A stretch of 64,000 nucleotides of DNA from an uncultured Candidatus Saccharibacteria bacterium (GTDB lineage: Bacteria > Patescibacteriota > Andersenbacteria > UBA10190), in contig CAYUBL010000001.1 in the NCBI GenBank assembly GCA_964443125.1, positions 16,094 to 80,093 of the forward strand, read 5' to 3'. How positions within the stretch are numbered: the stretch's first letter is position 1; each line of letters begins with the position of its first letter. Made by a program: the position numbers and the translations under genes. This document shows, one piece after another, positions 1-64,000 of this stretch. The notes under the pieces were generated by a model. That model had not been told where the DNA came from and did not search any database. It saw only the letters and a list, made by a program, of their open reading frames with translations.

Positions 1-1
1 A

Positions 2-265
2 GCTATTGCTACATCTCGAAACATAAAGGCGCTCGTATGGCTCCCTGGTACGGCGACGGAGCGCATGAAAGCAACTGTGCTTCGCGCCGCATCGCTTCCT
101 TCATATGACGCGTCATCCATGCAAGAAGCCGTTGCGCTTGCCGCAAAACAGGCATCCGCCGGCGATATTGTCTTGCTTTCGCCGGGTGCGACGAGCTTCG
201 GGCTCTTTCTCCATGAGTTCGATCGGGGCTATGCATTCAATCGGGCAATAGAGGGTGTATACTAA
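2..265 (+). CDS. murD: UDP-N-acetylmuramoylalanine--D-glutamate ligase MurD, C-terminal fragment (5' end outside the window)
   Basis: The frame is open from the window edge. The tail ...DIVLLSPGATSFGLFLHEFDRGYAFNRAIEG matches the conserved MurD C-terminus (LLSPACASFDQF..ERG..F) and sits directly upstream of ftsW-murG-murC (dcw order). Confidence 0.75.
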   Translation, partial: AIATSRNIKALVWLPGTATERMKATVLRAASLPSYDASSMQEAVALAAKQASAGDIVLLSPGATSFGLFLHEFDRGYAFNRAIEGVY

Positions 266-272
266 GGAGGCT

Positions 273-1373
273 ATGCCTTCCGCGCCCAAGCACGCCGACT
301 CCGTCTTATTAATCACGATTTTCGCGCTTACCATCTTCGGGCTGATTATGGTAGGCTCGGCATCCTCCGTGATCGCCACCCGCTTTCAGGAAGATCCTTT
401 TTTCTTTCTCAAGCATCAATTAATCTACGGTATTACTTTTGGAGTTGTCGCATTTACTATCGGCTTGTTTACCCCCTACGCAAAACTCCGCAAGCTTGCC
501 GTGCCCGCAATCCTCATTGCGCTTATTCTTTTGATACTCGTGTTCGTTCCCGGCCTGCGCGTCGCATCCGGCGGCGCTACCCGTTGGATCGGAATCGGAT
601 CGTTCACGCTCCAGCCCAGCGAGCTCGCAAAGCTGGGATTTATCCTGTACCTGGCGGCATTGCTTGAACGGAAAAAAGAGGATATCCGAGACTTCAAGCA
701 AACGGTTGTTCCATTCCTTGTGATTGTTGCGGTAATCGGCTTTCTCATTATTCTTCAACCGGACATCGGAACGCTCTTTGTTATTACCGCAATCGGGCTA
801 TCCATGATTTTTTCTGCGGGATTTAAAATAAAGCATTTGGCGTTTATCGGGCTTGCCGGACTGGCTGTATTTTCCCTCCTTGTCAGCACAGCTCAGTACC
901 GCCTTGCCAGATTATTCGTGTACTTGCACCCGGAACTCGATCCGCAGGGAATCGGGTACCAAGTAAACCAAGCGCTGCTTGCAGTCGGCACCGGAGGACT
1001 GTGGGGGCTGGGGTTCGGCAGAAGCCGCCAAAAATACAATTATCTGCCAGAACCTGCCGGAGACACGATCTTTGCGGTGACCGCGGAAGAGCTCGGTTTT
1101 TTCCGCACGCTTCTTTTAATCGGCGCGTTTGCGCTCATCGCATACCGGGGATACGAAATTGCACGCAATGCGCCGGATATGTTCGGCCGCCTGCTCGCAA
1201 CGGGAATTACGTCATGGATCGTGGTGCAAGCGTTCGTGAATATGGCTTCCGTTCTTGCCATTACCCCGCTTACCGGAATTCCGCTCCCGTTTATCAGTTA
1301 TGGAGGATCCGCGCTTGCCGCGCTTTTCTTTGCATCGGGAGTGCTTTTAAATATTTCGCGATATACTAAATAA
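273..1373 (+). CDS. ftsW: SEDS-family peptidoglycan glycosyltransferase FtsW/RodA
   Basis: Polytopic membrane protein of about 366 aa with SEDS-like content. AAGGAGG at 264-270 lies just 5' of the ATG at 273 (an alternative GTG at 255 is the track start). Position between murD and murG. Confidence 0.8.
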   Translation: MPSAPKHADSVLLITIFALTIFGLIMVGSASSVIATRFQEDPFFFLKHQLIYGITFGVVAFTIGLFTPYAKLRKLAVPAILIALILLILVFVPGLRVASGGATRWIGIGSFTLQPSELAKLGFILYLAALLERKKEDIRDFKQTVVPFLVIVAVIGFLIILQPDIGTLFVITAIGLSMIFSAGFKIKHLAFIGLAGLAVFSLLVSTAQYRLARLFVYLHPELDPQGIGYQVNQALLAVGTGGLWGLGFGRSRQKYNYLPEPAGDTIFAVTAEELGFFRTLLLIGAFALIAYRGYEIARNAPDMFGRLLATGITSWIVVQAFVNMASVLAITPLTGIPLPFISYGGSALAALFFASGVLLNISRYTK

Positions 1374-1379
1374 ACCGTT

Positions 1380-2549
1380 ATGCGAATCGTACTTACCGGA
1401 GGGGGAACAGGAGGACACATCACTCCGTTCGAATCGATCATCGAACACCTGCGCATGGTGCATGCGAAAGAAAAAGGCAACTTGCCGAAGTTCCTCGATC
1501 CAGAAACGATTGAAATCTCGTTCATGGGTCCGCTTACGCCGGAGGGGCAAGAGATGTTCTCGTCATACCACATCCCCGCTATCCATATTCCGTCAGGGAA
1601 GATGCGGCGTTACGCTTCGCCGCTTACCATTATCGACATGCTATTCCGGCTGCCGTACGGCATTCTTCGCGGGCTGGCAATACTGTGGCGCATTATGCCC
1701 GATGTCGTCATCAGCAAAGGCGGATACGGGAACATTCCTGCTATTATTGCCGCCATCGTATATCGCATTCCGATCGTCATTCACGAATCAGACGTCGTAC
1801 CCGGCGCTTCAAACCGGTTTACCATGCGCTTTGCTGCGGCCATTACGCTCGGATTCGCCGTATCCCGAGAATATATCAGCGAGTGGAAACACAAGCTGTT
1901 CGTAACCGGTACTCCTGTCCGAGTGAGCTCGACCACTACGAATAAAAACGGGGCAAAGGCAACATTCCACATTCCGGAATCAGAACCGCTCATTCTGGTT
2001 ATGGGCGGAAGCCAAGGGGCGCAGCAAATCAATGAAGCGCTGCTTCCGGCCCTTCCCGAGCTGATTGAAAAAATGGCGATTGTACATATCGCCGGTCCGC
2101 GACAGTTTGAAGCGGTCCAGAAACTCGCATCAGAACTGCTGGCGAGCAGCTCTCGCAAAGCATTGTATAAAGTATTTCCATATGTGCAGAACAACATGAC
2201 TGCCGCGCTTCTTGCATGCGATGCTGCGGTGACACGAGCGGGTGCCAGCAGTCTTGCTGAAATTGCGCGATTTCGCATTCCTGCTCTCATTATCCCGCTC
2301 GCATCCGCCGCAAACGATCATCAGCGCAAAAACGCTTTGGCATTTGAAGCGGCTGGAGGAGCGCTTGTACTGGACCCCGACAATGTAAGTCCGAACTTGC
2401 TCAAGCAAAGCATCCTTCGGCTTATCTCAGACGCATCGCTGCAAGAGACACTCAAGAAAAACCTTGCCGCACTCGACTTTCCCAATGCCGCGCAAGATAT
2501 CGCCGCGCTATCTATAAAAATTGCCAGCGGCCTGCGCCCCTCCGTATGA
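1380..2549 (+). CDS. murG: Undecaprenyl-PP-MurNAc-pentapeptide GlcNAc transferase MurG
   Basis: N-terminal MRIVLTGGGTGGHITP motif, GT28 C-terminal domain (GGSQGA...), dcw context. Confidence 0.9.
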   Translation: MRIVLTGGGTGGHITPFESIIEHLRMVHAKEKGNLPKFLDPETIEISFMGPLTPEGQEMFSSYHIPAIHIPSGKMRRYASPLTIIDMLFRLPYGILRGLAILWRIMPDVVISKGGYGNIPAIIAAIVYRIPIVIHESDVVPGASNRFTMRFAAAITLGFAVSREYISEWKHKLFVTGTPVRVSSTTTNKNGAKATFHIPESEPLILVMGGSQGAQQINEALLPALPELIEKMAIVHIAGPRQFEAVQKLASELLASSSRKALYKVFPYVQNNMTAALLACDAAVTRAGASSLAEIARFRIPALIIPLASAANDHQRKNALAFEAAGGALVLDPDNVSPNLLKQSILRLISDASLQETLKKNLAALDFPNAAQDIAALSIKIASGLRPSV

Positions 2550-3772
2550 ACCGGGTACTGTTTCTCGGCGCGGGGGGAACAGGCATGCAAGGACTTGCGT
2601 ATTTGTTCCGTGAAAAAGGAGATGCGGTACTTCTTACCGACGATAACCCCGAGTTTCCCGGCTTGAGCCAAGAGGAAGCCGCGGCGCATCTTCAGGACAT
2701 TTCGCTCATGGTGTACACCGATGCGGCTCCTGAAACGCACGAACTTCGCCGACTGGCTCGAGAAAAATCCGTCCGGCAAATCCCATATCACGAAGCGCTC
2801 GGCGAATTCTCGCGCGCATATACGACCATTGCCGTCACCGGAACGCACGGAAAATCTTCCACCACCGCATTCCTTGCGCATATGTGCATTGAAGCGGGCA
2901 TCGACCCGACCGTATTGGTGGGAGCCCGCATGCCTTCGCTTCCTGGAGGACACGCACGGCTGGGCAAAAGCAAATATTTTATCGTAGAAGCGGACGAATA
3001 CCGCCAGCATTTTCTTCCTCTTGCTCCTGCGCACGCCATTATTACCAGTATCGACTTCGATCATCCGGATGCATTCACTTCGCTCGTCGATGTAGAGCTG
3101 GCGTACAGCGAGTTTCTTGCCCGTGTTGCGTCCGGAGGAACAGTTGCGGTTCCGAGGCATGAATACGAAAACCACCCCGGCATTTCTTGGCCGCACGGCA
3201 CCGACCCCGTAGAGCTCACCCTTGCCGCGCCGCTCCCCGGAGCGCATATGGCGGTCAATGCCGGCTTGGCTGCTCGTATTGCAGCCGTGATCGGTATCCC
3301 GCAAGAACAAGCACGTGTCTCCTTGCAAACTTTTCCGGGACTTGAGCGACGATTTGAATACATCGGAACGGTGCGCGGATGCGACATTCGCTCCGATTAT
3401 GGCCACCATCCTGCCGAACTTCGTGCGACCATCTCCGGCGCCCGCACTGCATACCCGGGTAAACGGCTCGCCGTGCTATTCGAAGCCCATATGCCGCTTC
3501 GGCTGCGAACGTTTTTTGATGAATTTGCGGCAGCCCTTTCGCTTGCGGACAGCATTGCCATCACACCTCCGTTCGCGCCGGCAGGCAGGGATGAAAGCGG
3601 CAGAGAAGATGCGCGGCGCCTGGTAAATACGCTCAAAAACGAAGGGAAAGACGCGCAATACGTTGAAGACGTGGATGCGTATCTCTCCCAAGGCCTTTCC
3701 GCGGATATTCTCCTCTTTTTTAGCGCCGGGCCGCTGGATTCGTTGATCCGAAAAACTGTCAAAAAGGGCTGA
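2546..3772 (+). CDS. murC: UDP-N-acetylmuramate--L-alanine ligase MurC
   Basis: Mur ligase P-loop VTGTHGKSSTTAF. ATGA overlap with the murG stop (translational coupling). Confidence 0.85.
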   Translation: MNRVLFLGAGGTGMQGLAYLFREKGDAVLLTDDNPEFPGLSQEEAAAHLQDISLMVYTDAAPETHELRRLAREKSVRQIPYHEALGEFSRAYTTIAVTGTHGKSSTTAFLAHMCIEAGIDPTVLVGARMPSLPGGHARLGKSKYFIVEADEYRQHFLPLAPAHAIITSIDFDHPDAFTSLVDVELAYSEFLARVASGGTVAVPRHEYENHPGISWPHGTDPVELTLAAPLPGAHMAVNAGLAARIAAVIGIPQEQARVSLQTFPGLERRFEYIGTVRGCDIRSDYGHHPAELRATISGARTAYPGKRLAVLFEAHMPLRLRTFFDEFAAALSLADSIAITPPFAPAGRDESGREDARRLVNTLKNEGKDAQYVEDVDAYLSQGLSADILLFFSAGPLDSLIRKTVKKG

Positions 3773-3891
3773 CAAAAAATAGATTTATCCAGAGTGGACA
3801 AAAATCAATAAGTCTCGTACGATAATTGGTCATATTTGCATATTGTGCATCATATTTGACAATATTTAATTCATATGCTAAAAAGGTATAT

Positions 3892-4965
3892 ATGAACCAA
3901 GAAACTGCGCACCAAGAATCGCAAACTGCAGTCCAAGACAAGCAAACAGTCAATTTTGCGCTTCTTACCGACGCCGCGCTTCAGGCGCTTGATGCACGCT
4001 CCCGGGATATCATTACCCGCCGATTTGGCATTGGAAAAGAGGAGAAAGAAACGCTGGAAAGCATCGGAAAAGAATACGGCATTACCCGAGAACGGGTGCG
4101 CCAAATCGAGTCAAATGCAAAGAAGGAGCTTACATCGATGCGGGATTCTTTCCAAAGCATCGAAGGGCTTTTGGTGGATATTTTCCGCCAGCATGGAGGC
4201 TTGATGGCGGAAAACCATGTGGTTTCCGAAGTGGAATCTCGCGTAGGCGATGAGATTTCCGCGCATGTCATTCATTTCTATCTGACGATTATTCCCGTAT
4301 TCTCTCTGCACCAGCCCAATGCGATGTTCGAGGCTCACTGGAAGCACGAAGCATCCCTCCATGGCAAAGAAGAGCAAATCGTACTCACCGCCATGGAAAC
4401 GCTGAAAGAAAAATCCCAGCCGATGCAGCTCTCGGATTTGATTTCTGAAATCAAGAAAACGATCGGCGAGGATGTTACCGACGCATACATTCATGCTGCG
4501 CTCGCCGCAAGCAAGAATATCGCCAAGACTGCATTTGGAGATTGGGGCCTTATCGGATGGGCAGAAACGTCTCCTCGGGGCGTAGGCGACAAGGCATTTG
4601 CCGTACTTCGCCGCAATAATGCCCCTGCGCATTTTCGGGATATTACGACCATGATCAATGCCGCAAATTTCGACCATAAGAAAGCAAATCCGCAAACCGT
4701 ACACAACGAACTTATTAAAGACGGTAGATTCGTCCTGGTGGGACGCGGCCTCTACGGGCTCAAAGAATGGGGATACGTCGCCGGAACGGTTGCCGATGTA
4801 TTGGAATCCATTTTGAAAAAATCGACTCGGCCGATGAAAAAGCAAGAACTGGTAGAAGAAGTTCTCAAGCAGCGCATGGTAAAAAAGAATACGATTCTGC
4901 TCTCGCTGCAGAATACAGCCCGCTTCGAACGCACAGACAAAGATCTGTACACGCTGCGCGCATAA
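3892..4965 (+). CDS. Protein with an N-terminal sigma-70 region-4 (HTH) domain and a roughly 280-aa uncharacterised C-terminal region
   Basis: Residues about 20-75 (LTDAALQALDARSRDIITRRFGIGKEEKETLESIGKEYGITRERVRQIESNAKKEL) are a canonical sigma-70 r4.2 HTH. No region 2/3 was recognised. AT-rich 116-bp intergenic region upstream with TTGACA-like elements. Start taken as MNQETAHQ. Confidence 0.6.
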   Translation: MNQETAHQESQTAVQDKQTVNFALLTDAALQALDARSRDIITRRFGIGKEEKETLESIGKEYGITRERVRQIESNAKKELTSMRDSFQSIEGLLVDIFRQHGGLMAENHVVSEVESRVGDEISAHVIHFYLTIIPVFSLHQPNAMFEAHWKHEASLHGKEEQIVLTAMETLKEKSQPMQLSDLISEIKKTIGEDVTDAYIHAALAASKNIAKTAFGDWGLIGWAETSPRGVGDKAFAVLRRNNAPAHFRDITTMINAANFDHKKANPQTVHNELIKDGRFVLVGRGLYGLKEWGYVAGTVADVLESILKKSTRPMKKQELVEEVLKQRMVKKNTILLSLQNTARFERTDKDLYTLRA

Positions 4966-4997
4966 CCAACCGTTTTGCGGTACAATGATGGAAGCAT

Positions 4998-6275
4998 ATG
5001 CTTTTGCTTCCTGACATCGTGGCCGCTCTGGCCCCCCAACTGATGACGATCGGGTGGCTTATTGTCGTATGGCTCATTCTCCTTGTTGCATGGAAGACAT
5101 ACATGCTCATGAAAATGATCGACTACATCAGCACGATCGAATGGACGCATCTGCAAGTCACGCTGCCGGAAGATACCGAAGAGACGCCCAAGTCCATGGA
5201 GGTCGTCTACGAAGTCATGGGCGGCATGCATAAAAATCCGGATTTCAATGAACTTTATTTCGACGGATATCTGGAGCCTTGGGTGAGTTTTGAGATGTAC
5301 TTTACCCCCAACAGCGTGCGCTATGTCATGGTAGTGCCCACCGCGCACCGCCGGCTCTTCGAAAGCGTCGTGTACGCCCAGTACCCGAAAGCAAATATTC
5401 AGGAAGTGGAAGATCAATCACTGCGATACGATTGGCATGATCTGCGGAAGAAGTACGAGATGTATGGAACAGAAATAACGCTCGCAGAAGATGACATTCT
5501 GCCCATTCGAACGTATCGCGAATTCGAAGCTACTCTTGCAGAACGAATTCCGTTTGTAGACCCGCATCAAATCATGATCGAAACGCTTACCAACGTGGAG
5601 CCGGGCGAGGAGTTCTGGATCCAGATCTTAGTCCGCCCCATGGATGGCAAAGCAATTAAGAAATGGGAAAAGAACGGAGAAAAGAAAGTTGCGGAAATAT
5701 CCGGCCAAGCCAAAAAGGAAAAGCCCGGCATGTGGGAAAAATTCCGCGATATTGTATTTGCGCTTCCCGGAGAACTGCTGACAGCGATATTCAAAGGCCC
5801 AATTACCGTTGAAAGCGAAAAAGAAGAGAAAGTGCTTCGGTTTTTCAATCCCGTAGACGAGGCGAAGATGAAAGCAATTCTCCAGAAAACATCCGTAAAC
5901 GGGTATAAGGTAAAGATCCGCGCCCTGCATATCGCTCCGGTGGGGCAGCTCAAGAAGCCGAATATCGGACGCCTCATCGGCGTATTCAAACAATTTGCGA
6001 CATTCCATTTAAATCATCTTTACCCAGACTCGACTACAAAGACGAACGGTCCTAATTTTATTATGAGAGACAGGCGCCGCCTGTGGCGAGAGAAAACGAT
6101 TCTCCAAAACTTCCAATGGCGCGACTTTTTCGGGCGGGATTCCGGATATGTCTTAAATGCGGAAGAACTTGCGACGTTGTATCATTTCCCTGTGAAGTAC
6201 GTATCGGCTCCGAGCGTTGCGCGGGCGAAGGCAGGCAAGCAGACGCCTCCTCCGAATTTGCCGTATGTATCCTAG
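4998..6275 (+). CDS. Hypothetical membrane-anchored protein (two N-terminal TM helices plus a large soluble domain); first gene of a pair with the downstream ATPase
   Basis: Hydrophobic N-terminus (IVAALAPQLMTIGWLIVVWLILLVAW), then a 380-aa charged domain. A 6-nt gap separates it from the next gene. Confidence 0.55.
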   Translation: MLLLPDIVAALAPQLMTIGWLIVVWLILLVAWKTYMLMKMIDYISTIEWTHLQVTLPEDTEETPKSMEVVYEVMGGMHKNPDFNELYFDGYLEPWVSFEMYFTPNSVRYVMVVPTAHRRLFESVVYAQYPKANIQEVEDQSLRYDWHDLRKKYEMYGTEITLAEDDILPIRTYREFEATLAERIPFVDPHQIMIETLTNVEPGEEFWIQILVRPMDGKAIKKWEKNGEKKVAEISGQAKKEKPGMWEKFRDIVFALPGELLTAIFKGPITVESEKEEKVLRFFNPVDEAKMKAILQKTSVNGYKVKIRALHIAPVGQLKKPNIGRLIGVFKQFATFHLNHLYPDSTTKTNGPNFIMRDRRRLWREKTILQNFQWRDFFGRDSGYVLNAEELATLYHFPVKYVSAPSVARAKAGKQTPPPNLPYVS

Positions 6276-6281
6276 CTTCCT

Positions 6282-7994
6282 ATGGATAGCGAAGAAATAA
6301 CCGTTATCGGCCAGACGAATTTCCGGAACCAGCGCAGGGCATTCGGCATTTACCCCGATGACCGCAGGCGCCACGTGTATGTGATCGGAAAAACCGGCGT
6401 AGGAAAAACAACCCTCCTCGAAAACATGATCATTCAAGACATCAAGAACGGCAAAGGGTTGGCGCTTGTCGATCCGCACGGCGACGTGGCGGAAAAAATC
6501 CTCGATATCATCCCGCCGGAACGCACCAACGACGTCGTATACTTCGACCCGGCAGACGTTGATTTTCCGGTTGCGTTTAACCCGCTGGAAGCCGTAAATC
6601 CGCAATACAAATATCTCGTCGCATCAGGACTGGTCAGCTCGCTCAAGAAAATATGGGCGGATTCTTGGGGGCCTCGCCTGGAGTATATCTTGCGGAATGT
6701 CATTTTGGCGCTTCTCGACTATCCGTCCAGCACCATGCTGGGAATCATGCGGATGCTCGCGGACAAGGCATACCGGAAGAAAGTTGTGGATACCATCCAA
6801 GACCCCGTCGTGAGAGCATTCTGGACGAACGAATTTGCCAACTACAACGAGCGATTCCGCAGCGAGGCCATTTCTCCCATTCAAAACAAAGTCGGGCAGT
6901 TTTTGAGCTCATCGATTATCCGTAATATCGTCGCCCAGCCCAAGAGCACCATCGACATGCAAGATATCATGGATAACGGAAAGATTTTGCTCATCAACGT
7001 ATCGAAGGGGAGAATCGGAGAAGACAATTCCGCACTCTTGGGCGCCATGCTCATCACCAAGCTTCAACTGGCAGCCATGGACCGCGCAAGCATTCCCGAA
7101 GAGGAGCGGCGAGATTTTTATCTGTACGTAGACGAATTCCAAAACTTCGCGACGGAGTCGTTCGCGACCATTTTGTCTGAAGCCAGAAAATACCGCCTCA
7201 ATCTTATCATTGCGCACCAATATATCACCCAGATGGAAGAAGTGGTCCGCGATGCCGTTTTTGGGAACGTAGGGACCCTCATTTCATTCCGAGTGGGCGC
7301 GTTCGATGCAGAGTACCTGGAAAAAGAATTCGCTCCCTATTTTACCCAGACCGATTTGGTAAATCTCGATAAGTACAACGCCTACATCAAGCTCATGATC
7401 CGCGGAGTAACGAGCGCTCCGTTTTCCATGGAAACCATTCCTCCCGTCTCCGAAACCTATCACAGCAGAGAGAAGGTCATTGCAGTATCGCGCGAGCGAT
7501 ACGGAAACAGGCGGGAAGTCATCGAAGAGAAAATTGCACGATGGAGCGGGGTAGCATTCCAAGCGGAGGCGGAAGAAATCGCGAAAGAAAACCAGCGGCT
7601 CGGACGACAGCTTCCATCCGATGCCCGCCCTCAACAGCAAAGGCAGCCAAAACCGGAAGAGTTGGAAGATATTGTTCTTGCGCCGAAAAAAGAAGAAATG
7701 ATTACGGACTTGTCAGCGCTGCTTGGAAAGAAGGATACTCCTCCTAGTTCATCGCGTGAACAAACCTCCTCTACCCCCTCCCCGCCATTACAGCCGGCAG
7801 GATTTGTAAGGAAGGGAAAGTCGCCCGAACTTTTCGACGCTATCTGTTCCAATTGCGGCAAGCAAACCCAAGTACCCTTCAACCCGGATCCGGAAAAAGA
7901 CGTGTTCTGCAAAGAATGTTACGAAAAGCGCAAAGCGGAGAAGAAAACACTTGCACCAAAGCGCTTCACCGGCCCGCGCCCGCCAAAACTATAG
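6282..7994 (+). CDS. TraD/VirD4/HerA-like P-loop ATPase (type IV coupling-protein-like) with a C-terminal Cys4 zinc ribbon
   Basis: Walker A YVIGKTGVGKTTLL followed by ALVDPHGD, and a Walker B-like LYVDEFQNF, as in TraD/TrwB/HerA-family DNA translocases. The C-terminus carries CSNCGKQ-x15-FCKECY. Confidence 0.65.
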   Translation: MDSEEITVIGQTNFRNQRRAFGIYPDDRRRHVYVIGKTGVGKTTLLENMIIQDIKNGKGLALVDPHGDVAEKILDIIPPERTNDVVYFDPADVDFPVAFNPLEAVNPQYKYLVASGLVSSLKKIWADSWGPRLEYILRNVILALLDYPSSTMLGIMRMLADKAYRKKVVDTIQDPVVRAFWTNEFANYNERFRSEAISPIQNKVGQFLSSSIIRNIVAQPKSTIDMQDIMDNGKILLINVSKGRIGEDNSALLGAMLITKLQLAAMDRASIPEEERRDFYLYVDEFQNFATESFATILSEARKYRLNLIIAHQYITQMEEVVRDAVFGNVGTLISFRVGAFDAEYLEKEFAPYFTQTDLVNLDKYNAYIKLMIRGVTSAPFSMETIPPVSETYHSREKVIAVSRERYGNRREVIEEKIARWSGVAFQAEAEEIAKENQRLGRQLPSDARPQQQRQPKPEELEDIVLAPKKEEMITDLSALLGKKDTPPSSSREQTSSTPSPPLQPAGFVRKGKSPELFDAICSNCGKQTQVPFNPDPEKDVFCKECYEKRKAEKKTLAPKRFTGPRPPKL

Positions 7995-8038
7995 CGAAAC
8001 GCTACAGGCGAACAGCTAATTCGTGCTACAATACTTCC

Positions 8039-8728
8039 ATGCGCTACGACAAATCGGAAAGCAAGAAGATGCCGATCGACAAGCCGTTCGATTTCCACGA
8101 AGACGCAAACTGGAGAATATTCCGCATCATGTCGGAATTCATCGATGGATTCGAGTTCTTATATCCGCTCCGAAAAGAAGTAACATTTTTTGGATCCGCC
8201 CGGTTCCCCGAAGGGCACAAATGGTATGAAGAATCCCGCAAACTCGGCCGCATCCTCGCGGAAAATCAATTCACGGTCATAACGGGCGGCGGTCCCGGCA
8301 TCATGGAAGGCGGCAATCGAGGCGCATACGAAGGCGGCGGAAACTCCATTGGGCTCGACATCGAATTGCCAACTGAGCAACGGCGCAATGCATACGTGAA
8401 GAAGGGGATCGGATTCCATTATTTCTTCACTCGCAAAGTCATGCTTTCCGCGTCCGCCCAAGCATACGTATTTTTTCCCGGCGGGTTCGGTACGCTCGAT
8501 GAATTTTTTGAAATGATAACCCTCATCCAAACGGGCAAGATGATTCCCGTCCCCATCGTTTGCATGAGCAAGCATTTCTGGACTCCGCTGGATAGCTGGA
8601 TTCGGTCGCATCTATTGCAGGAGTACCAGGCAATTTCTCCGGAAGATCTTGACCTGTATACGATTGTCGATACGGCGGAAGACGCGTTCGATATCATTAA
8701 AGACTCAAAAGAGCGGAAATACTTTTAG
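8039..8728 (+). CDS. LOG-family protein (cytokinin riboside 5'-monophosphate phosphoribohydrolase-like; TIGR00730 Rossmann fold)
   Basis: Motifs VITGGGPGIMEGGNRGA and FFPGGFGTLDEFFEMITLIQTGK. Start taken as MRYDKSE. Confidence 0.8.
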   Translation: MRYDKSESKKMPIDKPFDFHEDANWRIFRIMSEFIDGFEFLYPLRKEVTFFGSARFPEGHKWYEESRKLGRILAENQFTVITGGGPGIMEGGNRGAYEGGGNSIGLDIELPTEQRRNAYVKKGIGFHYFFTRKVMLSASAQAYVFFPGGFGTLDEFFEMITLIQTGKMIPVPIVCMSKHFWTPLDSWIRSHLLQEYQAISPEDLDLYTIVDTAEDAFDIIKDSKERKYF

Positions 8729-8752
8729 GCGGCATCCGAGCGTCAGGTTTTT

Positions 8753-9370
8753 TTGACTAAACGCGACGAAATCATTCTTGACCATGCTGCATATGCTATT
8801 CATAGTAAAAGCATGAATGGAGCGTTTACCCATCGGCTTCGCCATCGCGCAAACCGGGAAACCGTAGAAAAACTGCTTCGTACATGGCCTGCAAATTCGC
8901 GAAAACTCGCAAACGAGATGATACATACCTACGGCATGCCATACGAAGCAACTGACACTTTGCTTATCTGGCATTACAACGGTCCCTGGAAGCGCACGGT
9001 GGTCCACCGCAATGGCGTACAGCACAAGGTTCCGCACAATCATACCGATTTGCTTGAACAAACCGTGGATGCAAAGGTGCGTCCTGAGATGTTTTCCGAA
9101 GTCGCAAAGTTCGACGGAAGCATCATTATCGACAAGACAAGAGGGGAAATGACGGCATTCTGTGAAAGCGAGCGGGCAAATACGCTTTTGCTCAACCTTG
9201 CGCACGACATCTGTATCGGCAATAAAACCGCGCAAGAAGCGCGAGCGGAGCTCTTGAGATCTTCGGGTTTTTTCTACTCTCAGCTGCCCAATCCCTATCG
9301 GGAATCTCTCTTGTTCACATCTACCGTGGAAACAAATAATCCGGACATGGTTACGGCCGAGCCGAATTGA
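8753..9370 (+). CDS. Hypothetical protein
   Basis: 205-aa ORF co-directional with its neighbours. A competing 224-aa antisense ORF (8705-9379) is Cys/Arg-rich and less protein-like. No family recognised. Confidence 0.4.
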   Translation: MTKRDEIILDHAAYAIHSKSMNGAFTHRLRHRANRETVEKLLRTWPANSRKLANEMIHTYGMPYEATDTLLIWHYNGPWKRTVVHRNGVQHKVPHNHTDLLEQTVDAKVRPEMFSEVAKFDGSIIIDKTRGEMTAFCESERANTLLLNLAHDICIGNKTAQEARAELLRSSGFFYSQLPNPYRESLLFTSTVETNNPDMVTAEPN

Positions 9371-9404
9371 AATATTCATCCCTACCGAGTACCTTTAAGA
9401 GCGT

Positions 9405-11264
9405 ATGAAAACGCTCAACGAGGCTCGCGAGGCATATCTTTCTTTTTTTCAGGAGAAAGGACACGTTCGCATTCCGTCCGCATCGCTCGTCCCGGACAAT
9501 GATCCTACCACGCTGTTCACCGGATCCGGCATGCAGCCGATGGTGCCCTACTTGCTCGGACAAAAACACCCGCAAGGAAGCCGTATCACCGATTCGCAAA
9601 AATGTTTTCGGCTAAACGACATCGAGGACATCGGCGATAACCGCCATACCACATTTTTTGAAATGCTGGGGAATTGGTCGCTGGGCGACTACTTCAAAGA
9701 AGAACAAATTCCCTGGATGTATGAATTTTTAACCAAAAAACTGGGGCTTGATCCGCGCAACCTCTACGTAACATTTTTTGTCGGCAATGAAGAACTAGGC
9801 ATTGTAAAAGACATGACAAGCGCAACTATCTGGCAGAAGATGTTCCAAACAGACGGCATTGAAGCGATTATCAAAGATGATGCGGAATTAAAAGGAATGC
9901 AAGGCGGGCGGATTTTTTCGTACGACGAAAAGAAAAACTGGTGGTCTCGCGCGGGAGTTCCGGAAAATATGCCGATAGGGGAGCCGGGGGGCCCGGACAC
10001 GGAAATGTTTTGGGATTTTGGGGCAGATCTTTTGCTGCATGAAAAGTCTCCGTATAAAAATCAGCCATGCCATGTTAATTGCGACTGCGGACGCTTTATA
10101 GAAATCGGAAACAACGTATTTATGGAGTACATAAAAACGGAAACCGGATTTTCTCCGCTGCCGCAAAAGAACGTGGACTTCGGAGGAGGCCTGGAGCGAA
10201 TTACTGCCGCGCTCAACAATAATCCGGACGTATTTCTCATCGATGCGTTCAAGCCGGCGATGGACAAGCTTTCAGAGCTATCTCAAACCTCGTACGCCGA
10301 TACACAAGAGATTACGACCGCATATCGCGTCATCCTCGATCACGTGCGCGCCGCGGTATTTTTGATCGGAGACGGCGTACTTCCCGGCAATAAAGAACGC
10401 GAATACTTCGTCCGCCGGCTCATCCGCCGTGCGTCCGTATTCGGAAACCGCTTGAATATCAAAGAACCGTTTTTGTCGAAGCTCGCCGACGGCGTGATTG
10501 CGACATATGCCGATGCATACCCGAACCTTACCGATGCGCGCGACACGATTTTACAAGAACTCACCAAAGAAGAAGAAAAATTCTTGCCCACACTCGTGCA
10601 AGGCTTAAAGAAACTTGCGCAGATATTCCACTCACAGGAAGAAGTTTCCGGCGCGCAGGCATTCGAACTGTATGCAACATTCGGATACCCGATTGAAATG
10701 CAGCTGGAAGAAGCCGAAAAAGCGGGGAAGCGCGTTGATACGGAAGGCTTCAAAGAAGAAATGAAGAAACATCAGGATCTCTCTCGCACGGCTACGGAAG
10801 GAAAATTCAAAGGCGGCCTTGCCGATCACTCCGAGATGTCCGTGAAATATCACACGGCAACGCATTTGCTTCACCAGGCGCTGCGCACCGTGCTGGGCGA
10901 ACACGTATTTCAAAAAGGAAGCAATATCACCCCCGAACGGTTGCGGTTCGACTTTTCGCATCCCGATAAAATGACGCCTGAACAGATCAGGCAAACGGAA
11001 GACCTGGTGAATGAACAAATCCAAAGAGACTTGAATGTTACGCACGAAGAAATGAGCGTTGAGGAAGCAAAAAAACGAAACGCGCTTGGGCTATTCGAGC
11101 ATAAGTACGGCGATACGGTAAGCGTGTATACGGTCGGCGATTTCTCGTGTGAAATTTGCGGCGGCCCGCATGTTGAACATACCGGCGTGCTTGGAAAGTT
11201 TGTGATTACAAAAGAAGAATCCGCCGGTGCAGGCGTGAGGCGGATCAAGGCGGTGTTGAAATAA
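9405..11264 (+). CDS. alaS: Alanine--tRNA ligase, short form (catalytic, tRNA-recognition and editing domains; no C-Ala domain)
   Basis: Class II AlaRS N-terminal motifs (FFQEKGHVRIPSASLVP, FTGSGMQP, GNWSLGDYFKEE). Editing-domain HxxxH (HTATHLLHQALR) and CxxxH (CGGPHVEHTG). 619 aa against a typical ~870. Confidence 0.85.
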   Translation: MKTLNEAREAYLSFFQEKGHVRIPSASLVPDNDPTTLFTGSGMQPMVPYLLGQKHPQGSRITDSQKCFRLNDIEDIGDNRHTTFFEMLGNWSLGDYFKEEQIPWMYEFLTKKLGLDPRNLYVTFFVGNEELGIVKDMTSATIWQKMFQTDGIEAIIKDDAELKGMQGGRIFSYDEKKNWWSRAGVPENMPIGEPGGPDTEMFWDFGADLLLHEKSPYKNQPCHVNCDCGRFIEIGNNVFMEYIKTETGFSPLPQKNVDFGGGLERITAALNNNPDVFLIDAFKPAMDKLSELSQTSYADTQEITTAYRVILDHVRAAVFLIGDGVLPGNKEREYFVRRLIRRASVFGNRLNIKEPFLSKLADGVIATYADAYPNLTDARDTILQELTKEEEKFLPTLVQGLKKLAQIFHSQEEVSGAQAFELYATFGYPIEMQLEEAEKAGKRVDTEGFKEEMKKHQDLSRTATEGKFKGGLADHSEMSVKYHTATHLLHQALRTVLGEHVFQKGSNITPERLRFDFSHPDKMTPEQIRQTEDLVNEQIQRDLNVTHEEMSVEEAKKRNALGLFEHKYGDTVSVYTVGDFSCEICGGPHVEHTGVLGKFVITKEESAGAGVRRIKAVLK

Positions 11265-11326
11265 AATCCCTCCGAACCACGATGGTCCGGAGGGCCGCTG
11301 GGGAACAGAAAGGAAAACCCAGCGAG

Positions 11327-11455
11327 TTACTTTTTGCGTCGTTGAGGTTTCTTCATCGCCGGAGCGAAGTTACGCCGTTCGCCGCGCGATTTTTTCCGAG
11401 AAGTCTTGGGCAGTTTATGTCCGTGACGCGTGGACGTAGGATCCATGATAGCCAT
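11327..11455 (-). CDS. 42-aa highly basic peptide (MAIMDPTSTRHGHKLPKTSRKKSRGERRNFAPAMKKPQRRKK), ribosomal-protein-like composition
   Basis: Below the track's length cut-off. Strong RBS AAGGAGAG 6 nt upstream of the ATG and 16 nt downstream of the preceding minus-strand gene. Lys/Arg-rich. Confidence 0.45.
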   Translation of the reverse strand: MAIMDPTSTRHGHKLPKTSRKKSRGERRNFAPAMKKPQRRKK

Positions 11456-11471
11456 CTGTACTCTCCTTCAT

Positions 11472-11705
11472 TTACTCCAGAAGATCCAATTCTTTAAGAA
11501 ACCTCTCGACTTCTTCCGGTGAAACGATTTTCGGGTGCATCTTGCGATCTTTTTCCGGCAATGCATATTCGCATGCCTTGCAGTCCCATCCATCAAAGGG
11601 AGTGCTGCATTTCGGGCAGCACGGCAGCGCCGGCTCCACATTGGATTCTTCAGTAATATCCTGTGACCAGGAAATCTCGGGATCGGAATTGGTATCCATC
11701 ATCAT
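11472..11705 (-). CDS. Small zinc-ribbon protein (CxxC...CxxC)
   Basis: 77 aa with PCCPKCSTPFDGWDCKACEY. Minus-strand ORF in an otherwise + strand region, with a co-oriented downstream peptide gene. Confidence 0.45.
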   Translation of the reverse strand: MMMDTNSDPEISWSQDITEESNVEPALPCCPKCSTPFDGWDCKACEYALPEKDRKMHPKIVSPEEVERFLKELDLLE

Positions 11706-11782
11706 GAACCCCCATTAATTGTACGAATTGGCAGAGAACGACTCTTGGCTCTTTATACACCAATGCGCTACAATTACAATCA

Positions 11783-13180
11783 ATGCGAGACATTAAGCCA
11801 ACCGGGAATATCCGCAAAGTTCCGTCGCACAAGCATTCCGATACGCTGCCGCCGGAAGCGGCAGAGCTGTTGCATACGCATGCAAAGAAAGCGAAAAAGC
11901 GCCGCTTTACCGGATCGAAGGTTTCCATTACGAACGTGCATGTCCCGAGGCAATCCGTAGCAAAGCGAAGCGAATCTCGCCCGCTGTTTGCGAGCGTTCC
12001 CACGAATACAAAGAAACGGCGAGCGCGTCGCATGAGCATGAGTCTTGGCGGCAAAGAGCGGACCATCGCGCTTGGACTGCTGGGGGCGCTCCTTGTCATG
12101 GGGGGCATTGCGGCACTTATCTTTCTTCCCACGGCTTCTATTGCGCTGACGATCCAGACCGCTCCGCTCCTGGTCGATCAAAAACTGACCATTGCAACAA
12201 ATCCTTCCGCCATTCCCAATGCTATTCCGGGAAGCGTCTTCACCCAACAAGTGGACGTCCAGGGATCATCTCCCGTTACGAGCACGGAAGTAGTCGGAAA
12301 CAAAGCGACCGGCAAGGTACAGCTCATCAACAAAACCTTCGATGAACAAAAAATCAAAGAACGAAGCAGGCTCGTCACTAAAGAAGGAACGCTCTTTTAC
12401 ATGAAAGGATCTGCAACAATTCCCGCAGCAAGTCCGTCTGGCGTGACAAGCGTCATTGTTGACGTGGAAGCTGCGGAGGCGGGCGAGCAGGGGAATATAT
12501 CGGCCCAGCGCCTTGACTTCGCCGCGCTTGATTCTTCAGCGCAATCGCTTGTATACGGACAAAGCCTTGACACCTTTACCGGCGGAAGCGGGGAGACGGT
12601 CTCCGTAGTGAAAGAAGCCGATATCGAACAAGCTAAAGCAGCAGCGGCATCAGAGGCACGCTTACAAGTAGAGCAAGCAGCCCAAAGCCAATTGCAGAAA
12701 GGCTGGCTTTTATTGGATGAAAGCTGGGATGTCGCGCTGTCTCAATTCACCCCGAGCAGCGCCGTCGGCGATCGCGTCGAATCCATTCCCTATACCGCTC
12801 AAGCAACCGTACGCGTCATGGCATTTCGGGAAGACGCGATGAATGCGGCTGTCGAGCAGGCGCTTACCAGCCAGCTTACAGAAGACTACATGCTGTTCCC
12901 CGGTCCTATTTCCTATACAAAATCCGTTGACACCTCCAACTGGGATGCAGGGCAAGTTTCCATGACGGCACGCGTGACCCATACCACCATTCCAAGTTTT
13001 TCCATCGCAACATTAAAAGAGAAGCTTGCAGGCCGCAAGGAAGAGGAAGCGAAAAACTATCTGACTGGCCTTCCGGGTGTCCAGAACGCATCGGTTACCC
13101 TCTGGCCGTTCTGGGTACAGCGAGTGCCAGAAATCCAGAAGCGCATCGATATCCAGCTGGCCTCAGACCGAGAGCTCTAA
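11783..13180 (+). CDS. Hypothetical membrane-anchored protein (basic N-terminus, single TM, large extracytoplasmic domain)
   Basis: TM segment TIALGLLGALLVMGGIAALIFL, then a Ser/Thr/Ala-rich domain. The start is uncertain (alternatives near 12032/12038). Confidence 0.5.
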   Translation: MRDIKPTGNIRKVPSHKHSDTLPPEAAELLHTHAKKAKKRRFTGSKVSITNVHVPRQSVAKRSESRPLFASVPTNTKKRRARRMSMSLGGKERTIALGLLGALLVMGGIAALIFLPTASIALTIQTAPLLVDQKLTIATNPSAIPNAIPGSVFTQQVDVQGSSPVTSTEVVGNKATGKVQLINKTFDEQKIKERSRLVTKEGTLFYMKGSATIPAASPSGVTSVIVDVEAAEAGEQGNISAQRLDFAALDSSAQSLVYGQSLDTFTGGSGETVSVVKEADIEQAKAAAASEARLQVEQAAQSQLQKGWLLLDESWDVALSQFTPSSAVGDRVESIPYTAQATVRVMAFREDAMNAAVEQALTSQLTEDYMLFPGPISYTKSVDTSNWDAGQVSMTARVTHTTIPSFSIATLKEKLAGRKEEEAKNYLTGLPGVQNASVTLWPFWVQRVPEIQKRIDIQLASDREL

Positions 13181-13189
13181 ATAGAGGAT

Positions 13190-13218
13190 TTGACAGCCTT
13201 TTTGCTCTCCTCTATACT
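13190..13218 (+). promoter_or_regulatory. Sigma-70-type promoter upstream of infA (-35 TTGACA, 17-nt spacer, -10 TATACT)
   Basis: TTGACA at 13190-13195 and TATACT at 13213-13218, followed by a roughly 145-nt untranslated leader before infA. Confidence 0.6.
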
Positions 13219-13363
13219 ATAGTTTATCTGCGCTGCACGATTTCGGACTGATGCGTATTTCCCTCTTCTGGAGGATAAGCATGTGTCTTGAAATCCGTTC
13301 AGCTTAGCGGATTTTCTTCATTTTTAATCGTATTATCCTCTGCCAAAACCCAATACCGTCGAA

Positions 13364-13558
13364 GTGGATGGGGAAATCGTCGACACCCTTCCAAATACCC
13401 AGTTTAAAGTCCAGCTCGATACCGGGCAGGAAATTATCGGGCACCTTTCCGGAAAAATGCGCGTCCACAGGATCCGCGTCATGCCGGGAGACAGAGTCCG
13501 GGTAGAAATGTCGGCATACGATCTCACAAAAGGCAGAATCATTCTTCGATTGCAATAA
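13364..13558 (+). CDS. infA: Translation initiation factor IF-1
   Basis: S1-like fold sequence ...[56 protein letters not shown]. Apparent GTG start. Upstream of rpmJ-rpsM-rpsK-rpsD-rpoA-rplQ. Confidence 0.85.
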
Positions 13559-13565
13559 TACCCAT

Positions 13566-13679
13566 ATGAAAGTACGAGCTTCCGTAAAAAAGATGTGCGC
13601 AAAGTGCAAAACAACCCGCCGAAAAGGGAAGGTTGTTGTCATTTGCGAAAATCCGAAACATAAGCAACGTCAACGATAA
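13566..13679 (+). CDS. rpmJ: 50S ribosomal protein L36
   Basis: [37 protein letters not shown] (37 aa, Cys3His zinc ribbon). Short, so not in the ORF track. Confidence 0.9.
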
Positions 13680-13682
13680 CCT

Positions 13683-14075
13683 ATGCCTATTCGAATCAGC
13701 GGAGTAACACTCCAAGACAAAAAGCGGATCCTCTTCGCCCTTACCGATATTTACGGAATCGGGCGGTCGGCTTCCGCGAAAATCTTGCACACGCTCAAGA
13801 TCGATCCGACCATTTTTACGCGCGACCTGACAGACAAGGAAGAGCAGGCGTTGCGCGAATATATCGAAAAGAATATCCGGGTTGAAGGAGAACTGCGCCG
13901 CGATGTCTCGATGCATATCAAGCATCACCGAGATATCGGAACCTATCGCGGAATCCGCCATGCAAAACACCTTCCCGTACGCGGACAGCGAACAAAGACG
14001 AATTCCCGCACGGTGCGCGGAAACGTCCGCAGAACAGCAGGAAGCGGAAGAAAATCATCTAACGAAAAGACCTAA
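13683..14075 (+). CDS. rpsM: 30S ribosomal protein S13
   Basis: S13 sequence (ALTDIYGIGRSASAKIL...GIRHAKHLPVRGQRTKTNSRT) in alpha-operon order. Confidence 0.9.
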   Translation: MPIRISGVTLQDKKRILFALTDIYGIGRSASAKILHTLKIDPTIFTRDLTDKEEQALREYIEKNIRVEGELRRDVSMHIKHHRDIGTYRGIRHAKHLPVRGQRTKTNSRTVRGNVRRTAGSGRKSSNEKT

Positions 14076-14078
14076 CCT

Positions 14079-14477
14079 ATGGCATCACCAACAAAGGCAA
14101 CTCGAGGAAAAAAGGCTAAGCCCCGCCGAAAGGTAAAGTCGGGCGTTATCCATATTACGTCCACCTTTAACAACACGCTGATTTCCGTTACGGATCCCGC
14201 CGGAGCAGTGCTTGTGTGGAGCAGCGCCGGCCGCGTAGGGTTCGGAGGAGCGCGCAAAGCAACTCCGTATGCGGCAATGCAAGCGGTTGCAAATGTTATG
14301 GAACAACTCAAACCGTTCCAGATGGAAGAAGCGCAAGTCATCGTGAAAGGAATCGGAAGCGCTCGAGACTCCGCGATCCGCGCTATCGGCTCATCGGGAA
14401 TCACGATTACTGCTATCCGCGACATTACCCCTATTCCTCATAACGGAGTCCGTCCCCCTCGACGGCGCCGAGTATAA
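14079..14477 (+). CDS. rpsK: 30S ribosomal protein S11
   Basis: S11 sequence (GVIHITSTFNNTLISVTDPAG...ITDITPIPHNGVRPPRRRR). Confidence 0.9.
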   Translation: MASPTKATRGKKAKPRRKVKSGVIHITSTFNNTLISVTDPAGAVLVWSSAGRVGFGGARKATPYAAMQAVANVMEQLKPFQMEEAQVIVKGIGSARDSAIRAIGSSGITITAIRDITPIPHNGVRPPRRRRV

Positions 14478-14487
14478 CCATATTCCT

Positions 14488-15045
14488 ATGCCATCCCCAA
14501 CTCCAACCCAGACACCAAACCCTACCCAGCAGAGGCGGCAACAGCAGTCCCGCCGCCCTCGCCAGAAGAGCCGCTACGGCGCAAGCTTGAGCGAAAAGCA
14601 AAGCTTGAAGAATATTTTCTCCGTCCGCGAAGAACAGTTGCGAAAATATTACCGCCAGGCGCAAAAGGCTCATGGGCAGACCGGATCCATGCTTATCTCG
14701 CTTTTGGAACGCCGCCTGGATAATGCCATTTTCCGCGCAGGTTTCGCTCAAACTCGACGCCAAGCTCGCCAAATGGCAACGCACCGTCTCTTTACGGTAA
14801 ACGGAAGGCCCGTAGATATCCCTTCGTACTCGCTGCGCGTGGGGGATGTCGTGGCAGTAAAAGAAAGCAAGCGGGGCAAGTCGTACTTTACTTCATTCGA
14901 AAAACGCATGCAGAACGCAAGCAGCCCATCCTGGATCCTCATTGATCCTGCAGCGTTCAGTTTCAAAGTTACCGCACTGCCGGATGCAGCAGAAGCAAAC
15001 CTGGGCATCGATATCCGAGCAGTCGTGGAATTCTTCGCCCGCTAA
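14488..15045 (+). CDS. rpsD: 30S ribosomal protein S4 (atypical Pro/Thr/Gln-rich N-terminus, no zinc-finger cysteines)
   Basis: S4 core (YGASLSEKQSLKNIFSVREEQLRKYY...LERRLDNAIFRAGF...NGRPVDIPSYSLRVGDVV). N-terminus is MPSPTPTQTPNPTQQRRQQQSRRPRQ. Confidence 0.85.
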   Translation: MPSPTPTQTPNPTQQRRQQQSRRPRQKSRYGASLSEKQSLKNIFSVREEQLRKYYRQAQKAHGQTGSMLISLLERRLDNAIFRAGFAQTRRQARQMATHRLFTVNGRPVDIPSYSLRVGDVVAVKESKRGKSYFTSFEKRMQNASSPSWILIDPAAFSFKVTALPDAAEANLGIDIRAVVEFFAR

Positions 15046-15077
15046 TCAAGAGCATTTTATTTAATCCTTATCACACT

Positions 15078-16043
15078 ATGTTGCAAGAAATTTATCTCCC
15101 AGAAACCGTAGAAGTAAAGGCCGAGGAGCAGAACACCGGCCACTTCACGATCAAGCCATACCATCCCGGATACGGTCCGACGGTAGGCAATGCGCTTCGC
15201 CGAGTACTCCTTTCATCGCTCCCCGGCGCAGCTGTTACCCAAATGAAGATCGAGCATGTCGATCACGAATTCTCCGCACTCCCGGGGGTGAAAGAAGACA
15301 TGGTTTCCATCATGCTCAATATCAAAGGGATCCGCGTATCCTCTACAAGCAAAGATCCGGTAGAGATCCGGCTCGAAAAGAAGGGAAAGGGAGTTGTTAC
15401 CGCAGGAGACTTCCAGACTCCTCCCGAAGTAACGATTATTAACGCCGACCATGTCATTGCCACCATCACGGACGAAAAAGCGTCTTTGGAAATGACATGC
15501 ACAGTAGAGCAAGGCCGCGGGTATGTTCCGTCTGAAGTTCAAGATCCGAAAGCGCGAACCATCGGTACCATTGCATTGGATGCGGCATTCACTCCGGTTG
15601 AGCGCGTAAGCTTTTCCGTAGACAACGTCCGCGTAGGGCAAGCAACCAATTACCACCAGCTGAACATGACCATCACGACCGACGGCAGTATCACGCCGAA
15701 AGAAGCGCTGCAGCAAGCAGCATCCATCCTCCGCGACCACTTTGCGCAGCTCACTGGTGAATTTACCGACTCCCTTACCTCTTCCCGCCCGCAAGAAGCG
15801 GAACCGGAAGCAGTCGTGGAAGAAGTAAAAGCTCCGGAAAATACGCTGAACCTCTTGCAGCTGCCATCTCGCGTGCATAATGCGCTCGAACGAGTCGGCA
15901 TTACGACCGTAGACCAGGTAATGGAACTCTCTGACGAACAAATCAGCGACATTCCGGGACTGGGGGCAAAGGCGGTACAAGACGTCGCTCAGGCACGAGA
16001 CGATTTCAAGAAACGCCTTACAGAAGAACAATCTAACGAATAG
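15078..16043 (+). CDS. rpoA: DNA-directed RNA polymerase subunit alpha
   Basis: RpoA NTD/CTD sequence (GYGPTVGNALRRVLLSSLPGAAVT...; C-terminal LNLLQLPSRVHNALERVGITTVDQV). Confidence 0.9.
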   Translation: MLQEIYLPETVEVKAEEQNTGHFTIKPYHPGYGPTVGNALRRVLLSSLPGAAVTQMKIEHVDHEFSALPGVKEDMVSIMLNIKGIRVSSTSKDPVEIRLEKKGKGVVTAGDFQTPPEVTIINADHVIATITDEKASLEMTCTVEQGRGYVPSEVQDPKARTIGTIALDAAFTPVERVSFSVDNVRVGQATNYHQLNMTITTDGSITPKEALQQAASILRDHFAQLTGEFTDSLTSSRPQEAEPEAVVEEVKAPENTLNLLQLPSRVHNALERVGITTVDQVMELSDEQISDIPGLGAKAVQDVAQARDDFKKRLTEEQSNE

Positions 16044-16045
16044 TC

Positions 16046-16408
16046 ATGCGTAAGAAAAAAAGCAACAGAATATTGGGACGTACCTCCAACCAGCGGCTGC
16101 ATCTCATGCGCAATCTGACCAGCTCGCTGCTTGAGCATGGCTCGATCGTCACGTCGGAAGCGAAGGCCAAAGAGTTGCGCCGCCATTTCGAACCGCTTGT
16201 TACCAAAGCGAAGAGCGAACTGACGCTGGCAAATCGCCGCCGCCTGCTTTCCGAGGTATCGGGAAAAGAAGAGCTTGTCCGCTTGCTGGATGTTGCAAAG
16301 AGCAACCAGAAACGCCCCGGGGGATACCTTCGCATTACCAAGCTTCCCGTAGACCGCACCGATGCGGCAAAAATGGCACGGGTTGACATTGTCGCCCAAT
16401 CGAAATAA
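16046..16408 (+). CDS. rplQ: 50S ribosomal protein L17
   Basis: L17 sequence (LGRTSNQRLHLMRNLTSSLLEHGSIVTSEAKAKELRR...). Confidence 0.9.
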   Translation: MRKKKSNRILGRTSNQRLHLMRNLTSSLLEHGSIVTSEAKAKELRRHFEPLVTKAKSELTLANRRRLLSEVSGKEELVRLLDVAKSNQKRPGGYLRITKLPVDRTDAAKMARVDIVAQSK

Positions 16409-16420
16409 TACTGGAAGACT

Positions 16421-16822
16421 ATGGATACGAATATTACCTGGCACGTTATCGACGCAAAGACCGCGACACTTGGGCGCATTGCGACACAGGCTGCATCGCT
16501 TCTGCTTGGAAAACACCTAACGAACTCCCAAAAGCATGTAGCATCTCCGGTACGCGTCGTTATCATCAACAGCGATAAACTGAAAGTGACTGGACAGAAG
16601 ATGAAGCAAAAAATGTATCGGCACTATTCCGGATACGCAGGGGGATTAAAAGAACGATCGCTTGAAAATCAAATGAAGCGGGATTCCCGGTTTGTTATCC
16701 GCGAAGCGGTGTCCGGCATGCTGCCGAAGAATAACCTCCGCGCCGTTCGGATGAGAAACTTATACGTATATCCAGGTGCGGAGCATCCTCATATGGCACA
16801 GACGAAAGGAGAGACAGTATGA
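16421..16822 (+). CDS. rplM: 50S ribosomal protein L13
   Basis: L13 sequence (WHVIDAKTATLGRIATQAASLLLGKH...). Confidence 0.9.
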   Translation: MDTNITWHVIDAKTATLGRIATQAASLLLGKHLTNSQKHVASPVRVVIINSDKLKVTGQKMKQKMYRHYSGYAGGLKERSLENQMKRDSRFVIREAVSGMLPKNNLRAVRMRNLYVYPGAEHPHMAQTKGETV

Positions 16823-17211
16823 ACAAAAATCTCAAGCACGGATTAGGCCGAAGAAAGACCGCGGTTGCGCGCGTGCTGCTTACCGACGACAAGGCGGAGC
16901 GGCTCATAAACGGCATCGCGCTTTCTGAATATTTTCCTGCACAGGCGATGCAGGTAGTGGCAGTAAAGCCTTTGGAAGTAACATCCCAAGACTCCGAATA
17001 CGGCCTGAAGATCAAGGTTTCCGGCGGAGGAAAACAAGCACAAGCGGAAGCAGTATCTCTGGGAATCGCGCGAGCGCTTCTCACCGTTGATGAAGGGTTC
17101 CGCAAGCAGCTCAAGACCGCAGGACTTCTGCGTCGAGACTCTCGCACCAAGGAGCGAAAGAAACCGGGACTCAAAGGCGCACGCCGCGCACCTCAGTTCA
17201 GCAAACGATAA
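16819..17211 (+). CDS. rpsI: 30S ribosomal protein S9
   Basis: S9 sequence with the C-terminal ...RKKPGLKGARRAPQFSKR. ATGA overlap with rplM. Confidence 0.9.
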   Translation: MNKNLKHGLGRRKTAVARVLLTDDKAERLINGIALSEYFPAQAMQVVAVKPLEVTSQDSEYGLKIKVSGGGKQAQAEAVSLGIARALLTVDEGFRKQLKTAGLLRRDSRTKERKKPGLKGARRAPQFSKR

Positions 17212-17217
17212 CACTAT

Positions 17218-17233
17218 CCCCGCACATGCGGGG
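17218..17233 (+). terminator. GC hairpin (CCCCGC-acat-GCGGGG) immediately after rpsI, a terminator-like element
   Basis: Perfect 6-bp stem directly after the S9 stop, followed by an AT-rich stretch with no clean U-run. Confidence 0.35.
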
Positions 17234-17265
17234 ATATATCGTCTCTGTAGTGTATACTGCCTAAT

Positions 17266-19662
17266 ATGCCAACGCGCTCAACTCTCGCTATTTTGGTATC
17301 TGCCATCGTCGCGGCCGCCTTCTTCGCGTATAGCATCCGGGTGCCTGCGGGAAATACAATCACCATCGAGCATACGGGCAACTTCGGCGAGATTACCGGA
17401 AACACGATAGTAGGACAGACGTTCACAGCATCGCAAGATAACCTCTCGTCACTCAGCGTCATGATGGCGACGTATTCCGGGCGCGAAAATACGCAGCCGG
17501 TTCTGTTTGAGTTAAAAGAATCCCCGACGTCGGAGATGATACTCCGTACGGCAACCGCCGATCCGCGTACGTTCGGAGATAATCAATTTTATGCATTTTC
17601 TTTTGATCCGATCGCAGAGTCGAAAGGAAAACAATTCTTTTTCGCAATTTCATCTCCTGAAAGCATGCCCGGCGACGCGATCGCGATAGACGTAAACGCC
17701 GCCGATCCGTATCCGCTCGGCGCAGCATACCTCGTACGAGACACGGGAGAGACTCCTTCGCTGCGCCTTATCGAACGCTCCGGCAAGCAGGATATCGACC
17801 TGGTATTTTATCCTTCCTACCGCGTACCTCTTGGCGCGTATCTTGTCCGCAGCGTCAAGCAAGCGATTATCACGTTCTTTGCGACGTGGAATGACTCCCG
17901 GCATGTATATGCGCTGTGGGCGGGAGCATTCATCCCGATTGCGGCATACGCGCTATTTTGCCTCTTCATATTTCGCACAGGCGCCATGCCGCCTGCAACA
18001 TACCTGTTGCCCGGCATCTTTCTCGCTGCGCTTTTCATGCGGTACATGTACGCCAGATCTCTTCCGCTTACCGTAGATGAAGGGAATTACCTGTATGATG
18101 CATGGTCGCTGCGGCATGGCGTGTTTGCAGGAGGCGACGGATACGTGAAAGCCCCTATCTTCATTGCATGGACGGCATTCTGGCAGATGCTGCTCGGCAA
18201 CACCATCATGGCGGGGAGAGTAGGGTCTGCCGTTGCCGGAGCCGCGGTTGCACTTCCCATATTCCTGCTCGTCAAAACGCTGTGGAATGCACGCGCCGCA
18301 TATCTTTCCGCGGCGCTCTGGGCCGTTGCCGGAGCTGCGGTTGTTTCCAATGCGTATGTGCATACGCAAAGCGTCGCCGTATTCTTCGGCGTTTCCGGTA
18401 TTGCGCTGCTTGCATACGCACTCAAAGAAAAATCAGGTTCATGGCGTCATCTGCTGCTATCCGGACTTGTCATCGGAACCGCAGTTGCATCTCGCAAAAG
18501 CATGCTCGCGTTGGGACTTGTAGTGGTTCTGCTTCTTTTTGCGCTGTCTCCCTCATGGAAGCTACGCCTGCGCAATACCGGTATTGTCGGCGCAGGCTTT
18601 ATTGCGGTACTTGCCCTTTTCTACTTGTTTGCATATTCCATATATGGAATGGAGGGCGTGATCGAAGCCATCGGAATCAATTCCGCAACAGACGGAGTAT
18701 CAAGCATCGAACCATCCGAACGAGAGCAGGTACGCGCATATTCCTTGCGAGGGATGACGCCGTTTTTCCGAGAATCTTTGCCCCTTATTCTGCTCTCCTT
18801 GCTCGGCGTTGGGTATTCCATGAAGCGCCGGCTCTTCTGGATTTTGCCGCTTGCCGTATGGTGGTGGGCGTGGGGGTTCTTTTCGGAATATGAAGGAGCG
18901 GCATTTATGGCATACGGCATTCCACTTCTCTGGCCGCTGTTCGGCGCCCTTTTATTTATTTCGTCCAGCCTGAAACCCGCTTCCTCTTCCAAAGAAGAAG
19001 AACAGGGGGCGCGGTTCGCACGCGGACTCATCGGACCTCTTTGGGTGGGAAGCTTTGTATTCTTTTACATGAACTGGATTAAATTCCACGCAAATTATAT
19101 TTCTGAATTTATTCCGCCGCTCGCCATTCTCGGAGGCGTCGGCGTGTGGTATTTTCTTGATCGCGTTCGAGATACGGCCAATTCGTGGATTAAAAATATC
19201 CTATTTACCCTCTTCCTCATTACCTCGCTATGGGCAGGTACCGTATCCAATTACATCACCTACTTGTTCGAACATACCGGACAGTTCAGCCAGCAAGCAG
19301 CTAAAGAGGCTGCGATATGGGCGCAAGAACATATCCCGCAAGATGCGGCAATCTTTACCGGCGCTGCGCTTATTCCATACCTTTCCGGACATCGGGTATC
19401 GCTCGATATCGCGCATCCTCGATGGTACGCATACGAGTTCACCCGCACCGACCCTATGCGCCTGGAAACCTTCTTACCGTCAACACAAGCAATGCTTGCG
19501 GCATATCGCGATGCAGATTGGTTTCTCCTTGAAAGCCAGACCGGATTTTCATTCCTTATGGAGTATTCGGAAATAGAGAAGGGGCTTGAGACAGACTGGG
19601 AGCGCATCCATGGCATCGAGAACGGATCGAATACCATGACGTTCTACAAGCGAATACGATAA
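17266..19662 (+). CDS. GT-C fold membrane glycosyltransferase (GT39/GT83, PMT/ArnT-like)
   Basis: 798 aa, about 12 or more predicted TM helices. A periplasmic-loop DE motif (LTVDEGNYLYDAWSLRHG) after TM1 is typical of the PMT/ArnT family. Confidence 0.6.
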   Translation: MPTRSTLAILVSAIVAAAFFAYSIRVPAGNTITIEHTGNFGEITGNTIVGQTFTASQDNLSSLSVMMATYSGRENTQPVLFELKESPTSEMILRTATADPRTFGDNQFYAFSFDPIAESKGKQFFFAISSPESMPGDAIAIDVNAADPYPLGAAYLVRDTGETPSLRLIERSGKQDIDLVFYPSYRVPLGAYLVRSVKQAIITFFATWNDSRHVYALWAGAFIPIAAYALFCLFIFRTGAMPPATYLLPGIFLAALFMRYMYARSLPLTVDEGNYLYDAWSLRHGVFAGGDGYVKAPIFIAWTAFWQMLLGNTIMAGRVGSAVAGAAVALPIFLLVKTLWNARAAYLSAALWAVAGAAVVSNAYVHTQSVAVFFGVSGIALLAYALKEKSGSWRHLLLSGLVIGTAVASRKSMLALGLVVVLLLFALSPSWKLRLRNTGIVGAGFIAVLALFYLFAYSIYGMEGVIEAIGINSATDGVSSIEPSEREQVRAYSLRGMTPFFRESLPLILLSLLGVGYSMKRRLFWILPLAVWWWAWGFFSEYEGAAFMAYGIPLLWPLFGALLFISSSLKPASSSKEEEQGARFARGLIGPLWVGSFVFFYMNWIKFHANYISEFIPPLAILGGVGVWYFLDRVRDTANSWIKNILFTLFLITSLWAGTVSNYITYLFEHTGQFSQQAAKEAAIWAQEHIPQDAAIFTGAALIPYLSGHRVSLDIAHPRWYAYEFTRTDPMRLETFLPSTQAMLAAYRDADWFLLESQTGFSFLMEYSEIEKGLETDWERIHGIENGSNTMTFYKRIR

Positions 19663-19697
19663 TTGCCAGCACGAACAGATTGCGATACCATGGCTTG

Positions 19698-20861
19698 ATG
19701 CCTGAAAAAGTCGCAATTGTCCATGATGAGCTTGTCCGCCGGGGCGGGGCGGAAATGGTGCTTGAAGAACTGCTGCGAATGTACCCGCAAGCGGACGTGT
19801 ACGCGCTCTATGCCGGAAATATCCCAAAAATGACGATCGACGGCAAGACGTACGCCATCAAGACGTCTTCGCTCCAAAAATTGCCGGTATTTTTCCGAAC
19901 GCACATGAGCCGCATGCTCCCGCTATTGCCGCAATCCGCGGAGCAGTTCGACCTTTCCGGGTACGACCTTGTCATCAGCAGCGCAAGCGGGTTTGCAAAG
20001 GGGATTATCACCAGGTCGAGCGTGCCGCACCTCTGCTACTGCCATACGCCCACGCGGTACCTTTGGGATGCATCCCAATCAGTCCTCCGCGAAAGCGGGC
20101 TGGCGAAGCCGTTTTTGCGCCTCTTGTTTCATTATCTTCGGATGGTGGACTTTGCTGCAGCCCAGCGTCCGGATGCGTATGTGGCAAACTCCCTCTATAC
20201 GAAAGAAAAAATTTCCCTGTATTACCGAAGGGATGCAGCTGTCGTATATCCGGCAATCGATACGAATTTCTTCACCCCCGCCTTCGGCTCTCCCAGCGGC
20301 AGCGCTGCGGCAAATCGGCCTCGACGATATTTCTTGTGCGTAGGAAGACTGACCAAAGAAAAGCGATTTGACCATGCGATTCAAGTCATGGAGAAGCTCG
20401 GATTTCCGCTTATCATCGCCGGATCCGGGAGCGATGAAGCTCGGCTTAAGTCGCTCGCGCGAAAGAATACTACGTTCGTCGGACGCGTGTCGCAAGAAGA
20501 TTTGCGAGAGCTGTACCGGTCCGCCCGCGCGCTTATTCAGCCCGGAGTAGAGGATTTCGGCATGTCTGCAGCGGAGGCGCTCGCGTGCGGAACCCCCGTC
20601 ATTGCATTCGGAAAAGGCGGCGTCCGGGAGATTGTGGTCAACGGCGTGCACGGCGTACTATACAAAGACCAGCTTCCCGAGATGCTTGCAGAGTCTCTCC
20701 GGCAATTCCTTCGCATCGAGCGGGCGTTTTTCCCGGGCAATCTGCAGAAGCGCGCCCTCTCTTTCTCTCGAGAAGCGTTCCAAAACGGAATCCGGGAGCA
20801 AGTTGAACATCTGCTCCAAGTAAGGAATACTACAAAGTATGAAACACTCTCTTCGTCTTGA
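19698..20861 (+). CDS. Glycosyltransferase family 4 (GT-B, retaining)
   Basis: N-terminal KVAIVHDELVRRGGAEMVLEEL and C-terminal EDFGMSAAEALACGTPVIAFGKGGVREIV (GT4 EX7E-type motif). Confidence 0.8.
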   Translation: MPEKVAIVHDELVRRGGAEMVLEELLRMYPQADVYALYAGNIPKMTIDGKTYAIKTSSLQKLPVFFRTHMSRMLPLLPQSAEQFDLSGYDLVISSASGFAKGIITRSSVPHLCYCHTPTRYLWDASQSVLRESGLAKPFLRLLFHYLRMVDFAAAQRPDAYVANSLYTKEKISLYYRRDAAVVYPAIDTNFFTPAFGSPSGSAAANRPRRYFLCVGRLTKEKRFDHAIQVMEKLGFPLIIAGSGSDEARLKSLARKNTTFVGRVSQEDLRELYRSARALIQPGVEDFGMSAAEALACGTPVIAFGKGGVREIVVNGVHGVLYKDQLPEMLAESLRQFLRIERAFFPGNLQKRALSFSREAFQNGIREQVEHLLQVRNTTKYETLSSS

Positions 20862-21144
20862 GCACATTACGCTCACCGAGCTTGATGCCAAGCATTTGGA
20901 AGACAAGCTCGATCGCATCGAGAAGCATCTTACGGCTCCGTATACGGCAGATGTGCACATTCTCCGCGACGCCCATCACATAAAGGGCGATGTTATTACC
21001 TGTACCATTATCATTGAACAAGGGAAAGAAATGTTTCGAGTAGAGAGGACAAGCGACACCGTTCCAAATGCAATCGATGCGTGCATCGCCGCATTAAAAT
21101 CAAGCCTTCTTTCGAGCCACGACCGCCGAAAGGAACACAACTAA
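20839..21144 (+). CDS. hpf: Ribosome hibernation factor HPF/RaiA (short form)
   Basis: About 100 aa with a beta-alpha-beta-beta-beta-alpha pattern (LTELDAKHLEDKLDRIEKHL...VHILRD...). Classic position immediately upstream of secA. Confidence 0.6.
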   Translation: MKHSLRLEHITLTELDAKHLEDKLDRIEKHLTAPYTADVHILRDAHHIKGDVITCTIIIEQGKEMFRVERTSDTVPNAIDACIAALKSSLLSSHDRRKEHN

Positions 21145-21151
21145 AGCCGCT

Positions 21152-23812
21152 ATGGCGTTTTTCCGAAATCTTCTCCCGTTTACGGGTTCATCGCGGCATG
21201 AAAAAGCCGCGCAGGATCTTTTGCCGACTGTCGCCAAGATTACCTCTCTCGAACAAACGGTTTCCGCGATGAGCGATGACGAGCTCAGAGAGTTCGTATT
21301 GCAATGGAAAGGAAAAGCGCGGCAAGAGCTCCATGACCATGTAACAGAAATCTTTGCCGGCATTCGAGAGGCGGGGCGCCGCACGCTCGGCATGCGGCTA
21401 TTCGACGTCCAACTCATCGGAGGATTGGCGCTTTTAACCGACTCCATCGCGGAAATGAAGACAGGAGAGGGGAAAACGTTCGTTGCTACGCTTCCGCTGA
21501 TATTTAATGCATTGGCGGAAAAAGGCGCGCATTTGGTAACCGTGAACGAATACCTGGCGCAGCGCGATGCCGATTGGATGCGGCCGATATACGAATTCTT
21601 CGGGCTCTCGGTAGGAGTAATCCTTGCCGGCCAAACGCCAGAAGAAAAGCGGGCGGCATATGCGGCCGATATCACGTACGGAACGAATAATGAATTCGGT
21701 TTCGATTATCTGCGCGATAACATGGCGCAGAGCTTATCATCGCTTGTACAACGGGACTTGTATTACGCGCTCGTGGATGAGGTGGACAGCATTTTAATCG
21801 ATGAAGCGCGTACGCCCCTTATCATATCCGCCCCCGATACGGACTCCACTGCGCTGTACGACCAATTCTCGCGGCTCGTGCCGCTTCTGAAAGCGGGAGA
21901 ACACTACAACGTCGACGAAAAACGCAAAGCTGCAACGCTTACCGATGACGGCGCGACTTTCGTCGAGCAACAGCTCGGCATAGACAACATGTATGCGGAC
22001 AAAGGCATTCGGTTCGTCCATCATTTGGAACAAGCGTTGCGGGCGCATACCATGTACCATCGTGACAAAGATTACATTGTCCAAGACGGCCGCGTCGTCA
22101 TTGTCGACGAATTTACCGGCCGCCTGATGGAGGGCCGCCGATATTCCGAAGGGCTCCACCAAGCTCTTGAAGCGAAAGAGCGGGTTCCCGTCCAGCAAGA
22201 GAGCAGGACATTGGCGTCGATTACGTTCCAGAATTTCTTCCGCCTGTATTCGCATATCGGCGGCATGACCGGTACGGCAATTACATCTGCGGAAGAATTC
22301 GAGCAAGTATACAATCTGGATGTCGTCGTAGTTCCGACTAACAAACAGATGATCCGCAAAGACCAGCCGGACAAGATTTACATGAACGAACAGGCAAAAT
22401 ATCGCGCGCTGGTTGCGGATATTAAAGACCGACATGCAAAGGGCCAGCCGGTATTGGTGGGAACAATCGCAATTGAAAAGTCCGAATATATTTCCGATCT
22501 GCTGAAAGCAGCCGGGGTTCCGCATGAAGTGCTGAACGCCAAACACCACGCCCGGGAAGCAGAAATCATATCCCGCGCAGGCCAAAAAGGCGCCGTTACC
22601 ATTTCCACGAACATGGCAGGCCGCGGAACGGATATCAAGCTCGGCGAAGGTGTCGCCGAAATCGGCGGACTTGCCGTGCTGGGTACCGAGCGGCATGAAG
22701 CCCGCCGCATCGATAACCAGCTGCGCGGACGGTCCGGCCGCCAAGGAGATCCGGGCGAGACGCAATTTTACGTCAGCATGGAAGATGACATGATGCGCGT
22801 ATTCGGCGGAAGCAGGATTCAGAGCATCATGGAGCGGCTCAACGTCCCGGAGGACGAACCAATCGTGAATAAAATGGTAAGCCGCGCGCTCGAAGGAGCG
22901 CAGGAGCGGGTAGAGGGCTATTACTTCGACATGCGCAAGCAGGTGCTGTCCTATGACAACGTATTAAACAAACAGCGGAACGCAATCTATACGCTGCGCC
23001 GCACCATTCTTCGGGACGGCAAGTGGAAAGACCCAAACAAAGACCCGGAAGACCTCCACACGTACATCCTTTCTTTGGCAGAAAACCAGGCATCGCTTCT
23101 GACCGCAACGCATACGACAACATCCCATGAAGAAGACTGGAATCTGGAGGAAATCGCGGAATCCGTCCATGCGGCAGCCAACACGCCGACCGATGAAGTG
23201 CAGAGAAATCTTTCCGGGATCGTCGCTGAACATATCCCATCCGGTCCGGATGAGGCGCGCAATGCGATTACCGTATACATTCGAGATATCATTGCACATC
23301 GCATTACAGAAAAACAAAACCAGCTAGGCAATGAAACGATGGATCAGCTGGAGCGCGCAGCGGCGCTGCGCTCTATTGATGCGCTCTGGATGGACCACCT
23401 CGACACGATGGACTATCTGCGTACGGGAATCGGCCTTCGCGGGTACGGACAGCGAGATCCGCTGGTGGAGTATCAAAAAGAAGGCCACCGCATGTTCCAA
23501 GAGCTGCTCGCATCCATCCGCTCATCGCTGCTCGATACCGTTCTGCGCGCAGAAGCGATCCGCCAAGAAACGACAGCGCAAGGAATCGCGCATCATGATC
23601 AAGCTGCATCTCCGATGGCCCAGCCTTCGCCCGGCCAGCCGGCCGAGCTTCGGCAGGCAAGCCAGTCCCATGTACACGAGAGACATTCGCATGCTGCAAC
23701 AGATACCGATTCCAGCGGCACCATCCGCAATCCGTATAAAGATGTAGGCCGAAACGACCCATGCCCGTGTGGATCGGGGAAAAAATTTAAGAAGTGTCAC
23801 GGAAAAAGCTAA
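21152..23812 (+). CDS. secA: Preprotein translocase ATPase SecA
   Basis: 886 aa with DEAD-motor motifs (MKTGEGKT, DEVDSILIDEARTPLIIS) and the C-terminal zinc motif CPCGSGKKFKKCHG. Confidence 0.95.
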   Translation: MAFFRNLLPFTGSSRHEKAAQDLLPTVAKITSLEQTVSAMSDDELREFVLQWKGKARQELHDHVTEIFAGIREAGRRTLGMRLFDVQLIGGLALLTDSIAEMKTGEGKTFVATLPLIFNALAEKGAHLVTVNEYLAQRDADWMRPIYEFFGLSVGVILAGQTPEEKRAAYAADITYGTNNEFGFDYLRDNMAQSLSSLVQRDLYYALVDEVDSILIDEARTPLIISAPDTDSTALYDQFSRLVPLLKAGEHYNVDEKRKAATLTDDGATFVEQQLGIDNMYADKGIRFVHHLEQALRAHTMYHRDKDYIVQDGRVVIVDEFTGRLMEGRRYSEGLHQALEAKERVPVQQESRTLASITFQNFFRLYSHIGGMTGTAITSAEEFEQVYNLDVVVVPTNKQMIRKDQPDKIYMNEQAKYRALVADIKDRHAKGQPVLVGTIAIEKSEYISDLLKAAGVPHEVLNAKHHAREAEIISRAGQKGAVTISTNMAGRGTDIKLGEGVAEIGGLAVLGTERHEARRIDNQLRGRSGRQGDPGETQFYVSMEDDMMRVFGGSRIQSIMERLNVPEDEPIVNKMVSRALEGAQERVEGYYFDMRKQVLSYDNVLNKQRNAIYTLRRTILRDGKWKDPNKDPEDLHTYILSLAENQASLLTATHTTTSHEEDWNLEEIAESVHAAANTPTDEVQRNLSGIVAEHIPSGPDEARNAITVYIRDIIAHRITEKQNQLGNETMDQLERAAALRSIDALWMDHLDTMDYLRTGIGLRGYGQRDPLVEYQKEGHRMFQELLASIRSSLLDTVLRAEAIRQETTAQGIAHHDQAASPMAQPSPGQPAELRQASQSHVHERHSHAATDTDSSGTIRNPYKDVGRNDPCPCGSGKKFKKCHGKS

Positions 23813-23923
23813 TTCAAAGGATTATCCTTGGAATTGCATTTAGACGGCTTCTAGGCACAATATTTCAAGCTGGAGAAATAAATCTCGACTAAACCACATG
23901 AGAAATGTATACTTGTTAATGCT

Positions 23924-24118
23924 ATGTGGAGCTTTATACCAAAATTCTTTTCGAAAGATAACGAAACAACTCTCTTAACCTCTTCGGTTAATGAAGATGT
24001 TATTTCTGATGCGTATAAAAGCGTAGAGAAAGAAATTGAATCTCTTCAAAAGTACGATAAGGGCGAAAAAGAAATAAATGCACCCGATCTCAAAAGTACT
24101 TTGCGAAGCGTATCGTAA
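23924..24118 (+). CDS. Small ORF upstream of and overlapping doc; candidate antitoxin (Phd-like position)
   Basis: 64 aa, acidic/charged. It overlaps the doc start by 41 nt in another frame. No sequence family recognised. Confidence 0.3.
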   Translation: MWSFIPKFFSKDNETTLLTSSVNEDVISDAYKSVEKEIESLQKYDKGEKEINAPDLKSTLRSVS

Positions 24119-24467
24119 GCTTCATGAGAAAGGACAAGTTGCTTTTCCGTTGCACAAAAAGCAACAGGATGCAATTGATAGTGTAGTTAAAACTGTAAAT
24201 GCTACATATTTTGACATTGAGCGCTTCTCTTCACCGGAGGACAAAGCAGTAGCATATCTTTGTTTTATTATTAAGAATCATCCCGTCACTGATGGAAATA
24301 AAAGGCTCAGCATTCTGTGGTTTCAAGTGTATTGCGACGTTCATAACTTAGATCCAGATATAACAACATACGGGGGACTTGATATTCTTGCAGTTTCAAT
24401 TGAAAAATCCGACCTAGAAATGGAAACTTTAATAGAAATAGTAAAATCCATACTATTTGGAAAATAA
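24078..24467 (+). CDS. doc: Doc (death-on-curing)/Fic-family toxin
   Basis: 129 aa, starts MHPIS (compare P1 Doc MRHIS). Fic/Doc motif HPVTDGNKR (HxFx[DN]GNKR). Lies in a locally AT-rich segment between secA and the NUDIX genes. Confidence 0.75.
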   Translation: MHPISKVLCEAYRKLHEKGQVAFPLHKKQQDAIDSVVKTVNATYFDIERFSSPEDKAVAYLCFIIKNHPVTDGNKRLSILWFQVYCDVHNLDPDITTYGGLDILAVSIEKSDLEMETLIEIVKSILFGK

Positions 24468-24475
24468 TTTCTTTT

Positions 24476-24889
24476 ATGCCAACTGACATCCACAAAAGCG
24501 CATTACTGATCCTGAACGAAGATGCTACGGCGTTTTTGGTTTCTATGAACAAGGGAAAAGAACACTGGATTATGCCAGGAGGGAAGATTGAAGCAGGCGA
24601 AACGCCGGAAGATGCGCTGGTGCGAGAAATACAAGAAGAACTCGCGTGCGATCTGGATAAAGAAAGTTTAGAGCACATTACGGACTATGTCGGCCCTGCG
24701 GCAGGCATGCCGGGCGTGATGGTGCATATTAAGCTGTATGCAGGCACGATAAACGGCACGCCGACGCCGAATGCGGAAATCGAGAAACTCGGCTGGCTGT
24801 CGAAAGAAGATATCGGCAACATGGTAGCCAGCGAAACCATCCGCACGCTCATTATTCCGGATCTCGTGAAGCGTGGTATTTTGAAATAA
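24476..24889 (+). CDS. NUDIX hydrolase
   Basis: Nudix box GGKIEAGETPEDALVREIQEELA. Confidence 0.8.
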   Translation: MPTDIHKSALLILNEDATAFLVSMNKGKEHWIMPGGKIEAGETPEDALVREIQEELACDLDKESLEHITDYVGPAAGMPGVMVHIKLYAGTINGTPTPNAEIEKLGWLSKEDIGNMVASETIRTLIIPDLVKRGILK

Positions 24890-24945
24890 GTATGATACCG
24901 GATAAAGAAGTTCCCCTTGGTGGACGCATGTTTTAATATCAACAT

Positions 24946-25125
24946 ATGGACCCATTAATCCCAGAGCAACGGCCAAGGGTTGGCATCGGCGTCATGGTGA
25001 TGAAAGATGGCAAGGTGCTGCTGGGCAAACGCAAAGGGTCGCATGGTGCAGGCGAATACGCGTGGCCGGGCGGACATATGGAATACATGGAGAGCTTTGA
25101 AGATGTGGCCAAGCGCGAAGTATAA
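24946..25125 (+). pseudogene. Truncated NUDIX hydrolase remnant (59 codons ending inside the Nudix box)
   Basis: MDPLIPEQRPRVGIGVMVMKDGKVLLGKRKGSHGAGEYAWPGGHMEYMESFEDVAKREV, then TAA. The stop falls right after the REV of the Nudix box, 4 nt before the next intact NUDIX gene. Confidence 0.65.
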
Positions 25126-25129
25126 GTAT

Positions 25130-25612
25130 ATGGCCAACAAACTTCTTACGCTTTGCATTATCCGCCAAGGGGACAATGTTCTGCTCGGTATGAAAAAGCG
25201 CGGCATGGGAATAAACAAGTGGAATGGATTCGGAGGGAAAGTGGAAGCAGGGGAGACAATCGAAGAGGCGACGATGCGAGAGGTTTCGGAAGAGGCGGGG
25301 ATCACTGTTTCGTCCGTAGAGAAAATGGGTGTGTTGGACTTTACCCTGCCAAATGAAGAAAACGTGTGGCAAACACATATATTCCTGGCACGAGACTTTA
25401 CCGGAACTCCGATAGAAACTGATGAAATGAAACCGCAATGGTTTACTATCGACACCATTCCCTATGAGCATATGTGGGCGGATGACAAATACTGGATGCC
25501 GCTGTTTTTACAGCATAAACCGTTTACGGGTACATTTCGATTTAAAGATTTCGACACGATTATCGATCAGGAGCTTCGAGAAATACCCTTGGCAATGCAA
25601 TGGCACCTATGA
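25130..25612 (+). CDS. NUDIX hydrolase
   Basis: Nudix box GGKVEAGETIEEATMREVSEEAGI. Start taken as MANKLLTLCII (the track ORF extends upstream in the same frame). Confidence 0.8.
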   Translation: MANKLLTLCIIRQGDNVLLGMKKRGMGINKWNGFGGKVEAGETIEEATMREVSEEAGITVSSVEKMGVLDFTLPNEENVWQTHIFLARDFTGTPIETDEMKPQWFTIDTIPYEHMWADDKYWMPLFLQHKPFTGTFRFKDFDTIIDQELREIPLAMQWHL

Positions 25613-26520
25613 TCCTCGGATTTAAGACAGGACCGAAGAATTGGGAAGAGGGCCAGCGGGTTGTTACAGAAACGGGCGCTTTGATGTGCGAAATCTGGTT
25701 CGACGTGACAAAGGCGGATACATACACCGATATGCTTCGGTGGCTAAAAAAACACGACGTCACAATCGGTCTGCACCATTGGGGAGTTATCGACGGCAGC
25801 ATCAAAACAAATCTGGCCACAAGCGATGCGTACATTCGCATGGAAACAATCGAGCAGGTAAAAGATACGATTGATATCGGATCCACTATCGGCTGCGCCT
25901 ACGTCAACGCCCATCCGGGAGCTCAAGAGATTGAAACCATTGATTTTGCCGACTGGAACCAGGGCATTATTCCAGGAAAAGGAACCAGCCAAGAGGACGC
26001 GAAAAAATACTTTTTAGAATCAGCGATGTACCTTGGGCACTACGCCCAGAGCAAGGGCGTAGTGCTTACCATTGAAACAATTACCGCACGAGAAGCAGCA
26101 TCCAGCAGCAACAGGGCGTCGATCTACGATCCCGGCAACATGCCGCCGGAAGCGCTTGTGGCACTGGCGCAGCATGGCGGATGGATTGCGAATGATATTT
26201 CCCATACCGGAAGCCATTTTCTTTTATCGGAGCAAAGCACCGCAGCAGTATGGGAGGCGACACTGGAGTTTTCCCGCCGCATTGCGCCGCGAACCCGACT
26301 CTTGCATACGAATGTCATTACTCCGCCTTATAATGGCACAGATTCGCACGATGGCATTACGGATACGGATTTTATGCGCGAGACATTTCCGAACAAAGAA
26401 GGGTTTATGGAATTTCTCTCGCTGTTTTCCGGACGGGATGACGTATTTGCCGTCAATGAGCCGAAAGAGGACATAGCAGGCAACTATGAAGCGCTGAAGG
26501 CATTTGCAGAACAACAGTAA
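25600..26520 (+). CDS. Hypothetical protein, possibly a xylose-isomerase-like TIM-barrel (sugar phosphate isomerase/epimerase family)
   Basis: 306 aa with alternating beta/alpha pattern and His/Glu-rich strands (IGLHHWGV, VVLTIETI). Weak family assignment. Confidence 0.3.
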   Translation: MAPMILGFKTGPKNWEEGQRVVTETGALMCEIWFDVTKADTYTDMLRWLKKHDVTIGLHHWGVIDGSIKTNLATSDAYIRMETIEQVKDTIDIGSTIGCAYVNAHPGAQEIETIDFADWNQGIIPGKGTSQEDAKKYFLESAMYLGHYAQSKGVVLTIETITAREAASSSNRASIYDPGNMPPEALVALAQHGGWIANDISHTGSHFLLSEQSTAAVWEATLEFSRRIAPRTRLLHTNVITPPYNGTDSHDGITDTDFMRETFPNKEGFMEFLSLFSGRDDVFAVNEPKEDIAGNYEALKAFAEQQ

Positions 26521-26538
26521 ACCCATTACAACTAGGAT

Positions 26539-27852
26539 ATGCAGAGAACCATGAAACGACGGTTGTTGTGGGGGATTTTGACCCTCATACTCGTTGGAAC
26601 TGCCGGCTGGATTGCCAGCCCCAAGCATCCGAGCATTACGATCGGATCATTCCATCGCGATCTGAACATTAAGCTTGGTCTGGATCTGCGCGGCGGCACG
26701 CGGCTTGTATACCGCGCCAATGTGGATACCTCCACCCAGCAAGACCCCGCGGAAGCGCTTGCGGGCGTCCGCGACGTGATCGAGCGGAGAGTAAACTCGT
26801 TCGGGGTATCGGAACCGCTCATTCAGACAAACCGCGTCGACGATGAATACCGGGTTATTGTGGAGCTTGCAGGAGTCCAGGACCCGGATGAAGCCAAGCG
26901 CCTGATCGGCCAGACTCCACTGCTCGAATTTCGAAAAGAAGGAAATCTTGAAAACCTGAATATCGATGCTGAAAATCAGGATCAAATACTCGGCAACTTC
27001 TTCGAGAAAACCGAATTGGGAGGCAGACACTTAAAACGCGCAGCCGTCAATTTCGACCAGGTGACGGGAGTGCCACAAATAAACTTGGAATTCGACAAAG
27101 AGGGATCGGACCTGTTTGCGCAACTGACAAAGGAAAACATCGGCAAACGGCTTGCAATCTACCTGGATAACGTTCCCATTAGCGCTCCGGTCGTGCAATC
27201 CGAAATCACGAACGGCCAAGCCGTTATCAGCGGGGGATTTTCTATCGAGGAGGCGAAGCAGCTGGTGCGCGATTTGAACTCCGGCGCGCTGCCAGTTCCC
27301 ATCGAGCTCATCGGACAGAGCATTATCGGCCCCAGCCTGGGGCAGACGGCTATTCAAAAGAGCCTCTACGCCGGTATCGCCGGGCTCGCGCTCGTGATGG
27401 TATGGATGACCGTGTACTATCGCTTGCCCGGGCTCGTATCGTCGATTGCGCTTGTTATTTACGTGGTGCTTTTCCTGGCAATTATTAAAATCATTCCGAT
27501 TACCCTGACGCTTGCCGGCATTGCAGGGTTCATTATGTCGATCGGTATGTCAGTAGATGCAAACGTGCTTATTTTTGAACGGTTCCGCGAAAACTTAAAA
27601 CAAAAGAAGACGGTTCCATTCGCGCTCAAAGAAGGATTTAATGCCGCATGGAGCTCTATCAACGCATCAAACGTATCCAGCTTGTTGACCGGCCTGGTAT
27701 TGTACGCTTTCGGAACATCCATCGTGCGCGGATTTGCGCTTACCTTCTCCATCGGCATTATCCTTTCCTTGCTTTCCGCCATCACGATAACGCGCGGATT
27801 ACTGCACATCATCCTCGCACACCCCGCTACTCATAAAAAATGGCTCCTATGA
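26539..27852 (+). CDS. secD: Protein translocase subunit SecD
   Basis: N-terminal TM helix, LGLDLRGGTRLVY motif and C-terminal 6-TM domain. Followed by secF. Confidence 0.9.
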   Translation: MQRTMKRRLLWGILTLILVGTAGWIASPKHPSITIGSFHRDLNIKLGLDLRGGTRLVYRANVDTSTQQDPAEALAGVRDVIERRVNSFGVSEPLIQTNRVDDEYRVIVELAGVQDPDEAKRLIGQTPLLEFRKEGNLENLNIDAENQDQILGNFFEKTELGGRHLKRAAVNFDQVTGVPQINLEFDKEGSDLFAQLTKENIGKRLAIYLDNVPISAPVVQSEITNGQAVISGGFSIEEAKQLVRDLNSGALPVPIELIGQSIIGPSLGQTAIQKSLYAGIAGLALVMVWMTVYYRLPGLVSSIALVIYVVLFLAIIKIIPITLTLAGIAGFIMSIGMSVDANVLIFERFRENLKQKKTVPFALKEGFNAAWSSINASNVSSLLTGLVLYAFGTSIVRGFALTFSIGIILSLLSAITITRGLLHIILAHPATHKKWLL

Positions 27853-28721
27853 TGAAACAACCAAAACTTTGGATGGCAATTTCCGCTGCGACCATCATCG
27901 CAAGCATCGCGATTATTATTGCTATTCCGCCGAAATGGGGAATCGATTTCGTAGGCGGATCGCTGCTGGAAATAGAAACCAATCCGGAGCATGCCCGAGC
28001 AATCCAAGACCATATTACGCAAACATTCTCCCTTTCGGCCACCGCCCAAGGAACACAAGACAATACGGTAACCATCCGCACGCCGGTTCTCGACGATGCG
28101 ACTCATGAATCGATTATTACCTCCCTCAAAGAAGCAAACCTGATGTCCGGAGAAGAATTGAGCTTCGAGGCGGTTGGTCCGACGATCGGAAAAGAACTGC
28201 GCGAGAAATCCTTCACCGCCATCCTGCTTGTTCTCGCAATTTTGATCGTATACCTGACATACACGTTCCGAGCGGTACAGGGGTTTGTGTCTCCTTGGAA
28301 ATTGGGCGTTGCGGCAATCTATGCGCTCGTCCACGATCTCGTATTTATCACCGCATGTTTCTCCATATTCGGCAAGCTATGGAATGTGCCGGTAGACACG
28401 CTGTTCGTGACGGCGCAGCTCGCCATTCTGGGATACTCCGTCAACGATACGATTGTCATCTTCGACCGCTTGCGATGGGAACACAAGTCGCACCGCGACA
28501 CAGACCTGCTGGAGCTCATTGACCGTTCGCTCAAGCTCACGCTGGGGCGCTCCATGAATACCTCCTTTACCGTCTTGCTTACCTTGGTTGCCGTGCTGGT
28601 GCTCGGCGGCGCTTCTATCCGCTGGTTTATCGTCGCCCTTACGATCGGGGTGGTAACGGGAGTATATTCATCGCTCTTTGCCGCTCCGCCGCTATTGTAC
28701 TACCTGGCAAAACGCAAATAA
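27840..28721 (+). CDS. secF: Protein translocase subunit SecF
   Basis: SecF periplasmic domain plus 6-TM domain. Overlaps secD by 13 nt. Confidence 0.9.
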   Translation: MAPMMKQPKLWMAISAATIIASIAIIIAIPPKWGIDFVGGSLLEIETNPEHARAIQDHITQTFSLSATAQGTQDNTVTIRTPVLDDATHESIITSLKEANLMSGEELSFEAVGPTIGKELREKSFTAILLVLAILIVYLTYTFRAVQGFVSPWKLGVAAIYALVHDLVFITACFSIFGKLWNVPVDTLFVTAQLAILGYSVNDTIVIFDRLRWEHKSHRDTDLLELIDRSLKLTLGRSMNTSFTVLLTLVAVLVLGGASIRWFIVALTIGVVTGVYSSLFAAPPLLYYLAKRK

Positions 28722-29476
28722 TGGAGGAATATCCGAAGATATACGCCCGCATCTTCTCATGGGTCGCATCAGATTCGGCCGAGGCGCCTCTGCTACTGCT
28801 CTCTCACCGGGAAGAAGATAAAATGCGTGCATCGCTTTTCGCCCGCCAAGCTGCTGCGTGCACATCGCCCGGCACAGATCATCCGTGCGGCACCTGCAAA
28901 GGATGCATTCAGGCGCAACGCGGGACGCATCCCAATGCGTATGAGCTGCTCGGAGAAAACGGATCGATCAAAGTGAAAGACATTACGGCTGTTTCCGGTA
29001 CGTTTTCCCGCACCGCAGAAAAGCGAGTCATTGCCATACCCCATGCGGAACACCTGCTGCCGGAAGCGGCAAACATGCTGTTAAAATCGCTTGAAGAGCC
29101 TCTCGCGCATACGCGATTTTTCTTATGCGCCTCCGCGAAACGATCGGTTCTGCAGACAATCCGCTCGCGATGCACTATTTTGTTTGCAGGTTCCCCTCCG
29201 GAACAGGCAGGCTCCATCGATACCTCCGCGCTGCTTGCAAAACTCGCACGCCTGCGGCCCACGGATCCGTTTTCGGACGAAGAGCTCCGCGAGATATCCC
29301 TCTTGATACGCCATATGCTCCGCGAGCAGGGAGCGAGCCCGGCCCTTTTCCGCGTCTCGATGCGGCTGCGCGACTACCACAAAACGGCATCCAGTCCCGG
29401 AGGAAACAGAAAACTTGCGGCAGACATCCTCCTTGCATCGCTAGCCCAACTGCGAAATACTATGAGTACAACTTGA
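28721..29476 (+). CDS. holB: DNA polymerase III delta' subunit (HolB)-like
   Basis: Degenerate P-loop, Zn module CGTCKGCIQ, LLKSLEEP, and sensor TIRSRC. TAATG overlap with secF. Confidence 0.7.
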   Translation: MEEYPKIYARIFSWVASDSAEAPLLLLSHREEDKMRASLFARQAAACTSPGTDHPCGTCKGCIQAQRGTHPNAYELLGENGSIKVKDITAVSGTFSRTAEKRVIAIPHAEHLLPEAANMLLKSLEEPLAHTRFFLCASAKRSVLQTIRSRCTILFAGSPPEQAGSIDTSALLAKLARLRPTDPFSDEELREISLLIRHMLREQGASPALFRVSMRLRDYHKTASSPGGNRKLAADILLASLAQLRNTMSTT

Positions 29477-29495
29477 TATATTTTATCACTATCAT

Positions 29496-30056
29496 ATGCC
29501 TATCGCCCAAGCGGAAAAAACATTTTTAGCGTCAAAGGAAGAAGCCTTTTCTTGGTTTGAAAAGGAAGTAGCCGGCCTCAGGTCAGGCAGGGTAAAGCCC
29601 GCACTGGTGGAATCCATTCAAGTAGAGCTCTACGGAACGCGCAATCCGCTCAAGGGCATCGCTTCCATTTCCAGTTTGGATGCCCGCACTATCCTCATTT
29701 CCCCGTGGGATAAAAACGCAATTACGGCAATCCAAAAAGCGCTTACAGAGGCGAATATCGGAGTGATGCCGACCGTAGACGGGCAGAATATCCGACTGGC
29801 ATTCCCATCGCTGACAGAAGAAATCCGCAACCAAACCATTAAGACCTTGCATGCGCGGGCGGAGGAGACCCGCATCCGCATGCGGCAGGGGAGAGATGAA
29901 GCTCTCAAAACACTCAAGGCAGAAAAGGAAAAAGGCACGATTTCCGAAGATGATTTTTACGGCGGCAAAAAGCGCCTCGATAACCTGATCGGCAAAGCGC
30001 AAGACGAATTGGAATCTCGCATCAAAGCAAAAGAAGAGGATATCTTGACCATATAA
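29496..30056 (+). CDS. frr: Ribosome recycling factor
   Basis: 186 aa of RRF sequence (ITAIQKAL...NIRLAFPSLTEE...DDFYGGKKRLDNLI). Confidence 0.9.
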   Translation: MPIAQAEKTFLASKEEAFSWFEKEVAGLRSGRVKPALVESIQVELYGTRNPLKGIASISSLDARTILISPWDKNAITAIQKALTEANIGVMPTVDGQNIRLAFPSLTEEIRNQTIKTLHARAEETRIRMRQGRDEALKTLKAEKEKGTISEDDFYGGKKRLDNLIGKAQDELESRIKAKEEDILTI

Positions 30057-30164
30057 TCCGCTTCCGAATCCGGGCGGATTTCTTGACTATACAAGCTACC
30101 TGTTGCACAGTGGAGGAAGGGTCACCATACGCTGTAACTTCACACCAACATACGGAGGACTACA

Positions 30165-30671
30165 ATGTACACGCAAATTCCCTGGGATCCCGAAGCCGAG
30201 AGGGCGCTCGATCGCGCCAACGCGAAGGCTCGGTACTACAATCGTACCCTGGTCGGCACGGAACATCTCCTGTGCAGCCTCCTGTCCGACGAAAACTGTA
30301 CGGCAGTCCAGGCGCTGCGCCGCCTCAATCTGCTGGAAAGCGTACGGATAAAGCTTGATAATTTGTTGCCGTGCGGGCAAGGGGATACACAACACCCGCA
30401 AGAGCAAGAGATGGAGTTGTCCAACTTTGTCCGATCCGTTATCGACCGGGCAAATGCCCACGGCGCATCACGCAAGGAACCGCGCGTCTATACGGACGAC
30501 TTGCTCGTCGCACTGCTCCAAGACGAGGTATGCCAGCGCCTGCTGGCAGACGTAACGATTCCATCTCTCGAACAAGCGTTGTGCGATATCGGCAAACCAT
30601 TCGTGAGACGACCGGCAATCTCGGTGCAGAGCATGACGATAGGAGGCAAGCCGCCTTTATTGCCTCGCTAA
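30165..30671 (+). CDS. Stand-alone Clp N-terminal (Clp_N double-repeat) domain protein
   Basis: Two Clp_N repeats (ALDRANAKARYYNRTLVGTEHLLCSLL and VIDRANAHGASRKEPRVYTDDLLVALL). No AAA+ module follows. GGAGGA RBS. Confidence 0.65.
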   Translation: MYTQIPWDPEAERALDRANAKARYYNRTLVGTEHLLCSLLSDENCTAVQALRRLNLLESVRIKLDNLLPCGQGDTQHPQEQEMELSNFVRSVIDRANAHGASRKEPRVYTDDLLVALLQDEVCQRLLADVTIPSLEQALCDIGKPFVRRPAISVQSMTIGGKPPLLPR

Positions 30672-30731
30672 GCACCCACTCATACACCCGCTCGCCACTT
30701 CGGCAGAAGCGGGTGTTTTTACGCCTTCGCG

Positions 30732-31856
30732 ATGAACCCTCTAGCGCTCGGGGGCGTTTCGAGATACGCTGAAAGAACTATGGTTTTGGCCACGATTCTT
30801 CTATTTCTCGGGATGCTGCTCGCACTCGTGCTGGTCCATGAATGGGGCCACTTTATCGTCGCCAAGAAGGCCGGCTGCAAGGTGGAAGAGTTCGGATTCG
30901 GCTTCCCTCCCCGCATCGCCTCGAAAATGTGGCGGGGAACGCTGTACTCGCTCAACCTGCTTCCAATCGGCGGATTCGTCAAAATAGAGGGTGAAAATAT
31001 GGATGAAGCAGTCGTGACCCCTACCAGCTTTGCCAGCAAAAGCGCTTCCTGGAGGATCGCCATCTTATCCGCCGGCGTCATCATGAACCTTGTATTTGCC
31101 GCGCTGCTCTTGAGCGTGGAAAGCACGGTCGGCGCCCCCACAATCGCCACGCCAGACAATCGTGCGTCCCTGACGAATATCATGACCTATATTCTCGATG
31201 TAGCGCCAGAATCCCCTGCGGCACACGCGGGCATCATGCCCTACGACCGCATCGTTTCGTACGGCTCCATACAAAATCCCGACATCTCCGACATCCAGAC
31301 CATTACGCAAAACCAGGCAGGAAAGGAAGTTGCACTTGAAGTCGATCGGGCCGGAAAGAACATCGCTGTTTCCATCACCCCAAGAGAACATCCGCCGGAA
31401 GGAGAAGGAGCGCTCGGCATCAGCTTGAGCGAAACCGGACTGCTCAAATCGCCTTGGTATATGGCTCCATGGGAAGGGATCCGGCGCACGGCGCTCATGA
31501 CGGGAGCTATCGTCGATCAATTCGCAAGTCTGCTGCAAAAAGTATTCCGGCAAGAACAGGTCGGGCAGGTACTCACTGGCCCTATCGGCATTGCCGTATA
31601 TACGCAAGAAGCTGCGTCGCTGGGGCTTTCGCATTTCCTGGAATTCGCCGCAATGATCAGTATCAATCTCGCAATCATCAACATTCTGCCACTGCCCGCA
31701 CTAGATGGCGGACGCATTCTCTTCGTCTTGTTCGAAAAGCTCCTCGGCAAGCGAGTGCCAGGCAAGGTAGAAGCATACGTGCACACGGCGGGATTCGTGC
31801 TGCTCATCGGGCTCATGATCGCAATTACGTTTAAAGATGTCGGCCGTTATTTTTAA
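30732..31856 (+). CDS. rseP: Site-2 protease RseP (M50 family intramembrane zinc metalloprotease)
   Basis: HEWGHFIVAKKAGCKVEEFGFGFPPR (HExxH in TM1), central PDZ-like region, and C-terminal LDGGR motif. Confidence 0.85.
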   Translation: MNPLALGGVSRYAERTMVLATILLFLGMLLALVLVHEWGHFIVAKKAGCKVEEFGFGFPPRIASKMWRGTLYSLNLLPIGGFVKIEGENMDEAVVTPTSFASKSASWRIAILSAGVIMNLVFAALLLSVESTVGAPTIATPDNRASLTNIMTYILDVAPESPAAHAGIMPYDRIVSYGSIQNPDISDIQTITQNQAGKEVALEVDRAGKNIAVSITPREHPPEGEGALGISLSETGLLKSPWYMAPWEGIRRTALMTGAIVDQFASLLQKVFRQEQVGQVLTGPIGIAVYTQEAASLGLSHFLEFAAMISINLAIINILPLPALDGGRILFVLFEKLLGKRVPGKVEAYVHTAGFVLLIGLMIAITFKDVGRYF

Positions 31857-31859
31857 TCT

Positions 31860-33092
31860 ATGAAATACTCCTCCACATTCCTGAAAACAAATAAAGAAGC
31901 AAAAGCGTTCGATTCCGTTAATGCCACGCTCCTGCAAAAGGGCGGCTTTATCGACCAAGTTGCATCCGGCATCTATACCATGCTGCCCTTGGGGCTTCGC
32001 GTCCTGACAAATATCGAGAATATTGTCCGCGAGGAAATGAACGCTATCGGTTCGGAACTACTCATGCCATCGCTCTCTCCGGTCGACTTGTGGGAAAAAA
32101 CAGGCCGAACAGACATGGATGTGCTCCTGCGGGCGCAGGGCGCGAACGATGCATCGAAAAAACGCAACGATGCGTCCTACATGCTCAACCCCACGCACGA
32201 GGAAATCGTGACGCCGCTGGCAAAGAAAACAAAATTCAGCTACAAGGATTTTCCATTCGCGGTGTATCAAATTCAGACAAAATTCCGCAACGAAGAGCGG
32301 GCGAAAAGCGGCCTGATGCGAGGACGGGAATTTCGGATGAAAGACATGTACAGCTTCCATACGAGCGAAGAAGACATGCTTGCATTCTACGAGCGCGTAC
32401 AAACGGCTTACATGAATATTTTTGAGCGGCTTGGCATCGGCAACGATACGAAAATCACCAAAGCGTCGGGCGGAGACTTTACGAGCGGATTTTCCCATGA
32501 ATTCCAAACTATCTGCGAATCGGGAGAAGATACGATTTATGTGGACGAGACGACCGGAGAAGCGTTCAACGAAGAAGTCGTGGGGGACAGGAAAGGGTCT
32601 CTTACCGCCCGCCAGGCATCGGAAGTGGGCAATATCTTTCCGCTCAAGACGAAATTCTCCGAGGCATTCGGATACTCGTATACCGACAAAGACGGCAAGC
32701 AACAGCTTGTTCATATGGGGTGCTACGGCATCGGAACATCGCGCCTGATGGGAGTATTGGTCGAAAAATTCCACGACGAAAAGGGGATTGTTTGGCCAGC
32801 GAGCGTGGCGCCGTTTGCCGTATACCTTGCCGGATTGAACCGGGAAGATGCATCGGCAACAGCCGCTGCCGATCGCGCATACGAAGCGCTCATGGCGGCA
32901 GGAATCGAAACGCTCTATGATGATCGGGATGTACCGCCGGGGGCGAAGTTTGCAGACGCGGATTTGCTAGGCATACCGTGGAGGGTTGTCGTATCGAAGC
33001 GGACCGGAGATACCGTTGAAGCAGTTTCTCGCCATGGCCAGGAACAATATAACGAACCTATCTCTGCATTTATCAAACGGATCACAGCCTAG
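31860..33092 (+). CDS. proS: Proline--tRNA ligase, short form (no INS editing domain)
   Basis: Class II ProRS motifs (ASGIYTMLPLGLRVLTNIENIVREEMN, FRNEERAKSGLMRGREFRMKDMYSFH, GCYGIGTSRLMGVLVE) and a C-terminal anticodon-binding domain. 410 aa. Confidence 0.75.
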   Translation: MKYSSTFLKTNKEAKAFDSVNATLLQKGGFIDQVASGIYTMLPLGLRVLTNIENIVREEMNAIGSELLMPSLSPVDLWEKTGRTDMDVLLRAQGANDASKKRNDASYMLNPTHEEIVTPLAKKTKFSYKDFPFAVYQIQTKFRNEERAKSGLMRGREFRMKDMYSFHTSEEDMLAFYERVQTAYMNIFERLGIGNDTKITKASGGDFTSGFSHEFQTICESGEDTIYVDETTGEAFNEEVVGDRKGSLTARQASEVGNIFPLKTKFSEAFGYSYTDKDGKQQLVHMGCYGIGTSRLMGVLVEKFHDEKGIVWPASVAPFAVYLAGLNREDASATAAADRAYEALMAAGIETLYDDRDVPPGAKFADADLLGIPWRVVVSKRTGDTVEAVSRHGQEQYNEPISAFIKRITA

Positions 33093-33100
33093 GGAGAAAT

Positions 33101-34159
33101 ATGGGATTTATCAATGACTTTCTTGGCAAATTCTCCCAAGATATCGGCATCGACCTCGGAACAGCAAATACGCTCGTGTACGTCCGCGGCAAGGGTATCG
33201 TAATCAATGAACCGTCGGTAGTCGCTATCAACAAAAAAACGGGGGACGTGCTTGCGATCGGAAAAGAAGCCCAGCGCATGGTCGGAAAAACGCCTGCGCA
33301 TATCGTCGCCATCCGCCCGCTCAAGGACGGCGTGATTTCCGACTTTGAAGTGACCGAGCAAATGCTTTCCTACTTCATTCAAAAAGTGCACGAAGACGGA
33401 TTTCATGTGCTGCCGCGTCCGAGGATCGTTATCGGCATCCCATCTTCCGTGACGGAAGTGGAGCGCCGCGCAGTGGAAGAGGCGAGTCTTCGCGCCGGTG
33501 CGCGGGCCGTCTTTCTGATCGAGGAATCCATGGCGGCCGCTATCGGGTCTCGCTTACCGGTCCATGAAGCGACGGGAAATATCATCGTGGATATCGGCGG
33601 AGGCACATCGGAAATATCCGTGATATCGTTCGGCGGCATTGTCGTCAACCGCACGCTGCGTATCGCCGGCGACGAGCTGAACGCCAACATCGTCCAATAC
33701 GCCCGCAACAACTTCAACATGCTCATCGGAGAACGCACTGCCGAAGAGCTGAAAATACGGATTGGATCCGCCCATCCGGACACGGATCTTTTGGAAGCGC
33801 CGGTGCGCGGACGCGACCTGGTAACCGGATTGCCGAAAGAAGTCATCATGAACGGATCCCAAGTGCAGGAAGCCATGCAAAAGTCTATCGCCACCATCGT
33901 GGAAGCCGTCAAACAGTGTATCGAAGACACTCCTCCGGAATTGCTTTCGGACATTATCGAGCAAGGTATTTATTTGGCAGGCGGCGGCGCGCTGCTGCGC
34001 GGACTTGCGGACGTTATTACCGATGCAACGCAAATTCGATCCCATATCGCAGACGACCCGCTTACCGCAGTTGTCCGCGGTACCGGAATCGTGCTGGAAG
34101 ACTTGGAATCGCTGCAAGAAGTCCTCTTGCCAAGCATCCACGGCTCCGAGTTAAAATAA
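33101..34159 (+). CDS. mreB: Rod shape-determining protein MreB
   Basis: Actin-fold motifs (IGIDLGTANTLVYV, IIVDIGGGTSEISV). Confidence 0.95.
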   Translation: MGFINDFLGKFSQDIGIDLGTANTLVYVRGKGIVINEPSVVAINKKTGDVLAIGKEAQRMVGKTPAHIVAIRPLKDGVISDFEVTEQMLSYFIQKVHEDGFHVLPRPRIVIGIPSSVTEVERRAVEEASLRAGARAVFLIEESMAAAIGSRLPVHEATGNIIVDIGGGTSEISVISFGGIVVNRTLRIAGDELNANIVQYARNNFNMLIGERTAEELKIRIGSAHPDTDLLEAPVRGRDLVTGLPKEVIMNGSQVQEAMQKSIATIVEAVKQCIEDTPPELLSDIIEQGIYLAGGGALLRGLADVITDATQIRSHIADDPLTAVVRGTGIVLEDLESLQEVLLPSIHGSELK

Positions 34160-34165
34160 CAAGAT

Positions 34166-34930
34166 ATGAAGAAGCGCAACGTTGCAGCTTTGACGATTCT
34201 CGGAACAATTCTGCTGGGATTCGGATTTCTTGCGACCCCGCTCATGCGGCACGTACGCGCGCAAGCATGGGATGCATGGGTGTATGCGAACGCAAAAGTA
34301 TTCCGTATCGATAATATTTCCGTATCGGATTCCGACCTTACGGCGATCACCAAGCTCACAAACGATACGCTCCGGCTCAATGCCGAACTTCGCGAATACC
34401 GGCGACTCAAAGACCAGCTGGGCATGCCTGCATTCGATGACAGAAAGAAAATTCCCGTCGCGATTATTTCCCGTCCCAGCGATGCAACTTCATCCCGGTA
34501 TGTCATTAATAAAGGCGTTGCCGACGGCATCGTGCAGGGCGCTCCTGTCGTCATCCAAGGATCGGTCCTCATCGGATTCACAAAAGAGCTCTCCCAGCAT
34601 GCCAGCGTAGTGGAAACGCTGTTTTCTCCCAATACATCCGTAACGGTCGAGACGATTGCGCCCGACGACTCCACCCCGTCCGCACGCGGCCTGCTTGAGA
34701 GCAAATTCCAAACATCGCTGTACATGCATACGGTTCCGCGCGACGTCCCGCTTTCTGAAGGACAGCAGGTGATTACCTCGAATAAAGATGCGGCCATTCC
34801 GTTCGGCATGATTATCGGGAACATTGCAACTATCCATAATTCCGAAAACGAAGCGTACCAAAGCGCTGTCATAGACGTGCCGTACGACCTGAATTCTCTC
34901 GATGCGGCCGTTGTCCTCGTCCAACCATGA
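34166..34930 (+). CDS. mreC: Rod shape-determining protein MreC
   Basis: N-terminal TM, coiled-coil and beta-rich periplasmic domain. Position after mreB. Confidence 0.7.
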   Translation: MKKRNVAALTILGTILLGFGFLATPLMRHVRAQAWDAWVYANAKVFRIDNISVSDSDLTAITKLTNDTLRLNAELREYRRLKDQLGMPAFDDRKKIPVAIISRPSDATSSRYVINKGVADGIVQGAPVVIQGSVLIGFTKELSQHASVVETLFSPNTSVTVETIAPDDSTPSARGLLESKFQTSLYMHTVPRDVPLSEGQQVITSNKDAAIPFGMIIGNIATIHNSENEAYQSAVIDVPYDLNSLDAAVVLVQP

Positions 34931-35382
34931 AAAAACCGCTTATCTTTGCATGCGCCATCGCGATTGCAATCACTCTCCACATTGCAACGCAGTATCATGC
35001 GTTCTCGCTTTTCCTTGCTCCTCTGAGCATCCCGCTGCTCCTTCTGTTCGTACATCCATTCCCGCTTGTCGTGAGTATCGGAGTCTTTGTGATTCTTGAG
35101 GCGTTTTCCAGCCTCTTCCAGGGGTCCATGCTTGTACTCTTCGCCGTCCCGTTTGCCCTGCGCTGGGTATGGGGCGATGTGCAACCCGACATTACCTGGA
35201 AATTTTTCTTTTTTACGCTTACTGCGGTATGCTTGCAGCTTGCAGCGCTTACCGGCATATCTCTGATAGGCGTCCACAACGCCGGCATGGGAATTCCATG
35301 GGCCATCTTGGGCATCCAGGCGATCACGACAACGCTTGGCACGTGTATCCTTGCATTTCTCTATCATGAATATTCTTCCTAA
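34927..35382 (+). CDS. mreD: Rod shape-determining protein MreD-like membrane protein
   Basis: 151-aa polytopic membrane protein. ATGA overlap with mreC. Position between mreC and mrdA. Confidence 0.55.
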   Translation: MKKPLIFACAIAIAITLHIATQYHAFSLFLAPLSIPLLLLFVHPFPLVVSIGVFVILEAFSSLFQGSMLVLFAVPFALRWVWGDVQPDITWKFFFFTLTAVCLQLAALTGISLIGVHNAGMGIPWAILGIQAITTTLGTCILAFLYHEYSS

Positions 35383-35390
35383 ATAGGCAT

Positions 35391-37193
35391 ATGCACGAAG
35401 ATTCTTCGGATATCATCGACCACATTACGCCTCGGCGCAAAGCCCAGCGTCCTCGTATGGGCGTGCTTCCGCTGCTCTTGGCAAGCGTTCTTGCGCTTAT
35501 TCTCGGACGGGGAGGATACCTGCAAATCGTGCAAGGAAAAGAATTTCGGGAACGCGCGGAACACAATCGCGTAGAAACTGTTTCTATTCCCGCGCCGCGC
35601 GGAGTCATTTACGATCGGGCGAATGTCCAGCTGGTAGAAAATATATCCAGCACCGATATCGTCTTCGATCCGGTATACCTGCCCGCTGCCGAACATGAAG
35701 CGCATCTTGTTGATCGCATCATGGAACTGCTGCCGGACCTTCCTCCGGAAACCATTACCAACGCCCTTGCGAGAAGCCGAAAAACACAGCAGCAAGTGCT
35801 CCTCGCCAAGGCAATCGATCACGACACCGTTCTTCGCATCGAGCAGGCATCGGCCGATCTTCCCGGCGTACGCCTGGTATCGTCTCTCGTACGCAAGTAC
35901 CCGCTTGGGCAGCCGCTCGCGCATGTCCTGGGATACACGAGCAGCGTTACGGCGGAAGAGCTTGCAAAAGACAGTACGCTGATTGCAACGGACACGACAG
36001 GAAAACAGGGTATCGAACAGGAATACGACAAGGCCCTGCGCGGGCAGCATGGCATGATGTATCGGGAAGTCACCGCGTCCGGACAACAGAAAGCGGATCT
36101 GGGTGAAAAGCCGCCCATCCCCGGACAGGACATCACGCTTACCATCGACTCCAGCCTGCAGACATTTGCATACGGACTCTTCTCCGAAAAAGATGCAAAA
36201 AGCGAATCATCCAAGCCCGTGCGAGGAGCTGCGATCGTGCTGCGCGCAAAGGACAGCGCAGTGCTCTCGATGGTGAGCTACCCCTCATTCGACCCCAATG
36301 CGTTTTCGCAGCCGTCGCTCCGCACGCAAACGACCGATATTTTCTCCAACCCGCTCAATCCGCTCTTCAACCGAGCAGCCGACGGCACCTACCCGTCCGG
36401 ATCCACGATTAAGCCGTTTCTCGCTGCGGGCGCGCTCCAAGAGGGCGTCATCACGCCCAATACCACCATCTATTCCACTGGGGGTATTTCGGTCGGCCCC
36501 TGGCATTTTGCCGATTGGAAAAGCGGCGGGCACGGCATCACCGACGTTCGCAAAGCGCTGGCAGAGTCGGTCAATACCTTCTTTTACATGGTTGCCGGCG
36601 GCATTGATTCGTACAACGGCCTCGGAGTAGAGAAAAGCATTTCGGTACTGCAGCAATTCGGATGGAATGAGCGGACCGGCATCGACTTGCCAAGCGAAGC
36701 TGCCGGCTTTCTTCCGACTCCGGAATGGAAGCTCAAGGCAACAGGGCAGCCCTGGTATATCGGCGACACCTACCACTTGGGAATCGGACAGGGAAATGTG
36801 CTCGTCACCCCGCTGCAAGTTGCTGCCGCGACGGCGGCTATTGCGAACGGAGGTACATGGCATCAGCCCCGGCTTTCCGGAACCTCCTCCAAAGAGCATC
36901 CCGTGGGCATTGCTCCTGCAAATATCCGCGTCGTGCAAGAAGGTATGCGCCAAGCGGTCACCGACGGATCGGCGCGTTCGCTCAATTCGCTTCCGTTCCC
37001 CATAGCGGGAAAAACAGGCACGGCGCAGATCGGGGGAACGGAAGATACCCATGCATGGTTTACCAGCTTTGGACCGTACGAAAATCCTGAGTATGTGGTG
37101 ACAATTTTGCTGGAACGAGGAGGTGCGGGGGACGTGGATGCGGTGCCGATTGCGAAAGAAATATGGCAGTGGCTGAGCGAAAATCCCGTATAG
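35391..37193 (+). CDS. mrdA: Penicillin-binding protein 2 (peptidoglycan D,D-transpeptidase MrdA)
   Basis: N-terminal anchor and dimerisation domain. Transpeptidase motifs STIKPF (SxxK) and KTGTAQ (KTG). Confidence 0.9.
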   Translation: MHEDSSDIIDHITPRRKAQRPRMGVLPLLLASVLALILGRGGYLQIVQGKEFRERAEHNRVETVSIPAPRGVIYDRANVQLVENISSTDIVFDPVYLPAAEHEAHLVDRIMELLPDLPPETITNALARSRKTQQQVLLAKAIDHDTVLRIEQASADLPGVRLVSSLVRKYPLGQPLAHVLGYTSSVTAEELAKDSTLIATDTTGKQGIEQEYDKALRGQHGMMYREVTASGQQKADLGEKPPIPGQDITLTIDSSLQTFAYGLFSEKDAKSESSKPVRGAAIVLRAKDSAVLSMVSYPSFDPNAFSQPSLRTQTTDIFSNPLNPLFNRAADGTYPSGSTIKPFLAAGALQEGVITPNTTIYSTGGISVGPWHFADWKSGGHGITDVRKALAESVNTFFYMVAGGIDSYNGLGVEKSISVLQQFGWNERTGIDLPSEAAGFLPTPEWKLKATGQPWYIGDTYHLGIGQGNVLVTPLQVAAATAAIANGGTWHQPRLSGTSSKEHPVGIAPANIRVVQEGMRQAVTDGSARSLNSLPFPIAGKTGTAQIGGTEDTHAWFTSFGPYENPEYVVTILLERGGAGDVDAVPIAKEIWQWLSENPV

Positions 37194-37210
37194 AACCTTG
37201 CCATTTTTCC

Positions 37211-37228
37211 TGTCAGAAAATGCTGACA
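37211..37228. promoter_or_regulatory. Perfect inverted repeat TGTCAG-aaaatg-CTGACA between mrdA and the greA promoter
   Basis: 6-bp arms with a 6-bp spacer at 37211-37228, 20 bp upstream of the greA -35 box. No U-run. Confidence 0.35.
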
Positions 37229-37247
37229 AAATGTTAATAAATGGAGC

Positions 37248-37275
37248 TTGACCTGCCCCGCGAGGGCGCTACACT
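37248..37275 (+). promoter_or_regulatory. Sigma-70-type promoter for greA (-35 TTGACC, 16-nt spacer, -10 TACACT)
   Basis: TTGACC at 37248-37253 and TACACT at 37270-37275, 35 nt upstream of the MKEQ start. Confidence 0.5.
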
Positions 37276-37309
37276 AATCCAACTTCTTAATTTTAATATC
37301 TCACGAAGC

Positions 37310-37765
37310 ATGAAAGAACAATACCTTACCAAGCAAGGAATGAATGAATTGCAAGAGCGCTTGCACCAGCTCAAGACCGTCCGGAGACGAGAAATAGCAG
37401 ATGCCATCCAAGCTGCCAAAGAGCAGGGGGATTTGTCTGAAAATGCAGAATACTCCAGCGCAAAAGAAGAACAAAGCCGTATCGAACAAGAGATTTCAGA
37501 ATTGGAAATGACGCTAAAAAACGCGCATGTTGTCGCAAAGCGAAAAACCGACCAAGTAAGCATTGGAAGCATGGTGCTTGTGGAATGCAACGGACAGGAG
37601 AGGGAGTACCACGTCGTGGGGTCCAATGAGGCCAATCCGCTGGAAGGCAAAATCAGCAATGAATCCCCGATGGGGGAAGCGCTTTTAGGAGCAAAAGTAG
37701 GCGATTTGGTCCATATTCCCGTCCCGAGCGGCACGAAGGAGTGCACGATCAAAAAAATTAGCTAA
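37310..37765 (+). CDS. greA: Transcription elongation factor GreA
   Basis: N-terminal coiled-coil (LTKQGMNELQERLHQLK...), acidic tip DLSENAEY, and C-terminal FKBP-like domain. Start chosen downstream of the promoter (the track ORF starts at 37241). Confidence 0.85.
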   Translation: MKEQYLTKQGMNELQERLHQLKTVRRREIADAIQAAKEQGDLSENAEYSSAKEEQSRIEQEISELEMTLKNAHVVAKRKTDQVSIGSMVLVECNGQEREYHVVGSNEANPLEGKISNESPMGEALLGAKVGDLVHIPVPSGTKECTIKKIS

Positions 37766-37794
37766 TCCCCCCATTTTCGGCTACACTTCACCGC

Positions 37795-39264
37795 ATGGCC
37801 GAAGAGCGATTAGAAGAAATACGAGCGCAACGCCTCAGCAAACGCGAGGAGCTGCTCAAGAAGGGAAATCTGCCATACCCATCGGAAGTACGGCGCACTT
37901 CTTCCGTGCACGAGGTAACAGACACGTTCGACGACCGCGTACGAGATGCGTCTGCCGTCGTCTTGCTGGGGCGAATCATTGCCATGCGGCATCATGGGGC
38001 AATCGCCTTTGCAGACCTGGCCGACGCGAGCGGAAAGATACAACTTCAATTTACCCAGAAAAACCTACAAGAACGCTTTGAAGAGCTCTCGCTCTTTGAT
38101 ACCGGAGACTTCTTAGAAGCAACCGGCATACCGGGATACAGCAAGCGAGGAGAGAAAACGATCGTTGTCACGGCGTTTTCCATGGCAAGCAAGGCGATCC
38201 GTCCCATTCCCAGCACGTGGTTCGGAATCAAGGATATCGAAATGCGATCGCGAGAACGGGAACTGGACTTGCTTGCAAACCCCGACACGAGAACAGCATT
38301 TGCAAAGCGGAGCGCGCTCATAAAATTCTTGCGAACATATCTGGACGAACAAGGGTTCATCGAAGTGGAGACTCCCATCCTCCAGCCCATTCCGGGCGGC
38401 ACGCTTGCCGAACCGTTTTCCACCCACCACAACGCACTCGATGCAGACTTGTTTTTGCGCATTGCGCCTGAGCTGTACTTGAAGCGCCTGCTCATCGGAG
38501 GATTCGAAAAGGTTTTCGAAATCGGAAAGAATTTCCGCAATGAAGGAGTAGACAAGTCTCATAATCCGGAATTCACGATGCTCGAATTCTATCTTGCGTA
38601 TGCGGATTACGAGGACCTCATGGATATCGCCGAAGATATGATTTCCAAGGCAGCACAGGCGGTTGTCGGCTCGTCCGAAGTACCTTGGAATGATGCCACG
38701 ATCTCATTCCACGCCCCGTTTACCAGACTCTCATTTGTCGACAGCATCCGCGAGCATACCGGCATCGATATTCTGGAAGAAAAAAATCCGGACGCATACC
38801 TTGCGGCATTTATCGACCACAAAATCACTCCTCCGGAAACGCAGACATATGCCAAATTAGTAGACGAACTCTACAAAGAAATCGTCCGGCCGACCATCAT
38901 CGCGCCCGCTATCCTGTACGACTACCCCGCAGAACTGGTACCGCTTGCAAAACGAAGCTTGCAGGATGATCGACTGGTGGAAATGTTCCAGCTCGTCATT
39001 GCCGGCATGGAAATCGTCAAAGCATACACGGAACTCAACGATCCCGTCGAACAGCGGCAGCGCTTCGAAGAACAGCAGGCGTCCCGCGACAAGGGCGATC
39101 GCGAAGCGCATGCAATCGACGAAGCATATCTGAAGGCGATGGAGTACGGCATGCCGCCGGCTGCCGGATTCGGGCTTGGAGTAGACCGTCTGACCATGCT
39201 GCTTACCAATACGAGCCATCTGCGAGACACCATTTTATTCCCGCTCTTGCGCAAAGAAGAATAA
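37795..39264 (+). CDS. lysS: Lysine--tRNA ligase (class II)
   Basis: OB anticodon-binding N-domain and class II motifs (FIEVETPILQP, KNFRNEGVDKSHNPEFTMLEFY, GFGLGVDRLTMLL). Confidence 0.9.
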   Translation: MAEERLEEIRAQRLSKREELLKKGNLPYPSEVRRTSSVHEVTDTFDDRVRDASAVVLLGRIIAMRHHGAIAFADLADASGKIQLQFTQKNLQERFEELSLFDTGDFLEATGIPGYSKRGEKTIVVTAFSMASKAIRPIPSTWFGIKDIEMRSRERELDLLANPDTRTAFAKRSALIKFLRTYLDEQGFIEVETPILQPIPGGTLAEPFSTHHNALDADLFLRIAPELYLKRLLIGGFEKVFEIGKNFRNEGVDKSHNPEFTMLEFYLAYADYEDLMDIAEDMISKAAQAVVGSSEVPWNDATISFHAPFTRLSFVDSIREHTGIDILEEKNPDAYLAAFIDHKITPPETQTYAKLVDELYKEIVRPTIIAPAILYDYPAELVPLAKRSLQDDRLVEMFQLVIAGMEIVKAYTELNDPVEQRQRFEEQQASRDKGDREAHAIDEAYLKAMEYGMPPAAGFGLGVDRLTMLLTNTSHLRDTILFPLLRKEE

Positions 39265-39267
39265 CCT

Positions 39268-40533
39268 ATGATCAATATCGATCTTCTCAGAAATGCCCAG
39301 ACGCGAGAACAGGTCGTAGCTCAACTCGGCATACGAGGCGTCGAACTTGCTCGTATTGAAGAACTCCTCGCGGCAGATACCGCATGGAGAGAAGCAACGC
39401 GCCGCATGGAAGCGCTTCAGGCGCAAAAAAACGAAGCGAGCGAACGCATCGCAAATGCTTCTTCGGAAGAAAAGCAACAGCTGATCGCACGCATGCAAGA
39501 GATAAAAATGCAAGAACAGGATGCGAAACAGGAGCTTGAGCAGGCCGTCGCATCGCGAGATGCCCTGTGGCGCTTTATTCCGAATATTCCGCTTCCGGAT
39601 GTTCAAGCAGGCGGAGAAGAAGACAGTCAGATTATCGCAGAAAGCGCCGTACAGCCTCTTGTGAAAGAAAAAACGCCGAGAAGCTACTTAGATTTGATGG
39701 GGGATAGAATTGATCTTCGTCGCGCGGCAAAAGTATCCGGCGCCCGTTTTGCATACCTTGCGGGAGATCTCGCTCGCCTGGAATTCGGTATCGTTTCATT
39801 TGTCCTCGATTCTCTTGCGTCTCACGGCTTTACGCAGGTCGTGCCGCCGGTCCTCATCCAAGAGCAGGCCATGGCGGGTATGGGATACTTGGACCAGGCA
39901 GGGGATGAAGTGTACAAAACGCAAGACAATCTTTACCTCGTCGGCACCAGCGAACAATCGCTGGGAGCCATGCACATGGATGAAATACTCTCAAATGAAC
40001 GCTTGCCGCTGCGCTACGTGTCGTTTTCTTCCTGCTTCCGCCGAGAAGCCGGCAGCCACGGGAAAGATGTAAAAGGAATCCTGCGCTTGCACCAATTCGA
40101 CAAAGTGGAGATGTTCAGCATCACGACCCCCGCAACATCCGAACAGGAGCACCAATTCCTCTTGGAACGGCAGCGGGACATCATGGATGCACTCCGTCTT
40201 CCATACCGCATCGTGCGCCTTGCGGCAGGAGACCTCGGTGCGCCATCCGCGAAAACATACGACATCGAGACATGGATCCCGAGCGAAGGGGTATACCGCG
40301 AAACCCACTCCACCAGCAACACTACGGATTACCAATCTCGGCGGCTCAATATCAGATACAAAGACGCAAACGGCAATACGGGAAAGGTTCATATGCTCAA
40401 CGGCACGGCAGTTGCGCTCAGCCGGCTGCTGATCGCCTTGATAGAAAACCACCAGCGTCCTGATGGATCCGTCAAACTTCCAGAACCGCTCGTTCCCTAT
40501 CTTCCGTTTGCATCGCTTGCTCCAAACCGGTAA
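39268..40533 (+). CDS. serS: Serine--tRNA ligase
   Basis: N-terminal coiled-coil arm and class II core (SSCFRREAGSHGKDVKGILRLHQFDKVE, NGTAVALSRLLIALIENHQ). Confidence 0.9.
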   Translation: MINIDLLRNAQTREQVVAQLGIRGVELARIEELLAADTAWREATRRMEALQAQKNEASERIANASSEEKQQLIARMQEIKMQEQDAKQELEQAVASRDALWRFIPNIPLPDVQAGGEEDSQIIAESAVQPLVKEKTPRSYLDLMGDRIDLRRAAKVSGARFAYLAGDLARLEFGIVSFVLDSLASHGFTQVVPPVLIQEQAMAGMGYLDQAGDEVYKTQDNLYLVGTSEQSLGAMHMDEILSNERLPLRYVSFSSCFRREAGSHGKDVKGILRLHQFDKVEMFSITTPATSEQEHQFLLERQRDIMDALRLPYRIVRLAAGDLGAPSAKTYDIETWIPSEGVYRETHSTSNTTDYQSRRLNIRYKDANGNTGKVHMLNGTAVALSRLLIALIENHQRPDGSVKLPEPLVPYLPFASLAPNR

Positions 40534-40545
40534 GTCTTTGCCAGC

Positions 40546-41319
40546 ATGAACCGTGCACGTTTCCGGCTCTTCCAGCGCAAGCTTCTTGAGTGGTCGTCGC
40601 TCGTATTTTTGATATTGCTCTTCGTCGGGCCGATCGCCATACTGGGATGGCTGGTATTTTTCACCACCACGTTCTCCGTCGTATCCGTTACCGTTGTGGA
40701 TGCCAAAGAAAATACGGAGGCGGCCGTGCGGGCCATAGCCGAGGAGCACAAGGGCGAGAACATTCTGTTTGCCCCCACGGAACAAATTGAGCAGCGCATC
40801 CTCCGGGACGTGCCGCAAGTGCGCGACGCGCATATCATACGCAAGCTGCCGGGAACTTTAAAAATCATCGTGCAAGAAAAAACCCCCGCACTGCTGTTAA
40901 TCTCGAACGGCTCCTACTATTTCGTCGATCAAGACGGTATCGCATATGCAAATGTATCGCTCGATTTGCTCCCCGGAGTCGTTCTGCCGACCGTCAAAAC
41001 AACCGAAAGCACGGCGAGCGTCACCCTCGGCGCGCGGGCGGTGGATGCGGCATTCGTAGACTTTATTTCGGAAATCCAGCAGTCGCTTCCGGACATTGCG
41101 CACGCCCAGATCGTGGAGATGAGCATCCCGTCGCTTGCCGCGCGCGAAGTCCATTTCTTCCTGGACCGCAATTGGAAAATCATGATGGATACCACTCGCA
41201 GCGCAGCAAGCCAGCTTACGATTCTCTCGCGCCTGCTTGCATCCACCATATCAGAAGAAGAGGCGAAGACCTTGGTCTATATCGACCTGAGAATTCCGAA
41301 TCGGGTGTATTACAAGTGA
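40546..41319 (+). CDS. ftsQ: Cell division protein FtsQ/DivIB-like (POTRA domain)
   Basis: Single N-terminal TM, POTRA-like VVSVTVVD, and a beta domain. 257 aa. Confidence 0.6.
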   Translation: MNRARFRLFQRKLLEWSSLVFLILLFVGPIAILGWLVFFTTTFSVVSVTVVDAKENTEAAVRAIAEEHKGENILFAPTEQIEQRILRDVPQVRDAHIIRKLPGTLKIIVQEKTPALLLISNGSYYFVDQDGIAYANVSLDLLPGVVLPTVKTTESTASVTLGARAVDAAFVDFISEIQQSLPDIAHAQIVEMSIPSLAAREVHFFLDRNWKIMMDTTRSAASQLTILSRLLASTISEEEAKTLVYIDLRIPNRVYYK

Positions 41320-42830
41320 AATTCTCGAACGATAATATCTCCCTGATGGACGAATACTTCAGGGAACACTTCTTTTGAACCCTCTCGCCAGGAGGATGGC
41401 GTTTGCATCGGCTGCTCGGTAAACCCCGTCGTATCTACTACCCATACGGTACCGTCATACGCTGCGATATCGTTGTCTCCCGCAATATCCTCCTGCACCA
41501 TGATCGGGCCTCCGCTAAAATGGGACAATTCGCCGGAAGGGGAATACAACCGCACGGCATCTCCATTGCCGAATGTTTCCGATGCATAGTGCAAAATAGC
41601 AAAATACACGTATGGAGAGCTGACCAAAATGCGATCGCTCGGCGACCGGCGCTCAAAGATATGCCGTACCGCGCCTTGCGCCCCCGCTTTGTGCGGAATA
41701 TCCAGCTCGTTCCAATACCGTGCATAGCTTGCACATAGCCCCACAATACACAACACCAGTAGCGCCGTGCGCAGATGTGGCTTCTTGATTGTCGATACGA
41801 TATGCGCAATGAGCGCAAATACGAATATCCCGGCAAAGGCAAAAAACCGATCGTTGTACAAGCTTCTTCCTGTCAGAGAAACGGCAACGGCAACCGTCAT
41901 GGGAACCGCCGTTAGCAAGACGGTCAGCCACGCAGCATCCATTTTTTTGTACCTTGTAATTGTGTACCCCCACAGCGCCATCGTTCCTATAATCGGCAAC
42001 AGCGAAATCACGAGAATCCAGCCGCGATGCGGGGGGATGGCGGGCGTCGGAGCGAAAAATTGATAGAACGTATCCGGCACGGACGTAATGGCGAGCGGCG
42101 GAACCCAATAGGATTCCTGCACCTGATTTCGCTGGCGCAAAAAGGTGGGGATCCACGGTGAAAACAGCCCCGCGGAGAGCGTTGCCGCAAGAAGAGCCCC
42201 CCAGAATACGCGGGATTGAACGATTTCTCCGATGCGCCATTTTGTTGCGGAAATCAAGGATCCCGCAACGAAGAGCGCTTGCGCAATCACCGTAAAGAAT
42301 CCGAAGTAATGCGTATATATGAGCGCCGTTGCATACAGCGCATACAGCGCCGCATAGGAAATGGATTTTTCTCGCACCGCCTTGAGCAGCACATGAGAGG
42401 AGAGAAACGCAAAGATCATTCCGAACGGATACATTCTTGCTTCCCATGCATAGGATGCAACCCATGGAGAAAGCGCAAGAAACGCCGCGGCATACACCCC
42501 GGCGCGCCGAGACCGGAATGCGTATGCGGTATACACGTACCCTGCCGCAATCGACACCGCAGCGCACAGCACCGAAAACGATCGGAGCGCCAGCGTCGAC
42601 GATCCGAACACATACGCCCAGCCTTTCAGGAGAATATAGTAGAGCGGCGGATGAACATCGGCAGCCGCGCGCGCAATCATTTCAGAAAACGGAAAAGAAA
42701 CAAGCCTCCAAGAAAATGCTTCGTCGAACCACAGGCTCCGATCGGTAATATGGTACGAACGGATGGCGGCCCCAAGGACGCACATGGCCAAAACAATCCA
42801 AAATACTCGGGTACGTGACATACTATTCAC
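41310..42830 (-). CDS. GT-C fold membrane glycosyltransferase (ArnT/PMT-like, GT83/GT39)
   Basis: 506 aa polytopic. SLWFDEAFSWRL DE-motif loop after TM1. Convergent with ftsQ and overlaps it by 10 nt. Confidence 0.6.
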   Translation of the reverse strand: MNSMSRTRVFWIVLAMCVLGAAIRSYHITDRSLWFDEAFSWRLVSFPFSEMIARAAADVHPPLYYILLKGWAYVFGSSTLALRSFSVLCAAVSIAAGYVYTAYAFRSRRAGVYAAAFLALSPWVASYAWEARMYPFGMIFAFLSSHVLLKAVREKSISYAALYALYATALIYTHYFGFFTVIAQALFVAGSLISATKWRIGEIVQSRVFWGALLAATLSAGLFSPWIPTFLRQRNQVQESYWVPPLAITSVPDTFYQFFAPTPAIPPHRGWILVISLLPIIGTMALWGYTITRYKKMDAAWLTVLLTAVPMTVAVAVSLTGRSLYNDRFFAFAGIFVFALIAHIVSTIKKPHLRTALLVLCIVGLCASYARYWNELDIPHKAGAQGAVRHIFERRSPSDRILVSSPYVYFAILHYASETFGNGDAVRLYSPSGELSHFSGGPIMVQEDIAGDNDIAAYDGTVWVVDTTGFTEQPMQTPSSWREGSKEVFPEVFVHQGDIIVREFHL

Positions 42831-42884
42831 AGTAGTATATCATAAGAAGTAGCCAAACGAACCAACACAAACACGTTATGCCAT

Positions 42885-43415
42885 ATGACTCTTGATCCCA
42901 AAACCATCGCTCTCATTACGACTCGTCTGGATGATGCGGAGCGGAGCATTCAATTCGTCCGACAAACTCTCGAAGAAGCCGCGAGCAAAGAGGCTCCTGC
43001 AAGCTCCTCCTCTCCTGCTGAAGCGCATGCGCCGCTTCCGGAAGGAGAACGAATTATCGAAGGCGTATTCGACGGTCAGAACATGCAGGGCAACGATGGC
43101 GAGGAATATCCTGTCCCGCCCAACTACGCATCCAAATCCAAGCTCGTGGAAGGGGACGTGCTTAAGCTGACAATCGGAACCGACGGAAGCCTTACCTACA
43201 AACAGATCCATCCGATCGACCGCAAGCGGGTCGTAGGAACGCTCACGGTCGACGAGAGCGGCAATTTCGGCGTACAGGTAGGGGATACAACGTATAAAAT
43301 TCTGCTTGCCAGCGTTACGTTTTACAAAGCGCAAGAAGGAGACGAGGTAACCATTCTGATCCCCGAACACGGAGAAGGGCAATGGGGCGCCGTCGAACAC
43401 GTCATTCATCATTAA
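42885..43415 (+). CDS. Hypothetical protein
   Basis: 176-aa soluble ORF, acidic, with a His-rich C-terminal end. No family recognised. Divergent from the GT-C gene. Confidence 0.45.
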   Translation: MTLDPKTIALITTRLDDAERSIQFVRQTLEEAASKEAPASSSSPAEAHAPLPEGERIIEGVFDGQNMQGNDGEEYPVPPNYASKSKLVEGDVLKLTIGTDGSLTYKQIHPIDRKRVVGTLTVDESGNFGVQVGDTTYKILLASVTFYKAQEGDEVTILIPEHGEGQWGAVEHVIHH

Positions 43416-43433
43416 TTTTCTTTTTCATTCTCC

Positions 43434-43919
43434 ATGCTTTCCGCCACGGCAGACCGCCTGCTGCACTTTGTCCCTTCCCGGTACCAGGCAACCGCGAAGC
43501 AGTTCATTAAATTTGGTATTACCGGCACCATCGGCGCAGTCGTCGATTTCGGAACATATGCGCTGCTTACTCGTGCGCTCGGCTGGACGACGCGATACAC
43601 CGTGCTGGGCACGGAGATCATTGCCGCAAACAACGTGAGCGTATTTCTCGCCATTTGCAGTAATTTCATCATCAACCGCACGTGGACTTTCCATGACGTC
43701 CACGGAAATGCGGCAAAACAAGGGGCAGGATACCTCGTTCTAAACGTGTTCACCTGGGCGCTCAATCAGGTGTTGGTCGCGCTCTTTTCCGACTGGGGGC
43801 TGTTCATGGCGCTCTTCGGCGAAAGCCGCGACTTCGTCGCCAAAGCCCTTGCGATTGTTCTCATATTGTTCGTAAACTTCTTCGGGAGCAAATTCTTCAT
43901 TTTCCGAAAAGGAGCATAG
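43434..43919 (+). CDS. GtrA-family membrane protein (polyisoprenol-sugar translocation)
   Basis: 161 aa, 4 TM, KFGITGTIGAVVDFGTY and IINRTWTFH motifs typical of GtrA. Confidence 0.7.
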   Translation: MLSATADRLLHFVPSRYQATAKQFIKFGITGTIGAVVDFGTYALLTRALGWTTRYTVLGTEIIAANNVSVFLAICSNFIINRTWTFHDVHGNAAKQGAGYLVLNVFTWALNQVLVALFSDWGLFMALFGESRDFVAKALAIVLILFVNFFGSKFFIFRKGA

Positions 43920-43979
43920 AAACACCCCCACTCCATCTCTGGCATCGACGGCCGCTTTGGGCTATTCTGGAAGGTACCC

Positions 43980-45548
43980 ATGCCTGCGCTTTACCGACAA
44001 TACCGCCCTGCAACATTCGCCGAAATTACCGGCCAGGGCCACATTACCGCCATTCTTGAGCAAGAAATCCTGAAGGAGAAAATCGCGCATGCGTATTTAT
44101 TCCAGGGCCCTCGGGGAACAGGCAAAACCACGACTGCCCGCGTGTTCGCCAAGCGCATCAACTGCAGCGCATCAAAAACCGCAGAACCCTGCAATTCATG
44201 CGATGCCTGCACTGCATTCAACGAGAAGCGTTCGCTGGATGTTTTGGAAATAGACGCCGCATCCAATCGCGGCATCGACGATATCCGCTCGCTGCGGGAA
44301 ACCGTCGCCCTCGCTCCGACAAACGGAACATACAAGGTATACATCATCGACGAAGTCCACATGTTGTCCGCTCCTGCGTTCGCCGCGCTGCTCAAAACGT
44401 TAGAAGAGCCGCCTCGCCATGTCGTCTTTATTTTAGCCACTACCGAGCTCCATAAAGTGCCGGCAACCATCGCGAGCCGCTGCCAATTGTTCCGCTTCCG
44501 CCGTGCTACTGCAGAAGAGATGCATGCGCGCCTCACGCACTTACTGCAGCAAGAGAAACGCGACGTGTCTCCCGAAGTTATTTCGTTTATCACGGCTCGC
44601 AGCGAAGGGTGCTACCGAGATGCGGAATCTCTCCTCGGACAAATTCTCTCCCATTCGCAGCAAGACATTTCCCTCCAAGACGTCTCCGACCTGCTCGGAA
44701 TTCCCGCGCCGGAAATGATCGAGCAATTCCTCTCAGCGCTTGTGGCAAGCAATGCGAAAGAAGCCGCAGCGATTGCAACCAAAGCGTACAGCGACGGGTT
44801 CGATCCCGAACAGTTCCTCCAAGAATCCATCCGCGCCGCGCGCGACGGAGCGGTACGAGCGGTAACCGGAGACAATCCTCCTGCATTCGCTTCGGCGCCA
44901 AACGCGCTCAACCGCATTACGGTCATCATGCGCGCCTTCCTTGTTGCACTGCAAGACATTGCGTATGTTCCGGACCCTTTAATCGCGCTCGAGCTTGCAA
45001 TTTTAACATCGTGCATAGGCTCTTCTTCCGCCCAAGCCCCAGTGCAACGCATATCTTCGCCGCAGCCAGCAACGCCGCATGCAACACCTGCCCCCAGCAC
45101 CCGGACTATGCCAGCTCCAAAAACTATCGACGCTGCAGCCAGCAAACCTGCAAGCCCGGCGATGCCCGCGCCTTCCGACGCTTCCGTACAACACCTCAAA
45201 TCGTCATGGGAAGATATCGTCCAAGCCGTGCGGAAAGATAACCCTGTGGCTTCCACGTTCTTGCGCGCCACGCATCCGCTTCGCATTCAGAACGACACCC
45301 TTGTGCTCTCCATGCAATTCCCATTGCACAAAACATTTTTCGAAAAGCCGCCCAACGCGCTCATTGTCCGCCAGGCAATCAAAGATATTACGGGAACAGA
45401 TCTTCGGCTCGCATGCGAACTGGATCGCAATGTACCCGCTCCTGCCGCACCTCGGGTGCAGCAGAGCCAAGGAAGCGCAAACGCCGAACCCGCGCAACAA
45501 GAAGATATCGTCCAAACGGTGCAGGAAATATTCAGCGCACCGGCATAA
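43980..45548 (+). CDS. dnaX: DNA polymerase III subunit gamma/tau
   Basis: AAA+ motifs (YLFQGPRGTGKTT, IIDEVHML, Zn module CNSCDAC, sensor ASRCQ). The C-terminal region is Pro/Ala-rich. Confidence 0.9.
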   Translation: MPALYRQYRPATFAEITGQGHITAILEQEILKEKIAHAYLFQGPRGTGKTTTARVFAKRINCSASKTAEPCNSCDACTAFNEKRSLDVLEIDAASNRGIDDIRSLRETVALAPTNGTYKVYIIDEVHMLSAPAFAALLKTLEEPPRHVVFILATTELHKVPATIASRCQLFRFRRATAEEMHARLTHLLQQEKRDVSPEVISFITARSEGCYRDAESLLGQILSHSQQDISLQDVSDLLGIPAPEMIEQFLSALVASNAKEAAAIATKAYSDGFDPEQFLQESIRAARDGAVRAVTGDNPPAFASAPNALNRITVIMRAFLVALQDIAYVPDPLIALELAILTSCIGSSSAQAPVQRISSPQPATPHATPAPSTRTMPAPKTIDAAASKPASPAMPAPSDASVQHLKSSWEDIVQAVRKDNPVASTFLRATHPLRIQNDTLVLSMQFPLHKTFFEKPPNALIVRQAIKDITGTDLRLACELDRNVPAPAAPRVQQSQGSANAEPAQQEDIVQTVQEIFSAPA

Positions 45549-45582
45549 AGAAAAGACCGCTTGAGAAAATCTCGAAGCGGTC
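45546..45582 (-). terminator. Rho-independent terminator for the minus-strand gene 45593-46156
   Basis: GACCGCTT...AAGCGGTC 8-bp stem. Read on the minus strand it is followed by TTTTCTTT. Also lies 3' of dnaX. Confidence 0.55.
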
Positions 45583-45592
45583 AATGTGCCGA

Positions 45593-46156
45593 TTATCTGT
45601 CGTTCACCCAAACGCGGTTCGGCTTCCACGTTTGCGTGTAGTGCGGATGATACCCCCGCACGCTTAGCTCTCCTTTTAAAAACACGTGCGGAACCCTGGA
45701 AAACCACAGTGGCTTCTCTTGATTCCGCTTTGCCTGAAGCAAATACTTGTACTGCGCCGATGGAATCCCTTCCGGTTCTCGGTACTTTCGCGCATCGAAT
45801 TTCTCTACCTCTGCCTCGGTATATTGCGATGCGTTATTATGCCAGTATGCCAGAGAGTGGCAGGGCAAATCCCGAATCGAAAATTCGTAGTAGGGAATCG
45901 GCGGCACCTCTCTTTCCATGCATACGGCAACCGCCTTGCAAATCAGGTTGGGATGCGCAGGCGTAAGAAAGATTACGTCGCCCCACGAGCAACCCAATGG
46001 AGGAATCTTGCGATCAAGCACTTCCTCCCTCCCGGCATACTTCAGGCGCTTTGCTTCGGCAATTGACGGCAGATGCTCCGCCAACTTGTTGATCGGGTAC
46101 AGCATGAAATTTGCAATCCCCGGCTTGCGATCCAAAAGCATATGGTATACGTTCAT
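45593..46156 (-). CDS. Hypothetical protein (187 aa)
   Basis: Minus-strand ORF with a strong RBS (AGGAGA, 6-nt spacer) at the MNVYHMLL start. Lower-GC segment. Divergent from the 46411 gene. No family recognised. Confidence 0.5.
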   Translation of the reverse strand: MNVYHMLLDRKPGIANFMLYPINKLAEHLPSIAEAKRLKYAGREEVLDRKIPPLGCSWGDVIFLTPAHPNLICKAVAVCMEREVPPIPYYEFSIRDLPCHSLAYWHNNASQYTEAEVEKFDARKYREPEGIPSAQYKYLLQAKRNQEKPLWFSRVPHVFLKGELSVRGYHPHYTQTWKPNRVWVNDR

Positions 46157-46248
46157 TTTTTGTCTCCTGAAAAGAACAGGGAAGACGGCCAACAGCACCG
46201 CAACAATCTGTTTTTCTCATACCATGTACATAAATATATGTCAATGCT

Positions 46249-46273
46249 AATTCCAAGGATCATTCCTGGAATT
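46249..46273. promoter_or_regulatory. 25-bp near-perfect palindrome (AATTCCAAGGA-tcat-TCCTGGAATT) in the divergent promoter region
   Basis: Lies in the AT-rich 46200-46410 intergenic region between two divergent genes. Operator-like. Confidence 0.4.
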
Positions 46274-46367
46274 GCGCCTATTTATCTCATAGGGAAATTT
46301 GTGCATATTGACAAAATAATTATTTTATGCAATAAGAATCACAGAGGAAGTAGATCTCTTGATCTAA

Positions 46368-46390
46368 ATTCCAGAACATTTCCAGAACAT
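46368..46390 (+). repeat. Tandem direct repeat (T)TCCAGAACATT x2 immediately upstream of the RBS of the 46411 gene
   Basis: TTCCAGAACATT then TCCAGAACATT head-to-tail, 8 nt before GAGAGGAG and the ATG. An AGATCtcttGATCT palindrome lies at 46351-46364. Confidence 0.45.
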
Positions 46391-46410
46391 TCTCACGAGA
46401 GGAGTTAGTT

Positions 46411-46773
46411 ATGATGACCGTCCAAGAAGACAGGGTTGAAGTCCTTATAGATTTGATTTTCGGCCCTGGCGCATTTACACCTCTCGCGAGCCGTTCTCCG
46501 ATCGAGCAGGAACTTCTTCGAAACGCCGTACGGCACGCGTGCATGTACCTACCTGAGGTCGAAAGGATCATTCTCGCGCTTCGGTATGGCGTAGGAGACC
46601 AGGATATTCACAGCTTGAAAGAAACCGCATTACTCACGAACATGACAGAGCTGGATGCATACTATATTGAGAGCAAGGCACTCAAGAGGCTTTATAAAAC
46701 ACCTCTCATGAATCTTCTTCGGTCGCAAATCGACGAGTTCCTGTTTCAATGCGGAGCTCTCTGTCGTCGCTAA
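46411..46773 (+). CDS. Small sigma-70 region-4-like HTH protein (120 aa)
   Basis: LPEVERIILALRYGVGDQDIHSLKETALLTNMTELDAYYIESKALKRL resembles a sigma-70/ECF region 4. No region 2 is present. Strong RBS. Confidence 0.5.
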   Translation: MMTVQEDRVEVLIDLIFGPGAFTPLASRSPIEQELLRNAVRHACMYLPEVERIILALRYGVGDQDIHSLKETALLTNMTELDAYYIESKALKRLYKTPLMNLLRSQIDEFLFQCGALCRR

Positions 46774-46792
46774 CGACCTGGCACAACAACGC

Positions 46793-46834
46793 AAAAGCCG
46801 GTGATGTACTTATTACCTCATCGGCTTTTTCTTT
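46793..46834 (+). terminator. Rho-independent terminator (bidirectional)
   Basis: AAAAGCCGGTGATG...CATCGGCTTTTTCTTT. A-run 5' and T-run 3'. Confidence 0.65.
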
Positions 46835-46845
46835 GTTGACCGTTA

Positions 46846-46863
46846 GTTCCCGGGCAGGGATTC
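46846..46863. repeat. 18-bp exact direct repeat of the 3' end of tRNA-Gln (GTTCCCGGGCAGGGATTC), att-like
   Basis: Identical to 47094-47111 (T-loop end, acceptor 3' strand and discriminator of the tRNA). The copies are 248 bp apart. Confidence 0.6.
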
Positions 46864-47048
46864 CTCTCCGGTACATCTCCTGACGGAGATTTCCTTCGAG
46901 CCCGGGCTCGCGGTGTTCGCCTTTTCGTCCGCCAGCTGGCGGACTCAAAACTCACACAACGCTCCGCCCTTCGAATCCCTAAGAAGTGAAGCAGTTCACT
47001 TCTTAGGGTACCCCCAAAGTGTGATGCGAGGGCGCCGGGCGCCAATGC

Positions 47049-47073
47049 AAAAACCACCGCTTCGGTGGTTTTT
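47049..47073. terminator. Bidirectional rho-independent terminator AAAAACCACCG-ctt-CGGTGGTTTTT (downstream of the minus-strand tRNA-Gln)
   Basis: Perfect 6-bp GC-rich stem with an A-run on one side and a T-run on the other. Confidence 0.7.
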
Positions 47074-47094
47074 AGTCGCATTTCTACTTTGGGG

Positions 47095-47165
47095 TTCCCG
47101 GGCAGGGATTCGAACCCCGATTCAGAGATCCAAAGTCTCTTGTCCTGCCTTTAGACGACCCGGGA
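47095..47165 (-). tRNA. tRNA-Gln (anticodon UUG)
   Basis: Manual fold of the reverse complement: acceptor UCCCGGG/CCCGGGA (the U1-A72 pair typical of bacterial tRNA-Gln), D arm GTCT/GGAC, anticodon stem AGAGA/TCTCT with loop CTTTGGA (U33, UUG, G37), T arm CGGGG-TTCGAAT-CCCTG, discriminator A. CCA is not encoded. Confidence 0.8.
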
Positions 47166-47310
47166 TGAATATGTTAGGTGAACATACCAAAAAAAGGACA
47201 AAACAGCAACTATGGGCGCTTTCTTTGACACTCTGCCCATTTGAGCATAGGGTGGAAGCAGGACGCGAGCACACTACCCAATTTACCCATTCCCATGAAA
47301 GGCTCTCGCC

Positions 47311-47967
47311 ATGTCAAAGTCTCGCAGAAACCTTTCAGATCCCTGCAACAAGCTCATGGATGCCCTGCGCACGAATTTTGAAGACGCACTGGATGCCGCG
47401 CGGGTGTACGATAAAATCATCGTATCTGCTCCGGCAAAAAAACAGCAAGGATTATTTTTTCTCATTGTTACGCGGCACCGCTTGCTTCGAGAAAAGAAGA
47501 GTAAGCGAGTAAAGCAGTCTCAATTCTCCCATGCCACTGCAGCCCAAGACGCATCCCTCCTGAGCAAGTACGGCGCCCTCGTTGCAAAATGGTGGAAGTC
47601 CATTTCTTTGCATAATCCCACCCAAGGAAAAGCAGCAGAGCATCTATACAACAACCTCATGCAGATAGAAGTGCCGTATGAACGGGTTGTTGCGCTGAGT
47701 TTGCTGCTCTACCATCTTCCGTACGCCCCATTCAATCCCCAGTCGCTTTCTCTCGCGCCGCCTGAAAAGCGATCGTATAATCAAATGCGAGAGCATATCC
47801 TGCCGGCGCTTGCACTCCACTACCGCCTCAACATCCAAGAAGCGGATTTCATGAATCCGCTCGATATAGCGAACGAAACCCTTGCCATTCTGGAGGGAAT
47901 TTCCGACCGCCTTGAACGCGCCGTACTTCTCCGCGAGATCCTCCGGAGTAAATTCCGGCTTGAATAA
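47311..47967 (+). CDS. Hypothetical protein
   Basis: 218-aa alpha-helical ORF. No family recognised. Confidence 0.45.
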   Translation: MSKSRRNLSDPCNKLMDALRTNFEDALDAARVYDKIIVSAPAKKQQGLFFLIVTRHRLLREKKSKRVKQSQFSHATAAQDASLLSKYGALVAKWWKSISLHNPTQGKAAEHLYNNLMQIEVPYERVVALSLLLYHLPYAPFNPQSLSLAPPEKRSYNQMREHILPALALHYRLNIQEADFMNPLDIANETLAILEGISDRLERAVLLREILRSKFRLE

Positions 47968-48070
47968 TGCGCCCTTTATTTTGCCACGAGTAGCTGACAC
48001 TTTCGTGGCATTTTTTCTTGCGTCTTCCTGGCGCATGGTACGATGAAATCATATCTTTTTCTCCACCCGC

Positions 48071-51000
48071 ATGGCATTTTCCGCTCAACATAAGAAGACC
48101 GTGTTGTATCTCGTACTTGTGGGGGGAGTTGCTATCGTCGCCGCGGCCATGCTGTATGGGCAAATTATCAAACCAACCGATATCGCCACCCAAGTCGTCC
48201 CGGATTCCGGGGCGGCTATTTGTGAAACGGAAAACGAAGTCTCTTTTCCGGACAATGCCCCTTGGGGGTTAACGGAACTGTACAAACGGCGCTTGCGCGG
48301 AGAAGCGAGCGCGCGACCGACAAGCATCGATACGCGCAACGGAACGTACACATGGACGGCGGCAAACGGGCATTTTGATTTGGCACAGCCGGAGATGGCG
48401 ATTTTCCATGACTTGCAGTGTACCAACCCAACCGACTATTCCGGCGGAGCCGGCGGCCGGGAATACGTGCGTTTAACCAACGCCGCCGGACTCAACAGCG
48501 CGCGCAACAAGAACTACGCCGGAAGCGTTTCGTACGGCACCGACCAGCGGACCTTTTCCAGCGACGGAAGTTGGGCATCGATTACTTCTTCCGGGCGATG
48601 CGTGCCGGGAGTTACCAGCTGTTCTACGTCGACATCAACGCCGATGCTGTACAAGTCCGATGGATCCGTCGGCAGATACGTCCGATTTGAGCCGAACGTG
48701 AACCCCCCTTCAGGATTCAACTTCGGGTGGGGAGGTGCGACCGAACCGAATATGCTGTACTGGACGGCAAACTTCAAGTACCTCGCCGATCTGTTTGTCA
48801 CTGACCTTGCGACCGGAACGTCTTCGCGGGTAGCGTCGGATATATTCAAAAATTCCAGCCATGGCTCGGATCAGCGGAAAATCGTCCGTTCTCCCGTCGC
48901 CGACAACGGCCTATTGCTTGTGAGCGATACGGTAGAAATCGGCGTCGGCAATGGGCTCGATTGGAAACTGATGCCGGTTGCCGTTGCGTCGGTTTCCGAC
49001 GGACCCAATGGCGCCAATACGCGGATCACGTTCACCGGAGAGCACGGGCTTGAGGTCCGCGATCGACTGCGCATGCAAGGCCCGCCCGATATTTCATGCA
49101 AATCAGACAATTCATGCAACTCGATAGGAGAGCGGCGCGTGGTGACCGACATCGTTGATAGCGTGACGGTCGATATTGCAGACGGCCAATTCACCGATTG
49201 GATCAACACGCATCGAAACGAATTCGACTTGGTAGACGTTACCGGATTTACGCTCAAGTATGAGCGATACCGGCAAAAAGTATTCATGTATGACGTGCTC
49301 AACAAAGAAATGGCCGGAGAATACTTTACCGACATCGGACTTGTCGACACCACCGGCCGAGGGTACATCCACAACCAAGGCGAAGAATACCGCATGCACT
49401 CATTCGGCATGTCGCAAACAGGAACGTTCTGGAACGGAACATTCGGTTCCATTTCCGCGACAAGCGAAGGAATTCCGTTCCGTTTCCCCACAAATACGAC
49501 ATCGCCTTCGCCTGAAGACGTGCAAATGCTCGGGAAAAATCCCTGCGAAGCGGGCAGCTGGCCATACTTCGGACATTCCGCATTCGGCCCGCTGGCCGAC
49601 CAGGTCGTGGTGGCAGACGGCACAAAATGCGGAGCGAATGAACACAACATGTCGCTCTGGAGACTGCACGATGCCACGTTTCTTAAAACAATCGAACTTC
49701 CCGCAACGGCAGGGGGCGTGCTTCATGCGCGCTGGCAATCCAACAACAAGTGGATGTATGTGAGTGTAAAGCCGAAAGGGGAAACCACAACCAGCCGCAT
49801 GCTTCTGCGATGCGATACGGACGCCGACAGCGACCATTGCGAAACGATCGCGCGAGGGTATGTAGGAGAAACTCCATCGACCGACAGCGGCACCATTCGT
49901 CCGAAGAGCAGTCCTGACGGCACGAAAGTACTGCTCAATTCCAGCGAATTCAACGGCAGAGGAAACCAGTCGGGAGTCGAATACAAGAATATCGTCGACG
50001 TATTCTATGCCGTCAGCTTTATGCCGGAACCTCCAAGCACGCTTGCTGCCGACAGTGCGGGAGTCCTTTCTTGGTCCGTGCCTACGATTCCTCTGCAAGG
50101 AGAAAACATCCCCATCCAAGAAGCGAAGGGATACCATGTGTACGAGAGCAGCAATACCGCGGCAAATAACTGCACGGGGCCATGGACGCGCATCAGCGCC
50201 GAAGCTTCATCAGCTCTATCCTTGAATGTATCCGGCCGCATCGGCGCAGGACAGAGCAAATGCTACGCCGCCACAACGGAAGAGACCTCCTCGCTCGAAT
50301 CCAACATGCTCGGCAATCGCGTCATTGTCACCAATACCGGCAGCGGCTTTACATCCGCACCCGGGGGAGAGAAAGGCGTTACCGGATTCGACACAACGGC
50401 GCCTGTCGCCCCGACGCTTACGCTCGCATCGTTCCGTTCGATTTATGGACAGGCAAACGCATACGTCAACGGACTCACGTTCACTGCTCCGGAAGATTCG
50501 GACACCAGGTATTACAATATCTACTACGCAAGCGAAGGCACTCCCGCATGCGATCAAGCACATCTTGCATGGTCGATTCCGCGCGCTTCGATTGCAACGT
50601 TTGCAACTGAAGGCGGGGAGCGTCCGTTCTTCGATTACCTTGCCGACCCCGACTCTTCCGGAGCATACTACGCCATCCAAGCCATCGACCGCGCCGGCAA
50701 TGCATCCTCCTGCGCATACGGCGGAACAGGTGGCCCGTCCGTAGCGCCCGCCACACCAACCCCGACGCCCAGCGCTACGCCGACACCAACGCCAACTCCG
50801 ACCGCAACACCATCACCAACTCCTGCTGCAACACCGACACCTACCCCCGCTCCCACCCAGAACGTTACCCAAGCAAGCTCGAGCGAAGAGAAAAGCTCTT
50901 CGTCATCAGGAGATGGCGGAGGAGGACGCGAGAATGAAGCGCCTGCCCCGACTCCGAAGCCGCGCATCTATACCTTCCAATCAGAAACCGGGCACAAGAT

Positions 51001-51364
51001 TTCCGGCCCGTATTCCGGTGTAGAGCCATCCAAAAAAACGATCGTGCTTGCCGCGAATAATTCCAGACTGGAACGATCCGTATCTGTCCCGCGTGGCGAC
51101 TACTGGCTCGACGTGCAAGTAAAGAACGATACTCCCGCTCCGGTATATTTTGCGGTATATCTTGACGGCAAAGCATGGAAAATCGTCCGCGCAATCCAAG
51201 GAACCAATGCCTATCGGCTTGAGCGCGCAGGGCTGCTGAGAAACTTCAGCAGCGGAACGATCGCATTTCGCATGATCAACGACACCTACGATAAATCGCA
51301 GCCTACCAATGCAGCTAAAGACCGCAACCTGCATATCGACTGGTGGCGCCTGGTATCCTACTAG
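48071..51364 (+). CDS. Large secreted/cell-surface protein (1097 aa) with N-terminal signal anchor, Fn3/Ig-like regions, a PT-repeat linker and a C-terminal carbohydrate-binding-module-like domain
   Basis: N-terminal [20 protein letters not shown]. Gly/Ser/Thr-rich beta-type composition. Linker [35 protein letters not shown] roughly 130-aa C-terminal beta-rich domain ending ...[10 protein letters not shown]. Confidence 0.6.
50755..50860 (+). repeat. Low-complexity ACN/CCN codon repeat encoding the Pro-Thr linker
   Basis: Degenerate tandem CCAAC/CCGAC/ACACC repeats within the large surface-protein gene. Confidence 0.7.
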
Positions 51365-51379
51365 TGATATACTTGCAGC

Positions 51380-51910
51380 ATGGTTTCCGAATATGTCTTT
51401 TCTCCCATCTTTCTCACGACCGTCCTGTTGCCGCTTACGCTGTGGTCTGCGTTCTGGAAGGGAGTCGCGCTCTGGCGTGCCGGGCGCAATAAGCAAACAT
51501 CATGGTTTATCGCACTTCTCGTCATCAATACGGCGGGTATCTTAGAAATCATCTACCTACTCTTCTTCGCTGAAAGCCAAGCGCAAAAACGCCGGGAAGC
51601 ATACCAATCCAAAGATACTGCGCTCTCAAAAACTGCGGCAACCATGGAGCATTTTCCCGCACGGAAACAGGCAATTATTTCCATTCTCATGAGCCTGCTG
51701 GATACCGAACACCAAAACACCATCTCCCAACAATCCCTCGACCGCATCGTCGATGCCATAGAAAAACGGCTGGACGGAGAACTCAATCAATCGGATTTCC
51801 TCAACATGCTCGATGCAGACATGAGCAAAGGGGGAGCGGGGCTCTATGCCCAAACGGCGCAGAAAATCGCTTCCCACATCGAAGCTGTCATCAACGCATC
51901 CAAGAAATAG
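51380..51910 (+). CDS. Hypothetical membrane protein (two N-terminal TM helices plus a soluble helical domain)
   Basis: 176 aa starting MVSEYVFSPIFLTTVLLPLTLWSAFWKGVALW. Confidence 0.45.
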   Translation: MVSEYVFSPIFLTTVLLPLTLWSAFWKGVALWRAGRNKQTSWFIALLVINTAGILEIIYLLFFAESQAQKRREAYQSKDTALSKTAATMEHFPARKQAIISILMSLLDTEHQNTISQQSLDRIVDAIEKRLDGELNQSDFLNMLDADMSKGGAGLYAQTAQKIASHIEAVINASKK

Positions 51911-51917
51911 GGGAATC

Positions 51918-51946
51918 TTGCCAATAGTTCCCATCCATGGTATATA
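51918..51946 (+). promoter_or_regulatory. Sigma-70-type promoter (-35 TTGCCA, 17-nt spacer, -10 TATATA)
   Basis: TTGCCA at 51918-51923 and TATATA at 51941-51946, upstream of the 51996 small ORF. Confidence 0.45.
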
Positions 51947-51995
51947 GGATGGGGTTCCGTTTTTCCGTTGCCCCTGCACAGAAAGCACCTTACCA

Positions 51996-52190
51996 ATGAG
52001 GGAAACGTTTCAGGTTTGGTTTATGCCGGTGTATCTCATCTTGTATGCCATGTGCGCCGGGATGGCGACGCTGCTTTTGGTCGTCTTCCTCGCAGGCACC
52101 GGGAGCATACTGATCATCGCGAGAAAGAAATTCATCGCAAGCTTTCTCGCGATCATCACGCTCATCGCGACAATCACTCTGTTGTACTAA
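51996..52190 (+). CDS. Small hydrophobic protein (64 aa, 2 TM)
   Basis: Hydrophobic ORF downstream of a promoter-like element. No convincing RBS. Confidence 0.3.
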   Translation: MRETFQVWFMPVYLILYAMCAGMATLLLVVFLAGTGSILIIARKKFIASFLAIITLIATITLLY

Positions 52191-52205
52191 TATCAGGAGA
52201 TCTCT

Positions 52206-52769
52206 ATGCATCAAGACAAAATATTCGACTACGCCACACGACTCGATTGCATAGATGCCATGCACACTGCCGCCCAGCTGGCAGTAAACAGGCTTCCCAA
52301 CGAAGCCATCATGAAAGCGCTCCTGGCCGGCTTCATGCTGGACAATGCGGAGGAACCGATCGAAACCGTACTTGCCGGCTTTCTATGCGACGCAGTTGTG
52401 TGCGAGCGCATTCCGATCTCCCAGGTATGGAAGCAGTTCGGCGTTATCGTCGCCGAGAGAATCCAGGTCTGCAGCGAAGACAGCGCTCTGCAAGATGCAG
52501 CGGCGAAGAGTGCGGATCTTTTCCGCACCGTACAAGACTACGGAAGAGACGCGATTGTCCTGCAAACCGCACGAATGGCGGTACAATCAAGGATCTTCAG
52601 CTCTTCCACTCAGCACAAGCAACCGGCAGAAAGCGACTTCGATACGCTCAAGGCGTTCGAACGATGGTATGCGTTGGCGAAAGAGGAGATCCCCAACCAT
52701 CCCGCCACACGATCGCTCGCGGGGAACATTCGTCTGATTCAGCAAGATTTGCAATCGATCAAACCGTAA
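52206..52769 (+). CDS. Hypothetical protein
   Basis: 187-aa helical ORF with AGGAGA RBS 7 nt upstream. No family recognised. Confidence 0.5.
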   Translation: MHQDKIFDYATRLDCIDAMHTAAQLAVNRLPNEAIMKALLAGFMLDNAEEPIETVLAGFLCDAVVCERIPISQVWKQFGVIVAERIQVCSEDSALQDAAAKSADLFRTVQDYGRDAIVLQTARMAVQSRIFSSSTQHKQPAESDFDTLKAFERWYALAKEEIPNHPATRSLAGNIRLIQQDLQSIKP

Positions 52770-52854
52770 CCACAGAGCGCTCCCTCCCGGCCGTCTTACG
52801 TATCTCGTACTCTTCGGGAATGCGTAGGGCGGCCTTTTTCTTCCTCTGATACTT

Positions 52855-53205
52855 TTGTATACTGACAATATGAATCTCTTTATCCGCTGGCTTATCTCTG
52901 CGCTTGCAGTCGGAATCACGGCGCTTCTCTTGCCCGGCGTCTCCGTTTCCGGATTTTTCACTGCGCTCACCATCGCCGCAGTTATCGCTCTCATCAATAT
53001 ATTCCTCAAACCCATCCTCGTACTGCTCACACTTCCCATTACGCTGCTCACCCTTGGGCTGTTTCTCATCGTCATCGACGCGGTGCTCATCCTCATCGCA
53101 TCCGCAATCGTCCCGGGCTTTGCCGTTGCGGGATTTTGGTCCGCGCTGTTTTTCGCTATTATCCTTTCCATCGTCAACTCCATTCTCTCAGCCTTCGAAA
53201 AGTGA
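52855..53205 (+). CDS. Four-TM membrane protein of the phage-holin-4_2 / DUF360-like family
   Basis: LFIRWLISALAVGITALLLPGVSVSGFFTALTIAAVIALINIFLKPILVLLTLPITLLTLGLFLIVIDAVLIL...VPGFAVAGFWSALFFAIIL matches the PF04020-type pattern. Confidence 0.55.
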   Translation: MYTDNMNLFIRWLISALAVGITALLLPGVSVSGFFTALTIAAVIALINIFLKPILVLLTLPITLLTLGLFLIVIDAVLILIASAIVPGFAVAGFWSALFFAIILSIVNSILSAFEK

Positions 53206-53257
53206 TACGATACAAGTGAAGTTCTGAACATTTCACACACCCCCAGAAAAGGAGCTT

Positions 53258-53623
53258 GTGGTGGCTTTGCACTTTTCGCCCCCTACGGCAGACATCACGG
53301 ACTGGGATATCCTCAAGCTGCTTCCGCCGAATTCCAATACCGTGCGGGAAGCTCTTGAGGACCAGCTCCATCGCCTGGAGCACTTGCCGGTTACGATTCC
53401 CGAAGCAGACTATGCAACCATCCTCGAGAACATCGCCTGTATTTGCGATAGCGCAATCACACATGGCCTGCACCACGACCCGCTTCGTTCCATCAAGTTC
53501 ACGCTCAGACAAATCCTGGATACCGCCGAGTTTCTCTATCCCCGCGTCCCGTTCAACGGATCGGCAGATGCCATCAATCTCACGCTACTCAACCTGCGCC
53601 ACTTGTATGCATCCGTTTACTAG
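53258..53623 (+). CDS. Hypothetical protein
   Basis: 121-aa ORF with an apparent GTG start after GGAG. A terminator follows it. Confidence 0.4.
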   Translation: MVALHFSPPTADITDWDILKLLPPNSNTVREALEDQLHRLEHLPVTIPEADYATILENIACICDSAITHGLHHDPLRSIKFTLRQILDTAEFLYPRVPFNGSADAINLTLLNLRHLYASVY

Positions 53624-53654
53624 GAAACAAGCGCACCATACACCCTCTTTTTAT

Positions 53655-53681
53655 CGCCCGGACTTTCCCCGGGCGTTTTTG
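53655..53681 (+). terminator. Rho-independent terminator CGCCCGG-actttcc-CCGGGCG-TTTTT
   Basis: 7-bp GC stem plus T-run directly after the 53258-53623 ORF. Confidence 0.7.
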
Positions 53682-53757
53682 CGCGTATCGTTGCAATACA
53701 CGTCATCATATGCCGTAGTAGGCGCACAAACACGAACATTCCAATAAGGAGAAACCA

Positions 53758-53982
53758 GTGCACCTTCAATCCATCGCAGAACCCCGCCCGATCGTCCAAG
53801 CCCTCTTGACCATTCTGTCCTTGGTTCTCGCGCCTCCTCTTATCCTGTGCTTCGCCTGCATTGCCGTTGCGCTCAATCTGTTCTTTACAAGACAAGGACA
53901 AAGAGCTCTCGTGGTGTTCATAATCGGCGTCCTCATCCTATCCTTTTGGATATGGATTATAGGCGCCATCCGAACCCCTTGA
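53758..53982 (+). CDS. Small membrane protein (74 aa, 2 TM)
   Basis: GTG start with AAGGAGA RBS (6-nt spacer). Two hydrophobic helices. A terminator follows. Confidence 0.5.
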   Translation: MHLQSIAEPRPIVQALLTILSLVLAPPLILCFACIAVALNLFFTRQGQRALVVFIIGVLILSFWIWIIGAIRTP

Positions 53983-54008
53983 TGACAGAGCGCATCAACT
54001 CAACCCCC

Positions 54009-54036
54009 AACGCCGATCACCCGATCGGCGTTTTTT
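54009..54036 (+). terminator. Rho-independent terminator CGCCGATC-accc-GATCGGCG-TTTTTT; left edge of the AT-rich island
   Basis: 8-bp perfect stem followed by T6. GC content drops sharply to its right. Confidence 0.7.
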
Positions 54037-54481
54037 CTTGCTCAAGTTTTTCTAGTTGTATTTTGCGGAGTTGTTCATATATAGCATCAACCTCTTGCTC
54101 TATTACAGAGCGATCATGCCCTTGAGTCTCTAGCTCCCAAAGTACTTCTTCTACCGCTTTATCAAAATCATTGCCATATTTCACATTAATCTTTTTCCAA
54201 TGCACATTTGCAAATAGCTTTGCAATATCGGGGGAATAGGCAATTTTACCAAGCAGCATGAGCACAGCGATCATCGGATACCCGATGTACTTCTGCCAAT
54301 ACGTTCCATTATCATTTGAAATCATCGCGCTTGCGTCCGCATTCCATTTCACCACATACGATTTATCGCGAGATGAAGACGTAACTTTTGCCTTGTTCCC
54401 ATCCAGCAGATCGACACGCCCATCTGCCACGGTAGATAGCGCCTCATATACTTTTGCCTTTGGTGGAACTTTCCAGAGCAT
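54017..54481 (-). CDS. Hypothetical protein (minus strand, divergent from the nuclease-like gene)
   Basis: About 154-aa ORF (start taken as MLWKVPPKAK). Its 3' end runs into the terminator stem, so the exact end is uncertain. No family recognised. Confidence 0.35.
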   Translation of the reverse strand: MLWKVPPKAKVYEALSTVADGRVDLLDGNKAKVTSSSRDKSYVVKWNADASAMISNDNGTYWQKYIGYPMIAVLMLLGKIAYSPDIAKLFANVHWKKINVKYGNDFDKAVEEVLWELETQGHDRSVIEQEVDAIYEQLRKIQLEKLEQEKTPIG

Positions 54482-54538
54482 ATACTCATCATATCGAAAA
54501 ATATTCGGTTTTTGTACGTTATAAGATAGAATACAAAC

Positions 54539-55030
54539 ATGCCTATCCAGAAACAAAATGTTGGCAATGCAGGAGAGTATTACATTGCTGCTAGACTATC
54601 TGCAGAGAATTTTATCGCGACAATAACTCTGGGCCGTGCTGAAAAGTACGATATTCTTGCGCTAAGCCCAACCTCTAGAAGTGTACGACTTTCCGTCAAA
54701 ACGCAATTCTTAAAAACATCAAAATCATTCCCCCTGTCCGAAAAGGATGAAAGAGGGGAGTCAGAAGATTTTTACTATTGTTTTATCCGACTCAATGAAT
54801 TTCAGCAAGAGCCTGATTTTTGGATCATACCAAGCACTATTGTATGTCCGATACTAAAAAATTCACACGCAAAATGGCTAAGCGGAATGGGTAAGAACGG
54901 CCACATCAGAAAAGATACCTCGATGAGACTCCTGCCGCTGATCGTTTCGAGCGGATTACTAGAATTCTATCCCGAAAAATGGGAAGATGACTTAGCGCAG
55001 TATTACAAAAATATTGAACAATTGACCTAA
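54539..55030 (+). CDS. PD-(D/E)xK-fold (Hjc/restriction-endonuclease-like) nuclease candidate
   Basis: N-terminal VGNAGEYYIAARLSAENF...AEKYDILAL...VRLSVKT reproduces the GxxGE-x(n)-DIxA-x(n)-(E/S)VK pattern of Hjc-type resolvases and small restriction-like nucleases. The third acidic position is Ser. Confidence 0.45.
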   Translation: MPIQKQNVGNAGEYYIAARLSAENFIATITLGRAEKYDILALSPTSRSVRLSVKTQFLKTSKSFPLSEKDERGESEDFYYCFIRLNEFQQEPDFWIIPSTIVCPILKNSHAKWLSGMGKNGHIRKDTSMRLLPLIVSSGLLEFYPEKWEDDLAQYYKNIEQLT

Positions 55031-55043
55031 AAGAATATAAGAA

Positions 55044-55544
55044 ATGAGAAAAACAATTATAATATCACCGACAAAACCATTAATAGTAACAATAACACCA
55101 CTTGCTCTTGCTATAATATCCGATGATTTTCATAACGCAGCAGAAAAACTCTCGATTAAAGATCGTATTTCTTTGGTAAAATATTATTTGTACCTAGCGG
55201 CAATAGAGAGAGGATTAAAAGCAGCTATCCTAAGCAAAGAATTCACGAAAGAAAAAAAGGGGTATCTGAAAAATAGAATCGGACATGATATCGAAAGGCT
55301 ATATCAAGATTTTAAAAAATCATTTGCTTTGGATTTATTCAACAAAAGTGACCTAAAATCTTTAAAAAAAGCTAACGCGAGATACAGAGACAAGGGATTT
55401 GAATACTTTGACAGTGATATGCTGTATCAAGCAGCAATAGGGTTTAAAGATTTACCAAGCCTAGAAGGGATTCGCAGTATAAGCAAGAAAGTTAATGCTT
55501 TTCTTATACGAAATAAGTCTTTCATAGAACAGGGGTCCAGCTAA
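55044..55544 (+). CDS. Hypothetical alpha-helical protein (loose HEPN-like resemblance, unconfirmed)
   Basis: 166 aa with ERGLKAAILSKEF...LKNRIGHDIERLY. A charged R-x-x-H-D-x-E patch in a helical scaffold, which does not cleanly fit the Rx4-6H motif. Confidence 0.3.
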   Translation: MRKTIIISPTKPLIVTITPLALAIISDDFHNAAEKLSIKDRISLVKYYLYLAAIERGLKAAILSKEFTKEKKGYLKNRIGHDIERLYQDFKKSFALDLFNKSDLKSLKKANARYRDKGFEYFDSDMLYQAAIGFKDLPSLEGIRSISKKVNAFLIRNKSFIEQGSS

Positions 55545-55592
55545 TATTCGGTTTTTGTATCTAGTAAAAATGGGATACTATTAATATTAGGT

Positions 55593-56549
55593 ATGTCTAC
55601 AAGACAAGCAGTCAAGAATATACAAGAGGAATTTGGCCTTAGTCCAATATATGCTGAACGAGTTTACTCGTTAGCAAATAAAGATAATTTATCTGAAGAC
55701 GTGGCACGGATTATCGCGGAAAAGCCCAAACCTTTTGTAAAATGGGTAGGAGGCAAACGCCAGCTTTTGACACAGTTTAAAACTCTCAATCTCTACCCTC
55801 CATCTCGTTTTGATATTCATAAAGGAACGTATTATGAGCCTTTTATTGGTGGAGGCGCTGTATTCTTCGATCTCCTACCAGCAAAGGCGGTTCTATCTGA
55901 TTTAAACGAAGAACTCGTCATCACATACAAAGTTATTCAACATGATGCACAAAAACTCATTGAATCTTTAAAAAAGCATAAGAACAACAAAGAATATTTT
56001 CTAAAAGTACGAGCGCTGGACTGGAAAGACTTGAGCGACATTGAAACTGCTTCTCGATTTATTTTCTTAAATCGAACTTGTTTTAATGGGCTGTATCGAG
56101 TTAACAGCAAAGGGCAATTCAATGTTCCATTTGGAAAGTATGTAAAACCTCTTATTTGCGATGAAGAGAATATAAGAAAAGTATCAAAAGCACTACAGGG
56201 CATTAAGATCATACATAGTGACTATAAAAAAACAGTACGCAAAGCTCAAGAAGGAGACTTTGTATATTTTGACCCACCTTACTATCCAATCAGTAAAACG
56301 TCGTCATTTACCTCGTATACAAAAGAGTCTTTTTTAGAGAACAATCAGATAGAGCTTCGAGACACGTTTGCAGAATTGCACAAAAGGGGCTGTTTTATAA
56401 TGCTCTCGAACTCTGATACACCATTTATTAATGATATTTACTCTACAATCAAAGGGGCCACTATTACAAAGGTTCGTGCCGGTAGGGCGGTAAACGCCAA
56501 TGCGAGAGGGAGAGGGAAGATTGCCGAGATTCTCGTAACTAATTACTAA
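55593..56549 (+). CDS. Dam-family (D12 class) N6-adenine DNA methyltransferase
   Basis: Collinear with E. coli Dam/DpnM: FVKWVGGKRQLL, YYEPFIGGGAVFF (motif I), FLNRTCFNGLYRVNSKGQFNVPFGKY, and DFVYFDPPYYPISKTSSFTSYT (motif IV DPPY). Confidence 0.85.
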   Translation: MSTRQAVKNIQEEFGLSPIYAERVYSLANKDNLSEDVARIIAEKPKPFVKWVGGKRQLLTQFKTLNLYPPSRFDIHKGTYYEPFIGGGAVFFDLLPAKAVLSDLNEELVITYKVIQHDAQKLIESLKKHKNNKEYFLKVRALDWKDLSDIETASRFIFLNRTCFNGLYRVNSKGQFNVPFGKYVKPLICDEENIRKVSKALQGIKIIHSDYKKTVRKAQEGDFVYFDPPYYPISKTSSFTSYTKESFLENNQIELRDTFAELHKRGCFIMLSNSDTPFINDIYSTIKGATITKVRAGRAVNANARGRGKIAEILVTNY

Positions 56550-56556
56550 AAATAAT

Positions 56557-57816
56557 ATGACGAAGATATCTGATGCCTGGGAGAAAGTGTTTGCAATAAA
56601 AAACTACGACCTAACAAAGAACCTGCATTCCATTACAGCTAAAGAGATTAAACAGATTACAGGTGAAGAGCCACGTATAATGGCAAAGTTCGATTCTTCT
56701 ATGGACCTACCAAACATCATGAAGAAAAATGGATATTTTTTATTGCCAGTAAAAAACGGAGAATACGCTATAGTTCGCGGTAACGGCTTCCATACACTTG
56801 AAAAAACAAGAGATTGGACAAACCACACATCACGTATCAAATTTAATTTAACAACAGCTGGTCGCGGGTTAAGTGAAATGCAGTATTTGGACTATAGCTT
56901 TAACTCTGGAGCGCTTGAGGACATTCTAGACATTACGCCCCTGTACCAATCTATTCGTGGACGTGAATACAGCAAACAATTTCACTTTGCGGTCGACAAG
57001 ACCAAAATTAACGTTGAATCCGTTCAGCTTGAAGTAGATTCTGGTCTTGAGGGCGAAGATTCCATTGTCCTTATTGAAGCTAAAGTCAAAAGTCCCGAAG
57101 ATTTTATTATTCGTCAACTTTTCTACCCATATAATCATTTTAGAATTGTATCTCCAGACAAGAGAGTAATTCCTGTCTTTTTTGTTTATGAACCATCATC
57201 ACAACTTTATCATTTCTGGATATACGAATTTACAGATCCCGCCAATTATAACTCTATTCGCCTGAAAGAGATCAAATCACTAATGATAAGCACTGAACAA
57301 GAGATAAAACTATCCGACATCAAGCCAAAGGGAATAGTTAATTACAAGGATCTCATTCCTCAAGCAAATGACCTGAATAAAGTAATTGAGCTCGCATTTA
57401 AGGTTAAAGAAGGCGTAAATCATTATAAAAAAGTTGCGGAATATTTTAAATTTAATGAACGACAAAGTAGCTACTACAGAGAAGCAGCAGAGGCCCTGGG
57501 ACTAGTCATAAGCGAAAAAGGTGCTTACCAATTAACCGACATTGGTAAACATTTAGTAGCCCTGCCGGCAGAAAAACGTAATTTATTTATGGTGGAACTA
57601 TTAAGTGATTTCAGCTTAATTAAAAGAAGTCTGAATATTCTTGAGAGCAACGGTAAATTACTCCAAGATGACCTAGAAAATATTATTGAGCAACAATCTT
57701 ACTTAAGTCAGTCGACAATTTCGCGTCGCGCTGGATCTCTTAAAAGGTGGCTTGAATGGATATCAGAAGCCACTGGTTCCTTTACAAACGAAGAGAATGA
57801 GTTCCGAACAGAATAA
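56557..57816 (+). CDS. Putative type II restriction endonuclease (PD-(D/E)xK core) with a C-terminal winged-helix-like extension
   Basis: Lies between two DNA methyltransferase genes. EVDSGLEGEDSIVLIEAKVKS fits a D-x(n)-E-x-K nuclease motif. No match to DpnII recognised by eye. Confidence 0.5.
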   Translation: MTKISDAWEKVFAIKNYDLTKNLHSITAKEIKQITGEEPRIMAKFDSSMDLPNIMKKNGYFLLPVKNGEYAIVRGNGFHTLEKTRDWTNHTSRIKFNLTTAGRGLSEMQYLDYSFNSGALEDILDITPLYQSIRGREYSKQFHFAVDKTKINVESVQLEVDSGLEGEDSIVLIEAKVKSPEDFIIRQLFYPYNHFRIVSPDKRVIPVFFVYEPSSQLYHFWIYEFTDPANYNSIRLKEIKSLMISTEQEIKLSDIKPKGIVNYKDLIPQANDLNKVIELAFKVKEGVNHYKKVAEYFKFNERQSSYYREAAEALGLVISEKGAYQLTDIGKHLVALPAEKRNLFMVELLSDFSLIKRSLNILESNGKLLQDDLENIIEQQSYLSQSTISRRAGSLKRWLEWISEATGSFTNEENEFRTE

Positions 57817-58567
57817 ACCCGGGATAGATCTACATGACTTTGAGCTAGAATGCACTACCGTTTGGGCTTTTCCACGCAGAGGCAACTGGGCAACACATAC
57901 TTCGGACTGGAGAGGCAATTGGGCGCCAGAAGTAGTACGAAATCTTATTTTGAGATATTCGAAAGAAAAAGATATTCTCTTCGATCCAATGATTGGTGGC
58001 GGAACTACTGCCATAGAAGCCAAGATTCTAAACCGGAATATCATCTGCTCAGATGTTAACAAAAAAGCCCTAAAAAGAACTAAGGATTGTCTAAACTTCG
58101 AAATTGACAATACATCTTGGCAAAAAATCTATAGGTGGGATGCGCGCGACTTAAATAAACTCCCCAATGAAAGCATTGATTTTATCCTCACACATCCTCC
58201 ATACGCCGACATTATAAAATATAGCGAGGGTAAAATAAATTCCGATATGTCAAACATCCATGATTTGGAAGAGTTTGCGAACGAGATGGAGAAAGTTGCT
58301 AAAGAGTTATATCGGGTACTTAAGCCTGGTAAGTTTTGTGCAATACTCATAGGAGACACTCGACGCAAAAAGATGTATCAACCCTTGGCGTATAAAGTAA
58401 TGGATAGATTCCTAAAAGCAGGATTCCAGCTGAAAGAGGATATTATTAAAAGACAATTCAACTGCAAAGCAACTGGTTTCTGGGCTAAGAGGTCACAAGA
58501 GTCAAATTTTCTCCTAATCATGCACGAGCATTTGTTTGTGTTTCAGAAAATTAGACCTAATGATTAA
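57797..58567 (+). CDS. N6/N4-type DNA methyltransferase (PF01555-like; DpnA/MboC-like second methylase)
   Basis: Motif I-like FDPMIGGGTTAIEAKILN. Motif IV is THPPY (His in place of D/N/S). Start taken as MSSEQNK (GAAGAGA RBS), 20-nt overlap with the upstream gene. Confidence 0.7.
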   Translation: MSSEQNKPGIDLHDFELECTTVWAFPRRGNWATHTSDWRGNWAPEVVRNLILRYSKEKDILFDPMIGGGTTAIEAKILNRNIICSDVNKKALKRTKDCLNFEIDNTSWQKIYRWDARDLNKLPNESIDFILTHPPYADIIKYSEGKINSDMSNIHDLEEFANEMEKVAKELYRVLKPGKFCAILIGDTRRKKMYQPLAYKVMDRFLKAGFQLKEDIIKRQFNCKATGFWAKRSQESNFLLIMHEHLFVFQKIRPND

Positions 58568-58699
58568 ATCTTTAATCTTTATTAGAAATAATATTAATAT
58601 CACAGGTCTGTTCTTTGACAGCTAAGGAAGTTGTCGCCAGAACATCAATACTCCCTTAAACTAATTAACAATAAGATACCATAACCTTTCGTTGAATAT

Positions 58700-59845
58700 A
58701 TGAAAGTAACAGTGAGGCCAATAGTCCTAAAAGGATGGCGTATCAGAAAAGGATTACCGCTCGAGGCTGTAGTAGCAAAAACAAAGATCGAAGAGTCCGA
58801 AATAAGTCACTGGGAAACTCACAGAAGCGAGATAAGTGTTGCCGATCTCAAAAAGATAGCGAAGTTTTATAGGTTATCGTGGACAGCATTTTTACTAGAT
58901 GAACTGCCTCCATCAAAAAAAGATCCAGTAAACCACAGGCGGCGACCTGATGCTAAGGATTTTTCTCCGGAGACATTGCAAGCTTTTACGCGTGCTAGGC
59001 ATATTCTTGAGTTTGCATCTGACATTGGCTTAGTAAAAGAAAATAAACTCACGGAGAGGTTCCCCACCGCAATAACTCATAATCCTGAACTTGTTGCCTC
59101 AAAGGTCAGAAGTTATATAGAAACACCTTTTGATCATCAACTAAAATGGCGCAATGCCAATGTGGCGAAACGTAAATGGATTGATATTCTTGAGCGAGAG
59201 GGTATTTATATTGCCGAAATGGATATGCCCGAAGTTGAAGCGAGGGGTTTTTCACTGAAGGAAAGCGGAAGGGATATTATAGTCTTGAGTAAAAATGATT
59301 CCGTAAACGGTCGTATATTTTCTCTATTTCATGAGGTAGCCCATTTGTTACTTAAAAAGTCCGGTGTTTGCGACATGTATGAAGGTAATGGTCCCGATCA
59401 AAGAGTGGATAGAACCGAAGTATTTTGCAATGCATTTGCGGGTGCTTTTCTTTTACCGAGTCAAAGCTTCCTAAATGATAGTTTAGTTATATCAGCAATA
59501 AGGGAAAAGAACTTTTCCGATTCGGTCCTACAATATTTGGGAAAACGCTTTAATGTTAGTGCTGCCGTTGTACTAAGAAGACTAAATAACTTTGGATATA
59601 TTTCTAGTCAAGAATATAAACGTCGCTACACAGACGAACAAGATATGTATGTTGAGAGTGAAGAGAAAAATAAAAAGGGCTTCGCACGACATGAATACAA
59701 AGTTATCAATCAAAATGGGCGCGCGTTCACGTCTGAAGTGATTACTGCGTATGCTTCGAATATTATTACTGCTCATGATGTTAGCAATTACCTCAATACA
59801 ACCGTAAGAAGTATTTCGCGTATTGAGCAAGCGCTTTCTAAATAG
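58700..59845 (+). CDS. ImmA/IrrE-family (COG2856) zinc metallopeptidase with an N-terminal XRE-like HTH
   Basis: HEXXH site FHEVAHLLL and an N-terminal HTH-like segment (SVADLKKIAKFYRLSWTAFL). Confidence 0.7.
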   Translation: MKVTVRPIVLKGWRIRKGLPLEAVVAKTKIEESEISHWETHRSEISVADLKKIAKFYRLSWTAFLLDELPPSKKDPVNHRRRPDAKDFSPETLQAFTRARHILEFASDIGLVKENKLTERFPTAITHNPELVASKVRSYIETPFDHQLKWRNANVAKRKWIDILEREGIYIAEMDMPEVEARGFSLKESGRDIIVLSKNDSVNGRIFSLFHEVAHLLLKKSGVCDMYEGNGPDQRVDRTEVFCNAFAGAFLLPSQSFLNDSLVISAIREKNFSDSVLQYLGKRFNVSAAVVLRRLNNFGYISSQEYKRRYTDEQDMYVESEEKNKKGFARHEYKVINQNGRAFTSEVITAYASNIITAHDVSNYLNTTVRSISRIEQALSK

Positions 59846-59850
59846 TTTCC

Positions 59851-60360
59851 ATGAACGCTCAACTCAGCATGGAGCAGCTCTACTGCATAGACAGCTCAGC
59901 TCTTATAGAGTTGTGGAATCCTGACAACTGGCAATTGCCAAAGGATGTATCCCAACTGATTTGGTCTCATGTAGATACTCTTGTTGCCCAGCAACGAATC
60001 ATTTCTTCACGCGAGGTTTACGATGAAATTAAGGATGATTTAAATGATGGCTTCAGGCAATGGATGCGAGTGCATCGCGACATATTCCTAGAGCTAGATA
60101 GTGAACAAATTAAACTGGGCAAGGCGATAGTTAATAAATATCCCCTACTGACTGATGGGGGTAGAAATCATGCCGACCCATTTGTGGTATCAGTGGCCAA
60201 AGCTCATGGTGCGACTGTCATTGGCTGCGAAAAACCTGTGACTACAACGCACTCACAGATAAGACCAAAAATCCCTAGCCTATGCCACGAACACGCAGTT
60301 GAATATGTCACAATTAAAGATTTTTGCATGAAGGAAAGACTGAGTTTCCGGTTAGCGTAA
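59851..60360 (+). CDS. DUF4411-family (PIN-like) protein, partner of the ImmA/IrrE peptidase
   Basis: 169 aa. PIN-like N-terminus YCIDSSALIEL with conserved Asp. 5-nt spacing from the upstream peptidase gene. Confidence 0.55.
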   Translation: MNAQLSMEQLYCIDSSALIELWNPDNWQLPKDVSQLIWSHVDTLVAQQRIISSREVYDEIKDDLNDGFRQWMRVHRDIFLELDSEQIKLGKAIVNKYPLLTDGGRNHADPFVVSVAKAHGATVIGCEKPVTTTHSQIRPKIPSLCHEHAVEYVTIKDFCMKERLSFRLA

Positions 60361-60540
60361 AGAAAGACTAGGTCCATGAGCTGAATAGAGATACGTTTAT
60401 CATTCCCGTAAGCGACAAAACGGATGCGATGCGGATCGGGATGGGACTAGAGCTGCTGACAATTGTATATTTTAACGGGCGGACAACTGAAGAAATCCAG
60501 CAGGCCGAAAAATACGGTGTTCGACGAAACGGGCAAGGGA

Positions 60541-60759
60541 ATGACGCTTCGGCAGTTCGGGAAGAAAACCCTGAAAGACGTTCAGACGCGATGTCTGCGA
60601 AAATCGGATATTATCAAGCAGGGAATCGTGACGAAGAAGCGGCTGCAAGCGGCGATCGAGCGCGGGCAGGTGCAGGAGATTAGGATAGGCAAAAGCGTAT
60701 ATATCGATCGGAAAGAGCTCCTCGGAATCTTGCAAGGACAGCAGCGGTTGGGCGTTTAG
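60541..60759 (+). CDS. Excisionase/AlpA-like HTH DNA-binding protein (orphan)
   Basis: KKRLQAAIERGQVQEIRIGKSVYIDRKELLGIL fits the HTH_17/excisionase pattern. No integrase gene is visible in the window. Confidence 0.5.
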   Translation: MTLRQFGKKTLKDVQTRCLRKSDIIKQGIVTKKRLQAAIERGQVQEIRIGKSVYIDRKELLGILQGQQRLGV

Positions 60760-60989
60760 TCTTTTCTTAAATCAATCCATTTAATAGATCCTTCTGTATC
60801 AGACAATGCAAGTGATGGCAAGGACACATAGCCACTCTGCCTAATCGCCTGCACTTCATGCAGAGTCGGAGCAGCATACTCTACGTGAGGTATGTGTGGA
60901 GGCAAATGTTTATGAGCTTCTACAGCTGCTACTTCACCAGCAAGCGCACAGGATAAGCAAAAACATCCTATAAAATGGTTTTTGTTCAT
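60756..60989 (-). CDS. Small secreted hypothetical protein
   Basis: Signal-peptide-like MNKNHFIGCFCLSCALAGEVAAVEA. Convergent with the excisionase-like gene. Confidence 0.3.
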   Translation of the reverse strand: MNKNHFIGCFCLSCALAGEVAAVEAHKHLPPHIPHVEYAAPTLHEVQAIRQSGYVSLPSLALSDTEGSIKWIDLRKD

Positions 60990-61121
60990 ATTTTTATTAT
61001 TCTCCCACTGGCCATAGGTTTGCAAGAGTCTTTCCTATGGAGCTCCACCCCTACCATTGCGAAACATAGGAAGAGCAATGCCAATTTGCTGACCTCATCC
61101 ACTGGCAGTAGGGTAAACCTC

Positions 61122-61415
61122 ATGGAGCTGACGTTTCGCGCGAGGGTGTGGTTGTATCCGGGCCCGGCGGCGTGGCATTTTATTACGCTGCCGAAAAAGC
61201 ATGCGAAAGAAATTCGGGAAGTGTTCGGGGAATCCGCCCGCGGCTGGGGGTCGTTTCCTGTTGAAGCAACGATCGGATCGTCAACCTGGAAGACGTCTAT
61301 TTTTCCGGACAAGAAAAGCGGGTCGTATCTGCTGCCGCTAAAAAAAGAAGTACGGAAAAAAGAAGAAATAGACGCGGAGGAGCAAGTGGACGTTTTCCTT
61401 ACGATACAGCCGTAA
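61122..61415 (+). CDS. DUF1905-family protein
   Basis: LYPGPAAWHFITLPKKHAKEIREVFGESARGWGSFPVEATIGSSTWKTSIFPDKKSGSYLLPLKKEVRKKEEIDAEEQVDVFLTI fits the DUF1905 beta-barrel pattern. Start taken as MELTF. Confidence 0.5.
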   Translation: MELTFRARVWLYPGPAAWHFITLPKKHAKEIREVFGESARGWGSFPVEATIGSSTWKTSIFPDKKSGSYLLPLKKEVRKKEEIDAEEQVDVFLTIQP

Positions 61416-61534
61416 GGCGAAATGACAAGCCGATCGTAATTCACCGCGAAACTATTGACTATTATCTGTTAATATGCTTTATTACGTATTACTGTAACGG
61501 GTGTTCCACAATCTCACAGCAAAAGGAGAAAAAC

Positions 61535-62074
61535 ATGTTCTTTACCCATTTCTCGTTTACGCTCGCTCCCACCCCCGAAATCATCCGCGAGTGGGGACCT
61601 TTGTTAGGGCCTTACAGCATGGAGATCCTACGCAAGCCTGCTTCCGAGGTAACAATTCACCTTGAGCCAGAAGGAATTGAGCTCTGGTCAATGAAAGGTG
61701 GTAATCGTGCCAGCTTTCGCTTGCACGGCCCTTCTTTCAAAGAGCCCGTTCTCCTGGACGTTCATTTCTATGACCTAAAGAGGTTTAAACTCAAGCCAGC
61801 CAGCCAAGAAATTGTGAAGGAGGTCATTCGGATTCTCGAATATGACCCGCAGAGCATCCATCCACTTTTACGAAAAACGGATGCCGTTCCAGGATACCGA
61901 CGGGCCGAGCGTAGCATGCAAAAGAGATGGGTGCTCGAAATCGCCGACGGAGAACACTTCATAAAAGGTGAAGACGTGAACCTGGACTATATGAAGCAGC
62001 TTCGTGAGCTCGGCATGACGGTTCTCAAGTGGCTCTATGAGAAAGAAGGGCAAATCAACGAAATCGAAAAATAG
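61535..62074 (+). CDS. Hypothetical protein
   Basis: 179-aa ORF with AAGGAGA RBS. A terminator follows. Confidence 0.5.
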   Translation: MFFTHFSFTLAPTPEIIREWGPLLGPYSMEILRKPASEVTIHLEPEGIELWSMKGGNRASFRLHGPSFKEPVLLDVHFYDLKRFKLKPASQEIVKEVIRILEYDPQSIHPLLRKTDAVPGYRRAERSMQKRWVLEIADGEHFIKGEDVNLDYMKQLRELGMTVLKWLYEKEGQINEIEK

Positions 62075-62096
62075 AATCAAAACGATCGCAAAAAAT

Positions 62097-62133
62097 AGGG
62101 ACCCGAAGCAATTGCTGAGGGTCTTTTTCTTTT
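62097..62133 (+). terminator. Rho-independent terminator (GGGACCC...GGGTC plus T-run, with an inner GCAATTGC palindrome)
   Basis: Compound hairpin followed by TTTTTCTTTT after the 61535-62074 gene. Confidence 0.6.
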
Positions 62134-62196
62134 CACCTGGATTCCGACTGCGGAGGCCGGAATGACAAGCGGCATGCAACATAGTAGGCTTTTAGC

Positions 62197-62703
62197 ATGG
62201 ATAGCTTAACAAAAAAATGCCCTTCCTGTGGAAGCGAAAGCATCCGCGAGTTGTCCGACTCTGTTATTCAATGCACTCACTGTCCACTCATATGGCAAGT
62301 GAAGAAAGAAACGCCTAGCTATCGCGGCATTATTATTAAAGAAAGTCTTTTAGACGATTCAATCCTTAATAGCGTTACCATTCTCTCAGAGAAAGAAGTG
62401 CAACTTGAGAATGGAACCATGTGGCATATGGTAAAAGCTTCGATTCCAGTGGAATCCGTACATGAATTTCGAGGTAAGTTACAGAGCCTTATTCGAAAAG
62501 ATGGCACTTGGTATATACATCTTTATCACGAAGACCCAAAACGAACGAACATGATTATTATCTTTGATGATGCATACTTTAATGCTTCGAAAAATTTAGA
62601 CCATCCTCAGACACAAAAAGCTATCCACCATGGTTTGTCAATGGGAATACCAAAGGATCAACTAGATTTTGAACCACGAGAAGTGGCAAGCGAAAAATGG
62701 TAA
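62197..62703 (+). CDS. Hypothetical protein with an N-terminal zinc ribbon
   Basis: CPSCGS...CTHCP at the N-terminus. 168 aa. Confidence 0.45.
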   Translation: MDSLTKKCPSCGSESIRELSDSVIQCTHCPLIWQVKKETPSYRGIIIKESLLDDSILNSVTILSEKEVQLENGTMWHMVKASIPVESVHEFRGKLQSLIRKDGTWYIHLYHEDPKRTNMIIIFDDAYFNASKNLDHPQTQKAIHHGLSMGIPKDQLDFEPREVASEKW

Positions 62704-62712
62704 CAAAAACGT

Positions 62713-63135
62713 ATGAATCTCGACAAAAAATATAACGTATTTTCTGTAAGTGCTTTTATTATTTGGGATGGAAAAGCCCTTATAGCGAAGCGCGCGGATA
62801 ACGACAACTACTTGCCCGGTTACTGGGAGCAAGTAGGAGGGAAGGCCGATCCCGGGGAGACGCACGAACAAGCAGCTATTCGAGAAGTGAAGGAGGAAGC
62901 CGGTATACGCATACAGCCTATTCGCTTATACAACACATACGAGTACACGCATCGAACAATGGGGCCCATGTGCGAATATGCATATCTATGCAAGATAGCA
63001 GGAGACTCCACTGTGACAATAAGCGAAGAACACTCGGACTATAAATGGATAACTCCGGAAGAGCTTGAGCAAATACAGCCCATGTCAGACTACATGCGCG
63101 AAGTGATCCGAAAGGGATTTATGGAGAAAACTTGA
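62713..63135 (+). CDS. NUDIX hydrolase
   Basis: Nudix box GGKADPGETHEQAAIREVKEEAGI. Confidence 0.8.
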   Translation: MNLDKKYNVFSVSAFIIWDGKALIAKRADNDNYLPGYWEQVGGKADPGETHEQAAIREVKEEAGIRIQPIRLYNTYEYTHRTMGPMCEYAYLCKIAGDSTVTISEEHSDYKWITPEELEQIQPMSDYMREVIRKGFMEKT

Positions 63136-63227
63136 GAAATTGTAAAAGCTCCCACCTCCCCTAACCCCTCCTCGGGCAGGAGGGGAAATTTTATGCGCTG
63201 TATTTTGCAGATGATTCACCGTATCCT

Positions 63228-63809
63228 ATGGATATGTTCGGCCTTTCTCTTACCCCGACACAAAAGGTTCTATGGGCGATTGTGTTTCTGTTCGGAATCC
63301 AGATCGGAGCGCTTTTGACTATGGGGCAGCCTGCCATCTGCGAGTGCGGATTCGTGAAGTTGTGGGAGGGGCAGGTTTTGAGCCAAGGGAATTCCCAGCA
63401 TATTGCAGACTGGTATACGTTTTCGCATATCATCCACGGGTTTGTGTTTTATGCGCTTGCGCGGCTGCTGTTTCCGAAAGCGTCGATGTGGACGCGGCTG
63501 CTGCTTGCCGTTGCGGTTGAGATAGGGTGGGAAGTGTTTGAGAATACTCCGCTTGTCATCAATCACTATCGGCAACAGGCGCTTGCGGTAGGATATACGG
63601 GAGATAGCGTGCTCAATTCGGTATTCGATGCGCTGTGGATGGTGTTTGGATTTTTCGTCGCATCCAAAGCGCCGGTAAAGCTCACGCTGCTCATCATTGT
63701 CGCGATGGAACTGCTGGTGCTATTTGCGATTCGAGACAATCTGACACTTAATATCATCAACCTGATGTACCCGTTCGACGTTATCAGCAAATGGCAGGCA
63801 GGCGGATAG
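63228..63809 (+). CDS. DUF2585-like polytopic membrane protein
   Basis: 193 aa, 5-6 TM. The DWYTFSHIIHGFVFY motif resembles the UPF0314/DUF2585 family. Confidence 0.4.
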   Translation: MDMFGLSLTPTQKVLWAIVFLFGIQIGALLTMGQPAICECGFVKLWEGQVLSQGNSQHIADWYTFSHIIHGFVFYALARLLFPKASMWTRLLLAVAVEIGWEVFENTPLVINHYRQQALAVGYTGDSVLNSVFDALWMVFGFFVASKAPVKLTLLIIVAMELLVLFAIRDNLTLNIINLMYPFDVISKWQAGG

Positions 63810-63867
63810 CCGTGCAGGCAACCTTGTGGGAAACGGAATCATTCTGCATGCTGAAGGTATGCAGACT

Positions 63868-64000
63868 AGGACCATCGTTATTGCACTAGCAGCCATTGCG
63901 GCAATCGCGCTGTTGGGATGGGCAGCTTCTCGCGTTATCGGCATCCGCACAGAAGAACCGCTGCCAACGCCGCCATCGGGCGCAGCGAGCATGGTGCGTT
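63868..64000 (+). CDS. 5' fragment of a gene encoding a signal-anchored protein (continues past the window)
   Basis: MQTRTIVIALAAIAAIALLGWAASRVIGIRTEEPLPTPPSG..., open to the window end. Confidence 0.3.

What the first reader, a model, noticed from the sequence alone, without database searches (positions are those of the whole stretch)
4998..7994. Two-gene module inside a housekeeping region: membrane protein plus TraD/VirD4/HerA-like ATPase with a C-terminal Cys4 zinc ribbon
A 425-aa membrane-anchored protein is separated by a 6-nt spacer from a 570-aa P-loop ATPase. The ATPase Walker A context (YVIGKTGVGKTTLL...ALVDPHGD) and Walker B-like LYVDEFQNF resemble type IV coupling proteins and HerA/FtsK DNA translocases. 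It ends in an unusual zinc ribbon (CSNCGKQ-x15-FCKECY) after a low-complexity Pro/Ser linker. The pair sits between murC-region genes and LOG/alaS, not in any recognisable conjugative or T4SS context. A coupling-protein-like translocase with no relaxase or VirB partners suggests a distinct role, such as DNA uptake or export, or an unrecognised membrane nucleic-acid pump.
Basis: partly seen in the sequence, partly recalled or inferred. Interest (0 to 1): 0.6.

Follow-up and report, generated by a model that had tools for sequence, protein, structure and literature searches.

The report
Split coupling-protein-like ATPase of Patescibacteria
A gene pair kept across the ultra-small Patescibacteria encodes a membrane anchor plus an ATPase related to the DNA-handling "coupling proteins" of bacterial conjugation, but it is a highly conserved core chromosomal gene with no conjugation genes nearby, so it probably moves nucleic acid at the membrane for a purpose nobody has tested.

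Summary
Window 4998-6275 encodes a 425-aa single-pass membrane protein of Pfam family DUF8128. Six bases later, 6282-7994 encodes a 570-aa soluble ATPase of the VirD4/TrwB type with a C-terminal CxxC-x17-CxxC zinc ribbon. The organism is a Candidatus Andersenbacteria (Patescibacteria/CPR).

New findings here:
- DUF8128 lies directly upstream of the ATPase in 61 of 80 related genome loci.
- A paralogue fuses both proteins into one ~830-aa protein in at least 79 metagenome loci, so the two form one machine.
- The ATPase core is more conserved than AlaRS, MurC or MurG in the same genomes (median 66% identity across classes).
- A Sigma70_r4/HARE-HTH gene is a third conserved member, present in 55 of 61 loci.
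- All neighbours are housekeeping or cell-division genes, with no T4SS or relaxase.
- Distant fused relatives occur in Bacillus phages G and SPO1, next to a VirB4-like ATPase or a relaxase-like nickase.

This is most likely the "orphan T4CP" already counted in Patescibacteria. I read it as a two-part, membrane-tethered hexameric motor for nucleic acid. The substrate and direction are inferred, not shown.

The parts
3826..4965 (+). Sigma70_r4 + HARE-HTH (RNAP-delta-like) DNA-binding protein. It is the conserved third gene of the module. The true start may be the ATG at about 3892.
   Evidence: Pfam Sigma70_r4 2.3e-14 and HARE-HTH 7.5e-13. NCBIfam RNAP_delt_lowGC 61.5 bits against a cutoff of 42. 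Homologue two genes upstream of the ATPase (position -2) in 55 of the 61 loci that carry the pair.
4998..6275 (+). DUF8128 (PF26449) subunit, 425 aa. It has one N-terminal transmembrane helix and a cytoplasmic domain with a VirB4-like / EccE-like fold.
5049..5111 (+). Transmembrane helix IGWLIVVWLILLVAWKTYMLM (aa 18-38). Lysines follow the helix, so the large domain is predicted to be cytoplasmic.
   Evidence: Hydropathy scan, motif coordinates, and a long N-terminal helix in the model. The topology is an inference from the positive-inside rule.
6246..6272 (+). C-terminal PPPNLPYVS motif of DUF8128. Homologues with long tails repeat the 'PPxNLP' motif at their end. It corresponds to the junction with the ATPase domain in the fused paralogue.
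   Evidence: Alignment A2 and the fusion junction seen.
6276..6281 (.). 6-nt spacer between the stop codon of DUF8128 and the ATG of the ATPase.
   Evidence: Sequence read.
6282..7994 (+). Soluble VirD4/TrwB-type (T4CP-like) P-loop ATPase, 570 aa, with a disordered C-terminal tail.
   Evidence: No transmembrane segment.
6282..7556 (+). Conserved motor core (aa 1-425). It holds Walker A at 6387-6410, Walker B at 7116-7139, the IIAHQY sensor region at 7206-7223, and a helical insertion at about aa 100-230 that aligns with the all-alpha domain of TrwB.
   Evidence: Invariant columns in A1/A4. hhalign against TrwB, query 30-325 to TrwB 119-393. Median 66% identity over 80 loci.
7557..7826 (+). Low-complexity linker containing a conserved short motif, LEDIV...ITDLSALL (7662-7724).
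   Evidence: Alignments A1/A4. pLDDT below 50. Coordinates.
7827..7934 (+). Treble-clef zinc ribbon, CxxC-x17-CxxC (four Cys at aa 522, 525, 543, 546).
   Evidence: Pfam zf_Tbcl_2 7.3e-15 and TIGR04272 2.4e-15. Present in 70 of 81 orthologues. The domain family binds zinc in M. mazei small proteins (PMC12704099).
7965..7991 (+). C-terminal motif FTGPRPPKL, the Andersenbacteria version. Other clades end in [LI][KR]PG[QE]x[IV]xF or VNLDEVRxLI.

Best explanation
The two genes encode the two halves of one membrane-tethered motor.

The DUF8128 protein is predicted to cross the membrane once and to place a scaffold domain in the cytoplasm. That domain has a fold like that of VirB4/TrwK and of EccE. 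The downstream gene gives a soluble ATPase of the VirD4/TrwB coupling-protein type. By analogy with TrwB it should form a hexameric ring. The DUF8128 scaffold would hold that ring at the membrane, doing in trans what the N-terminal membrane domain does in a canonical coupling protein.

The ATPase carries a flexible C-terminal tail with a zinc ribbon and clade-specific short motifs. I take this tail to be the recognition arm for a substrate or an adaptor. The Sigma70_r4/HARE-HTH protein encoded just upstream is a candidate adaptor.

The module is a vertically inherited core gene set of Patescibacteria, not a mobile element. It is most likely one of the 'orphan T4CP homologues' already counted in that phylum. 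I propose that it uses ATP to move or hand over nucleic acid at the cytoplasmic membrane, independently of a relaxase. The most likely setting is import or processing of DNA/RNA, or feeding the phylum's relaxase-less T4SS-like apparatus.

Shown: gene structure, homology, fold similarity, co-conservation, the fusion, the degree of conservation and the genomic context.

Inferred: topology, hexamer formation, the DUF8128-ATPase contact, nucleic acid as substrate, and direction of transport.
For: - T4CP-type ATPase: Pfam and NCBIfam hits. TrwB and DotL are the best solved relatives by sequence. hhalign against TrwB gives 94.7% probability, E 5.8e-8, over 263 colinear columns spanning Walker A to the Q sensor. 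The alignment to TrsK of pGO1 is colinear over 301 columns but weak (8.5% probability, E 0.004). Against VirB4-type TrwK and TrsE, only the P-loop aligns.
- One machine: DUF8128 lies immediately upstream on the same strand in 61/80 loci from several Patescibacteria lineages. A paralogue fuses TM + DUF8128-like + ATPase core in that order. That fusion is a single ORF in 79/80 metagenome loci, and 498 candidate stretches encode a relative.
- The ATPase has no transmembrane segment, while DUF8128 has one.
- Core gene: ATPase core identity is 72% against AlaRS 53%, 79% against MurC 41%, and 79% against MurG 49% in the same genome pairs. At least 595 species genomes hold a relative. Only 11 loci were found in 2.9 million viral contigs. 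GC content matches the flanks.
- No T4SS or relaxase nearby.
- Link to DNA in relatives: SPO1 gp27.4 lies next to the Replic_Relax nickase gp27.3, and phage G gp156 lies next to the VirB4-like gp155. In 14 Falkowbacteria-like loci the ATPase lies next to an RNase_T exonuclease and nrdD-nrdG.
- Literature: 5,713 VirD4-like homologues in 2,918 of 3,035 Patescibacteria genomes, only 148 of them near virB4 (PMC12102498). That is about two per genome, which fits the split and fused paralogues.
Against: - No result here shows the substrate.
- The ATPase model was too poor to inspect a channel (pLDDT 55).
- The zinc ribbon weakly resembles LIM-domain fingers, which bind proteins (E 0.006). It is absent from 11/81 orthologues and from the fused paralogue.
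- DUF8128 is not adjacent in 17 loci that have upstream DNA. In a Magasanikbacteria contig it stands alone between secF and dnaG.
- The DUF8128 to VirB4 similarity exists only at fold level. hhalign against the TrwK and TrsD sequences found nothing. I also could not see which part of TrwK was aligned.
- The T4CP homologue of Southlakia epibionticum was reported as not essential for epibiotic growth (PMC12102498). That fits poorly with a core essential role unless the paralogues are redundant or that gene is not an orthologue.
- Scores lie far below the curated NCBIfam cut-offs for every named T4CP family.
Confidence: 0.55

Rival explanations
1. It is the ordinary coupling protein of the Patescibacterial T4SS, merely encoded far from the virB4 cluster. 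It would recruit substrates (proteins or DNA) for export to the host cell through that system.
For: T4CP homology. T4CP genes are often encoded away from virB4. Patescibacterial T4SS clusters lack a coupling protein of their own (PMC12102498; PMC10633639). VirB4 is present in 2,417/3,035 genomes. A tail with short motifs is typical of a substrate receptor.
Against: The T4CP homologues are found in more genomes (2,918) than VirB4 (2,417). The T4SS genes of Southlakia are essential but its T4CP homologue is not. Conservation above that of aminoacyl-tRNA synthetases is unlike plasmid T4CPs. The ATPase has its own VirB4-like scaffold subunit, which a T4SS-docked T4CP would not need. No T4SS gene appears in 80 + 80 loci.
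Confidence: 0.17
2. It is a division-linked chromosome translocase. Under this reading it is a functional analogue of FtsK/SpoIIIE that clears or segregates DNA at the septum, with the zinc ribbon or the HARE-HTH protein providing DNA recognition.
For: It belongs to the same FtsK/HerA superfamily. Its neighbours are division and cell-wall genes in two different arrangements: ftsW-murG-murC here, and ftsA-ftsZ ... DivIC-ftsE-ftsX in other clades. The fused paralogue lies next to dnaX in 58/80 loci. The degree of conservation is that of a housekeeping gene.
Against: No FtsK_SpoIIIE or gamma-domain hit. The helical insertion and overall colinearity are of TrwB type, and TrwB-type rings are thought to handle single strands. 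At least Saccharibacteria have an annotated ftsK (papers listed). Small genomes pack housekeeping genes tightly, so neighbourhood evidence is weak. My FtsK search of the fetched DNA was uninformative.
Confidence: 0.13
3. It is an assembly or secretion ATPase for proteins rather than nucleic acid. It would resemble VirB4 (pilus/pilin handling) or EccC-EccE (type VII secretion), with DUF8128 as the membrane platform.
For: The DUF8128 fold matches VirB4/TrwK and EccE. The ribbon is weakly LIM-like, that is, protein-binding. secA/secD/secF are recurrent neighbours.
Against: The ATPase domain is VirD4-like, not VirB4-like. Phage relatives sit beside a nickase. No pilin or substrate genes are conserved next to it.
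Confidence: 0.1
4. It is a remnant of a mobile element or an anti-phage defence ATPase (HerA-like or MADS mad8-like) that happens to sit in a housekeeping region.
For: PADLOC mad8 3.2e-17 and HerA models 1e-8. Relatives exist in phages and on predicted viral contigs.
Against: The position is syntenic and the gene vertically conserved in at least 595 species, with 66% median identity. No other mad, Sir2 or nuclease partner was found, nor an integrase or repeats. Composition matches the flanks. The viral relatives lack both DUF8128 and the tail.
Confidence: 0.03

Closest known systems
TrwB / VirD4-type type IV coupling proteins (R388 TrwB, PDB 1e9r; TrsK of pGO1)
   Same: P-loop nucleotide-binding domain with the same order of Walker A, helical insertion, Walker B and Q-sensor region. 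Pfam TrwB_AAD_bind, T4SS-DNA_transf and TraG-D_C all score above their gathering thresholds.
   Different: There is no N-terminal transmembrane domain in the same chain, so the anchor is a separate DUF8128 protein. No relaxase or mating-pair genes lie nearby. The tail carries a zinc ribbon instead of an acidic TraM-binding tail. Conservation is far higher. Scores are far below the NCBIfam equivalog cut-offs.
'Orphan' VirD4-like T4CP homologues of Patescibacteria (Quinonero-Coronel et al. 2025, PMC12102498)
   Same: Most likely the same genes. They are VirD4-like, found in nearly every genome at about two copies, almost never near virB4, and suggested to be exapted.
   Different: That study did not describe the DUF8128 partner, its VirB4-like fold, the split and fused paralogues, the zinc-ribbon tail, the HARE-HTH neighbour or the extreme conservation. 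I could not check its sequence lists, so the identity of the two sets is an inference.
VirB4 / TrwK (R388, PDB 7o42, 8rtd), compared with the DUF8128 subunit
   Different: No sequence-level similarity (hhalign probability 0.2%). The ATPase partner is VirD4-like, not VirB4-like. That the matched part of TrwK is its N-terminal domain is my inference, because DUF8128 has no P-loop. The tools did not report the aligned range.
phrog_5156: Bacillus phage G gp156 and phage SPO1 gp27.4 (uncharacterised)
   Same: Same two-domain architecture (DUF8128-like + T4CP-like ATPase) in one chain. phrog_5156 matches the fused paralogue at 1.2e-83 and the window ATPase at 1.1e-62. gp156 hits both of my HMMs.
   Different: About 24% identity, with no N-terminal transmembrane helix apparent in gp156 and no zinc-ribbon tail. 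The phage genes sit beside a VirB4-like ATPase (gp155) or a Replic_Relax nickase and an actin-like partition protein.
EccE-EccC of ESX type VII secretion
   Different: EccC is a multi-domain FtsK-like protein translocase. No other Ecc or Esx genes are present, and the similarity is fold-level only.
FtsK / SpoIIIE DNA translocases
   Same: Same superfamily, membrane-tethered hexameric motor, division-gene neighbourhood.
   Different: No FtsK_SpoIIIE Pfam hit, no gamma domain, no multi-pass membrane domain. tblastn with the FtsK motor does not even find this ATPase.
TrsD of pGO1-type Gram-positive T4SS (VirB4-N-terminal-like, abundant in Patescibacterial T4SS clusters)
   Same: The literature describes it as remotely related to the N-terminal part of VirB4 and encoded separately from the ATPase.
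   Different: No detectable similarity to DUF8128 by hhalign (probability 0.15%). TrsD is 227 aa and lies next to virB4, not next to a T4CP-like gene.

Membership tests
VirD4/TrwB-type type IV coupling protein (T4CP) | P-loop nucleotide-binding domain homologous and colinear with TrwB (Walker A, Walker B, Q sensor) | tested here: met
   Pfam TrwB_AAD_bind 39.6 bits (cut-off 20.5), T4SS-DNA_transf 29.5 (20.1), TraG-D_C 34.9 (22). phmmer against TrwB 2e-7. hhalign 94.7% probability over 263 columns.
VirD4/TrwB-type type IV coupling protein (T4CP) | All-alpha domain inserted in the nucleotide-binding domain | tested here: inconclusive
   The hhalign alignment runs through the TrwB all-alpha region, and aa 107-218 are predicted helical. 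However, the AF2 model has pLDDT 55, so the fold is not verified.
VirD4/TrwB-type type IV coupling protein (T4CP) | N-terminal transmembrane domain in the same polypeptide | tested here: not met
   No hydrophobic segment, and Walker A starts at aa 36. The anchor is apparently supplied by the separate DUF8128 protein, or by fusion in the paralogue.
VirD4/TrwB-type type IV coupling protein (T4CP) | Genomic association with a relaxase and/or mating-pair-formation (VirB4 etc.) genes | tested here: not met
   None in the 64-kb window, in 80 genome loci, or around the fused paralogue.
VirD4/TrwB-type type IV coupling protein (T4CP) | Score above the curated cut-off of a named T4CP family (NCBIfam TraD, CD1115, etc.) | tested here: not met
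   SXT_TraD 50 against 366, CD1115 45 against 250, TraD_Ftype 17 against 521.
VirD4/TrwB-type type IV coupling protein (T4CP) | Recruits substrates to a T4SS channel | not testable with these tools
   Needs genetics or biochemistry.
VirB4 (T4SS signature ATPase) | VirB4-type N-terminal domain | tested here: inconclusive
   [not shown]
VirB4 (T4SS signature ATPase) | VirB4-type C-terminal ATPase domain | tested here: not met
   Only the P-loop aligns with TrwK (probability 4.8%, 35 columns) and with TrsE (39 columns). NCBIfam VirB4_CagE scores 22 against 643.
FtsK/SpoIIIE | FtsK_SpoIIIE motor domain, gamma winged-helix domain, multi-pass membrane domain | tested here: not met
   No Pfam hit at E 0.01. 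tblastn with the E. coli FtsK motor does not find the gene. There are no transmembrane segments, and the tail carries a zinc ribbon instead of a gamma domain.
HerA / DUF87 helicases | DUF87 central domain | tested here: met
   Pfam DUF87 30.7 bits against cut-off 23.2, a weaker hit than the T4CP families.
HerA / DUF87 helicases | NurA-type nuclease or defence partner (Sir2, DUF4297) in the neighbourhood | tested here: not met
   No such gene among the recurrent neighbours. The PADLOC hits are to the ATPase domain only.
DUF8128 (PF26449) | Match to the Pfam model | tested here: inconclusive
   The local Pfam copy gave no hit and apparently lacks the model. Nearly all listed homologues, at up to 83% identity, carry a precomputed PF26449 hit, which names as DUF8128.
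zf_Tbcl_2 / TIGR04272 CxxC-x17-CxxC zinc ribbon | Four cysteines with CxxC-x17-CxxC spacing, and a score above cut-off | tested here: met
   54.8 bits against 27 and 56 bits against 36. Cysteines at aa 522/525/543/546. Zinc binding itself was not tested here; it was shown for archaeal members (PMC12704099).
MADS defence system (mad8) | mad8 together with the other mad genes | tested here: not met
   mad8 hit 3.2e-17 on the ATPase only. Neighbours are housekeeping genes.

The most novel reading that the evidence does not exclude
The DUF8128 + T4CP-like ATPase pair, together with its HARE-HTH neighbour and fused paralogue, is the motor of a so far unrecognised housekeeping machine found across Patescibacteria. 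This machine would pull nucleic acid (host RNA or DNA) across or along the cytoplasmic membrane, acting as a coupling protein run 'in reverse' for import. It would be the missing step in how these bacteria, which lack nucleotide synthesis, feed on host nucleic acids. It would also represent an evolutionary intermediate that combines a VirB4-like scaffold with a VirD4-like motor.
Probability: 0.18. Interest if true: 0.9.

Novelty: new variant of a known kind. Interest (0 to 1): 0.62.

Why it matters
Patescibacteria make up a large share of bacterial diversity. They cannot make nucleotides and are reported to take up host DNA and RNA by unknown routes (PMC10633639; bioRxiv 10.64898/2026.06.21.733656). 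A membrane-tethered ATPase of the conjugation coupling-protein type is present in nearly every genome, is conserved more strongly than tRNA synthetases, and is unlinked from any secretion system. It is one of the few obvious candidate motors for such traffic, or for chromosome handling in these tiny cells, and it has no assigned function.

Three results make it a defined target for knock-down, localisation and biochemistry in the few tractable strains:
- It has a dedicated scaffold subunit with a VirB4/EccE-like fold.
- It has a fused paralogue.
- It has phage relatives that sit next to nickases.

These results also bear on how VirB4, VirD4 and EccC/EccE-type machines are related. If the function turns out to be the ordinary coupling step of the known T4SS, the finding reduces to a useful annotation.

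Tried and rejected
- AF2 model of the ATPase from 40 close homologues: pLDDT 55, unusable, so no fold search was run on it.
- The afdb50 fold library was not available.
- PDB sequence search with DUF8128: no hit even at E 10.
- hhalign of the DUF8128 profile against the TrwK and TrsD sequences: nothing. The VirB4 link therefore rests on fold similarity alone.
- Promoter and terminator scan of 3600-9500: counts no higher than in shuffled sequence, so it says nothing about operon structure.
- Literature searches for 'DUF8128' (0 papers) and for FtsK in Patescibacteria/CPR gave nothing decisive.
- tblastn with the E. coli FtsK motor against 1.79 Mb of fetched Patescibacterial DNA: 0 hits. Only about 1.8 would be expected, so this is uninformative about whether these lineages have FtsK.
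- Defence-system reading: rejected because only the ATPase domain hits PADLOC models and the context is syntenic housekeeping.
- Mobile-element reading: rejected on composition, synteny and conservation.
- The 81-115-aa tail-anchored membrane protein upstream of the ATPase in loci without DUF8128, and the 160-aa protein upstream of the fused paralogue, were inspected as possible substitute anchors. No similarity to DUF8128 or to each other was evident.
- The first word-indexed homologue search reached only 174 DUF8128 relatives. The profile search over representatives was needed to see the true family size.

Full report
**1. The observation.**
4998-6275 encodes 425 aa and 6282-7994 encodes 570 aa. 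A TAG stop and a 6-nt spacer separate them.
- The ATPase has Walker A GKTGVGKT (aa 36-43), Walker B FYLYVDEF (aa 279-286) and a CxxC-x17-CxxC ribbon (aa 522-546).
- The upstream protein has one hydrophobic helix (aa 18-38). The ATPase has none.
- GC content matches the flanks.
Downstream are a LOG-family protein and a short alaS.
- The rest of the window is housekeeping (secA, secD, PBP2, lysS, serS, dnaX, glycosyltransferases) with no T4SS gene.
- Names attached to homologues place the window in Candidatus Andersenbacteria (Patescibacteria/CPR). One database protein is identical to the ATPase.

**2. The ATPase.**
- Pfam gives TrwB_AAD_bind (3.8e-10), TraG-D_C (1.7e-8), DUF87 (4.1e-7) and T4SS-DNA_transf (4.6e-7), all above gathering thresholds. 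It also gives zf_Tbcl_2 for the ribbon (7.3e-15).
- NCBIfam hits are TraD- and VirD4-like families, but far below their cut-offs. TIGR04272 matches the ribbon.
- TrwB and DotL are the closest solved structures by sequence.
- A profile of 40 orthologues aligns with R388 TrwB at 94.7% probability over 263 colinear columns, from Walker A through the helical insertion to the Q-sensor region.
- It also aligns colinearly with the Gram-positive T4CP TrsK, though only weakly (8.5% probability, E 0.004).
- With the VirB4-type ATPases TrwK and TrsE, only the P-loop aligns. There is no FtsK_SpoIIIE hit.
- I conclude that it is a VirD4/TrwB-type motor that lacks the usual N-terminal membrane domain.
- My AF2 model of it was poor (pLDDT 55). 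The all-alpha domain is therefore supported only by alignment and predicted helices.

**3. The membrane protein.**
- It has no hit in the local Pfam or NCBIfam copies, nor in the PDB by sequence.
- Its homologues carry PF26449, which names as DUF8128.
- A profile search of 1.84 billion cluster representatives finds 3,701 clusters at E <= 1e-3 and 1,191 at E <= 1e-30.
- An AF2 model from 30 diverse homologues is confident (pLDDT 81.4, pTM 0.78). It shows a long N-terminal helix followed by an alpha/beta domain.
- Foldseek independently ranks eleven TrwK chains first (E 1.6e-4 to 7.7e-4).
- DUF8128 has no P-loop. The matched part of VirB4 is therefore presumably its non-ATPase N-terminal domain. 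This is an inference, because the tools do not print the aligned range.
- No sequence-level similarity to TrwK or to TrsD was detectable.

**4. The pair is one unit.**
- A scan of one genome per species found at least 595 species with a relative of the ATPase. 80 loci were fetched, from Andersen-, Kerfeld-, Doudna-, Falkow-, Moran- and Buchananbacteria, Paceibacter and others.
- A DUF8128 gene sits immediately upstream on the same strand in 61 of the 80 loci.
- Two of the remaining loci have no upstream DNA. In 16 loci the ATPase follows nrdD-nrdG, and in one it follows ftsZ-nrdR.
- In a Magasanikbacteria contig, DUF8128 stands between secF and dnaG without the ATPase. Some clades have therefore unlinked the two genes.
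- Locus L054 also carries a paralogue in which a transmembrane helix, a DUF8128-like domain and the ATPase core are fused in that order.
- A metagenome scan with that paralogue found 498 stretches encoding a relative. 79 of the 80 fetched loci have a single ORF with both domains. Complete ORFs are mostly 822-864 aa and end where the conserved core of the split ATPase ends, with no tail and no ribbon.
- This fusion is strong evidence that DUF8128 and the ATPase work together physically.

**5. A third conserved gene, and the context.**
- Clustering the neighbours shows a homologue of the Sigma70_r4/HARE-HTH protein two genes upstream of the ATPase (position -2) in 55 of the 61 loci with the pair.
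- Other recurrent neighbours are division and envelope genes:
  - ftsW-murG-murC in the Andersenbacteria arrangement;
  - secD-secF in others;
  - in the Falkowbacteria-like arrangement, ftsA-ftsZ-nrdR-nrdD-nrdG, a small tail-anchored membrane protein, the ATPase, an RNase_T-type exonuclease, a GT2 membrane protein, DivIC, a DD-carboxypeptidase, ftsE and ftsX.
- The fused paralogue lies beside dnaX in 58/80 loci, and beside serS, corA, rpmA, dus, cysS and pyrG.
- No relaxase or T4SS gene was seen anywhere.

**6. Conservation.**

| Protein compared with the window | Identity | ATPase core in the same genome pairs | Loci |
|---|---|---|---|
| ATPase core (aa 1-425) | median 66% | n/a | 80 |
| AlaRS | mean 53% | mean 72% | 23 |
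| MurC | mean 41% | mean 79% | 11 |
| MurG | mean 49% | mean 79% | 9 |
| FtsW | mean 69% | mean 83% | 7 |
| DUF8128 | median 29% | n/a | 60 |
| HARE-HTH protein | median 36% | n/a | 55 |

This level of constraint is unlike that of plasmid coupling proteins and fits a core cellular machine.

The tail is variable but keeps several features:
- a short LEDxV...ITDLxxLL motif;
- the ribbon, in 70/81 orthologues;
- clade-specific C-terminal motifs.

The ribbon family binds zinc in archaeal small proteins (PMC12704099). It weakly resembles LIM fingers.

**7. Relatives outside the phylum.**
- phrog_5156 matches the fused paralogue end to end (1.2e-83), the window ATPase (1.1e-62) and the window DUF8128 (1.1e-8).
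- tblastn finds Bacillus phage G gp156 (87% coverage, 24% identity) and SPO1-like phages, represented by gp27.4.
- gp156 and gp27.4 contain both domains.
- gp156 sits next to the VirB4-like ATPase gp155. gp27.4 sits next to the Replic_Relax nickase gp27.3 and the actin-like partition protein gp27.9.
- In IMG/VR only 11 loci carry related ATPases. These are core-only proteins without DUF8128 or tail, and some sit beside a second ATPase.
- PADLOC mad8 and HerA models hit the ATPase domain only.

**8. What is already published.**
- Quinonero-Coronel et al. 2025 found 5,713 VirD4-like T4CP homologues in 2,918 of 3,035 Patescibacteria genomes. Only 148 were near virB4.
- They noted that the Southlakia homologue was not essential, and suggested the genes may have been exapted (PMC12102498).
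- About two copies per genome fits the split and fused paralogues found here.
- Wang et al. 2023 noted that the essential Southlakia T4SS lacks a recognisable coupling protein and relaxase (PMC10633639).
- A 2026 preprint reports uptake of host RNA by a cultured Patescibacterium, with the route unresolved.
- I found no paper on DUF8128.

**9. Interpretation.**
*Shown:* a conserved, vertically inherited module made of a DUF8128 membrane scaffold and a TrwB-type ATPase with a ribbon-bearing tail, usually preceded by a HARE-HTH protein. It has a fused paralogue and phage relatives linked to DNA-processing genes.

*Inferred:* DUF8128 tethers a hexameric ATPase ring to the cytoplasmic face of the membrane. 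The tail recruits a substrate or adaptor. The machine moves nucleic acid without a relaxase.

I rank four readings:
- a T4SS-independent, or only loosely coupled, nucleic-acid handling role: 0.55;
- the ordinary T4SS coupling role: 0.17;
- an FtsK-like division role: 0.13;
- a protein-secretion or assembly role: 0.10.

Defence and mobile-element readings are very unlikely.

It should be filed as working like a T4CP and as a relative of that family. It should not be filed as a canonical member, because three defining features (own membrane domain, T4SS/relaxase association, curated family score) were tested and not met.

**10. Verdict.**
The functional suggestion is plausible but untested. The finding is a new variant of a known kind, and a well-defined, highly conserved gene set of unknown function in a major bacterial radiation. 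Interest is 0.62.

Noticed in passing
window 3826-4965 (+): Protein with Sigma70 region 4 plus HARE-HTH (RNAP-delta-like) domains. A homologue sits two genes upstream of the ATPase in 55 of the 61 loci that carry the pair, so it is probably a third component or a co-regulated partner.
   Followed up: partly
L054:11200-12840; L084-L163 (e.g. L084:5001-7499): Paralogue of about 830 aa that fuses a TM helix, a DUF8128-like domain and the ATPase core, without the tail or zinc ribbon. It is widespread in metagenomes. It usually follows a 160-aa unknown protein (55/80 loci), and dnaX lies one or two genes downstream (58/80 loci).
   Followed up: partly
L165:3321-7463 (Bacillus phage G gp155-gp156); L164:2008-7518 (phage SPO1 gp27.9-gp27.3): Phage members of the same two-domain family (phrog_5156). 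They sit beside a VirB4-like ATPase (phage G) or beside a Replic_Relax nickase and an actin-like partition protein (SPO1). This looks like a conjugation-like DNA-handling module inside virulent phages.
   Followed up: partly
L012, L015, L017, L038, L039, L052, L059, L062 and others, about 3500-14000: In a Falkowbacteria-like clade the ATPase lies without DUF8128 in the gene order ftsA-ftsZ-nrdR-nrdD-nrdG, an 81-115-aa tail-anchored membrane protein, the ATPase, an RNase_T exonuclease, GT2, DivIC, a DD-carboxypeptidase, ftsE and ftsX. Here the ATPase is flanked by a ribonucleotide reductase and an exonuclease.
   Followed up: partly
[not shown]
   Followed up: no
L082:8001-9497: In a Magasanikbacteria contig, DUF8128 sits alone between secA-secD-secF and dnaG-rpoD with no ATPase next to it. 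The pair has been unlinked in some clades.
   Followed up: no
L168-L178: Eleven predicted viral contigs carry core-only relatives of the ATPase (358-678 aa, 29-61% identity) with no DUF8128 hit and no zinc ribbon. In at least two contigs (L173, L177) a second 730-770-aa ATPase lies next to it, as in phage G.
   Followed up: partly
window 4981-4986 and 8027-8032: TACAAT boxes resembling a -10 element lie 10-12 nt upstream of the start codons of the DUF8128 gene and of the LOG gene. They may mark promoters with very short leaders. The general promoter scan did not exceed chance.
   Followed up: no
window 48071-51364 (+): ORF of 1097 aa with no Pfam hit at E 1e-5.
   Followed up: no
window 11783-13180 (+): Protein of 465 aa with one predicted membrane segment and only a weak Baseplate_J hit (E 0.0076). 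Homologues recur downstream of the module in 9 loci.
   Followed up: no
window 9405-11264 (+): The alanyl-tRNA synthetase is only 619 aa, much shorter than the usual bacterial enzyme of about 870 aa (the latter figure is from my own knowledge). Homologues in related loci are of similar length.
   Followed up: no
window 6246-6272 and 7965-7991: Both proteins end in short proline-rich motifs: PPPNLPYVS in DUF8128 and FTGPRPPKL in the ATPase. DUF8128 homologues with long tails repeat 'PPxNLP' at their C-terminus. These may be docking peptides for a common partner.
   Followed up: no

What the first reader, a model, noticed from the sequence alone, without database searches (positions are those of the whole stretch)
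23815..24475. AT-rich mini-island carrying a Doc/Fic-family toxin, with an overlapping upstream small ORF as candidate antitoxin
Between secA and the NUDIX genes the composition shifts to AT-rich. The 129-aa protein has the Doc motif HPVTDGNKR and a P1 Doc-like N-terminus (MHPIS). The only upstream candidate antitoxin (64 aa) overlaps doc by 41 nt in another frame and has no Phd/YefM similarity. That points to either a non-canonical antitoxin, a frameshifted locus, or an orphan toxin.
Basis: partly seen in the sequence, partly recalled or inferred. Interest (0 to 1): 0.5.

Follow-up and report, generated by a model that had tools for sequence, protein, structure and literature searches.

The report
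Doc-type toxin with novel overlapping antitoxin
A 0.67-kb AT-rich cassette inserted right after secA in an uncultivated Patescibacteria genome carries a Doc-type (Fic-fold) toxin gene. Overlapping its start is a conserved 64-codon gene of an undescribed family, most likely its antitoxin, so this is a modest new variant of a well-known system.

Summary
Window 23806-24474 is a compositionally foreign cassette (GC 0.35, GC3 about 0.3, against 0.51 and about 0.6). The closest relative (SecA 83% identical) has the same gene order but a different gene in this slot. The 129-aa ORF passes Pfam Fic/DOC. Its HPVTDGNKR motif aligns residue for residue with the P1 Doc catalytic motif. Its high-confidence model matches P1 Doc best (TM 0.65-0.68).

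The 64-aa upstream ORF is a real gene of an unannotated family: 88 clusters, almost all 48-112 aa, with the core KEIESLRxYDRGEKEIxAP. It has no similarity to Phd/YefM or any library family.

Among 41 distinct small-ORF sequences in the loci I hold, 37 lie immediately upstream of this same Doc subfamily. The Doc start codon always sits inside the small gene's conserved 3' part, in the +1 frame. About 130 loci with more distant Doc genes lack the small ORF. Five loci keep an intact small gene next to a deleted, truncated or frameshifted Doc gene.

Best reading: a type II toxin-antitoxin-like pair with a new antitoxin family and translational coupling. The "frameshifted locus" and "orphan toxin" readings are rejected. 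Toxicity, neutralisation and target are untested.

The parts
23806..24474 (.). Inserted cassette: the stretch with no counterpart in the closest relative. It runs from the last bases and stop codon of secA to 1 nt before the ATG of the NUDIX gene.
   Evidence: blastn of L179 (SecA 83% identical, same gene order) against the window: homology ends at 23805 and resumes at 24475. L179 carries an unrelated 137-aa NUDIX gene in between. GC is 0.35 against 0.51 for the window.
23813..23923 (+). 111-nt AT-rich leader between the secA stop and the small ORF. It contains one sigma-70-like site (TCGACT-17-TATACT, 23885-23913).
   Evidence: GC 0.351. The promoter-like match is 9 of 12, and the number of such sites does not exceed the shuffled controls, so it is only a candidate. 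No terminator-like site on the + strand after secA.
23924..24118 (+). Small ORF, 64 aa: candidate antitoxin and member of an unannotated family.
   Evidence: Homologues share 33-66% identity in other genomic contexts. The family has 88 clusters in 1.84 billion representatives. In the non-overlapping core, codon positions 1/2/3 differ at 0.36/0.29/0.61, the pattern of a coding sequence. The AF2 model has helices 11-21, 24-45 and 56-63, with pLDDT 85-94 over residues 21-50. No hit in Pfam, NCBIfam, PADLOC or PHROGs, and none in the PDB by sequence or fold.
23999..24088 (+). Conserved core of the small protein (residues 26-55, VISDAYKSVEKEIESLQKYDKGEKEINAPD). Family consensus: VIxxAYxxRxKEIESLRxYDRGEKEIxAP.
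   Evidence: Invariant I38 S40 L41 G47 K49 I51, and at least 90% conserved E37 Y44 D45 E48, in 38 sequences.
24078..24118 (+). 41-nt dual-coding overlap. The Doc start codon lies inside the small ORF's conserved 3' region, in the +1 frame.
   Evidence: Read directly. The same arrangement occurs in 36 distinct sequences: 18 have an ATG at the HPIS codon, and 17 of the other 18 have an ATG 24 nt upstream inside the small ORF's Y-D codons. Third-position freedom of the small ORF drops in the overlap zone, to 0.33 from 0.61.
24078..24467 (+). Doc-type Fic-fold protein, 129 aa: candidate toxin.
   Evidence: Pfam PF02661 scores 37.9 bits against a cut-off of 24. PHROG 577 'Doc-like toxin' E 3.5e-10. 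PDB chain 9vzc_A 'death-on-curing family protein' E 2.3e-7 with the family profile. The AF2 model has pLDDT 94.5 and pTM 0.88. The five best Foldseek PDB matches are all P1 Doc (TM 0.61-0.68); other Fic proteins score TM 0.52 or less.
24279..24305 (+). Catalytic motif HPVTDGNKR (residues 68-76).
   Evidence: D72 G73 N74 K75 R76 are invariant and H68 is at least 90% conserved in 34 family members. hhalign places H68/D72/N74/K75/R76 on P1 Doc H66/D70/N72/K73/R74.

Best explanation
The cassette is a two-gene, type II toxin-antitoxin-like module.

Toxin. The downstream gene encodes a small Doc-type Fic-fold enzyme. By analogy with P1 Doc it is a protein kinase: the Lys in ...GNKR... replaces the Gly of AMPylating Fic proteins. 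It would arrest growth by phosphorylating a translation factor, with EF-Tu as the default guess.

Antitoxin. The upstream gene encodes a 64-residue, mostly helical protein of a new family. I infer that its conserved, highly charged core (KEIESLxKYDxGEKEI) binds the Doc protein and blocks its nucleotide or substrate groove, as the C-terminal helix of Phd does for P1 Doc.

Coupling. The toxin's start codon lies inside the antitoxin's conserved 3' coding region, in the +1 frame with a 41-nt overlap. Toxin synthesis would therefore be translationally coupled to, and not exceed, antitoxin synthesis.

Location. The pair is accessory cargo in a variable slot directly downstream of secA in Andersenbacteria-like Patescibacteria.

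Shown: gene content, family membership, motif, fold, conservation of the pairing and overlap, and insertion boundaries. Inferred: kinase activity, target, toxicity, neutralisation by binding, and translational coupling.
For: Toxin identity: Pfam Fic above cut-off; invariant DGNKR and near-invariant His; motif aligned to P1 Doc catalytic residues; confident model whose best structural matches are P1 Doc. Doc's kinase mechanism and Phd's blocking of the NTP site are from the literature (PMC7758455, read).

The partner is a real gene: protein-level conservation across contexts and a coding pattern of substitutions.

The pairing is specific:
- All 7 distinct close-subfamily Doc loci first examined carry the small ORF. 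This count includes L092, which was found through a small-ORF homologue. None of about 75 genome loci with distant Doc or RhuM-Fic genes carries it.
- The small ORF was also not found in IMG/VR viral contigs, where 45 loci hold distant Doc genes.
- Searching from the small-ORF side, 32 of 33 metagenome loci have this Doc subfamily or a damaged copy of it immediately downstream. The remaining locus, L157, keeps only a decayed remnant.
- Overall, 37 of 41 distinct small-ORF sequences are Doc-linked.
- Pairwise divergences of the two proteins correlate (Mantel r 0.48, p 0.011, 9 pairs).

The architecture is conserved: the +1 frame and a 29-41-nt overlap measured from the HPIS codon in 31 of 32 loci, with start codons as described.

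The decay pattern fits a toxin: five loci keep an intact small ORF beside a deleted (L157), truncated (L163), catalytic-core-deleted (L166) or frameshifted (L172, L094) Doc gene. No locus showed the reverse.

Accessory nature: empty sites in L179 and L180, patchy presence downstream of secA (L004, L092), and foreign composition.
Against:
- The small protein has no recognisable DNA-binding domain, unlike most type II antitoxins.
- Motif-bearing homologues also occur without any Doc gene: upstream of C5 DNA methylases (L096, L143), fused to a GNAT acetyltransferase (L145) and in a phage-like gene block (L144). The motif is therefore not Doc-specific.
- The protein fails the NCBIfam DOC_P1 cut-off (16 vs 38.65 bits) and is only 11-14% identical to P1 Doc, so target and chemistry may differ.
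- The decay asymmetry is biased: most of those loci were found by searching for the small ORF, and the two frameshifts could be assembly errors.
- Window and L004 share the secA linkage with similar nucleotide identity for secA (71.5%) and the pair (70.6%). The pair may therefore be old and domesticated rather than an addictive element.
Confidence: 0.65

Rival explanations
1. The small protein is a genuine, co-inherited partner of the Doc enzyme but not a neutralising antitoxin. It could be a regulator, adaptor or activator carried on a portable roughly 35-residue module that also accompanies other enzymes of mobile elements. Alternatively, the pair works as an anti-phage abortive-infection system rather than a classical addiction module.
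For: Homologues of the motif sit upstream of C5 DNA methylases (L096, L143), are fused to a GNAT acetyltransferase next to an integrase (L145), and occur in a phage-like block containing NinG (L144). The nearest larger relatives of the toxin are RhuM-Fic fusion proteins, which match the PADLOC candidate defence family PDC-S23.
Against: 37 of 41 distinct family members are tied to this one Doc subfamily with a fixed overlap. Toxin genes decay while the small gene stays intact, which is what a neutraliser predicts and an activator does not. Antitoxin families commonly re-pair with different toxins, so other partners do not exclude an antitoxin role.
Confidence: 0.2
2. The Doc-like protein is not a toxin here. 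It is a domesticated housekeeping or regulatory enzyme of these Patescibacteria, kept in the secA neighbourhood together with a small inhibitor or regulatory subunit.
For: The pair lies downstream of secA in three different lineages (window, L004, L092). Its divergence between window and L004 is similar to that of secA. It is tightly packed with the NUDIX genes (8-nt spacer).
Against: It is absent from the two closest relatives, which have the same gene order. The pair is found in at least four unrelated neighbourhoods (DnaG, DUF4153, ribosomal L10/L12, others). Its GC3 is strongly foreign. The Doc gene is repeatedly lost.
Confidence: 0.1
3. The two ORFs are one gene. Either it is interrupted by a sequencing or mutational frameshift, or it is read as a fusion protein by programmed +1 frameshifting.
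For: The two frames overlap, and the overlap is purine- and A-rich (GAAAAAGAAATAAATG). One locus (L012) has an in-frame A_AAA_AAG heptamer.
Against: The same +1 overlap occurs in 36 distinct sequences, which rules out an accidental frameshift. The window, L001 and L146 have a stop codon immediately before the Doc ATG. The 129-aa protein alone is a complete six-helix Doc fold matching full-length P1 Doc. The conserved N-terminus (HPIS..LC..Y) is read in the Doc frame within the overlap. No slippery or stop-context motif is conserved at the small ORF's end. A -1 heptamer would shift into the wrong frame.
Confidence: 0.03
4. Orphan Doc toxin: the upstream ORF is a chance open frame.
For: No database family matches the small ORF.
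Against: A 78-codon open frame at 35% GC has a chance probability of about 0.003. The protein is conserved in more than 40 distinct loci with a coding substitution pattern.
Confidence: 0.01

Closest known systems
Phd-Doc of bacteriophage P1 (type II TA; Doc is a Fic-fold kinase of EF-Tu Thr382)
   Same: Toxin size is similar (129 vs 126 aa), and both have an all-helical six-helix fold (TM 0.65-0.68). The catalytic motif H-x-[FV]-x-D-[AG]-N-K-R aligns residue for residue. In both, the antitoxin gene is a small gene immediately upstream on the same strand.
   Different: Only 11-14% sequence identity, and below the NCBIfam DOC_P1 cut-off. The partner has no similarity to Phd/YefM and no recognisable DNA-binding domain. 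The genes overlap by 41-65 nt, with the toxin start inside the partner's conserved motif. The model shows a short beta-hairpin at residues 43-48. From memory, P1 Doc lacks such a hairpin; I did not check this here. The hosts are Patescibacteria and the module was not found in phage contigs.
Composite Doc modules with non-Phd antitoxins, e.g. TasA-TasB (MazE-Doc) of Bacillus thuringiensis pGI1 (PMC1626090, title and abstract seen)
   Same: They show that Doc toxins re-pair with unrelated antitoxin families. This case would be one more such pairing.
   Different: The partner here is not MazE/AbrB-like, nor RHH- or HTH-like by any library search. It is a new family of about 60 residues.
Class I Fic toxin-antitoxin pairs (VbhA-VbhT, FicA-FicT), whose antitoxin supplies an inhibitory helix with the motif (S/T)xxxE(G/N)
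   Same: A small antitoxin-like protein of about 60 aa encoded just upstream of a Fic-fold enzyme. Inhibition by a helix inserted at the nucleotide site is a plausible shared logic.
   Different: The toxin motif is GNKR (Doc/kinase type), not GNGR (AMPylator type). The structural match to VbhT and other Fic proteins is poor (TM 0.52 or less). The (S/T)xxxE(G/N) motif is absent: 2 chance matches in 38 sequences, at non-equivalent positions.
RhuM-Fic/DOC fusion proteins (about 330 aa; Pfam Virulence_RhuM plus Fic; PADLOC candidate family PDC-S23)
   Same: They are the closest larger sequence relatives of the Doc domain (45-68 bits with the family profile; PADLOC E 1e-12; plasmid hits annotated RhuM/Fic/DOC).
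   Different: The window protein has no RhuM N-terminal domain. The small ORF is not related to the N-terminal or linker region of those proteins (hhalign probability 0.4%). None of those loci carries the small ORF.
PDB 9vzc, 'death-on-curing family protein' (139 aa)
   Same: The only solved structure found by sequence (E 2.3e-7 with the family profile). It has a Doc-type motif, HCFYNANKR.
   Different: A distant relative. I found no paper on it, so its partner and function are unknown to me.

Membership tests
Fic/DOC superfamily (Pfam PF02661) | Score at or above Pfam's gathering threshold | tested here: met
   37.9 bits against a cut-off of 24; residues 12-85 match profile positions 11-92 of 93. 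All 78 homologues but one carry PF02661.
Doc subfamily (P1 Doc-type kinases) | Catalytic motif HxFx(D/N)(A/G)NKR, with Lys in place of the second Gly of the Fic motif HxFx(D/E)GNGRxxR | tested here: met
   HPVTDGNKR at residues 68-76, with Val at the Phe position. DGNKR is invariant and His at least 90% conserved in 34 sequences. The motif aligns to P1 Doc H66/D70/N72/K73/R74. The motif definitions come from PMC7758455 and general knowledge.
Doc subfamily (P1 Doc-type kinases) | Doc-like compact helical fold | tested here: met
   AF2 pLDDT 94.5. The top five Foldseek PDB matches are P1 Doc chains (3k33, 3kh2, 3dd7): TM 0.61-0.68 over 124-126 alignment columns, probability 1.00, though E-values are only about 0.02-0.08.
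Doc subfamily (P1 Doc-type kinases) | NCBIfam TIGR01550 (DOC_P1) score at or above cut-off | tested here: not met
   16 bits against a cut-off of 38.65, and only residues 58-80 match. I therefore describe it as Doc-type by motif and fold, not as a member of the TIGR01550 subfamily.
Doc subfamily (P1 Doc-type kinases) | Phosphorylates EF-Tu (Thr382) and arrests translation | not testable with these tools
   Needs a kinase assay or toxicity assay.
Type II toxin-antitoxin module | Two small adjacent co-oriented genes that are co-inherited across genomes | tested here: met
   37 of 41 distinct small-ORF sequences lie directly upstream of this Doc subfamily. The small ORF is absent from about 75 genome loci with distant Doc genes and was not found in viral contigs, where 45 loci hold distant Doc genes. 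Mantel r 0.48, p 0.011.
Type II toxin-antitoxin module | The toxin inhibits growth, and the antitoxin binds and neutralises it | not testable with these tools
   Indirect support only: five loci have a damaged Doc gene and an intact small ORF.
Type II toxin-antitoxin module | The antitoxin carries a DNA-binding domain for autoregulation (usual, not universal) | tested here: inconclusive
   No HTH, RHH, AbrB or Phd/YefM hit in Pfam or NCBIfam. The monomer model is three helices, with no PDB fold match. A dimeric fold cannot be excluded.
Phd/YefM antitoxins | Sequence or profile similarity to Phd/YefM | tested here: not met
   No Pfam or NCBIfam hit at E up to 1. hhalign of the family profile against P1 Phd gives probability 0.2%.
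Class I Fic antitoxins (VbhA/FicA type) | Inhibitory helix motif (S/T)xxxE(G/N) | tested here: not met
   The pattern is absent from the window protein. It occurs in only 2 of 38 family members, at non-equivalent positions.
RhuM-Fic/DOC proteins (PADLOC PDC-S23) | N-terminal Virulence_RhuM domain fused to the Doc domain (about 330 aa) | tested here: not met
   The window protein is 129 aa with only a Fic hit. It matches only positions 203-323 of the 327-position PDC-S23 profile.
Genomic island / accessory cassette | Present or absent between close relatives at a conserved site, with deviant composition | tested here: met
   L179 (SecA 83% identical) and L180 (76%) keep the order GT-HPF-secA...NUDIX...AP-endonuclease-secD but lack the pair. 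Homology breaks at 23805 and resumes at 24475. GC3 is 0.27-0.31 against 0.53-0.62. No flanking repeats, integrase or tRNA.

The most novel reading that the evidence does not exclude
The roughly 35-residue motif AYxxRxxEIESLRxY(D/S)RGEKxI may define a portable inhibitor or immunity module of Patescibacteria mobile elements. On this reading it docks onto several unrelated nucleotide-cofactor enzymes: Doc kinases (ATP), GNAT acetyltransferases (acetyl-CoA) and C5 DNA methyltransferases (SAM). The Doc pairing seen here would be just its commonest use. The obligatory embedding of the partner's start codon in the motif's coding sequence would be a dedicated dosage-control device.
Probability: 0.12. 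Interest if true: 0.65.

Novelty: new variant of a known kind. Interest (0 to 1): 0.42.

Why it matters
Doc is the only Fic-fold kinase toxin whose mechanism is understood. Nearly all that is known comes from Phd-Doc of phage P1 and its enterobacterial relatives.

This locus represents a compact Doc lineage largely confined to Patescibacteria (candidate phyla radiation). Its partner is a small protein family that carries no annotation in any library searched. Characterising it would give a second, independent solution for neutralising a Doc enzyme. It would also provide a natural test of translational coupling through a long dual-coding overlap, and a marker for accessory cassettes in these very small genomes.

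It is not a new kind of system. The value is incremental: a new antitoxin family, an annotation for about 90 clusters of 'hypothetical proteins', and an example of a cargo slot downstream of secA.

Tried and rejected
1. Complex prediction. I joined the small protein and the Doc protein with a Gly-Ser linker in a 9-row paired alignment (A4).

2. Small ORF as a split-off piece of RhuM-Fic fusion proteins. hhalign against 53 such proteins gave probability 0.4%. Rejected.

3. Similarity to Phd and to the Fic inhibitory-helix motif. None.

4. Fold search with the small-protein model against the PDB: no match at E up to 10. A profile search of PDB sequences gave only short spurious hits to SasG repeats and AcrIIC4.

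5. Phage origin. IMG/VR holds only distant Doc genes (26-44% identity) and no small-ORF relative. Plasmids hold only RhuM/Fic relatives at 24-32% identity.

6. Insertion scars. No convincing direct or inverted repeats flank the cassette; there are only short AT-rich chance matches. There is no integrase, and no tRNA within 20 kb.

7. Own promoter or terminator. There is one 9/12 promoter-like site upstream of the small ORF, but the counts do not exceed the shuffled controls. Transcription is therefore unresolved.

8. Programmed frameshift. No conserved slippery site, and the frame relation is +1. Rejected.

9. Literature. I found no paper on Doc systems in Patescibacteria or on PDB entry 9vzc.

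10. Organism name. An exact look-up of four window proteins returned no names. The affiliation comes only from named SecA homologues.
Full report
**1. Observation**

- secA ends at 23812.
- A 64-codon ORF runs 23924-24118 (+).
- A 129-codon ORF runs 24078-24467 (+) and overlaps the first by 41 nt, in the +1 frame relative to the small ORF.
- A NUDIX gene starts at 24476, only 8 nt after the Doc stop.
- In the Doc frame a TAA lies immediately before the ATG at 24078, so this gene cannot start further upstream in this genome.

The composition shift is real.
- Over 23800-24549 the GC fraction is 0.35-0.38, against 0.50-0.62 on either side.
- The pair has GC3 of 0.27-0.31, against 0.53-0.62 for secA, both NUDIX genes, the AP-endonuclease-like gene, secD and secF.
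- It lies about three standard deviations below the window mean for 600-nt windows.
- A 78-codon stop-free frame at 35% GC is expected with probability about 0.003.

**2. The 129-aa protein**

- It passes Pfam's Fic/DOC model: 37.9 bits against a cut-off of 24.
- It hits PHROG 577 'Doc-like toxin'.
- It does not reach the NCBIfam DOC_P1 cut-off: 16 bits against 38.65.
- A database search found 78 homologues of 81-160 aa, most of them 125-145 aa. Those that carry a name are mostly from Patescibacteria (Kaiserbacteria, Zambryskibacteria, 'Patescibacteria group'); one is from Bradyrhizobium brasilense.
- In an alignment of 34 homologues, D72 G73 N74 K75 R76 are invariant and H68 is at least 90% conserved.
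- A profile comparison with P1 Doc places H68/D72/N74/K75/R76 on Doc H66/D70/N72/K73/R74 (E 1.6e-4). My recalled P1 Doc sequence was checked against GenBank P1 records and is 99.2% identical.
- The only solved structure reachable by sequence is 9vzc, a 'death-on-curing family protein' with the motif HCFYNANKR.
- The AlphaFold2 model is confident (pLDDT 94.5, pTM 0.88). It has six helices plus a short hairpin at residues 43-48.
- Its five best Foldseek matches in the PDB are all P1 Doc chains (TM 0.61-0.68 over 124-126 alignment columns). AMPylating Fic proteins score TM 0.52 or less.

The protein is therefore Doc-type by motif and fold, but a remote branch (11-14% identity to P1 Doc). According to the literature, Doc is a Fic-fold kinase that phosphorylates EF-Tu Thr382 because of its altered motif, and Phd inhibits it by occupying the NTP site (PMC7758455). 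Applying that chemistry to this protein is inference.

**3. The nearest larger relatives**

With the family profile, the next-best hits in species-representative genomes are proteins of about 320-370 aa. These combine an N-terminal Virulence_RhuM domain with a C-terminal Fic/Doc domain. PGAP annotates their plasmid copies as 'RhuM/Fic/DOC family'. They correspond to the PADLOC candidate defence family PDC-S23, which the window protein matches only over the C-terminal third of the profile.

**4. The 64-aa ORF is a real gene of a new family**

- Gene callers found a 62-68-aa ORF overlapping the Doc start in every homologous locus I first fetched, in four different neighbourhoods. Their products are 44-66% identical to the window's.
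- A profile search found 49 proteins of 57-109 aa, all labelled 'hypothetical', with no Pfam domain, and from Patescibacteria where named.
- An exhaustive HMMER search of 1.84 billion cluster representatives found 88 clusters, nearly all 48-112 aa.
- The family core is VIxxAYxxRxKEIESLRxYDRGEKEIxAP, with I38 S40 L41 G47 K49 I51 invariant.
- In the part that does not overlap the Doc gene (residues 26-42), pairwise differences at codon positions 1/2/3 are 0.36/0.29/0.61, the signature of purifying selection on a protein. In the overlap zone the third-position freedom falls to 0.33, as expected if both frames are constrained.
- The model is mostly helical (helices 11-21, 24-45, 56-63, with a conserved loop at 46-55). 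pLDDT is 85-94 over residues 21-50, and the N-terminus is poorly defined.
- The family matches nothing in Pfam, NCBIfam, PADLOC or PHROGs, and nothing meaningful in the PDB by sequence or fold.
- It is unrelated to Phd and lacks the (S/T)xxxE(G/N) inhibitory motif of Fic antitoxins.

**5. The pairing and the overlap are conserved**

I scanned six-frame ORFs of all held loci with HMMs of both families.
- All 7 distinct loci with a close-subfamily Doc gene first examined have the small ORF directly upstream. Six were found through the Doc protein and one (L092) through a small-ORF homologue. None of about 75 genome loci with distant Doc or RhuM-Fic genes has it.
- The small ORF was also not found in IMG/VR viral contigs, where 45 loci hold distant Doc genes.
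- Searching metagenomes from the small-ORF side gave 33 loci. In 32 of them a Doc gene of this subfamily, or a damaged copy of it, lies immediately downstream. It is in the +1 frame in 31 of those 32, overlapping by 29-41 nt counted from the HPIS codon.
- Over all held loci there are 41 distinct small-ORF sequences. Of these, 31 have an intact Doc gene, 1 has a Doc gene cut by the contig end, 5 have a damaged Doc gene, and 4 sit in non-Doc contexts.
- Two start-codon variants exist among 36 distinct sequences. In 18, including the window, an ATG stands at the MHPIS codon; in several of these a stop codon lies 0-3 nt upstream. The other 18 have a different codon there (usually Leu), and 17 of them have an ATG 24 nt further upstream, formed by the small ORF's own Tyr-Asp codons (TAT GAC), giving an MTEEKK... 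N-terminus.
- Either way, the Doc start lies inside the small protein's most conserved coding stretch.
- Pairwise divergences of the two proteins are correlated (Mantel r 0.48, p 0.011, nine pairs). The small protein evolves faster.

This rules out a chance ORF and an accidental frameshift. It makes a fusion by programmed frameshifting unnecessary and unlikely: no conserved slippery site exists, and the Doc protein alone is a complete fold.

**6. Toxin decay**

Five loci keep an intact small ORF next to a damaged Doc gene.
- L157: only a stop-ridden N-terminal remnant remains, followed by an unrelated gene.
- L163: truncated after about 40 codons.
- L166: an in-frame deletion removes residues of about 23-95, including the catalytic motif.
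- L172 and L094: frameshifts.

I saw no intact Doc gene without the small ORF. This asymmetry is what a toxin-antitoxin relationship predicts. Two caveats apply: most of these loci were found by searching for the small ORF, and the frameshifts could be assembly errors.

**7. The island and its boundaries**

Named SecA homologues at 60-72% identity are from Candidatus Andersenbacteria or the 'Patescibacteria group'. The host is therefore a Patescibacteria (CPR) bacterium, by inference from homology only.
- The closest relative, L179 (SecA 83% identical), has the same order: glycosyltransferase, HPF, secA, NUDIX genes, AP-endonuclease-like gene, secD.
- Its nucleotide homology to the window stops at 23805 and resumes at 24475, 1 nt before the ATG of the orthologous NUDIX gene (82% protein identity).
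- In between, L179 carries an unrelated NUDIX gene that is also AT-rich (GC 0.37 against 0.49-0.52).
- L180 (SecA 76%) has a DUF5674 gene in that slot.
- L004 (SecA-pair synteny, about 71% nucleotide identity for both) and L092 also carry the pair downstream of secA, but with different additional genes.
- Other copies lie next to dnaG, a DUF4153 gene, or ribosomal L10/L12 genes.
- The pair is AT-rich (0.32-0.38) in six of the seven host backgrounds examined, and below or equal to the flanks in all but one comparison. The exception, L012 at 0.53, was measured over a long stop-to-stop frame that includes upstream sequence.

The cassette is thus accessory cargo in a variable slot just after secA. 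I found no flanking repeats, integrase or tRNA, so the insertion mechanism is unknown. Whether it has its own promoter is also unresolved: one 9/12 sigma-70-like site lies at 23885-23913, which is no more than chance would give.

**8. Complication: the motif is not exclusive to Doc**

Clear homologues of the motif occur in other settings.
- Upstream of C5 DNA methyltransferases: L143 (P0191, E 1e-7, not used to build the profile) and L096 (P0127, which was used to build the profile).
- At the N-terminus of a GNAT acetyltransferase next to an integrase (P0197, L145).
- In a phage-like block of small genes containing NinG (P0180, L144).
- At the C-terminus of a 425-aa protein (P0164).

This is compatible with an antitoxin domain that re-pairs with other partners, as Doc itself does with MazE-type antitoxins (PMC1626090). 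It also leaves room for a more general role, given as the first rival explanation and the novel reading.

**9. Mechanism proposed, and its status**

- Shown: a Doc-type enzyme with an intact catalytic motif; a conserved, specific, overlapping partner gene; an accessory cassette with defined boundaries.
- Inferred: the enzyme is a growth-arresting kinase, with EF-Tu as the default target. The small protein binds it through its conserved charged helix-loop (residues of about 26-55) and blocks the active-site groove. Embedding the toxin start in the antitoxin's reading frame couples toxin translation to antitoxin translation.
- Confidence in this overall picture: 0.65.
- Rivals: a partner that is not an antitoxin, or a defence function (0.2); a domesticated non-toxic enzyme (0.1); a frameshift fusion (0.03); a chance ORF (0.01).

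**10. Novelty and verdict**

The toxin is a new, remote member of a known family. The partner is an undescribed family, and I found no literature on either in Patescibacteria. The long, strictly conserved dual-coding overlap is unusual for toxin-antitoxin pairs.

This is a new variant of a known kind of system. It is useful for annotation and is a tractable experimental target, but not a conceptual surprise. Interest 0.42.

Noticed in passing
window 54500-58600: A second, larger AT-rich stretch (600-nt windows down to GC 0.32). It encodes a D12-class N6-adenine DNA methyltransferase (55593-56549), a DUF6996/DUF6997/DUF7226 protein (56557-57816) and an N6_N4 DNA methylase (57752-58567), preceded by two ORFs with no family hit. 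An HTH plus ImmA/IrrE (Peptidase_M78) gene follows at 58700-59845. It looks like a restriction-modification or defence island.
   Followed up: partly
window 23806-25600; L179 6688-9500; L180 6629-8745; L004 1361-6240: The stretch between secA and the AP-endonuclease-like/secD genes is a variable cargo slot in related Patescibacteria. Contents differ between genomes: extra NUDIX paralogues, DUF5674, an AAA_16 ATPase, DUF3850/ASCH, HIT/DcpS, a tRNA-binding protein and a pyrophosphatase. The gene occupying the window's cassette position in L179 is also AT-rich (GC 0.37).
   Followed up: partly
L096 2501-3730; L143 89-1529; L145 3001-3657; L144 3001-3390: Proteins carrying the small ORF's motif (EIESLRxY[DS]RGEKxI) occur without any Doc gene. 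Two sit upstream of C5 cytosine DNA methyltransferases, one of them in an integrase-bearing element. One is fused to a GNAT acetyltransferase beside an integrase. One lies in a phage-like block with NinG.
   Followed up: partly
L157 2680-2760; L163 2604-2750; L166 2613-2843; L172 960-1352; L094 2610-3030: Doc genes in various states of decay, each next to an intact small ORF: a remnant with stops, a truncation, an in-frame deletion of the catalytic core, and two frameshifts.
   Followed up: yes
P0012 (Bradyrhizobium brasilense, 8.98-Mb contig): A 139-aa homologue, 63% identical to the window's Doc protein, is annotated in a cultivated alphaproteobacterium, far outside Patescibacteria. This suggests inter-phylum transfer. 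I could not check whether the small ORF accompanies it.
   Followed up: no
window 20839-20861: The ribosome hibernation factor gene (S30AE/HPF, 20839-21144) overlaps the 3' end of the upstream glycosyltransferase ORF (19680-20861) by 23 nt. The same overlap appears in L179 (genes at 2543-3706 and 3684-3989), so tight gene overlaps are common in this lineage.
   Followed up: no
window 24946-25612: The second NUDIX gene has an ambiguous start. A 59-aa ORF (24946-25125) with a NUDIX-like N-terminus lies in another frame just upstream of the 201-aa ORF (25007-25612), whose NUDIX domain begins only at residue 49. This may be a frameshift or a miscalled start.
   Followed up: no
window 47095-47165 (-): The only Rfam hit at gathering threshold in the 64-kb window is a single tRNA. 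No rRNA or other RNA family was found.
   Followed up: no

Follow-up and report, generated by a model that had tools for sequence, protein, structure and literature searches.

How did a tRNA gene come to be followed, 248 bp downstream, by a second and exact copy of its own 3′ end? The question is raised by a 64-kb stretch of genomic DNA (64,000 nt; hereafter the window) whose source organism is placed by its DnaX homologs in Candidatus Andersenbacteria (Patescibacteria/CPR). The window holds one tRNA gene, tRNA-Gln(UUG) on the minus strand, on which ARAGORN and Rfam agree. A preliminary description, made by inspection of the bases, had reported the tRNA, the 18-bp copy, and an array of perfect hairpins between the two, and had proposed three origins for the arrangement: a deleted integrative element, a decayed duplicate of the tRNA, or a structured small RNA co-transcribed with tRNA-Gln. 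We examined these proposals by repeat and covariance-model searches, by folding, and by comparison with related loci.

An exact, sharp-edged copy of the tRNA-Gln 3′ end

ARAGORN, Rfam, and a repeat search uphold the coordinates of the tRNA and of its copy (Table 1). The 18-mer GTTCCCGGGCAGGGATTC is found at exactly two sites, 248 bp apart, with no third match at up to three mismatches in the 64 kb, and two matches arose in none of 100 dinucleotide shuffles. Read on the tRNA strand, the repeat is GAATCCCTGCCCGGGAAC; it begins with the final 4 nt of the T-loop, takes in the 3′ strands of both the T-stem and the acceptor stem, and closes with the discriminator and one additional nucleotide. The tRNA-Gln itself is intact, and the second copy of its 3′ end lies downstream as a direct repeat, as is usual for tRNA-associated att sites. 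At their flanking ends, the tRNA gene reads ...AACCG and the distal copy in the window AACTA; the distal copy of a related locus (L081, described below) ends in ...GGGAACCA, like a CCA-tailed tRNA.

Table 1. Coordinates of the features described in the text (window positions).
Feature	Position	Strand	Remark
tRNA-Gln(UUG), intact	47095-47165	-	ARAGORN tRNA-Gln(ttg) 47093-47165; Rfam RF00005 58.3 bits at 47095-47165
18-nt core, proximal copy (GAATCCCTGCCCGGGAAC as read with the tRNA)	47094-47111	-	
tRNA-proximal hairpin module (outer stem, GC hairpin, and terminator)	47006-47099	-	
Long-range outer stem enclosing the GC hairpin and the terminator	47006-47029 with 47076-47099		Absent from the preliminary description
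A5-stem-T5 bidirectional terminator	47049-47073		Inside the outer stem
GC hairpin GGCGC-CGG-GCGCC	47031-47043		Absent from the preliminary description
Hairpin, 14-bp stem and 4-nt loop	46977-47008		Perfect; not conserved in L081
Palindrome GTCCGCCAGCTGGCGGAC (GTCCGCCAG followed by CTGGCGGAC), 18 nt	46927-46944		Perfect; not conserved in L081
Palindrome CGAGCCCGGGCTCG, 14 nt	46897-46910		Perfect; not conserved in L081
27-nt arm, on the interior side of the distal core, with the perfect palindrome ATCTCC-N4-GGAGAT at 46875-46890	46864-46890	-	
Palindrome ATCTCC-TGAC-GGAGAT	46875-46890		Perfect
Distal exact copy of the 18-nt core, putative attR core	46846-46863	-	19-nt copy at the equivalent place in L081
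Terminator hairpin of the 120-aa gene	46784-46838	+	Stops 8 nt short of the distal core
120-aa gene, sigma-70-region-4-like	46411-46773	+	Convergent with the tRNA
D12/Dam-type methyltransferase	55593-56549		Low-GC island
DUF6996/DUF6997/DUF7226 protein	56557-57816		Low-GC island
N6_N4 methylase	57752-58567		Low-GC island
HTH and ImmA/IrrE protein	58700-59845		Low-GC island
DUF4411 protein	59851-60360		Low-GC island

The copy has abrupt borders. Identity to the tRNA drops from 18/18 within the core to 3/12 on the side of the adjoining 27-nt arm, and the sequence on the other side is unrelated. A search toward dnaX for a degenerate third core, which would be a sign of tandem accretion, gave nothing above a background of 12-13/18. 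The sharp edges carry the signature of an att core and not that of a decaying duplicate. They bear directly on the second of the proposed origins, in which the distal copy would be what remains of a tandem tRNA-Gln duplication, either a decayed pseudo-tRNA or a tRNA 3′ half. The copy does lie close to the tRNA and in the same orientation; its arm lends itself to drawing as a stem and a T-arm-like hairpin with a 4-nt spacer between them, and a GCCCGGG segment in the window could pair with the 3′ strand of the acceptor. However, neither ARAGORN nor the Rfam tRNA model matches at the copy, even at E ≤ 10, and the arm resembles the corresponding tRNA segment no better than shuffled sequence does (2288 of 5000 shuffles align at least as well). 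L081 lacks the proposed 5′ acceptor strand, and a decaying pseudogene would not keep the 44/45 identity reported below across such divergence. A tandem duplication is very unlikely, the least probable of the origins weighed here. The shortened tRNA-like cloverleaf of the preliminary description is not supported by the same comparisons; it can be drawn since CCCGGG is self-complementary, and it relies on a CCCGGG segment that is lacking in L081.

Several other kinds of element were considered and set aside. A group I intron, an idea taken from a report of such introns in anticodon loops (PMC13011429), is at odds with a tRNA that is intact and with the lack of any intron model match. CAST homing spacers, an IS110 bridge RNA, IS200/IS605 PATEs, integron attC sites, and split tRNA halves were rejected in the absence of a supporting gene. 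Besides the tRNA, Rfam 15 returned only sub-threshold chance matches (E ≤ 10) between 46700 and 47300, and it returned no match in the relatives.

Palindromic DNA between the two copies

The 230 bp between the copies form the most structured 256-nt stretch of the window. Each palindrome of the preliminary description is present and perfect, as is the terminator, and folding places the interval well beyond chance. Its minimum free energy lies at z = -7.7 (minus strand) and -7.0 (plus strand) relative to shuffles when folded as RNA, and at z = -8.8 when folded as DNA. After GC correction, it is the strongest outlier on both strands among all 256-nt windows of the 64 kb (z = -5.0 and -5.4 for the two strands), the next unrelated region reaching about -2.9. 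A fold equally strong on both strands and as DNA is to be expected of palindromic DNA and provides no evidence for a strand-specific RNA. The interior contains no credible gene; the single long ORF in it reads through the palindromes to give an Arg-rich translation. Nor does any part of the interval have a second copy in the 64-kb window or among 95 loci, as would be expected of a REP- or MITE-like repeat with several copies per genome.

The hairpin module next to the tRNA is likely the terminator of the tRNA transcript. This assignment matters for the proposal that tRNA-Gln is co-transcribed with the entire interval, as a long structured 3′ trailer or as a small RNA. The extreme fold would suit such an RNA, as would an outer stem that begins 1 to 2 nt after the tRNA end and the presence of an analogous tRNA-proximal hairpin module in L081. 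A perfect A5-stem-U5 terminator 20 nt after the tRNA should nevertheless stop most transcription before the rest of the interval is reached, and in L081, too, the tRNA has a strong terminator 20 nt behind it. The interior is unconserved, sharing neither sequence nor k-mers with L081 beyond chance, and in three other relatives (L082, L091, and L092) the identical tRNA is followed only by a simple terminator. The equal folding of both strands and of DNA is what palindromes give, and no Rfam family matches. A co-transcribed RNA is accordingly very unlikely.

A 45-nt block shared with one relative

Comparison loci were drawn by DnaX from relatives in a protein collection, with twelve look-ups of genomic context. 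The GTDB representatives include no close relative (best DnaX identity 36-37%), and exact look-ups of the window's proteins found none on record. The DnaX tree has the form (window,(L081,L082)), with L090-L092 as the sister group, followed by L083-L086 and then by L093-L095. The sequence of tRNA-Gln is 100% identical in L081, L082, and L090-L092.

The DnaX of L081 is 71% identical to that of the window, and the locus carries the identical tRNA-Gln, again on the minus strand, with a 19-nt copy of the tRNA end 263 bp downstream. A 45-nt block consisting of the 18-nt core and the 27-nt arm, ATCTCCGTCAGGAGATKTACCGGAGAGGAATCCCTGCCCGGGAAC, is identical at 44 of 45 positions between the two genomes, whose coding DNA is 68-77% identical. 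This block and the tRNA with its upstream region are the only non-coding DNA that can be aligned between them. Outside the block, the two interiors, of 200-odd bases each, have a Smith-Waterman score of 17 against a shuffle mean of 16 and have no 8-mer in common. The interior of L081 is hairpin-rich as well (z = -4.95), and a terminator module that is analogous, but unrelated in sequence, directly follows its tRNA. Of the two prospective att arms, the one on the attR side is conserved and the one on the attL side is not.

The second relative lacks the arrangement. In L082 the identical tRNA runs directly into a terminator, with a single core and no distal copy. Its DnaX protein is 85% identical to that of L081 and the flanking DNA about 91%, yet the homology of the two loci ends at the dnaX stop codon and restarts exactly at the tRNA 3′ end, which indicates that the whole L082 spacer has been exchanged. 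L082 has the single core expected of an empty site, but since its entire dnaX-tRNA spacer differs, it is not a clean one. Two filled sites are known, those of the window and L081.

The preliminary description had regarded the recurrence of the same ~250-bp arrangement in relatives, without variation in length, as the mark of an ancient structural feature and not of an att scar. This holds in part: one relative, L081, has the arrangement at a similar length (263 versus 248 bp), which keeps alive a reading in which the 45-nt block is an old, host-selected element. Such an element would go back to the ancestor shared by the window, L081, and L082, and L082 would have lost it with the replacement of its spacer. 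It could be a protein-binding DNA site centered on ATCTCC-N4-GGAGAT, or belong to a small RNA with a 3′ end that mimics that of tRNA-Gln or base-pairs with it; read on the plus strand, the block has perfect complementarity to 18 nt of tRNA-Gln. The identity of 44/45 set against 68-77% in coding DNA and unalignable non-coding DNA elsewhere is what such selection would leave. The similar spacing from the tRNA, the single origin favored by parsimony on the DnaX tree once the L082 replacement is granted, and the folding of both interiors far beyond shuffles (z = -7.7 and -4.95) agree with it as well. On the other side, the block has no Rfam match even at E ≤ 10 and no sigma-70-like promoter was detected within 46300-47500. 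The block is situated beyond the tRNA terminator in both genomes and, in the window, between two convergent terminators. The neighboring genes differ between the two genomes and so offer no common regulatory target, the one substitution gives no test of covariation, and the block is missing from all sister-clade loci. We consider host selection of an ancestral element unlikely.

Recurrent insertion at the 3′ end of tRNA-Gln

In this lineage, the same tRNA end has repeatedly been a site of insertion and replacement. In L083, an island of 5.2 kb (3219-8523) directly follows tRNA-Gln, has CGGAACACTTT repeats at its borders (3285 and 8508), and encodes a 430-aa large serine recombinase (4403-5695) with Resolvase, Recombinase, and Zn-ribbon domains. 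In L086, the tRNA is followed by an insert of ~640 bp (10063-10720) that contains one 145-aa ORF of unknown family; beyond the insert, the tRNA end recurs in the imperfect form CCTGTCCacgcCCCAGAACAA. The contig of L090 (GCA_964654145.1; tRNA-Gln at 9642-9713) stops exactly at the last base of tRNA-Gln, which points to heterogeneity among strains or to a break in the assembly at the att position. The tRNA-Gln sites of L084, L085, and L091-L094 are single-copy. No within-species polymorphism was seen, L090, L091, L092, and the 24 contigs of P0021 all having a single-copy tRNA-Gln on the plus strand.

The orientation of the tRNA also varies. The other loci of Andersenbacteria have a plus-strand tRNA-Gln immediately behind dnaX. 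Relative to dnaX, it is inverted in the window/L081/L082 clade as compared with all other Andersenbacteria loci examined (window 43980-47165 versus L083-L086 and L090-L095). The inverted unit could be exactly the tRNA, the interior, and the distal copy.

A separate non-coding feature was encountered in sister-clade loci. Between the dnaX stop codon and the plus-strand tRNA-Gln, a block of ~240 nt is conserved in L084 (9590-9870), L085 (9600-9900), and L086 (9608-9935). RNAalifold predicts a 15-bp closing stem and several further helices for it, with 13 compensatory pairs from three sequences only. It has no Rfam match at the gathering threshold or at E ≤ 1. The block, which is absent from the window, is a candidate for an unannotated structured RNA.

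Genomic context and searches for a parent element

Upstream, the genes of the window are of housekeeping type: a PBP, GreA, two aminoacyl-tRNA synthetases, FtsQ, a PMT-type glycosyltransferase, GtrA, and DnaX. Downstream lie proteins of 218 and 1097 aa of unknown function. Between dnaX and the distal copy are a 201-aa ORF on the minus strand and then the 120-aa ORF on the plus strand. As the terminator of the 120-aa gene stops just short of the distal core (Table 1), the block sits between two convergent terminators. The search for a sigma-70-like promoter was negative throughout 46300-47500. A Pfam scan of window ORFs found no recombinase, and the annotation of L081 lists none.

The segment adjoining dnaX differs among the three related genomes. 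The 201-aa (minus) and 120-aa (plus) ORFs at 45593-46773 have no counterpart in L081 or L082. The 120-aa ORF gives a weak sigma-70 region 4 signal (Pfam E 0.0024; PHROG 351 E 6e-5), beyond which PHROGs and Pfam detect nothing in the flanking small ORFs. L081 has at that dnaX-adjacent position a conserved coiled-coil gene of 124 aa instead, which is ancestral, with 50% identity to an L083 gene.

Two further regions of the window deserve mention. The 1097-aa protein (48071-51364), apparently a surface protein specific to the lineage, has no Pfam domain and only two detectable homologs in a collection of 5.8 billion proteins, one in L081 (67% identity) and the other an 1817-aa protein (59% identity) with Big, fn3, and LysM domains. 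An extra contig reached through the search for its homologs, L089, carries no tRNA. A low-GC island at 54000-60400 (38% GC against about 53%) contains several defense-type genes (Table 1) and is probably a horizontally acquired restriction-modification or defense island.

We searched for an intact element carrying the arm or the core, and none was found in viral contigs, JGI metagenomes, or phage and plasmid records. Viral contigs gave zero matches to the arm with the core and to the core alone, and blastn with the interval against phage and plasmid records gave no match. The query CCGGAGAGGAATCCCTGCCC has two matches in JGI metagenome contigs. Both come from unrelated organisms of high GC and lie within coding sequence, away from any tRNA, and were dismissed as chance.

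A model of integration at the tRNA

Of the three origins first proposed, a deleted integrative element is the best supported, by the position of the repeat, its edges, the relatives, and the insertion hot spot; the integrase and parent element that it calls for were not found. On balance, we think it somewhat probable that the two copies are the attL and attR of a gene-less integrative-element remnant or mini-element, similar to a cis-mobilizable element (CIME), at an integration hot spot. A mobile element would have integrated site-specifically into an att site that extends from the T-loop to the 3′ end of tRNA-Gln. Its attP would have had the 18-nt core between the 27-nt arm and a second arm, and a recombinase encoded elsewhere, or since lost, would have recombined it with the tRNA gene. 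The tRNA-Gln with the proximal core would then be attL, composed of the native 5′ part and the core. The element-borne core and the hairpin and terminator module downstream of it would now complete and terminate the tRNA, and the 230-bp interior would be what remains of the element, or a gene-less mini-element in itself. The displaced native tRNA end would lie 248 bp away and be preceded by the element arm, so that attR would consist of arm, core, and native flank. The arm, with its ATCTCC-N4-GGAGAT palindrome, would be the putative footprint of the recombinase or of an accessory protein on attP.

We infer that recombination produced the repeat and that the arm was the protein-binding part of attP; the latter would explain why the arm is all that two otherwise unrelated interiors have in common. 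The model makes its junctions explicit. The parental attP would read arm-core-CCCCAAAG-like, an empty site would join ...CCCGGGAAC directly to TAACGGTCAAC, and the junction of an excised circle would join 46864-46890 and the core to CCCCAAAGTAG.

With neither a recombinase nor a gene inside, and with attL and attR both kept, the unit conforms to the published definition of a CIME. Against integration stand the absence of an integrase and the small number of filled sites, two. The conservation of the unit also sits uneasily with simple decay. Given the tree (window,(L081,L082)) and the replacement of the L082 spacer, a single old insertion is the most parsimonious history. An old neutral scar, however, should not keep a 44/45 block and perfect repeats. 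To account for them, the model must invoke either selection on the block or separate, recent insertions of related elements. The similar spacing in the two genomes, 248 and 263 bp, is likewise not what random decay predicts. Since the attL-side arm is not conserved, the competence of the unit for excision is doubtful.

These points would be accommodated if the unit had a function. The ~250-bp unit might be a functional, attP-only mini-element that is moved in trans by a recombinase encoded elsewhere in Andersenbacteria populations, or the block might be a host-selected mimic of, or antisense element to, the tRNA-Gln end; we regard these readings together as distinctly unlikely. A functional mini-element would consist of a conserved 27-nt recombinase-binding arm and an 18-nt tRNA-Gln core, and its hairpin-rich body would be free to vary while supplying the terminator of the tRNA. 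A mini-element or a mimic would explain the perfect repeats and palindromes, the near-identity of the block at ~30% divergence, and the similar length of the units, which a neutral scar does not.

The mobile elements of CPR/Patescibacteria and their integration sites are poorly charted. The locus marks the 3′ end of the dnaX-adjacent tRNA-Gln as a recurrent recombination hot spot in Andersenbacteria, and the 45-nt block of arm and core could serve as a probe for finding intact elements and their recombinases. If the unit is a scar, it is an ordinary feature, and annotators should not mistake the locus for a tRNA-like gene or a small RNA. A mobile attP-only mini-element, or a selected tRNA-end mimic, would, if true, be a small but new type of element.

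Comparison with known systems

The closest parallel is provided by CIMEs, decayed remnants of ICEs or IMEs that keep attL and attR and are devoid of integration and transfer genes (PMC5704250). As in these, direct att repeats flank DNA free of a recombinase, the tRNA 3′ end is reused by other elements, and the tRNA is intact. The present unit differs in being ~230 bp long and in containing no gene, whereas described CIMEs are kilobases long; in addition, it has no known autonomous relative, conservation is confined to the arm on the attR side, and the host belongs to the CPR.

The T-loop and 3′ end of tRNA genes are a described class of recombination site for genomic islands and prophages, for example in Klebsiella islands (bioRxiv 10.1101/2020.11.02.365908), and mycobacteriophage Ms6 has its att site in a tRNA-Ala gene (PMC1762012). 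The locus resembles these att sites in that a block of identity runs from the T-loop to, or past, the 3′ end, in its direct repeat downstream, and in its sharp borders. In contrast to them, the repeats here enclose 230 bp and not an element that bears an integrase.

ORF-less integron cassettes and MITE-like elements are, like the unit described here, small, non-coding, and hairpin-rich, and the unit could in principle be moved by a recombinase acting in trans. The locus differs from them in having no attC, IntI, terminal inverted repeats, or short target-site duplications and in being single-copy in the 64 kb and in all fetched loci.

The primer-binding site of retroviruses and LTR elements, 18 nt complementary to a tRNA 3′ end, has a counterpart in the exact 18-nt match to the end of tRNA-Gln, and the L081 copy, ending in ...GGGAACCA, is like a CCA-tailed tRNA. 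The likeness is one of resemblance only: there is no reverse transcriptase, the copy in the window reads AACTA, and the copy and the neighboring tRNA gene run in the same sense. Set beside these systems, the locus most likely falls into a known category: a remnant without genes, bounded by att sites, at a tRNA hot spot. It is unusually small and comes from an under-studied phylum.
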